Below are positions 1 to 41,151 of a stretch of 41,151 bases of DNA, in pieces. This DNA comes from Pseudomonadota bacterium. GTDB lineage: Bacteria > BMS3Abin14. How positions within the stretch are numbered: the stretch's first letter is position 1; the number at the start of each line of letters is the position of its first letter. Made by a program: the position numbers and the translations under genes. The notes under the pieces are model-generated. The model saw nothing but the letters and a program-made list of their open reading frames with translations, did not search any database and was not told the origin of the DNA. The stretch covers positions 1-41,151 of the forward strand of contig QIEJ01000185.1 in the NCBI GenBank assembly GCA_003228585.1. Direction: 5' to 3'.

Positions 1-235
1 CCTCCCTGTTTCCCTGAAGATCATTGAGAGTGACTCCCTCCAGAGTAATTGTTGTCAGAAAAGTGTTGTACTCGAGTTCACCGATCTCAAGACCCACACC
101 GAGATGCTTCTCTGCCTGTTGAATCAGAACTCTCCTGATTATCGCCTCCACCTTCGGACTACTGAGAACCTTTACAGCCACCGTAGCGCCGGCAAGAACC
201 AGGATCAGAAAGAAAGCTACTATTCTTCTTTTCAA
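1..235 (-). CDS. N-terminal fragment of a membrane-anchored protein (AsmA/TamB-like?) that runs off the left edge
   Basis: My own minus-strand translation from TTG 235..233, directly after the udg stop: (M)KRRIVAFFLILVLAGATVAVKVLSSPKVEAIIRRVLIQQAEKHLGVGLEIGELEYNTFLTTITLEGVTLNDLQGN. It stays open to position 1. It has a basic n-region and a hydrophobic anchor. It is absent from the ORF track because it is truncated. The family assignment is a weak impression. Confidence 0.4.
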   Translation of the reverse strand, partial: MKRRIVAFFLILVLAGATVAVKVLSSPKVEAIIRRVLIQQAEKHLGVGLEIGELEYNTFLTTITLEGVTLNDLQGNRE

Positions 236-889
236 TCAATCACCCGATTTTCCGGGAAGACCCATGATTTCCATGATCATCTGCATATCCTTCCAGACCT
301 CCTTCTTCGCATGAGGATTACGCAGGAGAAAGGAGGGATGATACGTAGGCATGAGGGGGATGCCGTTGAAGGTGTGGAATCTGCCGCGGAGTTGGGAGAT
401 CCGCGTTTCAGTCATGAGAAGAGTGCGTGCGGCAAAACTTCCGAGAGCGCATATGACCGTCGGTGAGATGATCTCAAGCTGTCTGAGAAGAAGCGGGCTA
501 CAAGCCTGAACCTCCGAGGGAAGAGGATCCCTGTTCCCCGGAGGACGGCATTTGTTTACGTTACAGATGTAAACGTCATTCCGTTCCAGGCCCATTGCTC
601 TGATAATCCGGGTCAACATCTGACCCGCCTTACCGACGAAAGGCTCCCCCTTAAGATCCTCGTCACGTCCCGGCGCCTCGCCAACAAACACCAGGTCGGC
701 TTGCGGATCTCCAACACCAAATACGAGATTTGTCCTGTTATCCCCCAAGGGACATCGGTGACAATCCGAGATGGCTTCCTTCAGGTCATCAAGGGCTCTG
801 CCGGGATCGGGGCCACTGCCGACCGCTTCTCCCCGGGGAAGATAATCCAATCCAATGGATTCCATATATATTCTTCGAAGATCAGACAC
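236..889 (-). CDS. udg: Uracil-DNA glycosylase, family 4
   Basis: 217-aa ORF with CHRCPL (Fe-S Cys), [12 protein letters not shown] (GEAPG motif) and YHPSFLLRN (HPS motif). Confidence 0.9.
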
Positions 890-901
890 AATTCAGAGGT
901 T

Positions 902-2119
902 TTATCCCGATGACTGCCAGATTCCAAGAGCATTATCCAGGATTCTATCAGCGAGCTCCCGTTTGGGAAGGAGGGGAAGGTCGGCCAGGCTACCGTCACG
1001 GCCTATGATCTGGGCCTTGTTATTGTCTGACTGGAACCCTGATCCTTCAAGGGTCACATCGTTGGCAACAATTATATCCAGAGATTTTGATTCCAGCTTG
1101 GCTTTGGCGTTCTCGAGGACGTCCTGAGTCTCGGCGGCAAACCCGACAAAAAGTTTCGTGCCCTTGTGCGGCTTCAATTCCTTCAGTATGTCCAGATTGG
1201 GCGTCAATTCAAGCACGAGCTTTTCCTTACCCTCTTTCTTGATCTTGCTTCCGAGGGGTGCAGCGGGTTTAAAATCGGACACAGCTGCGGACATGATCAA
1301 CCAGTCGCACTGTTCTATTTCAGTCTTTGTGGCCATCAACATCTCCTCTGCGGTGATGACTTCCAAAACGGTTGCGCGATCGGGTTTTTCAAGAGCGGTT
1401 GGTCCCGTGATCAAAACAACCTCCGCGCCCCGCTCGGCAGCAGCCCGGACGAGAGCATACCCCATCTTTCCGCTTGATCGATTAGAGAGGAACCGAACAG
1501 GGTCTATGGTCTCTCTGGTGGGACCCGCGGTCACCAGGACCCTGATTCCTGAAAGATCTCCACTCTGAAGACATCCGGCCGCGGCAGATACGATCAGTTC
1601 AATGTCGGCCATTCTACCGGGACCTTCCTCACCGCATGCAAGCTCTCCATAACCGGGTGATACTGAGATGACGCCCCTTGCCCGGATCTTTTCCAGATTT
1701 TCCTGTACAGCGGAGTGTGACCACATTACGGAGTTCATGGCCGGCACGACGACCTGTGGACAATCGGCAGCCAGTGTAATGGTGGTTACCAGGTCATCGG
1801 CGATACCCAATGCTGATTTTGCAAGGTAATTGGCCGTCGCGGGGGCAACGACCATAATATCCGCCCATCGTGCCCTTTCGATATGGCTGATGGCACGCTC
1901 ATCGCTGAGCGAAAAAAGATCAACACCTACAGGATTGTGAGTGAGTGCCTCCATGGTCAGGGGTGAAATAAAGCGCGTGGCACTTTGAGTCATGACAACA
2001 GAAACCTGGGCACCGTGGCGAATAAAGCTCCTTGCCAACTCAGCACTTTTGTAGGCCCCGATCCCACCTGTAATACCGAGAAGTATCCTTCTGCCTCTGA
2101 GCACGGTTAAGTCAGACAT
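902..2119 (-). CDS. coaBC: Bifunctional phosphopantothenoylcysteine decarboxylase / phosphopantothenate-cysteine ligase
   Basis: 405 aa. N-terminal flavoprotein fold (ILLGITGGIGAYK) and C-terminal ligase motif (VTAGPTRETIDPVRFLSNRSSGKMG). Confidence 0.92.
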   Translation of the reverse strand: MSDLTVLRGRRILLGITGGIGAYKSAELARSFIRHGAQVSVVMTQSATRFISPLTMEALTHNPVGVDLFSLSDERAISHIERARWADIMVVAPATANYLAKSALGIADDLVTTITLAADCPQVVVPAMNSVMWSHSAVQENLEKIRARGVISVSPGYGELACGEEGPGRMADIELIVSAAAGCLQSGDLSGIRVLVTAGPTRETIDPVRFLSNRSSGKMGYALVRAAAERGAEVVLITGPTALEKPDRATVLEVITAEEMLMATKTEIEQCDWLIMSAAVSDFKPAAPLGSKIKKEGKEKLVLELTPNLDILKELKPHKGTKLFVGFAAETQDVLENAKAKLESKSLDIIVANDVTLEGSGFQSDNNKAQIIGRDGSLADLPLLPKRELADRILDNALGIWQSSG

Positions 2120-2150
2120 CGCGCACCTCGTTTCGGGCCTGAAGGCCCTT

Positions 2151-2182
2151 GTTCAAAATTCCAGATTCCAGATTTCCAATCA
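2151..2182 (-). repeat. Heptanucleotide tandem array in the coaBC 5' leader
   Basis: Coding-strand reading TTGGAAAT CTGGAAT CTGGAAT TTTGAAC, about 30 nt upstream of the coaBC ATG. A GGGCC-TGAA-GGCCC hairpin (2135..2148) lies between the array and the RBS. Confidence 0.6.
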
Positions 2183-2197
2183 TAAGGGTAAGCGCAG

Positions 2198-2367
2198 GTC
2201 ATTGCGAGGAGGCCAGTAAATTGTGGCCGACGTGGCAATCTCGGGGAGCAAAACCAGCGACCACAGCAGTCTCATCACACTGAGATCGCTTCGCCTGCCA
2301 GTCAGCTCGCGATGACAATCGCCTACCCCCGCCATTTCGCCTCCGCGCCCATGCGCCTAATCTCCCC
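2198..2367. repeat. Family-A palindromic intergenic element, copy 1 (REP/MITE-like)
   Basis: Starts gtcattgcgagg and ends ctcgcgatgacaatcgc; the two halves are imperfect reverse complements. It is followed by a conserved tail tttcgcctccgcgcccatgcgcctaatctcccc. It aligns along its length with copies at 3111..3270 and 26967..27081. Confidence 0.8.
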
Positions 2368-2398
2368 ATCGAATCTCCTGACACCTGAAACCTGATAA

Positions 2399-3022
2399 TC
2401 ATTCCTGCAAAAACGGATTCATCTGCTTTTCGCGGCCTACAGTAGTGGCAGGCCCATGCCCCGGGTAAACGGGTGTATCATCCGGCAGAGAGAGAATCTT
2501 TTCCTTTATTGAGTGAATAAGTCTCTCGTAATCTCCGCCCGGAAGGTCAGTACGGCCTATTGATCCCGCAAAAAGGGTGTCGCCGGGGAAAATGCCTATG
2601 GATGTCCTGTATGCCGCGCCCCCGAGGCTGTGTCCGGGCGTCGAAAGGACGGTGATTACCTCCTTGCCGACATTAACAGTGTCACCGTCATCCAGAAGGC
2701 GATCCGGCGGTGGAGAATCTTTGACCTCAAGACCATACATACGCGCCTGGTTGGCAGCCTGGCCCAGCATGGGGGCATCCAGTCGAGGAACCATCAGAGG
2801 CGCACCGGTTCCCTTGACCACCTCATCGCTGGCAGCCGTGTGGTCGAAGTGAGTATGTGTTATCAGGACCGCCACTGTCTTCCAGGGCTTCTCCCTGAGT
2901 TTTTCCAGTATCATTGCACCATCTCCCCCCGGATCTATAACCGCCGCTTCTCCGGTTTGTTCATCTCCAATTATAAAACAGTTTGACTGTAGAGGCCCGA
3001 CTATAAGATGTTCCAGAATCAT
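2399..3022 (-). CDS. MBL-fold metallo-hydrolase (glyoxalase II-like)
   Basis: 207 aa with the HxHxDH motif (ITHTHFDHTAA) and a later GHSLGG. Confidence 0.8.
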   Translation of the reverse strand: MILEHLIVGPLQSNCFIIGDEQTGEAAVIDPGGDGAMILEKLREKPWKTVAVLITHTHFDHTAASDEVVKGTGAPLMVPRLDAPMLGQAANQARMYGLEVKDSPPPDRLLDDGDTVNVGKEVITVLSTPGHSLGGAAYRTSIGIFPGDTLFAGSIGRTDLPGGDYERLIHSIKEKILSLPDDTPVYPGHGPATTVGREKQMNPFLQE

Positions 3023-3035
3023 AGTTTTTTTCCTT

Positions 3036-3084
3036 GTGTTGTGTGTTCGAGGTTAAATGTTCAAGGTTCAAAATTCCAGATTTT
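3036..3084 (-). repeat. Heptanucleotide tandem array (7 units) in the MBL hydrolase 5' leader
   Basis: Plus-strand units gtgttgt|gtgttcg|aggttaa|atgttca|aggttca|aaattcc|agatttt with strict 7-nt phase, 14 nt upstream of ATG 3022. Confidence 0.65.
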
Positions 3085-3110
3085 ATACTCCAAAACAAAA
3101 TCAAGCGCCT

Positions 3111-3270
3111 GTCATTGCGAGGAATGACAAAGGAGTGACGTGGCAATCCCGTGGAGCACAGCGACTGAGGCAGTCTCATCTTACCGAGATCGCTTCGCCA
3201 ACCAGTCAGCTCGCGATGACAATCGCTTACCTCCGTCCTTTCGCCCCCTCGCCCATGCGCCCACTCTCCC
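3111..3270. repeat. Family-A palindromic intergenic element, copy 2
   Basis: gtcattgcgaggaatgacaaaggagtgacgtggcaatccc...gagatcgcttcgccaaccagtcagctcgcgatgacaatcgc plus tail tttcgccccctcgcccatgcgcccactctccc. Same orientation as copy 1. Confidence 0.8.
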
Positions 3271-3315
3271 TCTCACCGCGTCTCCCTTTCCCCTTTCCAC
3301 TAGATCCTCCTGAAT

Positions 3316-3756
3316 TCACTTCGACTCCAGGAGGATCGTGACCGGCCCGTCATTTGCCAGAGTCACCTTCATGTCCGTCTGAAAGATACCTGCACAGGTT
3401 ATGACACCGTTTTCCTTCAGTCGTTCAATGAAAAGATCATACATCTCTCTGGCCCTCCGGGCCGGTGCGGCCCGGGAAAACCCGGGCCGGTTTCCGCTGG
3501 AGCTGTCGGCAAGGAGAGTGAATTGGGAAACTACCAACGCCTCGCCTTCCGTGTCCAGCAGGGAGCGATTCATCTTGCCGTCTTCATCCTCGAAGATCCT
3601 CAGGGCGGACACCTTGTATGCCAGATAGTCCACCTCCTCGGGGCCATCCTCCTTGTCCACGCCGAGAAAAACCAGCAATCCCGGGCCTATTGCTGAAACC
3701 TGAATGTCCTCCACCTCAACCTTTGACCATAGGACACGTTGTACCAGCGCTCTCAA
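3316..3756 (-). CDS. dtd: D-aminoacyl-tRNA deacylase
   Basis: 146 aa: MRALVQRV..., SQFTLLAD, NDGPVT. Its ATGA start overlaps the ogt stop by 4 nt. Confidence 0.9.
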   Translation of the reverse strand: MRALVQRVLWSKVEVEDIQVSAIGPGLLVFLGVDKEDGPEEVDYLAYKVSALRIFEDEDGKMNRSLLDTEGEALVVSQFTLLADSSSGNRPGFSRAAPARRAREMYDLFIERLKENGVITCAGIFQTDMKVTLANDGPVTILLESK

Positions 3757-4211
3757 AGAGACACACCCTCTTGTTCCAACAACCAGCGCTTTAACCGCAG
3801 GCCCGAACCGAAACCACCCAAAGCGCCTCCCCGTGCCACTACCCGATGACAGGGTATAAGAAGGGGGAACCGATTGGACCCCATTGCCTGCCCAACGGCC
3901 CTCGCCCCACCTATCCTGTCCAGCTTCCCGGCCAGGTCTCCGTATGTCATCACAGTACCGAATGGGATCTGCCTGGCAACTGTCCAGGCTGAACGGGAAA
4001 AGGGAGAAGCAAAAGAAAGATCAAGAAAGTGGTCCAGGGGTTCCGGATTGCCCTTCAGGTAACTGTCCAGATCCCCGGCCAGAGCCGATGAAGAGGGAGA
4101 TTCAGGTGTTCGACCATCCAGATCGAAGGATATCCCCAGAAGTGATCCGGGCTCATCGTAATGTACAACGACCAGACCGAGGGGAAATCTTACAGTAAAA
4201 TACCCGGGCAT
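3753..4211 (-). CDS. ogt: Methylated-DNA-protein-cysteine methyltransferase
   Basis: Active site IPCHRVV. I chose the start at ATG 4211 (MPGYFTVRF), 2 nt after the murJ stop. The longer ORF-track version (to 4364) would overlap murJ by 151 nt. Confidence 0.8.
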   Translation of the reverse strand: MPGYFTVRFPLGLVVVHYDEPGSLLGISFDLDGRTPESPSSSALAGDLDSYLKGNPEPLDHFLDLSFASPFSRSAWTVARQIPFGTVMTYGDLAGKLDRIGGARAVGQAMGSNRFPLLIPCHRVVARGGALGGFGSGLRLKRWLLEQEGVSL

Positions 4212-4213
4212 CC

Positions 4214-5809
4214 CTATCTGCGCTTTCTGCCGAGCAGCCTTTCCCTGACCATTCCCATCCCATCGCAGCCGAGTATTAAAGCCGCCAGTGAGTATACAAT
4301 AATCCCCAGGAGCACACAACCGATGAGCCCAAGAACACCCGTGGTCACTCCCAGGCCAGGCCATGTAACTTTTGCCGCTGCCCAGGTCACAACTGCCGAC
4401 ATCACGATGGCGGAAACCAGAGATTTCACTATCTCACCTGTCAATCTCCTACCCGCCCAACTGCCGTCGACACGCCCTGAGAATACAGCCGCCAGGATAC
4501 CGAAATTGAGAACTGAAGAGAGAGATGTCGCCAACGCAAGCCCGGAGTGGAGCATGGGGCCCATGAGAAGCAGGTTGAGAACGACGTTGGCCACCATAGC
4601 CGCAGCGGCGGCGGCGAACGGGATACGGGTGTCCTCCATGGCAAAAAAAGCTCGGCCGAGTATCTTGACGGCTATGAAAAACGGCAGGCCTATAGAGTAG
4701 TAGAGAAGAGCTGATGCCGCGCCGTACACATCATGAACACCAAATGCCCCCCTGCCGAAAAGTGTGGCGATAATGGGTTCCCTCAGGGCTATGAGGCCGA
4801 GCGCTGCAGGAATTCCGATAAAAGCCGTTAATCTGAGAGAGAGGGAAACCGTCTGTGTGAAATCGCTGGTCCGACCTTCCGAATACTGGGTGGAAAGGGT
4901 GGGCAGTGCAGCTGTTGCCAGAGCAATACCGAAAACACCAAGAGGAAACTGCATCATGCGGTTTCCATACCACAGGTAAGTGATGCTCCCGGTGGGAAGA
5001 AAAGAAGCGAGAAGTGTGTCCACCAGCATATTGACCTGATAGACAGCGACCCCCAGAGCCGCAGGTCCCATCATAACCGCCACTCGTCTGACACCTGGAG
5101 ACGCTACACCTCCGCTGAATCGCGGCATCACACCCCTGTTTCGGAGGGGTGGACATTGGATGAGAACCTGCAACGTACCTCCAGCCAGAACCCCCCAGGC
5201 TACACCTAGAATGGGGTTGTCAAGCCTCGGCGAAATCAGGAGTGCAAAGGATATAATACTGACGTTGAGCATGGCGGGGGCCACCGCCGGTGTAAGAAAA
5301 TGCCTGTGCGCATTGAGAATCCCCATACCCAGTGCTGCGGCACAGATCAACAGCATGTATGGTGAAAGCCAGCGTGTCAGGACGACCGTCTGGCTGAAAA
5401 CCTCACTGTCAGGTGCAAAACCCCATGCTACAAATCTGACGACCAGTGGGGCAAAGAGAACAAATGCAATGGACAGGACTGCCAAAACAGCCACAAGAAG
5501 TGTGAACAGCCCGTCTGCGAACCTGGATGCTTCTTCTGCTCCGTCTTTTTCAAGGATATCCGAATAGACGGGGACAAAGGACGCTGCCAGCGCCCCTTCT
5601 CCGAAAAGCTGTCTCATAAGATTAGGGATCCGGAAGGCAACATAAAAAGCGTCAGCCGTAAGTGTAGCACCGAACAGGTAGGCCATAACCGCATCACGAA
5701 CGAGACCTAGAACTCGACTGACGAAGGTGGCGCCTCCGACTACACCGGCAGCTTTTATGATTCCCTTATTTTCTCTTTCCGATTGTCCCTGGCTGTTCAT
5801 CTCACTCAA
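4214..5809 (-). CDS. murJ: Lipid II flippase MurJ (MviN family)
   Basis: 531-aa polytopic membrane protein with a MurJ-like N-terminus: VSRVLGLVRDAVMAYLFGATLTADAFYVAFRIPNLMRQLFGEGAL. Confidence 0.85.
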   Translation of the reverse strand: MSEMNSQGQSERENKGIIKAAGVVGGATFVSRVLGLVRDAVMAYLFGATLTADAFYVAFRIPNLMRQLFGEGALAASFVPVYSDILEKDGAEEASRFADGLFTLLVAVLAVLSIAFVLFAPLVVRFVAWGFAPDSEVFSQTVVLTRWLSPYMLLICAAALGMGILNAHRHFLTPAVAPAMLNVSIISFALLISPRLDNPILGVAWGVLAGGTLQVLIQCPPLRNRGVMPRFSGGVASPGVRRVAVMMGPAALGVAVYQVNMLVDTLLASFLPTGSITYLWYGNRMMQFPLGVFGIALATAALPTLSTQYSEGRTSDFTQTVSLSLRLTAFIGIPAALGLIALREPIIATLFGRGAFGVHDVYGAASALLYYSIGLPFFIAVKILGRAFFAMEDTRIPFAAAAAAMVANVVLNLLLMGPMLHSGLALATSLSSVLNFGILAAVFSGRVDGSWAGRRLTGEIVKSLVSAIVMSAVVTWAAAKVTWPGLGVTTGVLGLIGCVLLGIIVYSLAALILGCDGMGMVRERLLGRKRR

Positions 5810-5822
5810 CCTAAGAAAACAT

Positions 5823-5852
5823 TTGACAATTCCCGCGAAATCGGGTTAATAG
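5823..5852 (+). promoter_or_regulatory. Candidate sigma70-type promoter for rpsT
   Basis: Perfect TTGACA at 5823..5828, a 17-18 nt spacer, then TTAATAG (weak -10), about 100 nt upstream of rpsT in the murJ/rpsT divergent gap. Pattern match only. Confidence 0.35.
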
Positions 5853-5954
5853 CACTGTTTCGTTCCCGTTTCCGTTTTATTTTAGATACTGTCCAGGTAC
5901 TGTTGGATACCGGCCCTTCTTATTATTAACGATACCGAATTGGGAGGAGCACAA

Positions 5955-6254
5955 TTGGCGACACACAAATCGGCCATCAAAAGGCACAAACAGAGCCTTA
6001 AACGAAGACTCAACAACCAGGTAAGGCGAACCAGGATCAAGAACCTCACCAAGGATCTCATCAGTGCCGTAGACGCCGGGGACCGCGAATCCGCTGAAAA
6101 ATTACTCAGGGAAGCCATCCCGGTAATCCAGAAAGCGGCCGCCAACAAAACCATCCACCGGAATTCCGCTTCCAGAAAGATTTCCCGTCTGACACGCCGG
6201 TTCAACACCCTGCAGCCGGCACCCGCAGAGCAACCAGACCAGCTAGACCAGTAA
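5955..6254 (+). CDS. rpsT: 30S ribosomal protein S20
   Basis: (M)ATHKSAIKRHKQSLKRRLNNQ... I preferred the TTG start at 5955 because a GGGAGGAG RBS lies 5-12 nt upstream; E. coli rpsT also uses UUG. The 3' end overlaps the convergent holA by 12 nt. Confidence 0.85.
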   Translation: MATHKSAIKRHKQSLKRRLNNQVRRTRIKNLTKDLISAVDAGDRESAEKLLREAIPVIQKAAANKTIHRNSASRKISRLTRRFNTLQPAPAEQPDQLDQ

Positions 6255-7190
6255 ATCCAGAAGGAGCTTGTCCATAACTACAGCTTCAGGAATGGGGCTG
6301 GTTTTCAGAAGCCTGTCGGTTGCGGACAACCTTTCCAGATCATACTCAAGATCCCTGTTTTTTGCGCGCACCAATTGGCGGGTAAACTTTTCCTGCAGTT
6401 TCGGGTAGCGAATTCCCAACCTGGCTGCGGCATCACCGGGGGTCATTCCAGATTTTATAAGGGCACCCGCTCTGATGAGTTGGCGGTAATGACGCGCCAT
6501 CATATGAACCAGCTGCTCTGGACGTGTACCCGATTCCATCAGTCTCTTGAGACATATCATGGCATGTGGCCCATCTCCGTCACCGATGGCATCCAGTAGA
6601 GAAAAAACCGTTTCAACCCCCCCCGGCAAAGACGCATCCAGATCTGCCTCTTCGATAACATCCCTTTCACCAGCGTGAAGCACCAGCTTTTCGACCTCGG
6701 TTGACAGTGAGGAAAGACTGGAGCCGGCGATCATCACCAGCATCCGGGCAAGATCATGATCAATTCTCTTCCCGGATTCATGAAATCTTTTGACAACCCA
6801 TCCAGCAAGAGCGTTATCATGCGGTCTCTTCAGTTCTGAAGCGCGGGAATGCCTGGAGAGGGCCTTGAAGGCAGGGTCCTTCCGTTTAAGTTCACTTGAG
6901 GTCATGACAAGACAGGATTGCGGATTGGGGTCTTTCAGATAATCGAGGAGCTTCTTCCAGTCGGATAACTTCTGGATCTCCCTGATCTCCAGCATTCGCC
7001 GATCTGCCAGGAACGGAATGGTCTGGAGAAACTCGAGAACGGTACCGATCTCAGCGTCCCATCCGTAAAGAGCCAGGTAGTTAAGGTCCCTGTTCTCGGG
7101 TGGGATCGCCCGGTCCCTGAGATCAGCAACCGCTTCATTCAGGAGCAGAGGTTCCGAGGATATAAACAGGTAAGCCGGATCAACCGTCAA
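6243..7190 (-). CDS. holA: DNA polymerase III delta subunit
   Basis: 315 aa, placed in the conserved leuS-lptE-holA arrangement, 4-nt overlap with lptE. The family call rests on synteny and general resemblance. Confidence 0.65.
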   Translation of the reverse strand: MTVDPAYLFISSEPLLLNEAVADLRDRAIPPENRDLNYLALYGWDAEIGTVLEFLQTIPFLADRRMLEIREIQKLSDWKKLLDYLKDPNPQSCLVMTSSELKRKDPAFKALSRHSRASELKRPHDNALAGWVVKRFHESGKRIDHDLARMLVMIAGSSLSSLSTEVEKLVLHAGERDVIEEADLDASLPGGVETVFSLLDAIGDGDGPHAMICLKRLMESGTRPEQLVHMMARHYRQLIRAGALIKSGMTPGDAAARLGIRYPKLQEKFTRQLVRAKNRDLEYDLERLSATDRLLKTSPIPEAVVMDKLLLDLLV

Positions 7191-7663
7191 GGAGCCTCCT
7201 CGAGGTGATCCGCAAGGAATCTGGCAGCATCTTCAGCCAACAACCTGACGGCTGCCCGACGGTTCCAGTCCAGCACATTCATGTCCTGTGTCCACAGGTA
7301 GGTTCTCGAAACGTCACCCCTGCTGACCGAATCAGCACCTTCAGGTATCCCGGAGATTCTCCACTCAAAAGTCATTGAGATACGTTCTCGAACAGGCTCC
7401 CCGGAAGATGCAACGGATCCGACCCTCTCGCTGAAACCGGTTATAACGAGGTCTATGTCCCGGGGTCCACCGTCCCTGCGCAAACCAGCCACCTTCGCCA
7501 GGGCCTCTTCCATAGCCTCCGTCAGGAATGGTTCCTCTGTGACATTCCTCAGTTCACCCAGGGAAAAATCCTTCCCACTGAAAGGGCGGACTGCCCGGTA
7601 CCCACACTGCGACACCAGGAGGGCACAGAGAAATATTGCAAGGGGCAGGGACAGACTTCTCAC
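7187..7663 (-). CDS. lptE: LPS-assembly lipoprotein LptE-like
   Basis: 158 aa with a lipoprotein signal peptide [20 protein letters not shown] (lipobox LVSQC). It sits between leuS and holA with 4-nt overlaps on both sides. Confidence 0.55.
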
Positions 7664-10143
7664 TTGATCACCAGTGAAACCAGCTTGCCGGGCACCACCA
7701 CCGACTTGACCAGTTCCTTTCCTTTCAGCAACTCTATGATTTTAGGGTTCTCCATGGCTCTTCGCTCAAGATCTTCCCCGGACGAATCGGGAAGTGCCTC
7801 AAAACGTGCTCTTACCTTGCCATTGATCTGCACTACGATCTGGACAGTTCGGCTCACGGCGAGAGCGGGATCATATGGCGGCCAGGGTTGAACGGAAACA
7901 CTGTATGACCCTCCCGTTAATTCCCACAGTTCCTCTGCCATGTGTGGCGCAAAAGGGGCGAGAAGCAGGATAACCGTCCTTAAACCTTCAGCCATTGCCC
8001 ATCGATCCCCCGGCTGTAATTCACCACCATCTGAGGAAAACCGCTGCAGCTCATTTACCAACTCCATAATAGCGCTAATGGCAGTGTTGAACTGGAATCG
8101 GTTCCTGATATCCTCTGTCACTTTTTTGATAGTTTTATGGGCTGCGTGAACAAGAGAGAGGGATCCATCCGGCAGTTCATCAGGACGATCCTCGGGTTTA
8201 TCAAACAGGTGACTGTTCTTACAGACAAGTCTGTATACCCTGTTGAGGAACCTGAACGATCCCTCTACCCCATGATCGTTCCAGTCCAGTTCTTTTTCCG
8301 GAGGAGAGGCAAAGAGGATGAACATCCGGGCTGTATCCGCTCCGTATTTATCCATCATTTCCTCAGCCGGAATCACGTTTCCCATGGATTTAGACATCTT
8401 TGCCCCGTCTTTGATGACCATTCCCTGGGTAAGCAAACGGGAAAACGGCTCCCCGACATCCGTCAATCCAAGATCCCGCAGCCCCTTCGTAAAAAACCTC
8501 GCGTAAAGGAGATGAAGGATGGCGTGCTCGATCCCCCCTATATACTGGTCCACCGGCATCCAGTAGGCAGCCTTTTCAGGATCAAAGGGGGCCTGTTCAT
8601 AGGCTGGATCCGTATATCTGAAAAAGTAATGAGACGAATCGATGAAGGTGTCCATGGTGTCTGTTTCGCGCCTGGCATGGCCGGAACATCCCGGACATGT
8701 CGTCTGACCAAAAGAGGAAGAGGCCGCGAGGGGATTTCCCTCACCGGTAAATGTAACGTCGTCGGGCAGGAGCACAGGAAGATCCTCCTCGGGTACAGGA
8801 ACAGTGCCACACGTCTCACAGTAGACGACAGGAATAGGTGTGCCCCAGTACCGCTGCCGGGAGATGAGCCAGTCACGGAGTCGATAGCTTATAGATGCCT
8901 GTCCCCATCCATTCTCCTCCAGGTAGCCGACAAAATCAGACATGGCCTCACGGTTATTCCTTCCATCGAAAGGCCCGGAATTAACCATGGTGCCGTCATC
9001 GACATAGGCCTGCTCCATGGTTTCAGCCTTAATGGAACGTGCGTCATCCTCAATAACGACCCTGACGGGCAGACCGTATTTCCCGGCAAATTCAAAATCC
9101 CGCTGATCGTGCGCCGGAACTCCCATTACAGCACCGGTTCCATACTCCATCATCACATAGTCGGCTACCAGAATAGGGAATCTTTCACCTGTCACCGGAT
9201 TGATGAAACAGCGCCCGGTGTCGATCCCTTCCTTCTCCCTTGTCTCATCAGTCCTTTCGATGGTGGACTTTCCTTTAACCCTCTCTGAGAACTGACGGAC
9301 CGGTTCCTCCCTGTCGGTTCCACGCACCAGTTCCCCGACCAGTGGGTGCTCAGCCGCCAGAACCATATATGTGATACCGAAAACCGTATCCGGGCGGGTC
9401 GTAAATGTTGAGATAACCGTTTCAGACCCGACCAGGGGAAAATGTATCTCGGCGCCCTCACTTCTACCGATCCAGTTTCTCTGCATGATTTTGACTCTCT
9501 CCGGCCAGTCCTCCAACCGGTCGAGATCCTGCACGAGTTCGTCGGCGTAGGCAGTGATCCTGAAAAACCACTGTTCCAGGTCCTTCTGCTGAACGTTGCT
9601 GCCACATCTCCAACACCCGCCGTTCTCAACCTGCTCGTTTGCAAGCACAGTGGAACAGGAGGGGCACCAGTTGACCGGCGCTGCATTGCGGTAAGCCAAC
9701 CCCTTTTTCAGAAATTGGAGAAAAACCCATTGGTTCCAGTGATAATATTCCGGCTCGCAGGTGGCCAGAGTCCTGTCCCAGTCATAGGAAAGCCCCATCC
9801 GCTTCTGAACACATTTCATCTTCTCAATGGACTGCCGGGTCCATTGGGCAGGATCTACCTTGCGTGTTATGGCGGCGTTTTCCGCGGGCAGGCCAAAAGC
9901 ATCATATCCCATTGGATAGAGTACATTGTATCCCACCATGCGAAGAAAGCGGGTGTACGCATCCCCGATGGCGTAATTACGCATGTGTCCCATGTGCAGG
10001 TCACCCGAGGGGTATGGAAACATCTCAAGACAGTAGAATTTTTCCCTGTCGGGATCCTCGACAGACCTGTAAATGCCTGATTCCTCCCAGCGTTTCTGCC
10101 ATTTCGGCTCAATTTCGCGAGGAAGATATTTCGATGTCGTCAT
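7660..10143 (-). CDS. leuS: Leucine-tRNA ligase
   Basis: 827 aa with a HIGH-type motif ([15 protein letters not shown]) and KMSKS ([10 protein letters not shown]). Confidence 0.97.
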
Positions 10144-10281
10144 TAGAGTCTTCGCCTTTCCGTCTCATGTGCCAATCAGGAAGAAAACACCGGTAATTAC
10201 AAACAGTTTACGGGGATAACAGGACGGCGGGGCACGGAACTCCTTGGGCCCACGCAGGACGCCTGGTTAACTCTGAAACGA

Positions 10282-10656
10282 TCAAATTTTCAGGAGTTCC
10301 TTAACGGTGGAGAGGAGGTTTGTGGACTGGATGGGCTTGGTAATGTAGGCGTCCGCTCCCAGGGCCATGGCCCGTTCCCTGTCTTCCCTTGCGCCTTCCG
10401 TTGTGATTATGACAATTGGTATATCCTTGTAGCTGTCGTTTCCCCGTACGAGACTGACCAGCTTTAACCCATCCATGATGGGCATGTTGATGTCGGTAAG
10501 GATCAGATCAACCTCGTTGGAGGACAGCTTTTTCAGTCCATCGACTCCGTCGGATGCCTCTATCACTTCGGCCTTCGGAATGCGGTTAAGGGCAAATCGT
10601 ATAAGCTGCCTCATGGTTGGGGAATCTTCTATGACCAGAAACTTTAACGCTGCCAT
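10282..10656 (-). CDS. CheY-like single-domain response regulator
   Basis: 124 aa: LVIEDS, phospho-acceptor context LILTDINMPIMDG, IITTEG, KP. Paralogous to the cheY at 20525..20896. Confidence 0.85.
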   Translation of the reverse strand: MAALKFLVIEDSPTMRQLIRFALNRIPKAEVIEASDGVDGLKKLSSNEVDLILTDINMPIMDGLKLVSLVRGNDSYKDIPIVIITTEGAREDRERAMALGADAYITKPIQSTNLLSTVKELLKI

Positions 10657-10669
10657 TTGATTTCTCCCT

Positions 10670-11509
10670 TCACTTCTGACTCAGCAGATCGAGAAATCCC
10701 TGGTAGGTGGTCAGTTTCCTCCTGGATTCGGAATAGAGCCTTGCGCTGAAAATAGCCGTCGCTGCATGTCCGGCAAGAAGCGTGAAAAGCTCAAAGTCCA
10801 CAGGGGCGAACTTCACCTTCTGTTGGAGAAGTTTATACAGTGTAATCACGCCTATAAGCTCATCCTTTATCAGAAGTGGAATACAGACGAGGGGATCTTT
10901 GAACAGCTCATCTCTGGTTGAGGGGGGCATCTCATTAAAATAGCTCGTCTTTTCCTGGGCAGCGGAACCTATGATCCCCTCACCCATGGCGATGGGGCTA
11001 ATCTCCTCCAGCCCAACACCTTCAGACCCGGCCGGAATCAACTGATTGGTCTTCTCGTCGAGGAGAAATACGGCAAAATCCTCCGCTCCGATCAGGTTGA
11101 TAATGATCTCGAGGATAATCTGCAGCACCTCCTCGTAGTCAAGAGTCGAGTGGAGTTGAAAGCTTGCTACATAGAGGTTGGCCAGATTGTTATTCTGTTC
11201 CTCAACATCGACATAACGTCGAGCAAAATCGATATTCTCCTCCTCGACCTCACTCAGTTTCCCAGCCAGGTCCTGAATTTTCTCTTCATAGATGGCGACC
11301 TTTCTTGAAAGCTCCAGGTACTGGGAATTATCTGTCGGAGAACCGGCAGAAGGATTCGGGCCTGACTTCAGCGTCTCCTCAAGCTGCACGACCCTGTATC
11401 GCAGTCGCTCATTTTCCTTGAGGAGATCCTGGGTAAATTCCTGTCCCTGCCGGAACATTTCCAGAAACTCTTCACCCTTTTCGAAAAGTTTTGTTTTTTT
11501 CTCGCTCAT
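10670..11509 (-). CDS. Coiled-coil + GAF domain protein
   Basis: 279 aa. The N-terminal ~110 aa are heptad-rich and charged (LKENERLRYRVVQLEETL, KIQDLAGKLSEVEEEN). The C-terminal ~150 aa look GAF-like (ILEIIINLIGAEDFAVFLLDE...GEGIIGSAA...CIPLLIKDELIGVITL). Confidence 0.6.
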   Translation of the reverse strand: MSEKKTKLFEKGEEFLEMFRQGQEFTQDLLKENERLRYRVVQLEETLKSGPNPSAGSPTDNSQYLELSRKVAIYEEKIQDLAGKLSEVEEENIDFARRYVDVEEQNNNLANLYVASFQLHSTLDYEEVLQIILEIIINLIGAEDFAVFLLDEKTNQLIPAGSEGVGLEEISPIAMGEGIIGSAAQEKTSYFNEMPPSTRDELFKDPLVCIPLLIKDELIGVITLYKLLQQKVKFAPVDFELFTLLAGHAATAIFSARLYSESRRKLTTYQGFLDLLSQK

Positions 11510-11577
11510 TTATCCCGCTCCAGACTCGCCCCAGCTTTCCGAAAAGCGCCCCCCCAAAAGCAAAGGATGTAGATATT

Positions 11578-11648
11578 CAGCTTCTGGTTTCCAGTTTCTG
11601 GTTTCTAGATTTAACTTAGTACGTAGTACTTAGTACATTGTACTTAGT
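11578..11648 (-). repeat. Two abutting heptanucleotide arrays in the cheB/GAF intergenic leader
   Basis: Plus strand: cagcttc|tggtttc|cagtttc|tggtttc|tagattt, then acttagt|acgtagt|acttagt|acattgt|acttagt. About 10 units in 7-nt phase. Confidence 0.7.
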
Positions 11649-11655
11649 TGTCGAT

Positions 11656-12759
11656 TTAGTTACTAACATCGCTCCGGTCATTTTTCAAGCCACAGATGAC
11701 CTGTGACAATTCCTGGACCTTCTGCGGGATGCGGTCCAGAACCAGGACCGATCCAGCAGCGCCCTTTTGAACTGCGGCCCTGGGCATTCCGAAAACAACG
11801 GTGGATTCCTCCGACTCAGCGATGGTCTGGCCACCGGCCTGCCTGATCTTCAGCAGTCCTTCAGCTCCGTCATTACCCATCCCTGTAAGCAGGACTCCTA
11901 TGATTCTGGCACCCAGTGCATCCACGGCCGATGCCATAGTCATATCTATTGATGGGACAAATCGGTCTCCCTTCGATTTTTCTCTTATCGCGGCTACATA
12001 CCCCCGCTGTTTAACTATTTCCAGGTGATTCCCTCCAGGAGCCACGAGGACCTGACCTGGAACCAGTGGATCTCCTTGTTCAGCCTCCCTGACCTTGAAT
12101 GGTGTGTTTTTATCAAGTCGAACGGAAAACTGCCTTGTGAAAACCGGCGGCATATGCTGCACCACGATGATGGGGAGTGGAAAATCAGCCGACATCTGTG
12201 CCAGAGCCCTCTGTATGGCGGACGGCCCACCAGTGGACGCTCCAATAATGAGAACACCTTCAATACTTTTCGCAATTTTTTGTATGACAGCCGCAGTCGC
12301 TGTCTCATGCTTCGCTTTCGCCTTTTTCAGATCTTTCAGGTACGGAACCACATCCTTCCCGGCCACAGCACGGATCTTTTCCTGGAGTTCCGCCTTGATC
12401 TCAACGATACGCTCAGAGGCATATCTCAGAGGTTTGACAACAAAATCCAGGGCGCCCAGATCCAGGGCTTTAAAGACGTTCTTTTCGCCCCCCTCAGCAC
12501 TGACGACAACTACCGGTAGAGGCCGGTTGCGCATCAGCCAGCGAAGAAAGGTGAAACCATCCATCCGGGGCATGTTCAGATCCAGTGTAATGACGTCCGG
12601 CGGATCGGACATAACCGTCTTTATGGCCTCCTCACCGTTGGACACAACGTCCACGGAACCAACCTCCTCCATAGCCAGCAGTATGGTTCTGAGCATCTTC
12701 CGGTTGTAGGCGGAGTCATCAACCACCAGAACGGACAGAGTTTTTTTGCCGGCCTTCAT
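11656..12759 (-). CDS. cheB: Protein-glutamate methylesterase CheB (REC + esterase)
   Basis: 367 aa with a receiver domain (VLVVDDS...VITLDLNMPRMDG) and an esterase domain (GASTGGP, VQHMPP, GMGNDG). Confidence 0.9.
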   Translation of the reverse strand: MKAGKKTLSVLVVDDSAYNRKMLRTILLAMEEVGSVDVVSNGEEAIKTVMSDPPDVITLDLNMPRMDGFTFLRWLMRNRPLPVVVVSAEGGEKNVFKALDLGALDFVVKPLRYASERIVEIKAELQEKIRAVAGKDVVPYLKDLKKAKAKHETATAAVIQKIAKSIEGVLIIGASTGGPSAIQRALAQMSADFPLPIIVVQHMPPVFTRQFSVRLDKNTPFKVREAEQGDPLVPGQVLVAPGGNHLEIVKQRGYVAAIREKSKGDRFVPSIDMTMASAVDALGARIIGVLLTGMGNDGAEGLLKIRQAGGQTIAESEESTVVFGMPRAAVQKGAAGSVLVLDRIPQKVQELSQVICGLKNDRSDVSN

Positions 12760-13616
12760 ACATCGTCTCCCGGCTTCTGGTAGACCATTACCTGAGTAAG
12801 GTGCTTCAGCCTGAAGGCCGTTGTAATATTCATCAACGATTCAGAGTGTCCTAAAAGTAAATATCCACCTGTGGCAAGCTTCCGGTGAAAGGCATTGACA
12901 ACCCTGGCCTTGGCGTTTTTATCAAAATATATAATGACGTTCCTGCAAATAATGACATCACACTCGCCTATCAGCCCCAACATCTTTTCATCAAGAAGAT
13001 TGTGGTGCCCGAAATGAACCATGGACCGGATGGATTCATCGAGGACATATTTCCCATCTTCGAACCTGGTGAAATAGCTCTGGATGCTGGAATTATCGGT
13101 AACTCTGAATGAGGACTGTGAATATTCAGCCTTCCTGGCCGATTTAAGGACCTGTTGACTGATATCCGTCCCGATGATGTCGATCTTCCAACCTTCGAAA
13201 ATTCCTGATTCTTTTATCAGGATAGCCAGGGTGTAGGGTTCCTCACCGGTGGAGCAGCCGGCACTCCAGATGCGAATATGTCTGGTCTGTGCCTTTCGTT
13301 GAGCAAGTTCAGGTAGTATTTCCTCTGAAAAAGCATCAAGCTGATTCTTTTCCCTGAAAAAATATGTTTCGTTGGTTGTGATAATATCCAGCAGTTCATT
13401 GATTTCCTGAACTTTATCCTGGTGAAAGAGTAGATAGTGATAATATTTCAGGAAGGAGTCAAAGTGGTGAGCTCGAAGCCTGTTCTGAAGTCGGCTCTCA
13501 AGAAGGAACCTGCTGGATTGGTCAAAAAAAAGACCGCAGTACTCATATATGAACCCGGACAGAAGTCTGAACTCCTCATCTGCCAGTTCGATCCTCCCGG
13601 TGGTATCAAAAAGCAT
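12756..13616 (-). CDS. cheR: Chemotaxis protein methyltransferase CheR
   Basis: 286 aa with ETYFFRE and the SAM-binding motif IWSAGCSTGEEPYT. 4-nt overlap with cheB and 11-nt overlap with the upstream HEAT gene. Confidence 0.9.
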   Translation of the reverse strand: MLFDTTGRIELADEEFRLLSGFIYEYCGLFFDQSSRFLLESRLQNRLRAHHFDSFLKYYHYLLFHQDKVQEINELLDIITTNETYFFREKNQLDAFSEEILPELAQRKAQTRHIRIWSAGCSTGEEPYTLAILIKESGIFEGWKIDIIGTDISQQVLKSARKAEYSQSSFRVTDNSSIQSYFTRFEDGKYVLDESIRSMVHFGHHNLLDEKMLGLIGECDVIICRNVIIYFDKNAKARVVNAFHRKLATGGYLLLGHSESLMNITTAFRLKHLTQVMVYQKPGDDV

Positions 13617-15654
13617 CTGGATTCCTTGATTCCATCAGGGATCGGATAGTGTCCCGAACGGTTCTATCCGAATCAGATTCGGCCATATCCATCAGGGTCT
13701 GAAGCGTCCCTTCATCCTCATTATCCACGAGGGAATGTGCAGCAAAGATCCTTACGCTGGCATCATCATCCCTTGTGGCCTGGAGAAGAAGTGCCAGGCT
13801 TCTCTCTCCGGGAACCTTTCCAAGAACCCTGCAGATACTCCTCCTGATCTCCACAACCTCCTTCTTGAAGGCATCCTCAAGAATATCCATAACATTCTCG
13901 TGACCTTCCGAGCCTCTTTGACCAAGCGCCTCAACTACAGAAGTTTTGATCATGAGGTCGTCGCCGAGCATGAGATCGGAAAGATCATCCGGCTCCATGT
14001 CGGGATGAACGCTAAGGGCTGAGACAGCAGCGGAGCGAACCCATGGATCCTGATCAAACAGGGCTGCCCTCAGTGGCTCCGCTGCTCCAGGAGATTTCAG
14101 GATCTCCAGAGCCATGGCGGCTTCAACCCGAACAGCAGGGCTTTCGTCGGCCAGGGAGTTGATGACTGCTGATGCGGCCGAAAGGTCGCTGGTTCTCTTC
14201 AGACCGCCGACAGCCGCTGCTCTGACAACCGGCTCGGCATCGTGAAGGGCACCCAAAAACAGCTTCAGATGCCCTGAGACATCCACTTGCCCTAGCACTC
14301 GGATAAGAAGAGCTTTTATCTCCGGTTGGGATTCGGGCAACAGAGGCACGATCTTTTTTGAAAGGGAGGCAGAATATTTTATGCCCAGCCTGACGAGTGC
14401 TTCAGCCGCAGCCTCAGAGACGTCACGATACTCATCGGGCAGAAGGTCCAGAAGCGGGTCTATGGAGTCGCTGTCGCCCAGGATAGACACCGCCTGTGCC
14501 GCGTCTTTTCGCACATGTCCGCTTTCATCCTTGAGCATGGGATAAATATCCTGGAGTAAATCGGTGTCGCCGAGCAGTGCCAGGACCTGAAGGGCCCGTC
14601 TGCGAACCAGTTCATCCTGGTTTTCCAAAAGCACGGTGAGCACAGAAGAGTCCCTTTCGGCGAAACGGTAAAGCGCCATATTCACGTCCCACTCCATTGA
14701 TTCATCCTCAACCATGGAGAGGCCGGCCTCGAGGGCCCGTTGGCCACCGATCATGCTCAGTGCAGCAAGATAGCCCTGCTTGTTCTCAAGATTGTCCGAG
14801 ACAGCAAGCTGGTCGGCCATGAATTCCACAATCTGGATATCAGCCGCAGATGCCACTTTCCCCGAGAAGGATTCCAGACCTTCCTGAACTCCTTCCACCA
14901 GGGCTCTTCGACAGATCAACCCGGCAGCCAGGAAAACCGCTTTAGCGGCGCCGCGAGGCATCGATGGGAGGATCTCAAGGAGCCGGGAGCCCTCATCCAG
15001 TGAGCCAATTCTCCCGATCCCATGGATCGCCGGGTTCGCAAGGAGCCTGTTGTCCAGATACCTGAAGAAAATCGGAAGCGCCTCCGTGTCCTCCAACCTT
15101 GCCAGAGCACTGAGAATACTGAAAGCTACCCAATTATCCGCTCCTTCAAGTGCGCCTATGAGAGCCCTGCTCGAGGCACTGTCTCCAATGGAAGCCAGGC
15201 TCTCGGCGGTTGCAGCCCGTATGTTGTCCTTCGGATCATCGAGCATTCTCACAAGATCCGGAATTACTGAGGGATCAGCTATGTTCCCGAGGATGTCCAC
15301 GAGGAACTTTCTCACATCGGGCTGGTCAATAGAGAGGTGGCCGCTAATTAGAACGGCAGCATCGGGTCCCATTCCCTCCAGAGCCTCAACGATGGAGTTC
15401 CTGAGTGTCACCTCCCTTGAAGGATCCATAAGGGGAACCAGATGTGAGATCAGTTCCGGAGTCGGGTTAAGTCCGGAAAGACCCTCAATGGCTTCCTTCC
15501 GCACCCTCCAGCTCTCATCGGACAGAGGGATCTCAAGCCACTGGAGATCATCCTCCGTAAGATCCGCTTTCAGAGAGACCATCGCCTGGCGGCGCTGCTC
15601 CTCGTCTGAAGATCTCAAACCTGATATCAAGGCTTCTCTGGCCTCAGGTTCCAT
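13606..15654 (-). CDS. HEAT-repeat (PBS-lyase-type) protein embedded in the che operon
   Basis: 682 aa from ATG 15654 (MEPEAREAL). Many repeats of the D..VR..A...L type: WRVRKEAIEGL, NIRAATAESL, VRRRALQVL, HVRKDAAQAV, PVVRAAAVGGL, AVRVEAAMAL, WVRSAAVSAL, SVRIFAAHSL. Confidence 0.75.
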   Translation of the reverse strand: MEPEAREALISGLRSSDEEQRRQAMVSLKADLTEDDLQWLEIPLSDESWRVRKEAIEGLSGLNPTPELISHLVPLMDPSREVTLRNSIVEALEGMGPDAAVLISGHLSIDQPDVRKFLVDILGNIADPSVIPDLVRMLDDPKDNIRAATAESLASIGDSASSRALIGALEGADNWVAFSILSALARLEDTEALPIFFRYLDNRLLANPAIHGIGRIGSLDEGSRLLEILPSMPRGAAKAVFLAAGLICRRALVEGVQEGLESFSGKVASAADIQIVEFMADQLAVSDNLENKQGYLAALSMIGGQRALEAGLSMVEDESMEWDVNMALYRFAERDSSVLTVLLENQDELVRRRALQVLALLGDTDLLQDIYPMLKDESGHVRKDAAQAVSILGDSDSIDPLLDLLPDEYRDVSEAAAEALVRLGIKYSASLSKKIVPLLPESQPEIKALLIRVLGQVDVSGHLKLFLGALHDAEPVVRAAAVGGLKRTSDLSAASAVINSLADESPAVRVEAAMALEILKSPGAAEPLRAALFDQDPWVRSAAVSALSVHPDMEPDDLSDLMLGDDLMIKTSVVEALGQRGSEGHENVMDILEDAFKKEVVEIRRSICRVLGKVPGERSLALLLQATRDDDASVRIFAAHSLVDNEDEGTLQTLMDMAESDSDRTVRDTIRSLMESRNPDAF

Positions 15655-16561
15655 TGTCCTCCTCAGGCCGCGCCGATCCGACACCGCGGGAGCCAAGCAG
15701 ATCGAGCATTTCATTAGAGAGAATCTGATGATAATCACCCTCGTATTCCGGGAACTGTTGTTTGAGCAGATCTACTCCTTCCTGTATTTCGGCGGCTATC
15801 ATCTCAAGAATCCGCTCAGGCACTGAATTCCTTATTGTATCCTCGCTGTAAAGCGCTATATCACTGACAATGACTCTGCACGTTCTCCTGATCCTTTCCT
15901 CGAATGTTTCATCAGAACCCCCCACCAGATTCCGATGAATCTGCTCCAGCTCTCTCCTGTCGTCAATCTCCTGATCCGTCGGCGGCTTGACAAGATCAGG
16001 TCCTGCCTTCATGGGCCCCGATTCAGGCCCCGGATCGATGAGTCTTCTTATCTTTGGTGCCAGAAAGTCAGGGAGATGATGCCTTTCGATATGGTCATCT
16101 GCACCATAAAGTGATGTGGGGGCTCTCTTGTAGCGTGTCCCATGGTAAAGTGAGGACAGGAGAATAATGGGGAATTTTCTGTCCTTGAGAGTCTCCTTCA
16201 GTCTGTCGATCATCTCGTAGCCCACCATGTCGGGAAGAGAGACGCTTACCAATGCCGCATCGGGAGGAGATTGGGAGATGATCTCGAGAGCCTGTTCCCC
16301 GGTTGGCGATACCCGTCCACGTAAACCATCCCTGGCGAGGATTTTCAGGATCAACTGTGCGAGCTCCACTTCGTACACAACAACGAGAATCTCATGAACT
16401 GCACCTTCCGGATTTACAGCGTCATCAGGAAGGGCAATGGAGACCAGCGAGCCGCATTTCCTGCAGTTAAAAGATATGACACCGGGTGGGAGCTTTTCAG
16501 GATGAATCCTGTAGTATTTCCCACAGATGTTACAGCGTGAAATATTAAAATTATCCTTCAT
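15644..16561 (-). CDS. MJ0042-type zinc-ribbon + degenerate receiver (pseudo-REC) protein
   Basis: 305 aa from ATG 16561 (MKDNFNISR). CxxC...CxxC ribbon: CNICGKYYRIHPEKLPPGVISFNCRKCG. The REC-like fold has the phospho-acceptor replaced: LVSVSLPDMVG aligns with DxxMPxMDG, so D becomes S. The acidic pair is VYEVE and K becomes R in GADDHIERH. Confidence 0.6.
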   Translation of the reverse strand: MKDNFNISRCNICGKYYRIHPEKLPPGVISFNCRKCGSLVSIALPDDAVNPEGAVHEILVVVYEVELAQLILKILARDGLRGRVSPTGEQALEIISQSPPDAALVSVSLPDMVGYEMIDRLKETLKDRKFPIILLSSLYHGTRYKRAPTSLYGADDHIERHHLPDFLAPKIRRLIDPGPESGPMKAGPDLVKPPTDQEIDDRRELEQIHRNLVGGSDETFEERIRRTCRVIVSDIALYSEDTIRNSVPERILEMIAAEIQEGVDLLKQQFPEYEGDYHQILSNEMLDLLGSRGVGSARPEEDNGT

Positions 16562-17363
16562 CCTTCGAGACCTCAGTGTCATCACAGTCAACGGCCAGGA
16601 CTTTTTGAAGGTTCAGAAGGATAATCAGCCGTTCATCCACCTTACCGATCCCGATGAGAAATTCACCCTCCACACTTCCAACGATCTCGGGGGGAGGATC
16701 GATCCTGTTCAGTGGAACATCCATCACCTGTACGACCAGGTCAACGAGCAGACCGAAAAAGTGCTCGTTGGATTTCACAACGATGATCCTGTTCTTTGGA
16801 TCCTGCTCAGTGGCAGCCAATCCCAGTCTTTTTTTCACATCAAAGACCGGGATAATGACACCCCGCAGGGAGATGATACCCTGAATATAAGCCGGCGTCC
16901 TGGGAACTTCCGTAGCCTCCCTTGGCCTGACGATCTCCTTGATGTCCATGATATTCAGACCGTATTCCTCATCCCCAAGCATGAAGGTAAGAAGCTGTAT
17001 CTGCTCCTCTTCCTCCACCGCCTTTTCCTCATGCTGACTCCGGAGGATGTCTTTCAGGTCCTTCAGTTCTCCCTCGACAGCCTCCTCAAGGGCAACAGTT
17101 GAGACCTCCGCCTTAACCTCGGCCGGAACCATGGGACTTTCCTCTACAGCAGGAGCGGCTTCTGTTTTCTCCTCGGGAACCTCTGGAGCCTGAGTCTCAG
17201 TACTCTGTTCCTCAGCATCAGCAGCAGGCGAAGGTCTCTGAACCGGCTGCTTTTTCGCAGGTCTTTTTTTCGGTTTTGAAGCCTCGGACTTTTTGGTCCC
17301 GCTTCCCCTTTTTTTTGCCGTTCCGGCTTCTTTCGCTTTTTTCCTGATCTTCACCAGATCCAT
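16551..17363 (-). CDS. cheW: CheW-domain coupling protein with a long low-complexity N-terminal extension
   Basis: Start chosen at ATG 17363 (MDLVKIRKK); the ORF-track start lies inside repeat C1. A ~130-aa Lys/Pro-rich then Glu-rich segment precedes a CheW domain (LLTFMLGDEEYGLNIMDIKEIV...IISLRGVIIPVFDVKKRLG...FGLLVDLV). Confidence 0.8.
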   Translation of the reverse strand: MDLVKIRKKAKEAGTAKKRGSGTKKSEASKPKKRPAKKQPVQRPSPAADAEEQSTETQAPEVPEEKTEAAPAVEESPMVPAEVKAEVSTVALEEAVEGELKDLKDILRSQHEEKAVEEEEQIQLLTFMLGDEEYGLNIMDIKEIVRPREATEVPRTPAYIQGIISLRGVIIPVFDVKKRLGLAATEQDPKNRIIVVKSNEHFFGLLVDLVVQVMDVPLNRIDPPPEIVGSVEGEFLIGIGKVDERLIILLNLQKVLAVDCDDTEVSKDEG

Positions 17364-17394
17364 TTTATTTCCCTTTTTTGAGGTCAAGACCTTT

Positions 17395-17490
17395 ACCACA
17401 GAGGACTCAGAGAGCACAGAGGAGTTCTGAAATCAAAAACCTTATTGAAAAACTAAAAAACCCTCTGTGTCCTCCGTGATCTCTGTGGTT
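17395..17490. repeat. Family-C inverted-repeat element, copy 1
   Basis: Left arm accacagaggactcagagagcacagagg (three CACAGAGNN units), an AT-rich ~40-nt non-conserved core, and right arm ccctctgtgtcctccgtgatctctgtggtt (complementary units). Same ends and orientation as 20936..21032. Confidence 0.8.
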
Positions 17491-17497
17491 CAATTTT

Positions 17498-18313
17498 TCA
17501 TGCTTCCGCTGGTTCCAGATCGAGATCCTCCACGACATCCAGAACGATATCCGGACCGATGTGCGCAAGTTCCTTTGAAAAGCCCGTCAGAAGAGCGTTG
17601 GCTGCAATGTTGTTGATTATCCTGGGCAATCCACCTGAGTATCGATAGATGACATCAATGGCATCATCTGTGAAGAGACCACCCTCCCCACCGGCTTCCA
17701 GAAGTCGGTGAGCAACGTACCCTCCCGTATCCTCCCTCCCCATTGATCCCAGGTGGTATTGAATCCCAATCCGCTGTCGAATGGCCTCGTAAGGGGATTG
17801 TTTGAGTCTTTTTCTCAACTCGGTCTGGCCGATAAGAATAAGGGAAAGAAGATTCAGGTCGTCGAGTTGAAAGTTGGTTAGAAGACGAATCTCATCGAAT
17901 GTCGCCTTGGAGGGGATCAACTGTGCTTCGTCGATGATGATCACGGGGCACATATCCTCCTCAAAATTATTGAACAGAAACTCATTTATCTGTTCGAGCA
18001 GGTCCGTCCTGAAATATGCCGGCTGGGCCACGCCCATCCTCAACGCCAGGGTTCTGAGGAACTGATTGGGAGTGAGCCTGGGGTTGATGAGCAGAATAGG
18101 GCGGTAATTCTCGGGAAGCAAATCGATCAGGGCCCGGCTCAGCAGCGTTTTTCCGGTACCTATCTCGCCCGTTAGAAGGGTCAACTCTCTCTCTTCGGCC
18201 CCGTAACGGATCCGTTCGAGAGCTTCCTGATGAATGGGACTCCTGTACAGGAAAGCCGGATTGGGTGTTTTCCCGAAAGGCCTGGTGTGAAATCCGAAGT
18301 GCTCCTCGTACAC
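17498..18313 (-). CDS. ExeA/GspA/MshM-like AAA ATPase
   Basis: 271 aa with a GTG start 3 nt after the cheA stop. N-terminal FGFHTRPFGKTPNPAFLYRSPIHQEAL, Walker A LTGEIGTGKT, Walker B-like VIIIDEAQ. Confidence 0.7.
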   Translation of the reverse strand: MYEEHFGFHTRPFGKTPNPAFLYRSPIHQEALERIRYGAEERELTLLTGEIGTGKTLLSRALIDLLPENYRPILLINPRLTPNQFLRTLALRMGVAQPAYFRTDLLEQINEFLFNNFEEDMCPVIIIDEAQLIPSKATFDEIRLLTNFQLDDLNLLSLILIGQTELRKRLKQSPYEAIRQRIGIQYHLGSMGREDTGGYVAHRLLEAGGEGGLFTDDAIDVIYRYSGGLPRIINNIAANALLTGFSKELAHIGPDIVLDVVEDLDLEPAEA

Positions 18314-18316
18314 GAC

Positions 18317-20350
18317 CTATGCCCCCCTGCCTGCCGTACCAAGCTTGATGGCATCTACCATGAGGCCCGCCACGTCCAGTACAAGTACGGTGGATTGGTC
18401 CCCCAGTTCCGCGGCTCCTGCCAGAGCGGTGATTTTAGCGAATGCCTCCCCAAGGGGTTTTATGACGATATCCTGTTTGCCGAGCATCTCCTGAACGGCC
18501 AGGGCCATAGTTCTGTGCCCTATTCCAATAATAACCGCGTAGACTTCTCCATCATCCTCACATCTCGGAAAATCGAAGATCTCCTCCAATCGAAGTAATG
18601 GTAAGGTCCTGTCCCTAAGGTTGATAACCTCCTTGCCCCGCATGGTCTTGATGTCCGCACCGGTAAGCTGGATGGTTTCATGGATCGAACCCAGTGGAAT
18701 GGCAAACGTCCTTTCCGCGCTCCTTATCAGGAGTGCCTGGAGGATGGCCAGGGTGATGGGCAGGGTGAGAGTGACCCTGGTGCCGTGATCCTTTACAGTA
18801 CTTACTTCAACAGTCCCTCCCACCTTTTCCAGTTCTCTCCGGACAACGTCCATCCCAACACCCCGCCCGGAAATCTCTGTGACGGTCTTTTTGGTGGAAA
18901 ACCCCGGTTTAAACAGAAGGGAGAGGAGCTCCTCGTCGGTCAAGGTCTCACCATCCTCGAGGACTCCACTACCAAGGGCCGACAATTTCACTTCCTCAAG
19001 ATCAATGCCCTGACCATCGTCCTGGACCTCGAGAACAACGTGGTTGCCCTGTTGATAGGCGGATAGCCTGACCAGTCCTATCTCTTTTTTCCCTTTTGCA
19101 CGGCGCACATCAGCACTCTCAATGCCGTGATCAACCGAATTGCGGACCATATGCAGGAGAGGTGATACCATTTCCTCCATAATCATCTTATCCAGTTCCG
19201 TATCCCCACCGACAAACTCGAAATTGATCTCTTTGTTCAATTCTCGGGCGATCTTCTTAGACACCCTCTGAAGCCTGTTGAATAACTGGCCCATGGGGAC
19301 CATTCGGATACTCATGACCGAATCACGCAGATCGATGAGTTTCTTTTCCATCTGAGTGTTGATCTTGTCCATCTCCAGGAGGGTTTCAGCCTGTCCCCCC
19401 TCGCCATCTTTTCTCATACGATCAGCAATGCTGGAAAAATTTGATCTGAGAAGCACTAACTCTCCGGCAAGGTTCATGAGGTAATCGAGTTTGACAATGT
19501 CCACCCTTACTGTGTTGCTGACGCCCCTGACCTCTTCCTCGAGATTGTCTCCACCTGTCCTGCCAACCTTCTTTTCCATGAGGGTTCCATCGGAAACAGA
19601 AGTGCCCGGATCTCTGTAATCGACCGCAACCAGATCGGTGTCTTCGGTTTGAAACCTGCCTCTTAACTCTTCTTCCGGCTTTCTGCTGGTAAAGTAGAGG
19701 AGAAAACCGATGGCTCCGTCCGGCCCACCCTCGGTCTGAGGCAGTGTGGTCAACAGCTCCCCGATCTCCTTGATGCCGTCACTGATCTGTTTGAGCTGGA
19801 CGTCAAAACTACGGAGAGAAAAGTTGCATGCCAGCCGGAAAAACGGGATCCTTTTCCCAATGTTATCCCTGAAACGGTGCTCTTCGTACTCTGAAAGGAT
19901 CTCGGCCATTCCCTCGGGAACATCAATGTGAGCGTACAGGTCCTCAGAAACAGTGTGCTCCCGGTTCTGTACTACGCGCTCCAGATCCTTTAAGAATTCC
20001 TCCGTGCTGACTGAAGCATCCCCTTCACCCTCTGCAACAGCATGAACCATCCTGATTATGAGACGTACGCCATCGGACAGAAGTTCCACGACCTCATCGG
20101 AGAGCGCCACCTTGTCCAGGCGAAGGGAATCGAGAAGGCTTTCGACATGATGAGAAAGTGAACCGAGATTCTCCAGGTTCAACATGCTCGAAAGACCTTT
20201 CAGAGAGTGGGCATTGCGGAAAATGGCGTTGATGATATCCGGTTTCCGATGATCGTCCGGAGAAAGATCCATCAAAAGAACGATAGAACTGTCCAGGTCG
20301 TCCAGAATATCCTCTGCTTCGGACACGAAATCTTTAAGGGATTGATCCAT
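18317..20350 (-). CDS. cheA: Chemotaxis histidine kinase CheA
   Basis: 677 aa: Hpt (FRNAHSLKG), dimerisation/HATPase (HMVRNSVDHG, VQDDGQGID, SGRGVGMD) and a C-terminal CheW-like domain. Confidence 0.93.
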   Translation of the reverse strand: MDQSLKDFVSEAEDILDDLDSSIVLLMDLSPDDHRKPDIINAIFRNAHSLKGLSSMLNLENLGSLSHHVESLLDSLRLDKVALSDEVVELLSDGVRLIIRMVHAVAEGEGDASVSTEEFLKDLERVVQNREHTVSEDLYAHIDVPEGMAEILSEYEEHRFRDNIGKRIPFFRLACNFSLRSFDVQLKQISDGIKEIGELLTTLPQTEGGPDGAIGFLLYFTSRKPEEELRGRFQTEDTDLVAVDYRDPGTSVSDGTLMEKKVGRTGGDNLEEEVRGVSNTVRVDIVKLDYLMNLAGELVLLRSNFSSIADRMRKDGEGGQAETLLEMDKINTQMEKKLIDLRDSVMSIRMVPMGQLFNRLQRVSKKIARELNKEINFEFVGGDTELDKMIMEEMVSPLLHMVRNSVDHGIESADVRRAKGKKEIGLVRLSAYQQGNHVVLEVQDDGQGIDLEEVKLSALGSGVLEDGETLTDEELLSLLFKPGFSTKKTVTEISGRGVGMDVVRRELEKVGGTVEVSTVKDHGTRVTLTLPITLAILQALLIRSAERTFAIPLGSIHETIQLTGADIKTMRGKEVINLRDRTLPLLRLEEIFDFPRCEDDGEVYAVIIGIGHRTMALAVQEMLGKQDIVIKPLGEAFAKITALAGAAELGDQSTVLVLDVAGLMVDAIKLGTAGRGA

Positions 20351-20358
20351 TGAATCGA

Positions 20359-20428
20359 GTTCCAGGTTTCAGGTTTAAGGTTTCAAGTTTCAAGTCAGGA
20401 CAAAGAACAAAGTGCGAAGTACAAACGC
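20359..20428 (-). repeat. Ten-unit heptanucleotide array immediately upstream of the cheA start
   Basis: Plus strand: gttccag|gtttcag|gtttaag|gtttcaa|gtttcaa|gtcagga|caaagaa|caaagtg|cgaagta|caaacgc, beginning 9 nt from ATG 20350. Confidence 0.7.
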
Positions 20429-20502
20429 ACGTCATTGCGAGGACCCTGAGTCCCGCCTTTGGCGGGATCGAACGGTCGAAGCGGTTTTCCTTTGCACTTT
20501 GT
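20407..20502. repeat. Family-B element, copy 1 (hairpin core bracketed by a 13-nt inverted repeat)
   Basis: Core 20431..20475 gtcattgcgaggaccctgagtcccgcctttggcgggatcgaacgg contains the hairpin cccgcc-ttt-ggcggg. Flanks are acaaagtgcgaag (20407..20419) and ctttgcactttgt (20490..20502), 12/13 complementary. The core recurs at 40771..40815. Confidence 0.75.
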
Positions 20503-20524
20503 ACTGGTTGTTTGGCTCCTGTTT

Positions 20525-20896
20525 TCATTCGCCAAGCAATTCTTTCACAAAACCCTGAAGCTCCTCCGGGTCAAAGGGTTTTATTACGTAACGGTCCGCT
20601 CCGAGTTTTAACCCTCTTTCCCGGTCGACATCCCGACCTTCGGTGGTGACAATGATCACTGGAATATGTCTGAACTGTTCGCTATGTTTGACAAATCGGA
20701 CGACCTCGAGACCGTTGATGTCCGGCATGTTAATATCAGTGATAACCAGATCAGGTACGATTTCGGGAAGTTTACGCAGTGCCTGGAAACCGTTGGCAGC
20801 TTCAACGACCGTAAAGTCTCCCAAGTCCTCCAGGGACGTGACGATCAGGGATCTCGTCATCGAGGAATCTTCAACTACCAGGATTTTTTTCGCCAT
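20525..20896 (-). CDS. cheY: CheY response regulator
   Basis: 123 aa: ILVVEDSS, LVITDINMPDINGLE, IIVTTEG, IKPF. Confidence 0.9.
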   Translation of the reverse strand: MAKKILVVEDSSMTRSLIVTSLEDLGDFTVVEAANGFQALRKLPEIVPDLVITDINMPDINGLEVVRFVKHSEQFRHIPVIIVTTEGRDVDRERGLKLGADRYVIKPFDPEELQGFVKELLGE

Positions 20897-20935
20897 GATT
20901 CAGCTCCTAAATCAACGAACTTCAGACTGCACATA

Positions 20936-21032
20936 ACCACAGAGGACACAGAGAGCACAGAGAAAAGCTGAATTTCCTGGGTAAGACAAAGTTCTTCCTC
21001 TCCCAACACCTAACCTCTGTGATCTCTGTGGT
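20936..21032. repeat. Family-C inverted-repeat element, copy 2
   Basis: accacagaggacacagagagcacagag ... cctctgtgatctctgtggtt, in the same orientation as copy 1. The central ~45 nt are unrelated to copy 1. Confidence 0.8.
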
Positions 21033-21046
21033 TCAGGCCGTTCCAG

Positions 21047-22798
21047 TTAGCTTCCTCCCTGATCTTCCCTGAGCTTCATCTCCAGAAAGGCTCTGTCCAG
21101 GGCCAATCCTGTGTGGCTCAGGAAAATATCCATGCTGCTTGTCGGCGCCAGACCCGCCCGCTCGGGAAAATCATCGGCATAAAGAATAACCGCGACCTTT
21201 CCCATGGTGATAATGGGACCTATGTAGATTTCATGAGGCTTGCCGCCGCCGAGTTCCTCGAAAAGTGCCCTCTCGATTTCACTGTCGGATGGAGCACCCC
21301 GAAAACTCTGTTGAGTCTGAATAACCCTTGAAAATACGGAGTCATCACACGAAGAAATTACCAGGGACCGGACGGCGGAATCAGCATCCCTTCCTTCGCC
21401 GAGATGGACACCGAATTGGCCCAAACCCTTGATGTCAATTTTTCTTACGAGAAAAAGAACGGCCCTGGAAGCGATCTCCGAGGCGAACCTCAACGCAAGG
21501 AGGGTAACCTCAACGCTGACATCTTTTCTGTTGAGTTCGGCCACATAGAAGCGCAAATTTGCCATGGCCGGATCGTGCAATTCCCGGGCTTCACTTACAA
21601 CGCCTTCCTCCAGTCCGTCGAAGGGAAGATCCAGGCCCTCAAGGTCGTCCGACAGTTCCTGCTGTATATCGTAATACTCGACCTCCTGGAGCTCGACCGA
21701 CTCATCCCGGCCTGATAATACGTTCGCAAATGCCGCTACTCTCTCTGCCCAGGGAACGTCCTCCTCTTCGCCCATCTTTGAAGCTTCCAAGGGTATAAGA
21801 GTTACACTCTCAATGCCTGACAATTTATTCTCAAGTTCGGGGGAAACATCACCTCTGTGCAGAATTACCGCAGGCAGATTGAATCCCAGATCCCAAAGAG
21901 TAGACAGGATGTCCAGCGCACCGAAAATCATTCCGTCCGTGATCCCTCCAACTTTCAGGTCAGTAACAATCAGGGGATAAATATTTTCGGTTCTCAGTTC
22001 CTGTATCCGTGTCAAGGCAGGGGCTGCACTCTCAAGTGCACAAACTTTGATATCAACTGATTCCAGCGCCCTTTTCAACTCAGCTTCCCGTTCCTGATCT
22101 TCAGAAACCAGAACAATAACTCTATCTGTTTTCTCCGGCAGCGGTGGCTGGATATCCGGAATATCAAATTGGGTTTTGTCTTCCTCACCCGGCATTTCGT
22201 CAAGGTCAAGTTGGAATTCGATAACATTATCCTGACCTGGCTGACCTTGCTGCTCGGGTTGCAATATCTCATTCGGCGAGGCATCCCTGACAAGTTCATC
22301 CTCGCGTCTGGCACCCTCCATAACCAGAAACTGGGCATTGATCCCTTCTTCAAGAAAGAGGGGTTTCATACGATTCAGTGCGGGATGGTCACCCTCACTG
22401 TCGATCAACTGAAAACTGAAAGTCCCCTCCTCCCAGAGAAAAAGAGAGAACATGATCTCCTCGACTCTTTTTTGCAGGACTTTTTCGAAGGAATCTGTCG
22501 GAATATTCAGTTCACTACTCACCAGCTCCTTCAGATCTTCTATCCTTTCACAGGTCTCCAGGCGTCCCTTCAGTGGTTTCAACTGTGACATATCAAGAAG
22601 CCCATGATGGACCAGAAGACCCAGCAAACCATCCTTTTCCCCGGAACGGCCGGCATAAAGTATCATCCCGTTCCGGATGTATACATTCGCCCCTCCCGCA
22701 GGGCCCTCGAGACGAAGAAGTCCGGACCGTCTGCTGAGACTCACAATCTGAAGAATCTCGCCCAGAGAAAGATCCTCCAGCTTGCCCACCAGACTCAT
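21047..22798 (-). CDS. DUF4388 (PATAN) - receiver-like - GAF-like multidomain protein
   Basis: 583 aa from ATG 22798: MSLVGKLEDLSLGEILQIVSLSRRSGLLRLEG (DUF4388 signature). The middle is REC-like (RVIVLVSEDQ...YPLIVTDLKVGG). The C-terminal ~170 aa look GAF-like. The ORF-track start at 22996 would overlap the upstream gene by 139 nt. Confidence 0.6.
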   Translation of the reverse strand: MSLVGKLEDLSLGEILQIVSLSRRSGLLRLEGPAGGANVYIRNGMILYAGRSGEKDGLLGLLVHHGLLDMSQLKPLKGRLETCERIEDLKELVSSELNIPTDSFEKVLQKRVEEIMFSLFLWEEGTFSFQLIDSEGDHPALNRMKPLFLEEGINAQFLVMEGARREDELVRDASPNEILQPEQQGQPGQDNVIEFQLDLDEMPGEEDKTQFDIPDIQPPLPEKTDRVIVLVSEDQEREAELKRALESVDIKVCALESAAPALTRIQELRTENIYPLIVTDLKVGGITDGMIFGALDILSTLWDLGFNLPAVILHRGDVSPELENKLSGIESVTLIPLEASKMGEEEDVPWAERVAAFANVLSGRDESVELQEVEYYDIQQELSDDLEGLDLPFDGLEEGVVSEARELHDPAMANLRFYVAELNRKDVSVEVTLLALRFASEIASRAVLFLVRKIDIKGLGQFGVHLGEGRDADSAVRSLVISSCDDSVFSRVIQTQQSFRGAPSDSEIERALFEELGGGKPHEIYIGPIITMGKVAVILYADDFPERAGLAPTSSMDIFLSHTGLALDRAFLEMKLREDQGGS

Positions 22799-22857
22799 GG
22801 TTGGATCGATCACGTTTCTGGATCTCTCCGAGGCGGAATTCTGGTCGTTTTCGCTCT

Positions 22858-23586
22858 TCAACGTCCCTCCGAAAGCCTGTCCGCCAAGGCCTGGGGAAGC
22901 CCTTCCCTGTGCATCTTTTCCTGAGTCTCTGACACATCGTACTTGACACGGACCAGGGAGAACTCGGATGTTTCGGTATCCAGAAGACCAAAACATGCAT
23001 CAGGATTACCATCTCTGGGTTGCCCGACACTACCGACATTTATCAGGTACCGGCACCCATCTTCCACCACCAGTTTGTCCCCGGGGACAACGGCCACCGA
23101 TCCCTCCGGATCCACGCCCACCATCACCGGCTGATGTGAGTGTCCGACAAAGCAGAGTGTATTATCAAAATGGGTAAAGTTCTCCTCCGCGTCCCATAAT
23201 GTAAAAATGTATTCCCACTGATCCGGGAATCGCGGACTGGCGTGTACCAGGGTGATTCCATTCCTTGTCTCGATCATGGGAAGGGAGATCAGGTAACTGG
23301 ACAGGTCAGCCTCCAGTTGTCTGGCGTTCCACTGGATGGCATCTCTGGCATTGGAGTTAAAGGAGTCCGAATCCATCATACCGACGGCGGCAAAATCGTG
23401 ATTTCCCGCAACGGCGACATCCGCATTATTAAGCACCCAACTGGTGCACATGTTGGGATCAGGACCATATCCCACAACGTCTCCGGCGAAATAGATGGAA
23501 TCCACACCGAGTCCGTCTATCTTCTCGCAAACCGCATCGAGAGCCTGGAGGTTGGAATGGATATCTGAAAGGATGGCGATCCTCAT
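22858..23586 (-). CDS. Metallophosphoesterase (YfcE/MJ0936-like)
   Basis: 242 aa with ILSDIHSN, GDVVGYGPDP, AGNHD and VGHSH. Confidence 0.8.
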   Translation of the reverse strand: MRIAILSDIHSNLQALDAVCEKIDGLGVDSIYFAGDVVGYGPDPNMCTSWVLNNADVAVAGNHDFAAVGMMDSDSFNSNARDAIQWNARQLEADLSSYLISLPMIETRNGITLVHASPRFPDQWEYIFTLWDAEENFTHFDNTLCFVGHSHQPVMVGVDPEGSVAVVPGDKLVVEDGCRYLINVGSVGQPRDGNPDACFGLLDTETSEFSLVRVKYDVSETQEKMHREGLPQALADRLSEGR

Positions 23587-24122
23587 GGACCATGTCCTGA
23601 TTCCAGGGATTCCATGGCATCCCCATCCATTTCACTGTTAACATACACAGTCCTTGCTTCAGCCAGCAGTTCGGGTGACGGAATAAACAGGGCGGCATTC
23701 TTCAGGGGCGTGTCACCGAGCTTACCTACAGTCAGAGAGAAGTCGTCTATGACCGACATATCCATGTTTTCCGAGACCGGTATCCCCTCACAACCCACCC
23801 TCTTAGCTTCCATACCAAGAGCAGCCATGAGCCCGAGCCTGTAGGTCTCCTGTCTGAGATCCAGGGAAAACTTTTCCTGTCTCCCGAGCCCCATGAGCAC
23901 CAGGTATGGAAATGGCAGTTTTCCCAGGGTAGGGAGCAGCGCCTGCCCCCCAAATTCAAGCAGGCTGGATCTCGCCTTCCAAAGGTTGCTAATGGAGGCG
24001 TTAAACATCCAGTCCAGGTAGGCAACTGTCCCAGTAAGGGGCCTTATATCCGAGAAATGACCCAGAATCAGGACATCGCCTCTGTATTTCAGGGGATCAC
24101 CTCCCCTTAGATGCAGGTTCAT
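23583..24122 (-). CDS. Hypothetical protein (weak resemblance to the M17 aminopeptidase N-terminal domain)
   Basis: 179-aa ORF with 4-nt overlaps to nusB upstream and the phosphoesterase downstream. I recognise no catalytic motif. Confidence 0.5.
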   Translation of the reverse strand: MNLHLRGGDPLKYRGDVLILGHFSDIRPLTGTVAYLDWMFNASISNLWKARSSLLEFGGQALLPTLGKLPFPYLVLMGLGRQEKFSLDLRQETYRLGLMAALGMEAKRVGCEGIPVSENMDMSVIDDFSLTVGKLGDTPLKNAALFIPSPELLAEARTVYVNSEMDGDAMESLESGHGP

Positions 24123-24538
24123 TCAGTTCTCTCTCTATCCAGATCGTACCTTATTCTGTCCAGTACGCCGTTAATAAAGTTCCCGGACTCCTCCCCGCCG
24201 TAATTTTTCGCCATCTCGATAGCCTCGTTAAGCACCACCCTTGCGGGGGTATTGGGATGAGCCATCATCTCATATGTTGCCAGCCTCAGGAGATTCCGGT
24301 CCACAACAGCCATTCTCCTCAAGTCCCACTTGAGGGACGCGCTGGCAATGAGGTGGTCGATCGCTTCCCTCTTGTCCCAGGCTCCGTGAACAAGATCTGC
24401 AATAAAATCCCTGGAATCGGCCTCCAGATCAGACCAGCCATCCAGGTCCCTGCAGGCCGTTTCTGGATCGCCGGGATTAATATCCAGACCATAAAGGATC
24501 TGAAGAGCCATCTCACGGGCCCTGCGCCGCGTCCCCAT
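24119..24538 (-). CDS. nusB: Transcription antitermination factor NusB
   Basis: 139 aa: RRRAREMALQILYGLD..., RMAVVDRNLLRLATYEM. It sits downstream of ribH, as is typical. Confidence 0.9.
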   Translation of the reverse strand: MGTRRRAREMALQILYGLDINPGDPETACRDLDGWSDLEADSRDFIADLVHGAWDKREAIDHLIASASLKWDLRRMAVVDRNLLRLATYEMMAHPNTPARVVLNEAIEMAKNYGGEESGNFINGVLDRIRYDLDRERTE

Positions 24539-24547
24539 CGGGGAAAC

Positions 24548-25018
24548 TTAGAGTTCCCTGATGAGGTTGACCATTTCAATCGCCCCTGAGGCTGCCTCAA
24601 AACCTTTGTTCCCGACTTTTGCACCTGCCCTATCCACGGCCTGCTCCAGGCTGTCGGCAGTGATTACCCCGAATGTAACGGGTATCCCCGAATCCAGGGA
24701 TACCTGGGCAATGCCCTTTGTTACCTCCGAAGCAATAAAGTCGAAATGGGGGGTCTGTCCACGTATCATGGCTCCGAGACAGACTACTGCGTCCACACTT
24801 CCGGCAGATACCACCCTTTGAGCGGCCAATGGCAGCTCAAAGGAGCCGGGAACCCTGTACACAACGATCTGGTCCTCATCCGCGCCGTGTCTAACGAGGC
24901 AGTCAACGGCCCCATCGATGAGCCTGTCAGTAATGAAATTGTTAAATCGCGAAGCGATGACCGCTACCCTCAGCCCCTTCGCGTCCAGTTTCCCTTGTAC
25001 GGTCCGGTATGCAGCCAT
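24548..25018 (-). CDS. ribH: 6,7-dimethyl-8-ribityllumazine synthase
   Basis: MAAYRTVQGKLDAKGLRVAVIASRFNNFI... The start at ATG 25018 has GGGAGG 6 nt upstream. The ORF-track TTG at 25036 precedes that RBS. Confidence 0.9.
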   Translation of the reverse strand: MAAYRTVQGKLDAKGLRVAVIASRFNNFITDRLIDGAVDCLVRHGADEDQIVVYRVPGSFELPLAAQRVVSAGSVDAVVCLGAMIRGQTPHFDFIASEVTKGIAQVSLDSGIPVTFGVITADSLEQAVDRAGAKVGNKGFEAASGAIEMVNLIREL

Positions 25019-25043
25019 GAACATCCTCCCTTTCAAGGGCCGG

Positions 25044-26246
25044 TTATATCTTCCCCAGAAGATGGCCCATTTTATCCCTCTTGGTCTTAAGATATCCGAT
25101 ATTCTCTTCCCTGGCGGTAACCTCTATGGAGATGCGTTCCACCACCTGGAGCCCGTAACCTTCCAATCCAACGATCTTCTTGGGATTGTTGGTCAGTAGA
25201 TTGATCTGTCTGACTCCCAGATCGACCAGGATCTGCGCCCCGATGCCATAATCCCTGAGATCAGGCGCAAACCCCAGCTCCAGGTTGGCCTCTACAGTGT
25301 CCTTGCCTTCGTCCTGAATCTGATATGCTTTGAGTTTGTTGGCAAGTCCAATACCCCTGCCCTCCTGACTCATGTATAGAAAAACCCCTCTCCCCTCCTC
25401 CTGGATCATCTTCATGGCATTTTCCATCTGTTCCCCGCAATCGCATCTCAGGGAGTGAAAGACATCACCTGTGAGACACTCAGAATGCACTCTGACAAGG
25501 GTCGGAAGGTCGGGATCGACATCTCCAACTACCAGTGCAACATGCTCCTGGCCGTCAACCTCGTTGCTGTAGGCATGAGCGGTAAAATCCCCGAAACGGG
25601 TCGGCAGTTGTGCTATCGCAACTTTCTGAACCAACCGTTCGTGCCTCATCCTGTATCTGACGAGATCCTTGATGGTCACAATCCTGAGTCCAAAACGCCT
25701 GGCAACCACCCTCAGTTCGGGCATCCTGGCCATTGTTCCATCATCGTTCATTATCTCGCATATCACACCGGCGGGTTTCATTCCCGCAAGCCTTGCCAGA
25801 TCAACGGAGCCCTCGGTCTGGCCGGCACGAACAAGGACACCTCCCTTCCTTGCTCGAATGGGAAACACATGGCCCGGCCTGACCAGGTCATCGAGTGTGC
25901 AGGTATCGTCGATGGCAGTGAGAACTGTCTGGGCGCGGTCGGAAGCCGAAATCCCTGTGGTAACCCCCTTTCTGGCCTCAATGGAAACCGTGAAAGCTGT
26001 TCCAAGCTTAGCCGTGTTATCGGTAACCATCTGAGGCAGATTGAGCTGTTCGCATTTCTGCTCGGTGAGGGTCAGACAGATTAATCCTCTTCCATGGAGG
26101 GCCATGAAGTTAATTATCTCAGGGGTGACCATCTCGGCGGCAACCATAAAATCACCCTCGTTCTCACGATCCTCATCATCCACCAGGATAATCATCCTGC
26201 CGGCCCTGATATCATCAAGGGCCTCTCCAATGGTGGAAATGGGCAT
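25044..26246 (-). CDS. ribBA: Bifunctional 3,4-dihydroxy-2-butanone-4-phosphate synthase / GTP cyclohydrolase II
   Basis: 400 aa: DDEDRENEGD (DHBPS) and RVHSECLTGDVFHSLRCDCG (GCH II zinc site). Confidence 0.93.
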   Translation of the reverse strand: MPISTIGEALDDIRAGRMIILVDDEDRENEGDFMVAAEMVTPEIINFMALHGRGLICLTLTEQKCEQLNLPQMVTDNTAKLGTAFTVSIEARKGVTTGISASDRAQTVLTAIDDTCTLDDLVRPGHVFPIRARKGGVLVRAGQTEGSVDLARLAGMKPAGVICEIMNDDGTMARMPELRVVARRFGLRIVTIKDLVRYRMRHERLVQKVAIAQLPTRFGDFTAHAYSNEVDGQEHVALVVGDVDPDLPTLVRVHSECLTGDVFHSLRCDCGEQMENAMKMIQEEGRGVFLYMSQEGRGIGLANKLKAYQIQDEGKDTVEANLELGFAPDLRDYGIGAQILVDLGVRQINLLTNNPKKIVGLEGYGLQVVERISIEVTAREENIGYLKTKRDKMGHLLGKI

Positions 26247-26256
26247 AACAACCTCC

Positions 26257-26913
26257 CTAGTCAGCCAGAAAGCCGGAATTAATCAGTTTCTCGAAGGTGA
26301 GTCCGGAATCGCTTTCGGTATCGGTGATCGACTCAACAACAGATCTGACGTATTTTAAAATCAAATCGGGTTCCAAATTAACAGAGTCACCCTGCCTTTT
26401 CAATCTTAACGTTGTCTTTTCAAAGGTTTCCGGGATGATGGCGACTTCAAAGCGGCTCTTTTCACAGCCCGATATTGTCAGGCTGATGCCATCAACGGCA
26501 ACGGAACCCTTCTGAACGACAAAGGGCGCGAAATTTTCTGAAAATCCAACAACAAGAGAAAGCGATTCCCCTTTCCGATCCAGGGCCAGAACGGTGCCTA
26601 CAGCCTCCACATGGCCGGACGCGAGATGTCCTCCAATCCTGTCACCGAAAGCAAGGGCCCTTTCGAGATTGATTTTCCTCCCGCCCCTGAACGTTCTCAA
26701 TGTCGTGATTTCCAAAGTCTCCCCGGATGCAAAACAGGAGAAATGTCTATCACCAAGATCCTCTACAGTCAGACACACACCGTCAACACAGATACTGTCA
26801 CCTGGCTTGGTTCCTTCCAGAACAAGACATGCCTCGATGTCCAGCCGGCATCCGCCTTCCACACGCTGTATTTTCATTAGCTTTCCGACTTCCTCAACGA
26901 TTCCGGTGAACAT
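26257..26913 (-). CDS. ribE: Riboflavin synthase alpha chain
   Basis: Start at ATG 26913 gives the canonical MFTGIVEEVG, with a GAGGT RBS 8 nt upstream. Internal duplication (second-half VDGISLT). Confidence 0.9.
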   Translation of the reverse strand: MFTGIVEEVGKLMKIQRVEGGCRLDIEACLVLEGTKPGDSICVDGVCLTVEDLGDRHFSCFASGETLEITTLRTFRGGRKINLERALAFGDRIGGHLASGHVEAVGTVLALDRKGESLSLVVGFSENFAPFVVQKGSVAVDGISLTISGCEKSRFEVAIIPETFEKTTLRLKRQGDSVNLEPDLILKYVRSVVESITDTESDSGLTFEKLINSGFLAD

Positions 26914-26929
26914 CGGTTTTACCTCATAA

Positions 26930-26957
26930 TCCAAAATCCAAGGTCCAAAATCCAAAA
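26930..26957 (-). repeat. Heptanucleotide array (4 units) in the ribE leader
   Basis: Plus strand tccaaaa|tccaagg|tccaaaa|tccaaaa. Coding strand TTTTGGA TTTTGGA CCTTGGA TTTTGGA, ending 16 nt before the ATG. Confidence 0.7.
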
Positions 26958-26966
26958 GAGAGCGCA

Positions 26967-27081
26967 GTCATTGCGAGGAGTGACGAAGGAACGACGCGGC
27001 AATCTAATGGAGCACAGCGACCGGATCAGTCTCGTCTTGCCGAGACCGCTTCTTCCCGCCGGTCCTCCCGATGACAATCGC
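26967..27081. repeat. Family-A palindromic intergenic element, copy 3 (inside the rib operon)
   Basis: gtcattgcgaggagtgacgaaggaacgacgcggcaatct...gagaccgcttcttcccgccggtcctcccgatgacaatcgc. Collinear with copies 1 and 2 but more diverged, and without their GC-rich tail. Confidence 0.7.
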
Positions 27082-27140
27082 TTTCTCCGACTACCTCGAT
27101 ACTTCGATACCTCGTCACAGCCATACACCACCCCGCCCCT

Positions 27141-28274
27141 TCACCCAGTCTCCCCGTCGATTTCCCTGACCTCCGTCACCACATCAGCGGTGACATGAAT
27201 ATCATTACCCAGTCTGCGGGTGCGGACAATCCTGAAGGAGGGCGCCTCGGTCAGAGAGCGCACATTCAGGCTGCCCACGGAGGGGACGCCTTCCTCGCCC
27301 AGAAGGACGGCAGCAAGGTAAAGTTCGAACCGCTGAACGCACTTCTGTTTGACAAACCAGGCGGCCGTCCTGCCTCCGCCCTCAACCATAATGTGGATGA
27401 TCCCCTGGGTGACAAGACCCCTGGACAATTGATCCCAGGAGAAACGACCCCTTTCGATGGGCAGTTTGATCAACCGTACTCCCTTTTCAGTGTATGGTTC
27501 CAGGCGGCTTTCAGACACGTCGTTTCCAACGACAATCAGGGTCCTGCCATCGCCTGCTTTTTCAACCAACCTCGCTTCAAGGGGGGTTCTCAGTGAGGGG
27601 TCAAGGATGATCCTTCCTGGCTGATTTCCACTACCGGCGCCACGCACGGTTAATTGGGGATCATCCTTCAGCACCGTTTCCACACCAACCAATACAGCAT
27701 CAGCGCGAGCCCTGAGCCGGTGTACCGATCTCCTTGACCTTTCGCCTGTTATCCACCTTGATTCTCCACTGTGAGTAGCGATCCTCCCATCCAGTGTTGA
27801 GGCCAGCTTAAGGGTGACGTATGGGAAACCGCTTTTCACAAAGTATAAGAACGCGCGATTGAGCTCTTCAGCCCTTTCCTCCAGCAACCCCACCGTCACC
27901 TCAATACCCGCTTCCTTCAGGATCTCAAATCCTTTCCCGTCTACTTCAGGATTAGGATCCGCGCACGCAGCTACCACCCGCATGATTCCTGCTTCCGCAA
28001 TAGAATGCACACACGGAGGTGTCCGGCCGAAATGGCAGCAGGGCTCCAGATTCACGTAAAGATGAGCTCCTCTCGAACGTTCTCCTGCGTCCCGGATAGC
28101 GAGAATCTCTGCATGAAGTTCTCCAGGTTCCTGATGCCAACCCTCTCCGACGATCTTCCCGTCTTTGACGATCACAGCACCGACCATGGGGTTGGGATGG
28201 GCCGTACCCGCTCCCCTGGCCGCTAATTTCAATGCCCTTCGCATGAAAGGCTTATCATCCCGGATATTACTCAA
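27141..28274 (-). CDS. ribD: Bifunctional riboflavin biosynthesis deaminase/reductase
   Basis: 377 aa with deaminase motifs HAEILA and EPCCHFGRTPPC plus a C-terminal reductase domain. TTG start at 28274 with AGGAG 5 nt upstream. Confidence 0.92.
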   Translation of the reverse strand: MSNIRDDKPFMRRALKLAARGAGTAHPNPMVGAVIVKDGKIVGEGWHQEPGELHAEILAIRDAGERSRGAHLYVNLEPCCHFGRTPPCVHSIAEAGIMRVVAACADPNPEVDGKGFEILKEAGIEVTVGLLEERAEELNRAFLYFVKSGFPYVTLKLASTLDGRIATHSGESRWITGERSRRSVHRLRARADAVLVGVETVLKDDPQLTVRGAGSGNQPGRIILDPSLRTPLEARLVEKAGDGRTLIVVGNDVSESRLEPYTEKGVRLIKLPIERGRFSWDQLSRGLVTQGIIHIMVEGGGRTAAWFVKQKCVQRFELYLAAVLLGEEGVPSVGSLNVRSLTEAPSFRIVRTRRLGNDIHVTADVVTEVREIDGETG

Positions 28275-28293
28275 CTCATCTCCTAGAAATTAG

Positions 28294-28314
28294 AACAAAG
28301 TACAAAGGACAAAG
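28294..28314 (-). repeat. Heptanucleotide array (3 units) in the ribD leader
   Basis: Plus strand aacaaag|tacaaag|gacaaag. Coding strand CTTTGTC CTTTGTA CTTTGTT, 20 nt before the start. The same unit occurs in the cheA leader array. Confidence 0.55.
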
Positions 28315-28338
28315 ATCTTCGTTCCTTGCTCTTTGATC

Positions 28339-29452
28339 TTAACTCCGTTTCTCCATCAGATAAGCTTGAATAAACTCATCAATATCCCCGTCCAACACGG
28401 CATCGGCATTCCCAAGTTCGTGTCCCGTCCGATGGTCCTTTACCATCCGGTATGGGTGAAGAACATAACTGCGTATCTGGCTGCCCCAGGCTATCTCTTT
28501 TTTCTCCTCCTGAAGCTTTGCCATCTTCTCCGCTTTTTCACGCTTTAAATGCTCGTAAAGCCGTGCCCGGAGAATTCTCATTGCAGTAGCTCTGTTCTTG
28601 TGTTGGGATCGCTCGTTCTGGCAGGTCACGACAATGTTGGTTGGAAGGTGGGTGATCCGGACAGCGGAGTCAGTAACATTGACATGTTGACCACCCGCAC
28701 CGCTGGAGCGGAATGTGTCGATACGCAGGTCCTTCTCTTCTACTTCAACTTCCAGGTCGTCCTCAACTTCCGGATAGGCAAAAACAGATGCGAAGGAGGT
28801 GTGGCGACGGCTGCTGGCATCAAAGGGTGATATGCGGACAAGCCTGTGGACACCAGTCTCTGCCTTGAGGTTACCAAAAGCATAGTCACCCTCGACAGCG
28901 ATGGTTGCACTCTTTATCCCGGCTTCCTCAGCGGGCTGCAGGTCCAGAACCTCGGCTTTAAAACCGCGCCTCTCAGACCATCTCATGTACATTCTCAGGA
29001 GAGTCTGGGCCCAATCCTGGGATTCCACACCACCCGCACCTGGATTGATCGTCAGTATTGCATTCCTGGAATCGGCTTCATCGCCGAGGAGGGATTCCAG
29101 TTCCATGTCTGCAAGGGCCTTTTCGGCATTTCGAAGCTGGGGCAGATACTCCTTTAAAAGTTCATCGCTCTCCTCGTTCCTGTCCTCCCCCATGAGGTCA
29201 GCCGCCACTTCAAGGTCACCGATCCACTCCTGTATGCGATTATGCCCCTCGATTTCCCTCTTGAGACGGCTAATCTCTCTGGTCTTGGTCTGGGCATTAT
29301 CCTGATCTTTCCAGAAACCCGGGTCAGCAGCTTCCTTTTCAAGCTTCTCTAGCTCAACAGCTTTTTCACCCAGGTCAAAGATGCCTCCTGAGGGAATCCA
29401 GTTTCTCCGTCATATTGTTTATGGCCTGCCTGAATTCATCGAAATGGTCCAT
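28339..29452 (-). CDS. prfB: Peptide chain release factor 2, made via a programmed +1 frameshift
   Basis: Frame 0: ATG 29452, MDHFDEFRQAINNMTEKLDSLRRHL, then TGA (29377..29375). After a +1 shift it continues DLGEKAVELEKLEKEAADPGFWKDQDNAQ...AADLMGED and joins the 289-aa ORF (SPF motif ISPFDA, GGQ motif SGAGGQHVN). Total 25 + 345 codons. The start has GGAGGA 7 nt upstream and lies inside the last 34 nt of lnt. Confidence 0.93.
29374..29389 (-). promoter_or_regulatory. RF2 +1 frameshift site with internal Shine-Dalgarno
   Basis: Coding strand AGGAGG CAT CTT TGA C. This has the same architecture as E. coli prfB (AGGGGG TAT CTT TGA C). Confidence 0.9.
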
Positions 29453-30960
29453 CTGTCTTTCCTCCGGTTGCGCAAATTTAATAAACCCTCAATTAATATC
29501 ATAACTACTGCCAAATAGACAATCCAGTCACCCGTCTTCGTGTAGATCGTCCCTGGTCCGCCCACGGAAATCTCACTTGTAGCGAACCCCATCTCGAACA
29601 GGCCAATGGACGTCACTAACCGGCCCCTGGCATCAAAAACAGCCGAGATGCCAGTGTTCGCAGCCCTTATTACAGGCACACCATTTTCTGCTGCCCGGAC
29701 TGCAGAGACGGCAAGATGCTGATAGGGACCCCAGGTCGAGCCGAACCAGCCATCATTTGTGATGTTCACCAGGATCTGGGCCCCCTGACCGACCTGGCGG
29801 CGGGCTAGATGAGGAAAGGCTACCTCAAAACATATAAGAGTTCCCGCTCTGAAGGGTGTGCGAAAAGGTTTCTGCAGGCCGCCGGTGGAAAATTCACCCT
29901 CGCCGGGAACCAGTCGGGCCAGGAAGGGCAGGAATCGAGAAAAGGGTACATACTCACCAAAGGGAACCAGTATAACCTTGTCGTACCGCTCTTCCCCAGC
30001 ATCGGGGCCGAGGTGGTAGGCGCTGTTATAAAAATCGATCTCACCCTTGTTGACAGTAAACGCGGGACTACCGAATATGAGATGGATCCCTTTTTCGTGC
30101 GCAAAGTCCCTGAGATACCCCGCGAGCTCCTCCTCAGCCTGAAAGTAGAACGGCATGGCTGTTTCAGGCCACACAGCAAGATCCGCCCCTTGCGCGACAG
30201 CTCTATCTGTCATGTTAATATATGTTTCCAGGGTCTCGTCCCGAACAGATTCCTGCCACTTGATCTCCTGGGCAACGTTTCCCTGTACTACAGCAACTGT
30301 AGTTCTTTCATCGCCAAGATCCGGACCGGCCAGGAAACCCGCGGTGAGAACTATTACTCCCATGGCGGCCAGACTCCCAATCGCCCGTCCCGTCGTGCGG
30401 CGATCCCCTGAAAACATGGCCGAGAGAGCTTTCCAGATCAGAACGTTTACAGCCACAGCAAGGAAAGAGAGGCTATACACTCCTCCGACACCGTAAAACG
30501 GACGGATGAGAGAACTTTTCCAGAACGTGGATCCCAGAAGGAGCCATGGGAATGGGGCCGGAACCCAGGACCTGAGGTACTCAAGAAGAACCCAGACGGA
30601 AGCGAGGTAAAAAGCCTGCCGGACTCCCTTCATTCGGTTGGACATGGGTACCGCGGCAGCAAAGCTGCCGAAATACAAAGCGTATATGGTTGCCATGAGT
30701 GCAATGGCCAGTTGGTTCAGAGGAAACGGGATATCTCCAAAGCGGGAAAGGGTCTGGGATAACCAGTTCAGCGAAACGAAAAACCAGACAAGACCCGTCA
30801 CCCATCCATAGAAAAAGGCCCGTCCTCCTCCCAGATGTCTAACAGCCCGGAAAAGAGGGATCAACGCTACAGTGGATAACCACCCGAAGTCCGGTCCGGG
30901 AAAAGCCAGGACCAGGAGCATGGAAGAGCCCAGAGCCCCTATCAGGGAACCTGGCTTCAT
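29419..30960 (-). CDS. lnt: Apolipoprotein N-acyltransferase
   Basis: 513 aa with N-terminal multi-TM segments and a C-terminal CN-hydrolase domain (WPETA, TLICFEVAF). Conserved position after corC. Confidence 0.88.
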   Translation of the reverse strand: MKPGSLIGALGSSMLLVLAFPGPDFGWLSTVALIPLFRAVRHLGGGRAFFYGWVTGLVWFFVSLNWLSQTLSRFGDIPFPLNQLAIALMATIYALYFGSFAAAVPMSNRMKGVRQAFYLASVWVLLEYLRSWVPAPFPWLLLGSTFWKSSLIRPFYGVGGVYSLSFLAVAVNVLIWKALSAMFSGDRRTTGRAIGSLAAMGVIVLTAGFLAGPDLGDERTTVAVVQGNVAQEIKWQESVRDETLETYINMTDRAVAQGADLAVWPETAMPFYFQAEEELAGYLRDFAHEKGIHLIFGSPAFTVNKGEIDFYNSAYHLGPDAGEERYDKVILVPFGEYVPFSRFLPFLARLVPGEGEFSTGGLQKPFRTPFRAGTLICFEVAFPHLARRQVGQGAQILVNITNDGWFGSTWGPYQHLAVSAVRAAENGVPVIRAANTGISAVFDARGRLVTSIGLFEMGFATSEISVGGPGTIYTKTGDWIVYLAVVMILIEGLLNLRNRRKDRWTISMNSGRP

Positions 30961-30965
30961 GGATC

Positions 30966-31790
30966 CTATTCCTCGTCTTGTAATCTCTCTACCCTTATCC
31001 TGGAGATTTTTCTGGCATCGGCCTCTTCGACCGTGAACAGAAGGGTGTCAAACCGGCACTGTTCCCCTCTCTCCGGAACGTGACCAAGGATGTGACTGAC
31101 AACCCCCCCCAGAGTATCGTAGTCACCTCTGGGCAAAGAAGCATCAACCTCCTCCTCAACATCCTCAAGGCGGAAACGGGCATCGAAAATAAAACCACCG
31201 TCTTCCAAACGGGTGAAGGTGATCTGTTCTTCCACATCGAACTCGTCCTGGATCTCACCCACTATCTCCTCGAGTATATCCTCGATCGTTACAAGTCCGG
31301 AGGTCCCTCCATATTCGTCCACGGCAACTGCCATATGGACGTGCCTGGTTTTGAACTCCTTCAGGAGGTCCCCAATGGTTTTGCTCTCCGGGATGTGATA
31401 GGCTCCGCGAAGCAGCTTACTCAGATCTGCCTCCTCCGGAGAACATCCCCAGATCTTCAAAAGGTCTTTGGCATAGAGGATGCCCATGATGTGGTCAACA
31501 TCCCCATCGTATACGGGAATCCTGCTGTGACCGGCTTCAATGATCGTCTCGAGAGCCTGTTCCAGAGGTGTGTCCTTTTCCAGTGCGACCATATCCGTAC
31601 GGGGTACGAGAATCTCGCGAACTCGGGTGCCGTCCAGATCAAGAACGGCATCGAGCATGGCATGTTCGTCCCGGTTAATAACCCCCTCCTGCTCCCCCTC
31701 GTCGATGATGCTTTGGATGTCCTCCTCCGTCACATGCCACCGAAGAAGTTTTCGGATCAGGTTTTTGATGCCTGTAATGATTGATTTCAT
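30966..31790 (-). CDS. corC: CBS-pair / CorC-HlyC domain protein (YbeX/CorC)
   Basis: 274 aa and soluble: VREILVPRTDM, IPVYDGDVDHIMGILYAKDL, GLVTIEDILEEIVGEIQDE. Confidence 0.85.
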   Translation of the reverse strand: MKSIITGIKNLIRKLLRWHVTEEDIQSIIDEGEQEGVINRDEHAMLDAVLDLDGTRVREILVPRTDMVALEKDTPLEQALETIIEAGHSRIPVYDGDVDHIMGILYAKDLLKIWGCSPEEADLSKLLRGAYHIPESKTIGDLLKEFKTRHVHMAVAVDEYGGTSGLVTIEDILEEIVGEIQDEFDVEEQITFTRLEDGGFIFDARFRLEDVEEEVDASLPRGDYDTLGGVVSHILGHVPERGEQCRFDTLLFTVEEADARKISRIRVERLQDEE

Positions 31791-31803
31791 TATTGTCTGC
31801 TTT

Positions 31804-32241
31804 TCACTCCCGTATACTGTTTAACCGGTCTTCCATCTCTTTCATCTTTCTCGCCTGGGCCATGGAACTTTCATGATCGTACCCCACCAGATGGAGAAGG
31901 CCGTGAATAAAAAGCCTGCGGAGTTCCTCTTCGACTGATACATCAAGGTCTTTGGCCTGTTCTCTGGCCCTGTCCAGGGAAATTACGATGTCCCCCAGGA
32001 TTAACGGCCCATTTGCGTGGGGGATGGTATCCCCTTCCAGTTGGGAGAAGGAAAGCACGTCTGTCGGCCTGTCAATCCCCCTGTACTGATGGTTAAGGGA
32101 GCGGATCTCGGAATCATCCGTGAGAAGGACGCTCAACTCCCCATCAGGCCTGCCCAAGCCGCTTAATATTTCTGGCGCCAGGCTTTTCAGAAGCTTCCGG
32201 AACGGTCTGGCCCGGGGATCCCGGATCTGGATCTGAACCAT
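31804..32241 (-). CDS. ybeY: Endoribonuclease YbeY
   Basis: 145 aa with PTDVLSF and the zinc motif HGLLHLVGYDH. Confidence 0.9.
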   Translation of the reverse strand: MVQIQIRDPRARPFRKLLKSLAPEILSGLGRPDGELSVLLTDDSEIRSLNHQYRGIDRPTDVLSFSQLEGDTIPHANGPLILGDIVISLDRAREQAKDLDVSVEEELRRLFIHGLLHLVGYDHESSMAQARKMKEMEDRLNSIRE

Positions 32242-34702
32242 TGGCTACCTTTCCTTTTTTCTCATCCCCTGCGGCCTGCAGGTCAGGATAGTCTATCCTG
32301 TGGTGAAAAATTCCAGTAATGGTCCTGGTAAAACTCTTGGCGATCTGGTGCAGGTCTCTGAGGGTCAGATTAGATTCGTCCAACTGTCCATCGATGAAGA
32401 TCTCGTTGATGATCTTCTGAACAAGCCCGCGAATCCTGGCAGGCGTAGGATCGGTCAGCACCTTGGATGCCGCTTCAACGGCGTCCCCAAGCATTATGAG
32501 AGCCGCTTCACGGGTTTGTGGCTTCGGACCATGATAGCGGAAATTCTCCTTCTCCACCGTCTGAGAGGACGAACCCTCCATTTCCTTGGCCTTGTTGTAG
32601 AAGAAGGTCATCAAGCGTGTACCGTGATGCTGCCTGATGATGTCCACAATACGTCTGGGCAGCCTGTGTGCCTTGGCCAACTCTACTCCATCCTTGACGT
32701 GTGCTGTCAGAATAAGGGCACTCATGTTGGGTGACAGTTTTTCGTGGCGGTTGTCCCTTGTCTCCTGGTTTTCGACAAAATACTCCGGCTTGTTGATCTT
32801 TCCAATGTCATGGTAGGACGCGGCAACCCTCGCCAGGAGGGGATTTGCGCCAATCTCCTCCGCCGCCGCCTCCGCCAGGGATCCGACCATTACACTGTGA
32901 TGGTAGCTTCCCGGTGTTCTGATGATCATCTCCTTGAGGACGGGCTGATTAAGATTCGCCAGTTCCATAAGCTTCATGTCGGTGGCAACATTAAATCCCG
33001 ACTCGAGAAAAGGCAAGGCAAGTGATGTGACAAGGGCGACTCCAATTCCTCCTCCAACTGCAAACGAGATCTGTGAGAAGGTTGTTGAAGTGAACAGAGT
33101 CCCGCCCTCGAGGTTGCTCACCAAAGCCAGAACGGCATTGACACCACCCACCGCAAATCCGGCTTTTATAAGGGATGATCTCTGGCGGCAGTGGAGGACA
33201 CTGAAGGATGCGACAATTCCACCAATGAAGGAATAGATAAATGTCGTCATGCTCCATTCGTTCAGAACAGCCGAAAAGATGGATGTCAGACCAGCGACCA
33301 CAAGGCCGACATTGATGGGGAACAGGGTTGCCGTAAGCATGGTCCCAGCCGCGAAAGGCACGGCCAGACTGAGAACAGACAGTTTAATTCCTGGATATGT
33401 GAGGGTCAGGGCCTGGAATACCGCCATAAAACCCTTTATCAGCACCACTTGCAGGACAATGATCACAACCAGCATCACGAGGCGGAGGGTATCGTCTGAT
33501 GCGCCGGGTTGGATCGTGACAAGAACCCGGTAAAAAGCGAAGAGGAGGATCGCAGTGAGCAGAAATGTCCCCAGTACCAGGGTGATCCGTCCATCGCTGG
33601 AAACGGACCTGTTCAATTCCCTGATTTTCAGGATCTGTTCATCGGTGAGAGGATCCCCGGCCCTGACAATAATTTCACCCCTTTTAACCTGGAGGTAAAC
33701 GGGCTTTGCTTCCTGGACCGCCTTTTTCCGACGCTCCTCGGTTTCGGATCGGTTAAAAGTGAAATTTGGCCGAACGAAATCCTGCGCCATGGCCTGGAGA
33801 AGATCCCTGAGTGGAGCTTCCCCCCTGGACCATGATTGAGTGGATATGGCCTTTTTTACCAGCAGGCGGGCAGCCTCAAGAGAAAGAATGCTGGAAAAAT
33901 CGTCCAGCACGAGTTCTTCGGAAACGGTCTGCAGGGTCCTGACAGAGACTCCCTTGCCCCTCTCTCTGAGGAGGGTCTCCCTGTCAGACGCGATCCCCAT
34001 GCCGAGTATAGGCTGGAAGGAATCCGCCAGGATATCTTCGCTCCTTTTACTGAACCCGTCCTTTAATAACGGCCCCATCTGCTCCGGGGTTATTTCCAGA
34101 GCCATTGTTTCGATGAACTCGCGTATGGGTTCCAGTTTGGCCTGATCCGCCTGCTGCCAGAAAAGTCTTATTTCATCGTCGATCTGAGGTCTTTCCGTTC
34201 GACTTGCCTTTTTCCACCTTTGGCGCAGTTCCTTCTCCTCTACTTCCAGCCGGGCAAAAAGATCTCTCATATTGCGGAAAAACGTCCTGATCTTCTGGAT
34301 AATCTCAAAGTCCTGTTTGCGATCAAAATCGTAGACGGACAGAACTGATGCCTCGGCTTCCAGTTTCCTGGCCTGTGTGGAAGCCTCATCTTCCACAAGT
34401 GCCGATTGGGCCGCCTTGATATCTCGATGGGCTATATCACCGGGCTGATAATCAACCCCCTGTCGTTGTCCCACGGGCACGAGGAGATAGGTCAGGACAA
34501 TAACGGTTACCCAGAACAGGACTGACCACTGGGCGTCCCTGTCCCAGGTGAAGAGACGTTTCACCACATCCCGCCCCGTGCGAGGAGAGCTCGCTTTTTC
34601 TTCCCTGGATCCGGGGGTTGTTTTAGGCAAATCAGACACCTCTCTTCTCGTAAGCTTTGATGATCTCCTGAACAAGGTGATGACGGACAACATCTTTCTC
34701 AT
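32144..34702 (-). CDS. 7TM-receptor HD/HDIG phosphohydrolase (PgpH/YqfF-like)
   Basis: About 850 aa: a large N-terminal extracytoplasmic region, a 7-TM block, then an HD domain (SYHHSVMVG, ASYHDIGKI, QHHGT). The start is uncertain: ATG 34702/34693, or GTG 34639 which overlaps the phoH stop. The 3' tail overlaps ybeY by 98 nt. Confidence 0.8.
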   Translation of the reverse strand: MRKMLSVITLFRRSSKLTRREVSDLPKTTPGSREEKASSPRTGRDVVKRLFTWDRDAQWSVLFWVTVIVLTYLLVPVGQRQGVDYQPGDIAHRDIKAAQSALVEDEASTQARKLEAEASVLSVYDFDRKQDFEIIQKIRTFFRNMRDLFARLEVEEKELRQRWKKASRTERPQIDDEIRLFWQQADQAKLEPIREFIETMALEITPEQMGPLLKDGFSKRSEDILADSFQPILGMGIASDRETLLRERGKGVSVRTLQTVSEELVLDDFSSILSLEAARLLVKKAISTQSWSRGEAPLRDLLQAMAQDFVRPNFTFNRSETEERRKKAVQEAKPVYLQVKRGEIIVRAGDPLTDEQILKIRELNRSVSSDGRITLVLGTFLLTAILLFAFYRVLVTIQPGASDDTLRLVMLVVIIVLQVVLIKGFMAVFQALTLTYPGIKLSVLSLAVPFAAGTMLTATLFPINVGLVVAGLTSIFSAVLNEWSMTTFIYSFIGGIVASFSVLHCRQRSSLIKAGFAVGGVNAVLALVSNLEGGTLFTSTTFSQISFAVGGGIGVALVTSLALPFLESGFNVATDMKLMELANLNQPVLKEMIIRTPGSYHHSVMVGSLAEAAAEEIGANPLLARVAASYHDIGKINKPEYFVENQETRDNRHEKLSPNMSALILTAHVKDGVELAKAHRLPRRIVDIIRQHHGTRLMTFFYNKAKEMEGSSSQTVEKENFRYHGPKPQTREAALIMLGDAVEAASKVLTDPTPARIRGLVQKIINEIFIDGQLDESNLTLRDLHQIAKSFTRTITGIFHHRIDYPDLQAAGDEKKGKVANGSDPDPGSPGQTVPEASEKPGARNIKRLGQA

Positions 34703-35576
34703 CGAACTTCACAAAACTGATACCCTCAATGCCATCCAGAATATCCATGACCTCCACCAGACCCGATGATGTCCGTTCCGGGAGATCAATCTGTGTAATA
34801 TCACCGGTAATAACCGCTTTTGAGTCAAATCCGAGTCGAGTCAGGAACATCTTCATCTGCTCTGTAGTGGTATTCTGGGCTTCATCGAGGATAACAAAGG
34901 AATCATTGAGTGTCCTCCCTCTCATGAATGCCAGAGGGGCTATCTCGATGACTCCTCTCTCGATGAGTTTAAGTGCCTTCTCCGAACTGAGCATCTCAAA
35001 CAGTGCGTCATGAAGAGGCCTGAGATAGGGATTGATCTTCTCGTAAATGTCACCGGGAAGGAACCCCAGTTTTTCACCTGCCTCTACCGCCGGTCTGGTA
35101 AGAATAATCCTGCTGACAGCCTTGTGAACCAGTGAGTGAACCGCGGCAGCCATGGCCAGATAGGTCTTTCCCGTCCCTGCCGGGCCAACACCGAATACGA
35201 TGTCGTGCTCCTTGATCTTCTCCAGATATAAAATCTGATTTTTACTCTTGGGAACTATGGACTTCCTGGGGGAGATGACAATGGAGTGGGAAATAAGCTC
35301 GGATGCTGCTGTCATTCTGCCGTTGGCGAACTGCCGGAAGAGATTCTCCACCTCGTCAGAGGTCACTGTTCTCCCCTCTTCCACAGTCCTCAGGATGTCA
35401 GAGATAATGTTGCCCACATCGTCAATCTTTTCAGATGGACCATCCAGGAACACGTTCTCACCCCGGATGCCAACCCGTACTCCGGTAAGTTGTTCTATAA
35501 CCTTGAGGTTGCAGTCCATCTCCCCGGTCAGAGCCCGGGCCTGTCGTTCACTCTCAATCTTCAAGGCCCTTTTCAC
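34632..35576 (-). CDS. phoH: PhoH-like ATPase (YbeZ)
   Basis: 314 aa with Walker A GPAGTGKTYLA, ILDEAQN and ITGDITQIDLP. Confidence 0.92.
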   Translation of the reverse strand: MKRALKIESERQARALTGEMDCNLKVIEQLTGVRVGIRGENVFLDGPSEKIDDVGNIISDILRTVEEGRTVTSDEVENLFRQFANGRMTAASELISHSIVISPRKSIVPKSKNQILYLEKIKEHDIVFGVGPAGTGKTYLAMAAAVHSLVHKAVSRIILTRPAVEAGEKLGFLPGDIYEKINPYLRPLHDALFEMLSSEKALKLIERGVIEIAPLAFMRGRTLNDSFVILDEAQNTTTEQMKMFLTRLGFDSKAVITGDITQIDLPERTSSGLVEVMDILDGIEGISFVKFDEKDVVRHHLVQEIIKAYEKRGV

Positions 35577-35579
35577 ACA

Positions 35580-36785
35580 TCACTCCCCAGGGTTGACGAA
35601 GGTAAACCCCCTGGACGTCAACTCCATCTTGTACTGTCGAGCAAAGGGATAAGATATATCGGACGGTAAAATGTAATCTCCCTTGACAAGGTCCTGCCCC
35701 TCCATGGGGTATGACCCCTTCTCAAGGCGATAGATCCGGGCTGCCAGATCCAACCGATCAATCTGAGCCTGGGAAACCGATTTCCTGATCATGACAGCCT
35801 TTTCGGATGTCATCTGTGAAAAGACAAGGAATCGATAACCGGACAGGCTCAGCGTGGAGAAGGCAATAAAGAGTAGACCGCCGACCAGAGCGAAGGTCAG
35901 AACCATGGTCAGAAGGCGTCTGCCGCCCCTGACCTTCTCCTCATGCTCAACAGACCTCGGTGTGGAGGCGGGTACCTTGACCGGCTTTATGAGACCGTAT
36001 CCCAAAAGGTCGACCAGGGCTCGGGCCGTTTCGAAATCTCCCAGCAGTGTTCGGTAGGCGAGACCACTGACCGAAAGCTCACCATCCATCAGGCCAAGGA
36101 CCTTCTCCTGCTCGGTGGTAAGCAGGACCCGATCCCCATCATAGGATTTTGGTTTGCTCTCGCCAAACACATCAATACCTGCCTCGTCGTCCTCCCTCGC
36201 TTCCTGCTCCATCTCGGATCTCCGGAAGATCTTATCCTCAACCCCGGGAACGCGGGCGAACACCATATCCATAGAGGGTATCTTGACCTTGATCCCAGGC
36301 CACTCATCGATGATCCTGGCAGCCTCCATGAGCACGTATTCAGCGGATAGAGGGACAATGTACTTTTGGTCGTATGAAACATTGCTGGCCTCGAAACGGT
36401 AATTACCACTTGTCCACTGAAAGATTTTGAACAAGGTCTCTTTTATCTGGAAGGTAAAAACGGTCTGGAACTGCTCAGAGGTCAGATACCGTTTATCCTG
36501 CAGGACCACACCCAGCAGCTTCATTGTCCTGGCCTGTTCCTCCAGTGCGCTTTCCAACTGGGCACTATCCAGCAGCCCGGACTTGACCATGATAGCCCCG
36601 ATTTTTTCCTTTTCCTCGGTGGCGCTGGAACCCGGCTCAGCGCTGACAATCTTTCCATCCTCGAAGGTTACCGCGACACTTTTCCCGCGGTCCTCGAGGG
36701 AGAGCACACCCGTCTTCCTCTGATGAGCTATGAGCTGGAAGATGTCCGACAAACCGAAGTCTTTGAGGGTGCCTTTCAGCGCCAT
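35580..36785 (-). CDS. DUF4388 (PATAN) domain protein with a C-terminal membrane anchor
   Basis: 401 aa: MALKGTLKDFGLSDIFQLIAHQRKTGVLSLED (DUF4388 signature) and a TM segment LLTMVLTFALVGGLLFIAFSTL near residue 300. 3-nt gap to phoH. Confidence 0.65.
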   Translation of the reverse strand: MALKGTLKDFGLSDIFQLIAHQRKTGVLSLEDRGKSVAVTFEDGKIVSAEPGSSATEEKEKIGAIMVKSGLLDSAQLESALEEQARTMKLLGVVLQDKRYLTSEQFQTVFTFQIKETLFKIFQWTSGNYRFEASNVSYDQKYIVPLSAEYVLMEAARIIDEWPGIKVKIPSMDMVFARVPGVEDKIFRRSEMEQEAREDDEAGIDVFGESKPKSYDGDRVLLTTEQEKVLGLMDGELSVSGLAYRTLLGDFETARALVDLLGYGLIKPVKVPASTPRSVEHEEKVRGGRRLLTMVLTFALVGGLLFIAFSTLSLSGYRFLVFSQMTSEKAVMIRKSVSQAQIDRLDLAARIYRLEKGSYPMEGQDLVKGDYILPSDISYPFARQYKMELTSRGFTFVNPGE

Positions 36786-36789
36786 TGTC

Positions 36790-38784
36790 CTACCTCTCTT
36801 CCAGTCTGCGGCCGATACTGAGAAGGGCTATGGCGTAGTATATAATGAAGATAGAGATGAATATTACCCTCCCGGTGGGACCTGTCTGGATTTGAAGCAT
36901 AGTTGTGTTGCGGAAAAGGCCGTACCAAAGAATCCATTTGGCCCAGAAACCCATGGTAATGGCGATCATCACCAGAGCCGGCCACCCGGTTCCCAGCAGG
37001 ACATGACCCATGCCCGGCAGCAGGACGGTTGTTCCTCTGGCCACCAGTCCCCGTTTTCGTTTGAAACGCATTATCTGCATCATCTTCTTAACTCTGCTGG
37101 CTGGATCTACACCCGTCCTGACGACAAAAATGTGGCGGCACTGAGAACAGAGCTCTTCCGTGCTCGACTCAGTACATTTGGGGCAGTGGAGCTGGTTGCA
37201 CTGCCTGCATCGGCTCGCTGTCGTCAGTCTTGCACCCAGCGGCCATGTTATGAGGACAAGAATTGAAGCCGCAGGGAAAACAAACCACGAGAGGCCAAAC
37301 GGTACCTTCGGAATAAACCCGAACCAGAGATTCTCTCTCCACTGCCTGCTGTCAGGGTTCAGTTTGAGAGCACCGGTGAGATATTCTTTCAAGCTGCCGA
37401 AAATATCGATGGTGATCCTCTGCTGTCCGTCCCTTCGAACCGCCGACAGCGACCCTGTAAGATCCGGATCCTTTTCCTGGGCCAGAAGAAACTCCTTCTC
37501 CCCCTCTTCCAGTTGAAGATTCTCCCGAAGTGCCTGGCTGAAATTGTAATGAATCCGCGCATCATCGCTGTACCGCAAGGCTCTGCGGTAATACTCGATG
37601 GCTTGTTCAATCCTGCCGAAACCCAACATGACGTTCGCCAGGTTGTTTAGAACCGGGGCAGATTCCGGGTCCATGTCGACTGCCTGCCTCAGAAGCCCTT
37701 CAGCCTCTTTACCTCTCCCGCCCCTCTTGAGCACAACGGCCAGTGCCGTTAAAACCCGCGGGTCATCGGGATTGCTTATGCGCAGTTTATGAAGTTCTTC
37801 AATGGTCCGAATCCCCTCGCCACCCATTTCGGCCTTGTAAATCGTCAAACCGGTCGAACCTCCGTAAAAGGCGTTGCTCAGGGCAAGGATGTGGATCAGA
37901 ATGGGTAAGGAAATCATGAGAAAGACCGCCAGGGCAACGGTGACCCTCTCACGTGAGTTCAGGTGAGCAATCATGAGTAGAGCGACCAGTATTATCCAGA
38001 GAGTTAATGCCAGTCCCGTTAGAAGAAGGATACCGAGCACAACCGGGATAACAATGTACCAGGCCCATTGAGGAATTTTGATCAAATGAGTCAGATCGTG
38101 AGCAATTCTTGGAAATGTACGAAACGCAAACAGGAGGATCGTGATAACCGAGGCAGCAAGGAGACTGGAAAAGATCCATAAGAATAGACCGAGGGCCCAG
38201 GGAAAGATGGATCTGAAATCCCTGGTAAATTTGCCCAATCCTTCAAGAACAGCATCCAGTGAAGCCAGGGCCCTAAATTGATTCTGGCGCCACTTTGTCC
38301 TGGCCATCTGGAAGTTTGACGCAGGGTCATCGGGGGCAAGTCTGATTGAATATTCAATGAGTTCGTAGGCATCGCTGTAGCGGGACTGATCCCTTGCCCG
38401 GGAAGCTTCGAAGAGAAGTGCGGCAGCGGGGATGTAGAGATTGGGAATACCGGATTTGATCCGGTAGTTTTCGATCCGGTCGAGATACTTTTCAGCTTCG
38501 ACGAGATTGCCTCTAAGGGCATTCTGCCGAAAAGCATACCAGTCATCCTCCCACGGTGCTCTGAATCCCGGAGGGGGGACTCTGGCCTGGCCGCCCTCTC
38601 CGGTTTCTGTCTCCTCTCCCTGAGGAATATCGAGGACATCCGCCAGGGGAAAGTCTACCGTTAACTCACTTACCTCAATGGCTGGAGCCGGTGTAGACAG
38701 GAAAAAGGTGAGGACAAGAAGGAGAACGGTAAAACCGATAACTGTTCTCAAAATGGGAAGGTTACCCCTTCTCTTTAACGGCAT
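36790..38784 (-). CDS. Polytopic membrane protein with TPR repeats and a Cys4 zinc-ribbon
   Basis: 664 aa: signal/anchor, several TM blocks, TPR-like helices (AEGLLRQAVDMDPESAPVLNNLANVMLGFGRIEQAIEYYRRALRY) and CRQCNQLHCPKCTESSTEELCSQCRH. ATG 38784 overlaps the upstream gene by 23 nt; TTG 38751 is an alternative start. Confidence 0.6.
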   Translation of the reverse strand: MPLKRRGNLPILRTVIGFTVLLLVLTFFLSTPAPAIEVSELTVDFPLADVLDIPQGEETETGEGGQARVPPPGFRAPWEDDWYAFRQNALRGNLVEAEKYLDRIENYRIKSGIPNLYIPAAALLFEASRARDQSRYSDAYELIEYSIRLAPDDPASNFQMARTKWRQNQFRALASLDAVLEGLGKFTRDFRSIFPWALGLFLWIFSSLLAASVITILLFAFRTFPRIAHDLTHLIKIPQWAWYIVIPVVLGILLLTGLALTLWIILVALLMIAHLNSRERVTVALAVFLMISLPILIHILALSNAFYGGSTGLTIYKAEMGGEGIRTIEELHKLRISNPDDPRVLTALAVVLKRGGRGKEAEGLLRQAVDMDPESAPVLNNLANVMLGFGRIEQAIEYYRRALRYSDDARIHYNFSQALRENLQLEEGEKEFLLAQEKDPDLTGSLSAVRRDGQQRITIDIFGSLKEYLTGALKLNPDSRQWRENLWFGFIPKVPFGLSWFVFPAASILVLITWPLGARLTTASRCRQCNQLHCPKCTESSTEELCSQCRHIFVVRTGVDPASRVKKMMQIMRFKRKRGLVARGTTVLLPGMGHVLLGTGWPALVMIAITMGFWAKWILWYGLFRNTTMLQIQTGPTGRVIFISIFIIYYAIALLSIGRRLEER

Positions 38785-39217
38785 TTAAAAATTTCCATTT
38801 GAGTTCCGCGGTAGCGTTTTCCAGAAATTTCTTCTCCTCTTCTGACAGGTTTCCCTCTGTTTTATTCTTCAGCACGTCCAGGATATCTATGGTCTGCTTG
38901 GCGGCATCGAGGTTTTGCTCCTTTTTTCCATTGGTGGGGTCTTCCATCTCACCTAGCTGGATCAGGGCCGAGCTGAACAGGGAAAAAATAAAAGTCGAGA
39001 AATCCACCCGGGGCATATTGTCGTATCCGGGCAATTCTCCGGCCTGTTCATCATCAGTGGCCTCTGTTGCTGCGTCTTCCCCGGATTCGTCCGGTGCCAC
39101 CTCGTCTTTGATCTCCTCGGCGGTTGCTTCCTCATCGGGTTTTTCGTATTCACCGCCACTGGAGGTTCTGCGATCCTCGACCTTAAAACCTTTACCGCTG
39201 TCTTTATCGTCAGCCAT
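38762..39217 (-). CDS. DUF1844 domain protein
   Basis: 151 aa with an acidic N-terminal half, then FSTFIFSLFSSALIQLGEMEDP, which I recognise as DUF1844-like. Confidence 0.65.
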   Translation of the reverse strand: MADDKDSGKGFKVEDRRTSSGGEYEKPDEEATAEEIKDEVAPDESGEDAATEATDDEQAGELPGYDNMPRVDFSTFIFSLFSSALIQLGEMEDPTNGKKEQNLDAAKQTIDILDVLKNKTEGNLSEEEKKFLENATAELKWKFLNAVKEKG

Positions 39218-39247
39218 GCAACAACCTTCCTCTCCACAGGGTGCTCA

Positions 39248-39277
39248 AATATACCAATTTCAGCCCACAAGTGGCAA
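39248..39277 (-). promoter_or_regulatory. Candidate sigma70-type promoter for the DUF1844-to-phoH operon
   Basis: Coding strand TTGCCA, an 18-nt spacer, then TATATT, about 30 nt upstream of ATG 39217, followed by a GGAGAGGAAGG RBS. Pattern match only. Confidence 0.4.
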
Positions 39278-39374
39278 GGGAATGTAATGCGAGGGTGCGG
39301 TGCGACTTTCGCGGCCTGTGCGGGGTAAAACGCACCGGTCGAGGCGGACGAGCCGCACTCCAACCGAAGGGTGG

Positions 39375-40583
39375 CTACTTGCTCTCGATCTCCTTCAGTG
39401 TCCTCAAAATGGCGTTCATTCCGGGATCATCGTTGATATCGTGGATGTCCACGTACCTGACGATACCCTCTTTGTCGATGACGAAAATGGCCCTTTCCGC
39501 GACCCCTTCTGACCTGAGGACGTTGTAGAGCAACGCCACCTGTCCGTGGGGCCAGAAATCGCTGAGGACGGGGAAGGAAGTGTTCAGGCCCCTGGACCAC
39601 GCCTGAAGTGTGGGCAGATTATTGACAAGCACACTCAGAACCTGAGTGTCCATTTCCGCGAAACGAGGTTTCAATTCCTCGTACGCGGACATCTGCCCGC
39701 TTCACGTAGGTGTGAAGGCCGCCGGGAAAAAGGAAATCACCACATTCTTCTTACCCCTGTAATCGCTGAGCGTGATCTCCCCTCCCTGAGCACTGGGCAG
39801 GGTAAAATCAGGGGCCTTCTGTCCCACCCGCACCTCGTTTGTGGGCTTCATTCGCGGGGCGGGCACCCAGAGGGGGACCTGGCCCTGACCGAAAGCGCTC
39901 CCGTCCGCATAAGCCGCCGATGGCTGGATCAATCCGAGGAAGGCCGATTTCAGATAACCAAGGGCATCCAGTGACGATAGTTCCTTGAGCGCTTTGTCGA
40001 CCTCCTGCCTGTAGTTCTCATAGGGCTGCGCACCCTTGATCATGGTTCCGTTGATAATAACGGTGGGTGTACTCCAGACATCAAGATCGTGCACCATGTC
40101 CAGATTCTTCTGAAGTTCATCCAGATGATCCATGTTATCCATGCTCTTTATAAATCGGTCCATATCCAGACCCAATTTACGCGCCAGGCTCTCAATCACA
40201 TCCCTGTCCAGTTCAGGAGCGTTCTCGAAAAGAAGGTCATGCATTTCCCAGAATTTCCCCTGGTCCCAGGCCGCATAGGAAGCAAGGGCGGTGTCACGGG
40301 AAATATGGGAGTAGGTTCTCATGTAGGGAACATAGACAAACCTGATCTTACCCTCGTATTCTTCGTAGAGTTTCTTGAAGGTCGGACCGACCTCCTTGCA
40401 GAAGGGTCACATGAAATCCCCTATTTCATAAACCGTAACGGGTGCGTCGTCAGGCCCCTTGGAGGGCGCCCGGACAGGTTCAAACTCCACCTTCTGAGCG
40501 GACGCTGCGGGCACGGCGACCGTGGTGAAAACCATGACCGTGACGGATAACAAAACGGCCAGCAAGAGGATTCTTCGTTTCAT
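39375..40583 (-). CDS. Secreted DsbA-like / AhpE-like peroxiredoxin fusion selenoprotein (two in-frame UGA = Sec)
   Basis: One frame is open from ATG 40583 (GGGGG RBS) to TAG 39375 except TGA 40407..40409 and TGA 39702..39704. Signal peptide MKRRILLLAVLLSVTVMVFTTVAVPAASA. DsbA/Thioredoxin_4-like domain: APVTVYEIGDFM-U-PFCKEVGPTFKKL...QGKFWEMHDLLF...STPTVIINGT. Peroxiredoxin domain: VGQKAPDFTLPS...VVISFFPAAFTPT-U-SGQMSAYEEL...FPVLSDFWPHG...AIFVIDKEGIVRY. 402 codons. Confidence 0.8.
39655..39689 (-). promoter_or_regulatory. Candidate bacterial SECIS hairpin for the peroxiredoxin UGA
   Basis: RNA UCCGCG-U-ACGAGG-AAUUGAAA-CCUCGU-UU-CGCGGA: two 6-bp helices, a 1x2 internal loop and an 8-nt apical loop. 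It starts 12 nt after UGA 39704..39702. Confidence 0.55.
40377..40395 (-). promoter_or_regulatory. Candidate bacterial SECIS hairpin for the DsbA-like UGA
   Basis: RNA GGAGGUC-GGUCC-GACCUUC: a 7-bp stem (one G-U) with an apical loop beginning GGU. It starts 11 nt after UGA 40409..40407. Confidence 0.55.
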
Positions 40584-40606
40584 TGGTTTTACCCCCTTTT
40601 AAATCA

Positions 40607-40627
40607 GTTTCTGGTTTCAGGTTTCAA
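40607..40627 (-). repeat. Heptanucleotide array (3 units) in the selenoprotein gene leader
   Basis: Plus strand gtttctg|gtttcag|gtttcaa. Coding strand TTGAAAC CTGAAAC CAGAAAC, 24 nt upstream of ATG 40583. Same unit as the cheA leader. Confidence 0.6.
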
Positions 40628-40655
40628 GCTTTTTACCACAATGACTATGGATGGA

Positions 40656-40664
40656 ATTATAGCA
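40656..40664 (-). promoter_or_regulatory. Candidate extended -10 promoter element (TGcTATAAT) for the selenoprotein gene
   Basis: Coding strand ...gaatatcgaTGCTATAATtccatcc..., about 70 nt upstream of the ATG. The -35 is weak (TGGAAC). Pattern match only. Confidence 0.4.
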
Positions 40665-40770
40665 TCGATATTCAGGCAGTTCCATCTTTCGCCAGACGGA
40701 CAAGCGGAAAGTGGAAGGTGGAAAGGGAAAACCAGAAGGGCTAATGAGGGGGAACCGGAGAAACGCGCAG

Positions 40771-40815
40771 GTCATTGCGATGACCCTGAGTCCCGCCTTT
40801 TGCGGGATCGAAGGG
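40771..40815. repeat. Family-B element core, copy 2
   Basis: gtcattgcgatgaccctgagtcccgccttttgcgggatcgaaggg versus 20431..20475, differing at 3 positions (one is a 1-nt indel). Same orientation. Confidence 0.75.
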
Positions 40816-41151
40816 AACGTGGCCATCGCAGTTGGTCGACTGGGGACCTATAAAATCTGGTTCATCCGGGAAATGGGTACCTGTAAAGGAAGCCTGATTT
40901 CTCGCGCTCGCTCGTTGCAAAAGCTGATTTACCACAGCGTGACCATTAAAAGGTCACTCCACAGGGTTTCACAAAGATTCTGTCTCACGCCCGTTCCCTC
41001 CGGTCACTCAAGCCGCAAAGGACGCCAAGGAGTTCATGAACAAAGCTCCTCCTCATGGGAGAGATCAGGTGAGGAGGATATGTCACCCTGTGAAACCCCG
41101 CCTGCCCTGAGCCTGTCGAAGGGTGGAGCAACCTCCAAATGGCTGCGCTGT

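What the first reader, a model, noticed from the sequence alone, without database searches (positions are those of the whole stretch)
10282..22798. MCP-less chemosensory cluster built around non-canonical accessory proteins
Eleven consecutive minus-strand genes encode cheA, cheW, cheR, cheB and two cheY paralogues, so methylation-dependent adaptation is present. No methyl-accepting chemotaxis protein is visible: none of the ORFs shows the long MCP signalling hairpin. In its place the cluster carries a DUF4388-REC-GAF protein, an ExeA-like AAA ATPase, a zinc-ribbon pseudo-receiver, a 682-aa HEAT-repeat protein and a coiled-coil GAF protein. CheW carries a ~130-aa basic-then-acidic disordered N-terminal extension. 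The packing indicates translational coupling. There is a 3-nt gap from cheA to the ATPase. There are 11-nt overlaps of the form ATGNNNNNNTRA at cheW/zinc-ribbon, zinc-ribbon/HEAT and HEAT/cheR. There is a 4-nt overlap at cheR/cheB. HEAT (PBS-lyase-like) partners of Che pathways are known from Myxococcus Che7 (Cpc7), which suggests an alternative-cellular-function pathway rather than flagellar chemotaxis. This particular combination of components is not one I can assign to a described system.
Basis: partly seen in the sequence, partly recalled or inferred. Interest (0 to 1): 0.6.

Follow-up and report, generated by a model that had tools for sequence, protein, structure and literature searches.

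The report
Geobacter-type receptor-less chemosensory operon
This is a real 11-gene chemotaxis-like operon without its own receptor gene, but it is the counterpart of a cluster already catalogued in Geobacter; its receptors are encoded elsewhere in the genome, and it probably steers a cell-polarity GTPase rather than flagella.

Summary
Eleven consecutive minus-strand genes (10282-22798) encode PATAN-REC-GAF, CheY, CheA, an ExeA-like AAA ATPase, a long CheW, a zinc-ribbon pseudo-receiver, a 682-aa HEAT protein, CheR, CheB, a coiled-coil GAF protein and a second CheY. None carries an MCP signalling domain.

The claim that this set matches no described system does not hold. The same genes in the same order, next to leuS, occur in Geobacter, Geomonas, Geotalea and Desulfuromonas. 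This is the 'beta-group' che cluster (Tran 2008), which I equate with the Esn locus (Chan 2017). Nitrospirota versions carry one to three MCP genes inside the cluster.

Those MCPs are of the long 64H type with an unusual hairpin-tip motif. This genome has exactly three orphan MCPs of that type, so the receptors are encoded elsewhere rather than replaced.

The cluster is conserved across the organism's small candidate phylum (HEAT protein in 14 of 16 genomes). The genome lacks flagellar markers but has mglBA and PilB/PilT-type ATPases.

The zinc-ribbon pseudo-receiver ends in a RomX-like domain that keeps the residues RomX needs to act on MglA. The likely output is therefore polarity or pilus control.

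The scan has found this cluster type at least 13 times before on other DNA. Verdict: new member of a known, poorly understood kind.

The parts
21047..22798 (-). PATAN(DUF4388)-REC-GAF protein, 583 aa
   Evidence: PF14332 at 3e-22. The N-terminus MSLVG... is conserved in 27 homologues. The AF2 model shows PATAN, a receiver fold and a GAF fold, and the best PDB hits are 6oaq (REC-GAF) and 5w10 (GAF). Asp280 is kept, but the conserved Lys-Pro of the family is lost in this phylum.
20525..20896 (-). CheY paralogue 1, 123 aa
   Evidence: Response_reg at 7e-28. The acidic pocket, Asp, Thr and Lys are visible in the sequence.
18317..20350 (-). CheA, 677 aa (Hpt, dimerisation, HATPase_c and CheW-like domains)
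   Evidence: Pfam. It is 40-41% identical over its full length to the CheA of the Geobacter and Geotalea beta-type clusters, whereas paralogues match only over the kinase core. Tree.
17498..18313 (-). ExeA/GspA-like AAA+ ATPase, 271 aa, GTG start 3 nt after the cheA stop
   Evidence: AAA_22 at 1e-20. It matches TIGR03015 over its full length at 225 bits, below the 324.5-bit cut-off. It holds the same position in Geobacter, Nitrospirota and the window's own phylum. The Walker A (GEIGTGKT) and Walker B (IIIDEAQ) motifs are visible in the sequence.
16551..17363 (-). Long CheW, 270 aa from ATG 17363 (the ORF is open to GTG 17417): conserved N-terminal peptide, basic-then-acidic linker, CheW domain
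   Evidence: CheW at 2e-36. The MDLxxIRKKA peptide is conserved in 52 homologues while the linker is not. Charges are +13 then -17.
15644..16561 (-). Zinc ribbon - pseudo-receiver - RomX-like domain protein, 305 aa
   Evidence: Zn_ribbon_4 at 27 bits and Response_reg at 35 bits. The four Cys are conserved, and Ser or Asn replaces the phospho-Asp throughout the phylum, whereas Geobacter keeps Asp. Receiver fold with target-normalised TM-score (TMt) about 0.83. The C-terminal domain hits PDB 8zna (RomX) at E=1e-3 for the window protein and 1e-14 for the Geomonas homologue, with the R11, R14 and D19 equivalents kept.
13606..15654 (-). HEAT-repeat protein, 682 aa
   Evidence: HEAT_2 at 5e-69 in 7 stretches. 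About 50 orthologues at 47-99% identity, and relatives at about 30% identity in Geobacterales and Nitrospirota, always between cheW and cheR.
12756..13616 (-). CheR methyltransferase, 286 aa
   Evidence: CheR and CheR_N.
11656..12759 (-). CheB methylesterase with receiver domain, 367 aa
   Evidence: CheB_methylest at 3e-60 plus Response_reg. NF001965 at 358 bits, above its cut-off.
10670..11509 (-). Coiled-coil GAF protein, 279 aa
   Evidence: GAF_2 at 2e-15. Strongly conserved, including the coiled coil (EEFLxxFKKGxEFT, ENxDFAxRY, NNLANLY), in 55 homologues from three phyla.
10282..10656 (-). CheY paralogue 2, 124 aa
   Evidence: Response_reg at 1e-27.
17395..17490 (.). Palindromic repeat element in the ATPase-cheW spacer
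   Evidence: Direct and inverted repeats shared with the copy starting at 20935. Sequence shown.
20935..21030 (.). Second copy of the palindromic repeat, in the spacer between the PATAN gene and cheY (end coordinate approximate)

Best explanation
The cluster is this lineage's copy of the 'beta-group'/Esn-type non-flagellar chemosensory operon known from Geobacter.

Shown:
- The gene set, gene order and leuS neighbour match those in Geobacterales.
- CheA is orthologous to the CheA of those clusters.
- The cluster is conserved through the organism's candidate phylum.

Strongly inferred: the receptors are three transmembrane MCPs of the long 64H type encoded elsewhere (contigs C28, C69, C37). They have sCache, unknown and 4HB periplasmic sensor domains. 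They would form arrays with the long CheW and CheA, and CheR and CheB would adapt them.

Inferred: CheA~P passes phosphate to the two CheYs and to CheB. The output goes to the cell-polarity and type IV pilus apparatus rather than to flagella. The route is through the zinc-ribbon/pseudo-receiver/RomX-like protein, which would engage MglA-GTP as RomX does. The translationally coupled HEAT protein and the PATAN-REC-GAF protein probably take part. The HEAT protein may be the CheY~P target, by analogy with Myxococcus CheY7-Cpc7.

In this phylum both accessory receivers look degenerate. They would then act by binding rather than by phosphorylation. The roles of the ATPase and the coiled-coil GAF protein are unknown.
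For: Synteny: the order PATAN-CheY-CheA-ATPase-CheW-(CheY)-(CheW)-ZnREC-HEAT-CheR-CheB-ccGAF-CheY-LeuRS recurs in dozens of Geobacter, Geomonas, Geotalea and Desulfuromonas loci.

CheA orthology: full-length matches to the CheA of those clusters, but kinase-core-only matches to paralogues. All paralogues but one mis-called outlier, including this genome's two other CheAs, form a separate clade with 96/100 support.

Conservation in the phylum: the HEAT protein is found in 14 of 16 genomes. The full order with the same flanks is seen in seven further genomes and L018 (without the ATPase), and partial copies on four more.

Receptors:
- MCPs inside Nitrospirota clusters have 224-225 aa after the hairpin tip and the motif ALNAAI[IL]AAQAG.
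- This genome's three orphan MCPs share both features. Its other MCPs sit inside the two other che clusters.
- Orphans that align end to end with the 447-aa cytoplasmic domain of the C69 orphan (64H-type length) occur in 15 of 16 genomes of the phylum and in Geobacter.

Output:
- No FlhA and no FliG.
- Five T2SSE-family (PilB/PilT-type) ATPase genes.
- mglB-mglA present, with 354 bits to M. xanthus MglA. MglA is found in 16 of 16 genomes of the phylum and in 5 of 5 Geobacter and Nitrospirota genomes that carry the cluster.
- RomX-like domain with the R11, R14 and D19 equivalents kept. The role of those residues is given in bioRxiv 10.1101/2024.02.20.581209.

Literature:
- Beta-group clusters lack mcp genes (PMC2577667).
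- Loss of EsnB (CheW) or EsnC (CheA), or transposon insertions in the ATPase gene GSU2221, impairs electrode colonisation. EsnA is an orphan MCP that interacts with both proteins (PMC5585712).
Against: - No experiment exists for this organism.
- The RomX match of the window's own protein is weak (22.7 bits, E=1e-3). It rests partly on the family alignment.
- Pfam and NCBIfam do not recognise the domain.
- The genome also has a stand-alone RomX, so the fused domain may do something else.
- MglA co-occurrence was not tested against genomes that lack the cluster.
- In Geobacter the annotated receptor class is '40H' and the proposed output is a diguanylate cyclase, not MglA (PMC5585712).
- The assignment of the three orphans rests on class and co-occurrence, not on measured interaction.
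Confidence: 0.7

Rival explanations
1. The identity is the same (beta-group/Esn type), but the output is second-messenger and matrix or biofilm control. CheA would phosphorylate an unlinked REC-GGDEF protein, as proposed for EsnD in Geobacter. The accessory proteins would be array scaffolds only.
For: - The Esn model, with EsnD as a diguanylate cyclase (PMC5585712).
- Unpublished cluster-5 knockouts are said to alter extracellular matrix (PMC2577667).
- A GSU2224 insertion changes biofilm oxygen tolerance (PMC8242959).
- This genome has 11 GGDEF genes, including REC-GGDEF candidates on C58, C40 and C12.
Against: - No GGDEF gene is linked to the cluster in any of the roughly 90 loci examined.
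- This reading does not explain the conserved RomX-like and PATAN domains inside the cluster.
- It is not exclusive of the main explanation.
Confidence: 0.25
2. One reading: the pathway works without chemoreceptors. The GAF proteins, the HEAT protein, the ATPase and the pseudo-receiver would replace MCPs as the input layer, and CheR and CheB would act on a non-MCP substrate such as the coiled coil of the GAF protein.
For: - No MCP gene lies in the cluster or the window.
- The coiled coil of the GAF protein is highly conserved and rich in Glu.
Against: - Nitrospirota clusters have the same accessory genes plus MCPs.
- Matching orphan 64H MCPs co-occur with the cluster in this genome and across the phylum.
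- In Geobacter an orphan MCP interacts with the CheW and CheA of the homologous cluster (PMC5585712).
- The coiled coil shows no canonical methylation-site consensus.
Confidence: 0.05
3. It is an ordinary flagellar chemotaxis operon whose MCPs happen to be dispersed in the genome.
For: Dispersed MCP genes are common in genomes with flagellar chemotaxis.
Against: - A 98.1%-complete genome has no FlhA and no FliG.
- The cluster has no CheZ, CheC, CheD or CheV genes.
- Its accessory genes are of polarity, pilus or unknown type.
Confidence: 0.02

Closest known systems
Geobacter 'beta-group' che cluster (G. sulfurreducens cluster 5; Tran et al. 2008, PMC2577667) and the Esn electrode-sensing network (esnB = GSU2220 CheW, GSU2221 ATPase, esnC = GSU2222 CheA, with GSU2223 CheY and GSU2224 response regulator alongside; Chan et al. 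2017, PMC5585712; PMC8242959)
   Same: - cheA, cheW, cheR and cheB are present with no mcp gene.
- The same accessory genes occur in the same order next to leuS.
- CheA is orthologous.
- The receptor is an orphan MCP encoded elsewhere.
   Different: - This copy lacks the middle CheY and the second, short CheW.
- The pseudo-receiver has Ser or Asn instead of the Asp kept in Geobacter, and the PATAN-protein receiver has lost its conserved Lys.
- The host is a different, small candidate phylum without flagella.
- The candidate receptors have periplasmic sensor domains, whereas EsnA is a cytoplasmic GAF sensor.
- That Tran's cluster 5 equals GSU2212-2224 is my inference from gene order. The paper's text gives no locus tags.
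Myxococcus xanthus Che7 (CheY7 acting on the HEAT-repeat protein Cpc7; Darnell et al. 2014, cited through PMC11514114 and PMC9040617)
   Same: A HEAT-repeat protein is encoded inside a non-flagellar che cluster. This supports the idea that CheY~P binds the HEAT protein.
   Different: - Homology between this HEAT protein and Cpc7 was not tested. No Myxococcus protein appears among the 120 best hits.
- From my own recall, Che7 carries its own soluble MCP and a desaturase gene. I did not check this here.
- Earlier notes in this scan name Che8, not Che7, as the Myxococcus counterpart of the beta group. I did not test that.
Myxococcus xanthus RomR/RomX-MglA-MglB polarity module (RomX structure PDB 8zna; bioRxiv 10.1101/2024.02.20.581209)
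   Same: - The C-terminal domain of the zinc-ribbon protein matches RomX and keeps R11, R14 and D19.
- It is fused to a receiver-like domain, which recalls RomX binding to the RomR receiver.
- The preprint itself reports Zn-finger + REC + RomX-fold proteins among uncharacterised bacteria.
- mglBA and a stand-alone RomX are present in this genome.
   Different: - Here the RomX-like domain is fused to other domains and encoded in a che operon.
- The receiver lacks the phospho-Asp.
- No activity has been shown.
Cyanobacterial PATAN-domain response regulators (PixG/PatA type) that bind the type IV pilus motor (bioRxiv 10.1101/2021.06.11.447907; PMC11181946)
   Same: A PATAN domain followed by a receiver is encoded at the head of a chemotaxis-like operon.
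   Different: - This protein has an extra C-terminal GAF domain and a degenerate receiver.
- Interaction with PilB was not tested.

Membership tests
Geobacter beta-group / Esn-type che cluster | cheA, cheW, cheR and cheB clustered with no mcp gene | tested here: met
   Pfam on all 11 ORFs shows no MCPsignal match, and there is none on the contig. The definition is from PMC2577667, section 12.
Geobacter beta-group / Esn-type che cluster | Shared accessory genes (PATAN-REC-GAF, AAA ATPase after cheA, long CheW, Zn-ribbon REC, HEAT before cheR, coiled-coil GAF plus CheY after cheB) in the same order | tested here: met
   phmmer gene-order maps of 80 loci, including named Geobacter, Geomonas, Geotalea and Desulfuromonas genomes. 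The GSU2220-2224 order is given in PMC5585712 and PMC8242959.
Geobacter beta-group / Esn-type che cluster | CheA orthologous to the cluster's CheA rather than to other CheA paralogues | tested here: met
   Full-length matches of 514-521 bits, against at most 298 bits over the kinase core only for paralogues. All paralogues but one mis-called outlier (L137) form a separate clade with 96/100 support.
Geobacter beta-group / Esn-type che cluster | Cognate receptor is an orphan MCP of a matching length class | tested here: inconclusive
   Three orphans share the length (225-232 aa after the tip) and the tip motif of MCPs found inside Nitrospirota clusters and of Geobacter orphans. No interaction data exist. 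EsnA is annotated as class 40H, not 64H/40+24H (PMC5585712, PMC3543383).
Geobacter beta-group / Esn-type che cluster | Role in electrode or surface colonisation | not testable with these tools
   This would need genetics in a cultured host.
ACF (alternative cellular function) class of Wuichet and Zhulin / MiST | Class-specific HMM assignment of CheA, CheB and CheR | not testable with these tools
   The MiST class HMMs are not in Pfam or NCBIfam (PMC6943060).
ACF (alternative cellular function) class of Wuichet and Zhulin / MiST | Not linked to flagella | tested here: met
   No FHIPEP (FlhA) and no FliG_C match in a 98.1%-complete genome.
64H chemoreceptor class (for the three orphan MCPs) | About 32 heptads (224 aa) per arm of the signalling hairpin | tested here: met
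   225-232 residues from the hairpin tip to the C-terminus, and about 447 residues from the HAMP domain to the end. The class HMM itself was not available.
RomX family (for the C-terminal domain of the zinc-ribbon protein) | Sequence similarity to RomX with the helix-1 residues R11, R14 and D19 | tested here: met
   PDB 8zna at E=1e-14 for the Geomonas homologue and E=1e-3 for the window protein. The R-x-x-R-x-x-x-x-D pattern is kept, and R14 and D19 are invariant in the phylum.
RomX family (for the C-terminal domain of the zinc-ribbon protein) | Binds MglA-GTP and stimulates nucleotide exchange | not testable with these tools
   A biochemical assay is needed.
[quoted passage not shown] | Receptor-like coiled coil and kinase domains in one protein | tested here: not met
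   The coiled-coil GAF protein has no kinase domain and no MCP signalling domain. The definition is from bioRxiv 10.1101/2022.05.07.491037.
Myxococcus Che7 | HEAT protein homologous to Cpc7 and bound by the cluster's CheY | not tested
   No Cpc7 sequence could be reached, and the Darnell 2014 paper is not held.

The most novel reading that the evidence does not exclude
The beta-group/Esn class of chemosensory operons, whose output has never been defined, acts directly on the MglA polarity GTPase through its built-in zinc-ribbon/receiver/RomX-like protein. The HEAT and PATAN-REC-GAF proteins would be co-effectors. In this candidate phylum both accessory receivers have lost phosphorylation residues, so the Che kinase and the polarity switch would be coupled by binding alone. 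If so, a Frz-like control of cell reversals would exist in three or more phyla, wired by a different and simpler link.
Probability: 0.3. Interest if true: 0.6.

Novelty: new member of a known kind. Interest (0 to 1): 0.3.

Why it matters
The cluster type is widespread (Geobacterales, Nitrospirota and this candidate phylum). In Geobacter it matters for colonising electrodes. Even so, five of its proteins have no demonstrated function and its output is undefined.

This copy adds three things:
- It extends the cluster to a small, flagellum-less lineage, where it is nearly universal.
- It gives a clean receptor assignment: three 64H orphans against two other self-contained che systems.
- It supports a testable link to the MglA/RomX polarity module.

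It does not reveal a new kind of system.

Tried and rejected
- A hidden MCP domain in the coiled-coil GAF protein or the HEAT protein: none found, even at E<=10.
- A MAC-type methyl-accepting protein: rejected, because MACs contain kinase domains.
- Pfam and NCBIfam on the C-terminal domain of the zinc-ribbon protein: no family found in 27 members. Only the PDB sequence search found RomX.
- PDB sequence searches for the ATPase and the coiled-coil GAF protein: only generic P-loop or GAF hits.
- Locus tags for Tran's cluster 5 in the main text and supplements: none found.
- The Darnell 2014 Che7 paper is not held, so homology to Cpc7 and the identity of the Myxococcus counterpart (Che7 or Che8) stay untested.
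- The heptad classes 64H and 40+24H are not mentioned in Tran 2008. The 40+24H class is documented in PMC3543383.
- One row of the CheA tree (L137) was a mis-called ORF on a very long branch and should be ignored.
- The phylum could not be named.

Full report
**Observation.** The eleven minus-strand ORFs are present as described. Pfam confirms two stand-alone CheYs, CheA (Hpt, dimerisation, HATPase_c, CheW-like), CheW, CheR and CheB. It also confirms a 682-aa HEAT protein, an AAA_22 ATPase, a GAF protein with a roughly 120-aa coiled-coil N-terminus, a Zn_ribbon_4 plus weak receiver protein, and a DUF4388/PatA_N protein. No ORF has an MCPsignal match. A whole-genome search finds no MCP on the window's contig.

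Pfam did not see the REC and GAF parts of the PATAN protein. An AlphaFold2 model built on 27 homologues (pLDDT 78.7) shows PATAN, a receiver fold and a GAF fold. Its best PDB hits are a REC-GAF dual-sensor kinase (6oaq) and several GAF domains.

The junctions are as stated: a 3-nt gap, three 11-nt overlaps and one 4-nt overlap. Four other junctions have spacers of roughly 130 to 175 nt. Two of these hold copies of a palindromic repeat. CheW most likely starts at ATG 17363. The peptide MDLxxIRKKA at that start is conserved in 52 homologues, while the charged linker behind it is not.

**What it is.** The HEAT protein has about 50 orthologues (47-99% identity) in unnamed MAGs and relatives at about 30% identity in Geobacterales and Nitrospirota. 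I mapped the eleven window proteins onto 80 fetched loci. The order PATAN-CheY-CheA-ATPase-long CheW-(CheY)-(short CheW)-ZnREC-HEAT-CheR-CheB-ccGAF-CheY-LeuRS recurs in Geobacter hydrogenophilus, Geomonas, Geotalea, Desulfuromonas, Trichloromonas and Geothermobacter.

This corresponds to the 'beta-group' che clusters of Tran et al. 2008. Those are defined as conserved clusters with cheA, cheW, cheR and cheB but no mcp gene, found across delta-proteobacteria (PMC2577667). It also matches the G. sulfurreducens genes GSU2220 (esnB, CheW), GSU2221 (ATPase), GSU2222 (esnC, CheA), GSU2223 (CheY) and GSU2224 (response regulator) (PMC5585712, PMC8242959). Equating Tran's cluster 5 with these locus tags is my inference from gene order.

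CheA orthology is direct. The cluster CheAs of Geobacter and Geotalea match the window CheA over residues 4-672 at 40-41% identity. Every paralogue matches only over the kinase core. In a maximum-likelihood tree all paralogues but one mis-called outlier (L137), including this genome's other two CheAs, form a clade with 96/100 support, apart from the cluster CheAs.

**Conservation.** The organism belongs to a GTDB phylum with only 16 species genomes in one family. The HEAT protein is found in 14 of the 16, and in 10 of the 10 high-quality genomes. Seven further genomes show the complete eleven-gene order with the same flanks, NusB-hypothetical-metallophosphatase upstream and LeuRS downstream. 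One relative (L018) lacks the ATPase. One complete MAG has only the distal half of the cluster.

**Where the receptors are.** Nitrospirota versions of the cluster hold one to three MCP genes between the long and short CheW genes. These MCPs have 224-225 residues from the hairpin tip to the C-terminus. That is 32 heptads per arm, the 64H class recognised by MiST (PMC6943060), which I take to be the class called 40+24H in the Geobacteraceae annotation (PMC3543383). They also carry an unusual tip motif, ALNAAI[IL]AAQAGExGKGF.

This genome has three CheAs and six MCPs. Three of the MCPs sit inside the two other che clusters, on C5 and on C77+C85, which look like adjoining contigs. Of these, two carry the canonical IEAAR tip and the third (C77) a divergent one, and their arms are shorter. 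The remaining three are orphans on C28, C69 and C37. They have 225-232 residues after the tip and the AAQ tip motif. Their architectures are sCache_3_2-HAMP, HAMP and 4HB-HAMP.

Orphans that align end to end with the 447-aa cytoplasmic domain of the C69 orphan, one to three per genome, occur in 15 of 16 genomes of the phylum, never next to the cluster. They also occur in Geobacteraceae. None of the three ends in a CheR-tethering pentapeptide. The receptors are therefore encoded elsewhere, as shown for EsnA in Geobacter (PMC5585712), and are not replaced by the accessory proteins.

**Likely output.** The 98.1%-complete genome has no FlhA and no FliG. It has five T2SSE-family ATPase genes, including a PilB/PilT-like pair, and 11 GGDEF genes.

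Its C-terminal domain matches the solved RomX structure 8zna. The match is E=1e-14 for the Geomonas homologue and E=1e-3 for the window protein. The residues equivalent to R11, R14 and D19 are kept. R14 and D19 are invariant in the phylum. In RomX those residues are required for MglA-GTP binding and nucleotide exchange. The same preprint reports Zn-finger + REC + RomX-fold proteins among uncharacterised bacteria, and notes that the GltJ zinc-ribbon domain binds MglB (bioRxiv 10.1101/2024.02.20.581209).

The genome encodes mglB-mglA, with 354 bits to M. xanthus MglA, and a stand-alone 88-aa RomX. MglA is present in 16 of 16 genomes of the phylum and in five of five Geobacter and Nitrospirota genomes that carry the cluster.

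The receiver of the zinc-ribbon protein has Ser or Asn at the phospho-acceptor position throughout this phylum, whereas Geobacter keeps Asp. The receiver of the PATAN protein keeps the Asp but has lost the conserved Lys. From this I infer, without demonstration, that the pathway feeds the MglA polarity and type IV pilus apparatus. The HEAT protein is a plausible CheY~P target by analogy with CheY7-Cpc7 (PMC11514114, PMC9040617). A c-di-GMP or matrix output, as proposed for Esn in Geobacter, remains a serious and compatible alternative.

**Verdict.** The accessory proteins, however, do not replace receptors, and the system is a catalogued one. The scan has reported this cluster type at least 13 times in other genomes, with the same conclusion. 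Novelty: new member of a known kind. Interest is modest. It rests on the still unknown function of five conserved proteins and on the testable RomX-MglA link.

Noticed in passing
window 17395-17490 and 20935-21030: Two copies of a palindromic (REP/MITE-like) element of about 96 bp lie in intercistronic spacers. They bracket the cheY-cheA-ATPase block. The first copy overlaps the GTG-extended start of the cheW ORF, which argues for the ATG 17363 start.
   Followed up: partly
window 20359-20428 and 11578-11648: Runs of 7-nt tandem repeats (CTTGAAA-type and AGAAACC/ACTAAGT-type on the coding strand) lie directly upstream of cheA and of the coiled-coil GAF gene (seen).
   Followed up: no
L021:4449-7241 (Nitrospirota) and similar 924-974-aa genes in L024-L063: One of the MCPs inside Nitrospirota clusters carries a C-terminal Phosphonate-bd (periplasmic binding protein) domain after the complete 64H signalling hairpin. 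This is an unusual place for a sensor domain.
   Followed up: partly
genome contigs C77:1-1031 and C85:6985-7674: The two contigs appear to join through one split MCP gene. Joined, they give a third complete che system: MCP-CheY-CheA-MCP-CheW-CheR-CheB. That MCP ends in EFERF, a CheR-tethering pentapeptide-like motif which the three orphans lack.
   Followed up: partly
genome contig C7:26992-27561: A second MglA-like GTPase domain (57% identity) lies in a 440-aa open frame and is conserved across the phylum. It is on the same contig as two stand-alone cheW genes (C7:15153-16006).
   Followed up: no
window 35580-36785: A second, weaker DUF4388/PATAN-like protein (47 bits to the cluster's PATAN protein) lies 13 kb from the cluster. 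Another lies on contig C12 next to a REC-GGDEF gene.
   Followed up: no
window 7660-10143, and loci L027-L097: The cluster is followed by leuS in this phylum and in Geobacterales and other Thermodesulfobacteriota, but not in Nitrospirota. This linkage to a housekeeping gene is conserved across phyla.
   Followed up: partly
L128 (G013:C1:1309500-1329400) and L018: One single-contig MAG of the phylum (about 81% complete by marker genes) keeps only a truncated HEAT gene followed by CheR-CheB-ccGAF-CheY-LeuRS, with a different synthetase gene upstream. Another relative has the full cluster minus the ATPase.
   Followed up: no

Follow-up and report, generated by a model that had tools for sequence, protein, structure and literature searches.

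The minus-strand locus described here, called as three small ORFs in the window (the whole 41,151-nucleotide stretch of DNA that was analyzed), almost certainly constitutes a single gene, whose product is a predicted exported fusion of a DsbA-like domain and a peroxiredoxin (Prx). Judged from the gene and its relatives, the product is very probably a genuine double selenoprotein with a selenocysteine (Sec, U) in the active site of each domain, and each UGA appears to be recoded by a SECIS hairpin of its own via the standard bacterial SelB pathway. As a whole, the explanation that we favor, with moderate confidence, is that of an exported, SECIS-recoded double selenoprotein that would act as an internal-relay (seleno)thiol peroxidase of the cell envelope and whose linker carries a fossil signal peptide.

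The frame comprises 402 codons followed by a TAG stop and contains exactly two internal stops, both TGA (Table 1). The ORF list shows it as same-frame pieces of 58, 206, and 105 amino acids, the latter two separated by a TGA and the codons S-G-Q. The sequence-only reading had described this gap of a TGA plus three codons as well as the 402-residue readthrough frame, and both were reproduced by the ORF list and by translation of the minus strand. It had also pointed to a GGGGG ribosome-binding site before the ATG at 40583 and to an N terminus ending in ASA, both of which are seen in the sequence (MKRR-(hydrophobic)-ASA|QK). No complete sigma-70 site turned up in a consensus scan at the candidate promoter TGcTATAAT. 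Eleven contigs carry the exact 206-residue middle ORF with an identical 58/206/105 split; the four displayed are from a JGI, an ENA, and two Logan samples. Because the identical sequence was found again in independent samples, the TGAs are not sequence errors. In a LeuRS search, the nearest sequences (70–76% identity) belonged to MAGs carrying only the label "bacterium" or "Deltaproteobacteria bacterium", and Bacillota followed at about 60%. Gene callers cut the locus at the TGAs everywhere examined, leaving fragments of 58, about 206–225, and 105 residues; for the relative P0001, the JGI translation has tryptophan at both sites, whereas the DNA reads TGA/TGA.

Table 1. Features of the fusion gene and its surroundings in the window
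Feature	Position	Strand	Details
Complete CDS	39375..40583	-	402 codons, TAG at 39377..39375; two UGA-Sec codons read through
Candidate extended -10 promoter element	40655..40663	-	TGcTATAAT; putative
Shine-Dalgarno-like GGGGG	40592..40596	-	8 nt 5' of ATG 40583..40581, read directly in sequence
Predicted Sec-type signal peptide, aa 1-29	40497..40583	-	MKRR + 22 hydrophobic residues + ASA|Q, judged by eye
DsbA-like / Thioredoxin_4 domain, aa 43-196	39996..40457	-	U59-P-F-C62; invariant T172-P173-T174 (cis-Pro loop position)
TGA #1 = Sec59 (codon 59)	40407..40409	-	position one of U-P-F-C redox motif
SECIS-like hairpin 1	40377..40395	-	nt 15-33; 7-bp stem GGAGGUC/GACCUUC; 5-nt loop GGUCC with G23-U24
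Flexible interdomain linker, aa 200-250, about 45 residues	39834..39986	-	AF2 pLDDT <50 at P0001 residues 200-243
Relic signal peptide, aa 205-226	39906..39971	-	LDALGYLKSAFLGLIQPSAAYA, ends A-x-A; aligns to standalone Prx signal peptides
AhpE-like 1-Cys-type peroxiredoxin domain, aa 253-393	39405..39827	-	P287-x3-T291-x2-U294, R364
TGA #2 = Sec294 (codon 294)	39702..39704	-	peroxidatic position
SECIS-like hairpin 2	39654..39690	-	nt 15-51; lower stem 15-21/45-51, upper stem 25-28/39-42, apical loop 29-38

Both codons are TGA in about 20 distinct relatives (56–80% identical) and in near-identical copies, and frame and coding conservation run through both positions in these relatives. Nineteen distinct relatives span both sites and, together with partial ones, are all TGA/TGA, as is every subfamily member recovered in two independent collection scans, an agreement well beyond chance. 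The lineage L002 is a Cys/Sec form, with TGC at site 1 and TGA at site 2, and distant fusions at 33–38% identity are Cys/Cys (P0066, P0068, L007, and L009), with Cys aligned to both TGA columns. The first column also holds Cys (TGC/TGT) in many standalone DsbA-like genes, in addition to L002, L007, and L009, and the second does so in about 75 standalone Prx genes. At both sites, an in-frame UGA thus stands where homologues have Cys, the pattern that marks bacterial selenoproteins. The sequence-only reading had placed both TGAs on catalytic Cys columns and proposed to look for Cys or TGA in homologous fusions; the alignment with Mycobacterium tuberculosis AhpE and the gradation from TGA/TGA in close relatives through TGC/TGA in L002 to Cys/Cys in distant fusions agree with that placement.

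The protein is probably exported, as judged from its N terminus. Relatives show equivalent n-, h-, and c-regions ending in ISA|E or IHG|A, and the N-terminal helix is of low confidence in an AlphaFold2 (AF2) model. Tat export was considered and rejected; the RR of MKRR is not conserved (KR in L010, VRK in L002), and the Sec route is therefore favored.

The DsbA-like domain matches Pfam Thioredoxin_4 at aa 43–196 (PF13462; 4e-21, 76.4 versus a cutoff of 23.2) and DSBA (PF01323; 56.7 versus 25.6), so that both models proposed for this half score above gathering. In the AF2 model, helices 89–162 are inserted between strands, and this helical insertion of the thioredoxin fold is accompanied by a CxxC-type motif and a putative cis-Pro loop. 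The nearest solved structures are Bacillus subtilis BdbD (3eu3, E=1e-20) and the ScsC proteins 6mhh, 6nen, and 4xvw (E=1e-20 to 1e-12 for the set); other matches are actinobacterial DsbA-like oxidases. DsbA/BdbD-type domains are classically oxidases. Because BdbD is an oxidase but ScsC a reductase/isomerase, the way in which electrons flow cannot be read from homology. An exhaustive representative search was dominated by proteins with 3–6 tandem DsbA domains and gave no useful census of fusions.

In the C-terminal half, Pfam AhpC-TSA (PF00578) aligns at aa 253–378 with 7.7e-38 and 129.7 bits, well above the gathering score (26) of this model, which had been suggested as a check, and Redoxin scores 97.8 against 26.6. 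AhpE is both the top PDB sequence match (1xvw, E=2e-30) and the top Foldseek match (TM 0.87, aa 249–381), which confirms by sequence and by fold the AhpE-like assignment made earlier. TGA #2 lands on the AhpE peroxidatic Cys (FFPLAFTGIC in AhpE versus FFPAAFTPT-U). The residues Pro-287, Thr-291, U294, and Arg-364 are invariant in alignment A1 and match the AhpE motif, giving the catalytic PxxxTxxC(U) with its Arg. By translation, the Prx domain holds no Cys and no Sec besides U294 and hence no resolving Cys; the redox-active Cys and Sec residues of the whole protein are only U59, C62, and U294. As a stand-in for the window protein, an AF2 model was built on P0001 with tryptophan at both sites. 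Both domains are modeled with confidence, whereas the linker is disordered and no fixed interdomain contact is predicted (pTM 0.49).

Standalone exported Prx homologues possess true N-terminal signal peptides, which, together with a following F.G.IY.PG.LKP.DS motif, align to the linker. The linker had been suspected to be a remnant signal peptide, and on this alignment it descends from the signal peptide, now degenerate, of a once-independent exported Prx. An A-x-A after a short hydrophobic stretch is kept in all Sec/Sec members (AYA, AHA, AFA, and ALA), and P0062 and P0072 carry inserts of ∼50 residues in the linker. A transmembrane role for the linker was rejected, as its hydrophobic run lacks the necessary length and is broken by Lys and Pro.

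A hairpin at SECIS distance had been claimed after each TGA and is present after both in all members. We applied the SECIS criteria of a stem-loop that lies directly 3′ of the UGA and whose apical loop is small and contains G (PMC1088965, PMC8659212), counting nucleotides from the U of UGA, and found such a stem-loop at both sites. The minimal SECIS of Escherichia coli is a stem-loop from nt 15, 11 nt past the UGA, with G23/U24 in the loop (PMC8659212), and the geometry of hairpin 1 is like that of the E. coli fdhF SECIS. Site 2 has 84% of cells paired compared with 43–67% in slid controls, five pairs that changed on both sides (compensatory), and a covariation score of 0.274 compared with at most 0.155 in controls. 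Hairpin 1 is almost invariant and therefore displays essentially no covariation; its support comes from synonymous-site conservation and from its occurrence in TGA forms only. Synonymous difference falls to 0.014–0.14 just past TGA #1, where hairpin 1 sits at the minimum of the gene's synonymous-rate profile, and to 0.19–0.23 at 14–20 codons past TGA #2, versus 0.48 gene-wide.

Local minimum free energies separate Sec from Cys forms at site 1 (−10.5 versus −3.8 kcal/mol, p=6e-6) and at site 2 (−17.8 versus −7.9 kcal/mol, p=8e-9). Hairpin 1 is gone from L002, the lineage that has Cys at this site, and the core of hairpin 1 is also found in L083, a standalone Sec-containing DsbA-like relative (DFQ-U-PHC). 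A covariance model of the sequence past TGA #2 (R1), a check proposed in advance, picked out TGA-bearing homologues only: three TGA-bearing standalone Prx genes topped the 79 homologous loci with matches starting on the TGA, and no Cys form among these loci matched at the equivalent site. Rfam returned no SECIS family for either hairpin at gathering or permissive thresholds, only a spurious match to SNORD23.

How the two domains cooperate we can propose only by analogy, and we cautiously favor an internal-relay peroxidase mechanism. Sec294 would reduce H2O2 or an organic hydroperoxide and be converted to a selenenic acid. Because the Prx domain has no resolving Cys, the tethered U-x-x-C domain is the proposed resolver; it would act intrachain or across a Prx dimer via a Se–Se or Se–S intermediate and would be left as a selenylsulfide. 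The DsbA-like domain might then be re-reduced by a DsbD/CcdA/ScsB-type membrane reductase or by some other thiol of the envelope, and the net activity would be that of a cell-envelope (seleno)thiol peroxidase. Export, internal relay, and electron donor are all parts that we infer. No DsbD/CcdA/ScsB-type gene is adjacent at the window locus or in relatives, and domain HMMs detected no unfused operon precursor (a dsbA-like gene beside prx) in 80 loci. Standalone Prx relatives do not adjoin DsbA-like genes; apart from the fusion as such, gene neighborhoods therefore supply no independent evidence that the two domains are functionally linked.

It is very improbable that the locus encodes no selenoprotein, its TGAs being either real stops (three small genes or a decaying pseudogene) or codons for Trp, Gly, or Cys under an altered code or by near-cognate read-through. 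In favor of this reading, every gene caller breaks the locus at the TGAs, the two tryptophans in the JGI translation of P0001 resemble a TGA=Trp code call, and no Sec machinery is seen within the window. We found no selA, selB, selD, or tRNA-Sec in the 41-kb window or the fetched flanks; Pfam identified neither sel genes nor a DsbD/CcdA/ScsB-type partner among 36 window ORFs, and ARAGORN predicted no tRNA, hence no tRNA-Sec, in the window or 25 related loci. However, real stops would cut both domains at their catalytic residues, whereas frame, protein sequence, and TGA identity are kept over about 20 lineages at 56–80% identity, homologues have Cys in both columns, and the hairpins after both TGAs, with covariation at site 2 and synonymous constraint, are absent from Cys forms. 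An altered code fits poorly with TGA being a real stop elsewhere, as the sequence-only reading had argued. TGA is the most frequent stop in the window, ending 16 of 29 long minus-strand segments, and a prfB gene (RF2) is present with its UGA-dependent frameshift site (AGGAGG-CAT-CTT-TGA-C at 29389..29374), which together indicate the standard genetic code. A systematic scan of the window revealed no other gene with an in-frame TGA, the other same-frame pairs being adjacent genes or noncoding frames.

If the protein is a double selenoprotein, its Prx domain might instead use peroxide to oxidize the DsbA-like domain, which would pass disulfides into exported substrates independently of DsbB and quinones, an idea for which PRDX4 or GPx7/8 feeding PDI in the endoplasmic reticulum is an analogue. 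We consider such oxidative folding possible but rather unlikely. Its chemistry is the same as that of the favored peroxidase up to the oxidized U-x-x-C domain, the classical oxidase role of DsbA/BdbD-type domains fits equally well, the best solved relative of the N-terminal domain is the disulfide oxidase BdbD (3eu3, E=1e-20) with actinobacterial DsbA-like oxidases among the others, and no reductase gene lies nearby. On the other hand, the ScsC-type reductase/isomerases (6mhh, 6nen, and 4xvw) match the domain as well, the uncertain supply of peroxide in habitats presumed anoxic counts against it, and standalone exported Prx relatives are widespread without a fused oxidase, suggesting that peroxide removal is the ancestral role. 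In its fullest form, a self-contained selenium-based catalyst of envelope disulfide formation that is driven by peroxide and runs from Sec294 through Se–Se and U-P-F-C to exported clients without DsbB, quinones, or O2, the idea is a doubtful one. If true, an unclassified, probably anaerobic sediment lineage would possess a prokaryotic, fused counterpart of the PRDX4/GPx7–PDI relay of eukaryotes. It is improbable that signal peptidase or some other protease cuts the chain at the internal AYA|D (aa 226/227), which would release two envelope selenoproteins and reduce the fusion to a device for co-expression and co-export. The hydrophobic stretch with its A-x-A in all Sec/Sec members, the homology of the linker to real signal peptides, and the lack of interdomain contact in AF2 speak for such cleavage. 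Yet Lys and Pro break up what is only a short stretch (LGYLKSAFLGLIQP), in contrast to the functional signal peptides found in standalone genes, the topology would be wrong for signal peptidase I once the N-terminal domain is exported, and the distant Cys/Cys fusions P0066 and P0068 stay fused through a Pro/Lys-rich linker without an A-x-A site.

The fusion family is misannotated wherever examined, either as three fragments or with tryptophan at both active sites. One bacterial mRNA here would carry two differently built SECIS elements, one fdhF-like and the other a hairpin that is longer and bipartite. Both recur in selenoprotein relatives that are standalone and have a single domain, so the gene lends itself naturally to tests of how Sec is inserted at more than one site and of how selenoprotein genes fuse, and the fossil signal peptide in the linker is a record of the fusion between two exported genes. 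With only U59, C62, and U294 redox-active, the protein may offer a minimal system for selenenic acid resolution and a Se–Se/Se–S relay outside the cytoplasm. It hints that uncultured bacteria handle peroxide with selenium in their envelope, or form disulfides there with peroxide as the driving oxidant.

Both halves belong to known selenoprotein types. In the 2026 selenoproteome review, DsbA-like form 1 (UxxC, PF01323) and DsbG-like proteins are single-Sec families with UxxC in a DsbA-type fold, and Sec-containing Prx (TxxU) is a family with Sec at the PF00578 peroxidatic position (PMC13188914). The double-selenium fusion, by contrast, we found undescribed: the available portions of that review (PMC13188914) and of the GOS fusion survey contain no DsbA–Prx double selenoprotein, and no NCBIfam model reaches its cutoff for the window protein, in keeping with the earlier statement that no such fusion had been characterized. 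Double- or multi-Sec bacterial selenoproteins, often fusions, are cataloged in the same review (PMC13188914), among them MbdU, the TsoB rhodanese/DsbD fusion-like protein, and arsenite methyltransferase/AhpD. Like the window protein, they have two or more UGA-Sec codons, but none of the entries covered pairs a DsbA-like with a Prx domain. The present architecture would thus add to those found in the covered parts of the 2026 catalogue and in NCBIfam.

The top NCBIfam match for aa 42–197 is NF041057 (Rcas_1661/DsbG-like (seleno)lipoprotein), at 91.2 against a cutoff of 190 bits. The window protein falls outside this family by score and by a signal peptide without Cys or lipobox, and it differs further in its fusion to a Sec-peroxiredoxin. 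BdbD and the ScsC proteins share the Thioredoxin_4 architecture (CxxC motif, inserted helical domain, and cis-Pro loop) but are standalone Cys proteins, whereas the window protein is a fused Sec protein. M. tuberculosis AhpE (Rv2238c; 1xvw, 1xxu, and 4x0x) has in common with the Prx domain PxxxTxxC, the conserved Arg, FP(V/L)LSDFWPHG, and the lack of a resolving Cys. AhpE is reduced by mycoredoxin-1/mycothiol. It is a cytoplasmic, standalone Cys enzyme, whereas the window domain has Sec, is predicted to be exported, and is tethered to a UxxC thioredoxin-fold domain. PrxU of Eubacterium acidaminophilum (NF040737) resides in the cytoplasm and has one domain and one Sec; at 64 bits against the 270-bit NF040737 cutoff, the window protein is not a PrxU equivalog but a member of the AhpE-like branch. 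The nearest known functional analogue of the proposed relay is the ScsB → TlpA → PprX pathway of Caulobacter crescentus, a periplasmic thioredoxin-like-to-Prx relay in which a member of the DsbD family supplies the electrons for peroxide reduction (Cho et al. 2012, PMC3322552). There, too, an envelope peroxiredoxin works with a periplasmic thioredoxin-fold partner, but the Caulobacter pathway consists of separate Cys proteins with a known membrane donor, whereas the window protein unites the two partners in one chain and would be selenium-based.

The gene occupies a single minus-strand frame of 402 sense or recoded codons with exactly two internal stops, both TGA, at codons 59 (site 1) and 294 (site 2), as translation of the window confirmed for the read-through frame proposed in the sequence-only reading. 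In a mechanical ORF listing it appears as three ORFs of 58, 206, and 105 amino acids. Eleven contigs carry the middle ORF of 206 residues in exactly this form; the four recurrences shown come from independent JGI, ENA, and Logan samples, each with the same 58/206/105 split, and the window matches JGI contig Ga0212232_1000038. Because the same sequence and the same split were recovered from independent samples, they cannot be an artefact of sequencing or assembly. The N terminus (MKRR, a hydrophobic core, and ASA followed by QK) looks by eye like a predicted Sec-type signal peptide. Upstream of the ribosome-binding site lies a triple 7-nt repeat, which may be a candidate regulator site or a slippage-prone repeat; a 99% identical copy (L164 2413..2433) has one unit fewer.

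Positions of the fusion gene and of other features in the window
Feature	Position	Strand	Remark
Fusion gene, ATG to TAG	40583..39375	-	
TGA#1	40409..40407	-	codon 59, in-frame
TGA#2	39704..39702	-	codon 294, in-frame
GGGGG, Shine-Dalgarno-like run	8 nt upstream of ATG 40583	-	sequence inspection
7-nt unit, three copies (cttGAAACctGAAACcaGAAACtg)	~40603..40626	-	5' of the ribosome-binding site
Candidate extended -10 element TGcTATAAT	40663..40655	-	possible
prfB (RF2) frameshift site AGGAGG-CAT-CTT-TGA-C	29389..29374	-	classic programmed site
prfB start region	29374..29413	-	ATG 29413, SD-like AGGAGG, CTT-TGA-C at codons 12-13, +1 frameshift
prfB downstream frame	28339..29208	-	PCRF and RF-1 domains
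Chemotaxis-like cluster	10282..23000	-	CheA, CheW, CheR, CheB, several receiver domains, GAF protein, 710-aa HEAT-repeat protein
DUF4388/PatA_N protein	21047..22996		inside the chemotaxis-like span
Second DUF4388/PatA_N protein	35580..36785		

Pfam analysis of the conceptual protein, with selenocysteine (Sec, U) replaced by Cys, placed a Thioredoxin_4/DSBA domain at residues 43-196 (E=4e-21) and an AhpC-TSA/Redoxin domain at residues 253-393 (E=7.7e-38), both well over threshold. Among PDB sequences, the N-terminal half matches Bacillus subtilis BdbD, actinobacterial DsbA-like proteins, and ScsC proteins, and the C-terminal half is best matched by Mycobacterium tuberculosis AhpE (E=2e-30). In this alignment codon 294 falls on the peroxidatic Cys of AhpE (FFPLAFTGIC versus FFPAAFTPT-U), in agreement with its earlier assignment. 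The Pro-Thr-Sec-Arg catalytic set (P287, T291, U294, and R364) and a DsbA-type T-P-T loop (172-174) are present. The entire protein contains only three Cys or Sec residues (U59, C62, and U294), which leaves the peroxiredoxin (Prx) domain without a resolving Cys.

Standalone homologues open with typical signal peptides followed by the motif F.G.IY.PG.LKP.DS, and this region aligns to LGYLKSAFLGLIQPSAAYA followed by DGSAFGQGQVPLWVPAPRMKPTNE in the fusion. The linker is thus a degenerate signal peptide, as had been suspected from its appearance. Two subfamily members (P0062 and P0072) carry a Gly/Arg/Pro-rich insert of ∼50 residues directly N-terminal to this relic. An AlphaFold2 model of the relative P0001, built with nine homologues, shows two confident domains joined by a linker with pLDDT <50 (residues 200-243); with a pTM of 0.49, the model gives no fixed interdomain orientation. 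Foldseek returned AhpE as the best match (TM 0.87) and no single PDB chain spanning both domains.

A word-indexed protein search returned fragments that stop exactly at ...FTPV (P0026, P0030, P0050, P0079, and others), a 295-residue protein with CPFC that stops at the same point (P0039), and two full-length Cys/Cys fusions (P0066 and P0068). The public record of P0001 (L001 1163..2362, JGI 3300059819) has Trp at both Sec positions; it is apparently a database mis-translation of a selenoprotein, the contig seemingly having been read with TGA as Trp. The DNA of this locus and of the P0026 locus (L004) reads TGA/TGA, and that of the P0039 locus (L002) TGC/TGA. Codons were then classified after scans of GTDB representative genomes and JGI metagenomes. 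Two patterns were used on the metagenomes: one, a back-translation of CPFC, is biased toward Cys forms, and the other yielded the subfamily members. All 19 distinct relatives with both sites covered (L001, L004, L010, L088-L099, and L101-L103; 56-80% identity) are TGA/TGA like the window, as is the 99% identical L087, and partial contigs agree with TGA at each site they span. At 33-38% identity, the distant fusions L007, L008, and L009 have Cys in both places. The comparison of homologous fusions suggested by the sequence-only reading gave TGA/TGA in close relatives, TGC/TGA in L002, and Cys/Cys in these three and in P0066 and P0068. Among AhpE-like genes that stand alone, which come mainly from MAGs of Desulfobacterota and Syntrophales, most encode Cys; three standalone Prx genes carry TGA (L011, Anaerolineae; L032, Gemmatimonadota; L084, Chloroflexi).

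Each TGA is followed by a hairpin at the expected SECIS distance (nucleotides counted from the U of UGA). Hairpin 1 consists of a 7-bp stem (15-21/27-33) and a 5-nt loop, [G/A]GU[C/U][C/U], in which G23 is invariant and U24 occurs in at least 90% of sequences. Its geometry matches the Escherichia coli minimal SECIS, in which nucleotides 15-31 form a stem-loop 11 nt past UGA and the apical loop contains G23/U24; the bulged U17 of the latter is absent here (PMC8659212). Since hairpin 1 is almost invariant, with a double change at one pair only, covariation says little, and we measured synonymous differences instead, using identical-residue codon pairs from 16 full-length genes. Against a rate of 0.48 over the entire gene, the lowest values (0.014-0.14) lie directly 3' of TGA#1, and a second minimum (0.19-0.23) lies 14-20 codons 3' of TGA#2. 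Hairpin 2 is bipartite, with a lower stem (15-21/45-51), an upper stem (25-28/39-42), and an apical loop (29-38). Across 22 sequences 84.3% of cells are paired, compared with 43-67% after sliding of the 3' partners, and both sides are altered in five pairs; columns 18:48, for instance, hold G-C, C-G, or A-U. The covariation score of 0.274 (≤0.155 when slid) was reached by 0 of 500 shuffles.

Local folding energies separate Sec from Cys forms at site 1 (-10.5 versus -3.8 kcal/mol, p=6e-6) and site 2 (-17.8 versus -7.9 kcal/mol, p=8e-9), and hairpin 1 has disappeared from L002, whose site 1 codon encodes Cys. When a covariance model (R1) built on site 2 was run against 452 kb at 79 homologous loci, its top three matches were precisely the standalone Prx genes with TGA, each match beginning on the TGA; zero Cys forms matched at the equivalent site. 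A gene for a standalone DsbA-like selenoprotein (L083; DFQ-U-PHC), which shares 44% identity with the N-terminal half, has the GGUCGGUCCGACC core of hairpin 1 at an identical offset, indicating that both SECIS elements are common to single-domain selenoprotein relatives. An Rfam search matched neither hairpin.

On the coding strand of the window, 16 of the 29 long segments running from stop to stop end in TGA, no in-frame TGA was found in the remaining window genes, and prfB, encoding RF2, the factor that reads UGA, carries a UGA frameshift site. Reassignment of TGA is therefore excluded, as the earlier reading of TGA as a true stop had implied. We conclude that this is almost certainly a genuine double selenoprotein, encoded by one gene with two Sec codons that each have their own SECIS.

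Other architectures were met during the searches. L083 (2053..2631, Nitrospirae MAG JACQZD010000009) encodes a signal peptide and probably stands near the ancestor of the N-terminal module as it was before the fusion. L143 (~1400..2170) is a further Sec-containing architecture, with a DsbA-like domain (DYQ-U-PYC) behind a different N-terminal domain. In L043 (7149..7661, Deltaproteobacteria MAG) a second Prx-like gene appears as two ORFs in one frame, with the break falling exactly on the peroxidatic column, and is probably an unannotated Sec-peroxiredoxin. The divergent L111 (~1210..1750; 46% identity, DFM-U-IFC) shows compensatory changes and a bulged U in its hairpin, and an additional in-frame stop where cleavage of the signal peptide is predicted. 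Both protein searches were dominated by a striking family without relation to the fusion gene, proteins of 560-1200 residues in which the Thioredoxin_4/DsbA domain is repeated 3-6 times in tandem (P0002-P0120 and P0135-P0281); they come from Bradymonas, Myxococcota, and related lineages.

The neighbours are housekeeping genes (DUF1844, TPR protein, DUF4388/PatA_N, phoH-ybeY-corC-lnt, prfB, rib operon, nusB, che cluster, leuS, holA, and murJ). The downstream order DUF1844/TPR protein/PatA_N/PhoH is kept in relatives, and mazG lies upstream in two (L002 and L003). No sel gene, tRNA-Sec, or DsbD/CcdA/ScsB gene was found in the window and fetched flanks, and DsbA-like genes were not adjacent to the standalone Prx genes. 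For the LeuRS relatives (70-76% identity), the only labels are "bacterium" and "Deltaproteobacteria bacterium."

A flexible tether joins the DsbA-like UxxC domain of the protein to its AhpE-like U domain; the protein has three redox residues only and is probably exported. It may plausibly act as a peroxidase with an internal relay, a reading we favour slightly. Sec294 would reduce peroxide and become a selenenic acid, the tethered UxxC domain would resolve it via an Se-Se or Se-S intermediate, and an envelope reductase would recycle the oxidised UxxC domain. With unchanged chemistry, the disulfide could instead be passed to client proteins in peroxide-driven oxidative folding, which we consider rather unlikely; the envelope-reductase and oxidative-folding readings fit the data alike and cannot be separated by them. 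For the relay, the closest precedent is the known ScsB -> TlpA -> PprX pathway of Caulobacter (PMC3322552).

No NCBIfam model reached its cutoff for the window protein (NF041057, 91 bits versus 190; PrxU, 64 bits versus 270). In the literature covered, the fusion is absent from the GOS fusion survey (PMC2398784) and from the table of a 2026 review (PMC13188914). Catalogued selenoprotein families include Prx with TxxU and one Sec, form 1 of the DsbA-like proteins with UxxC and one Sec, and DsbG-like/NF041057; a number of double selenoproteins are also known already (PMC13188914). Beside these, the fusion counts as a well-supported, mis-annotated family of double selenoproteins and not as a system of a categorically new kind.
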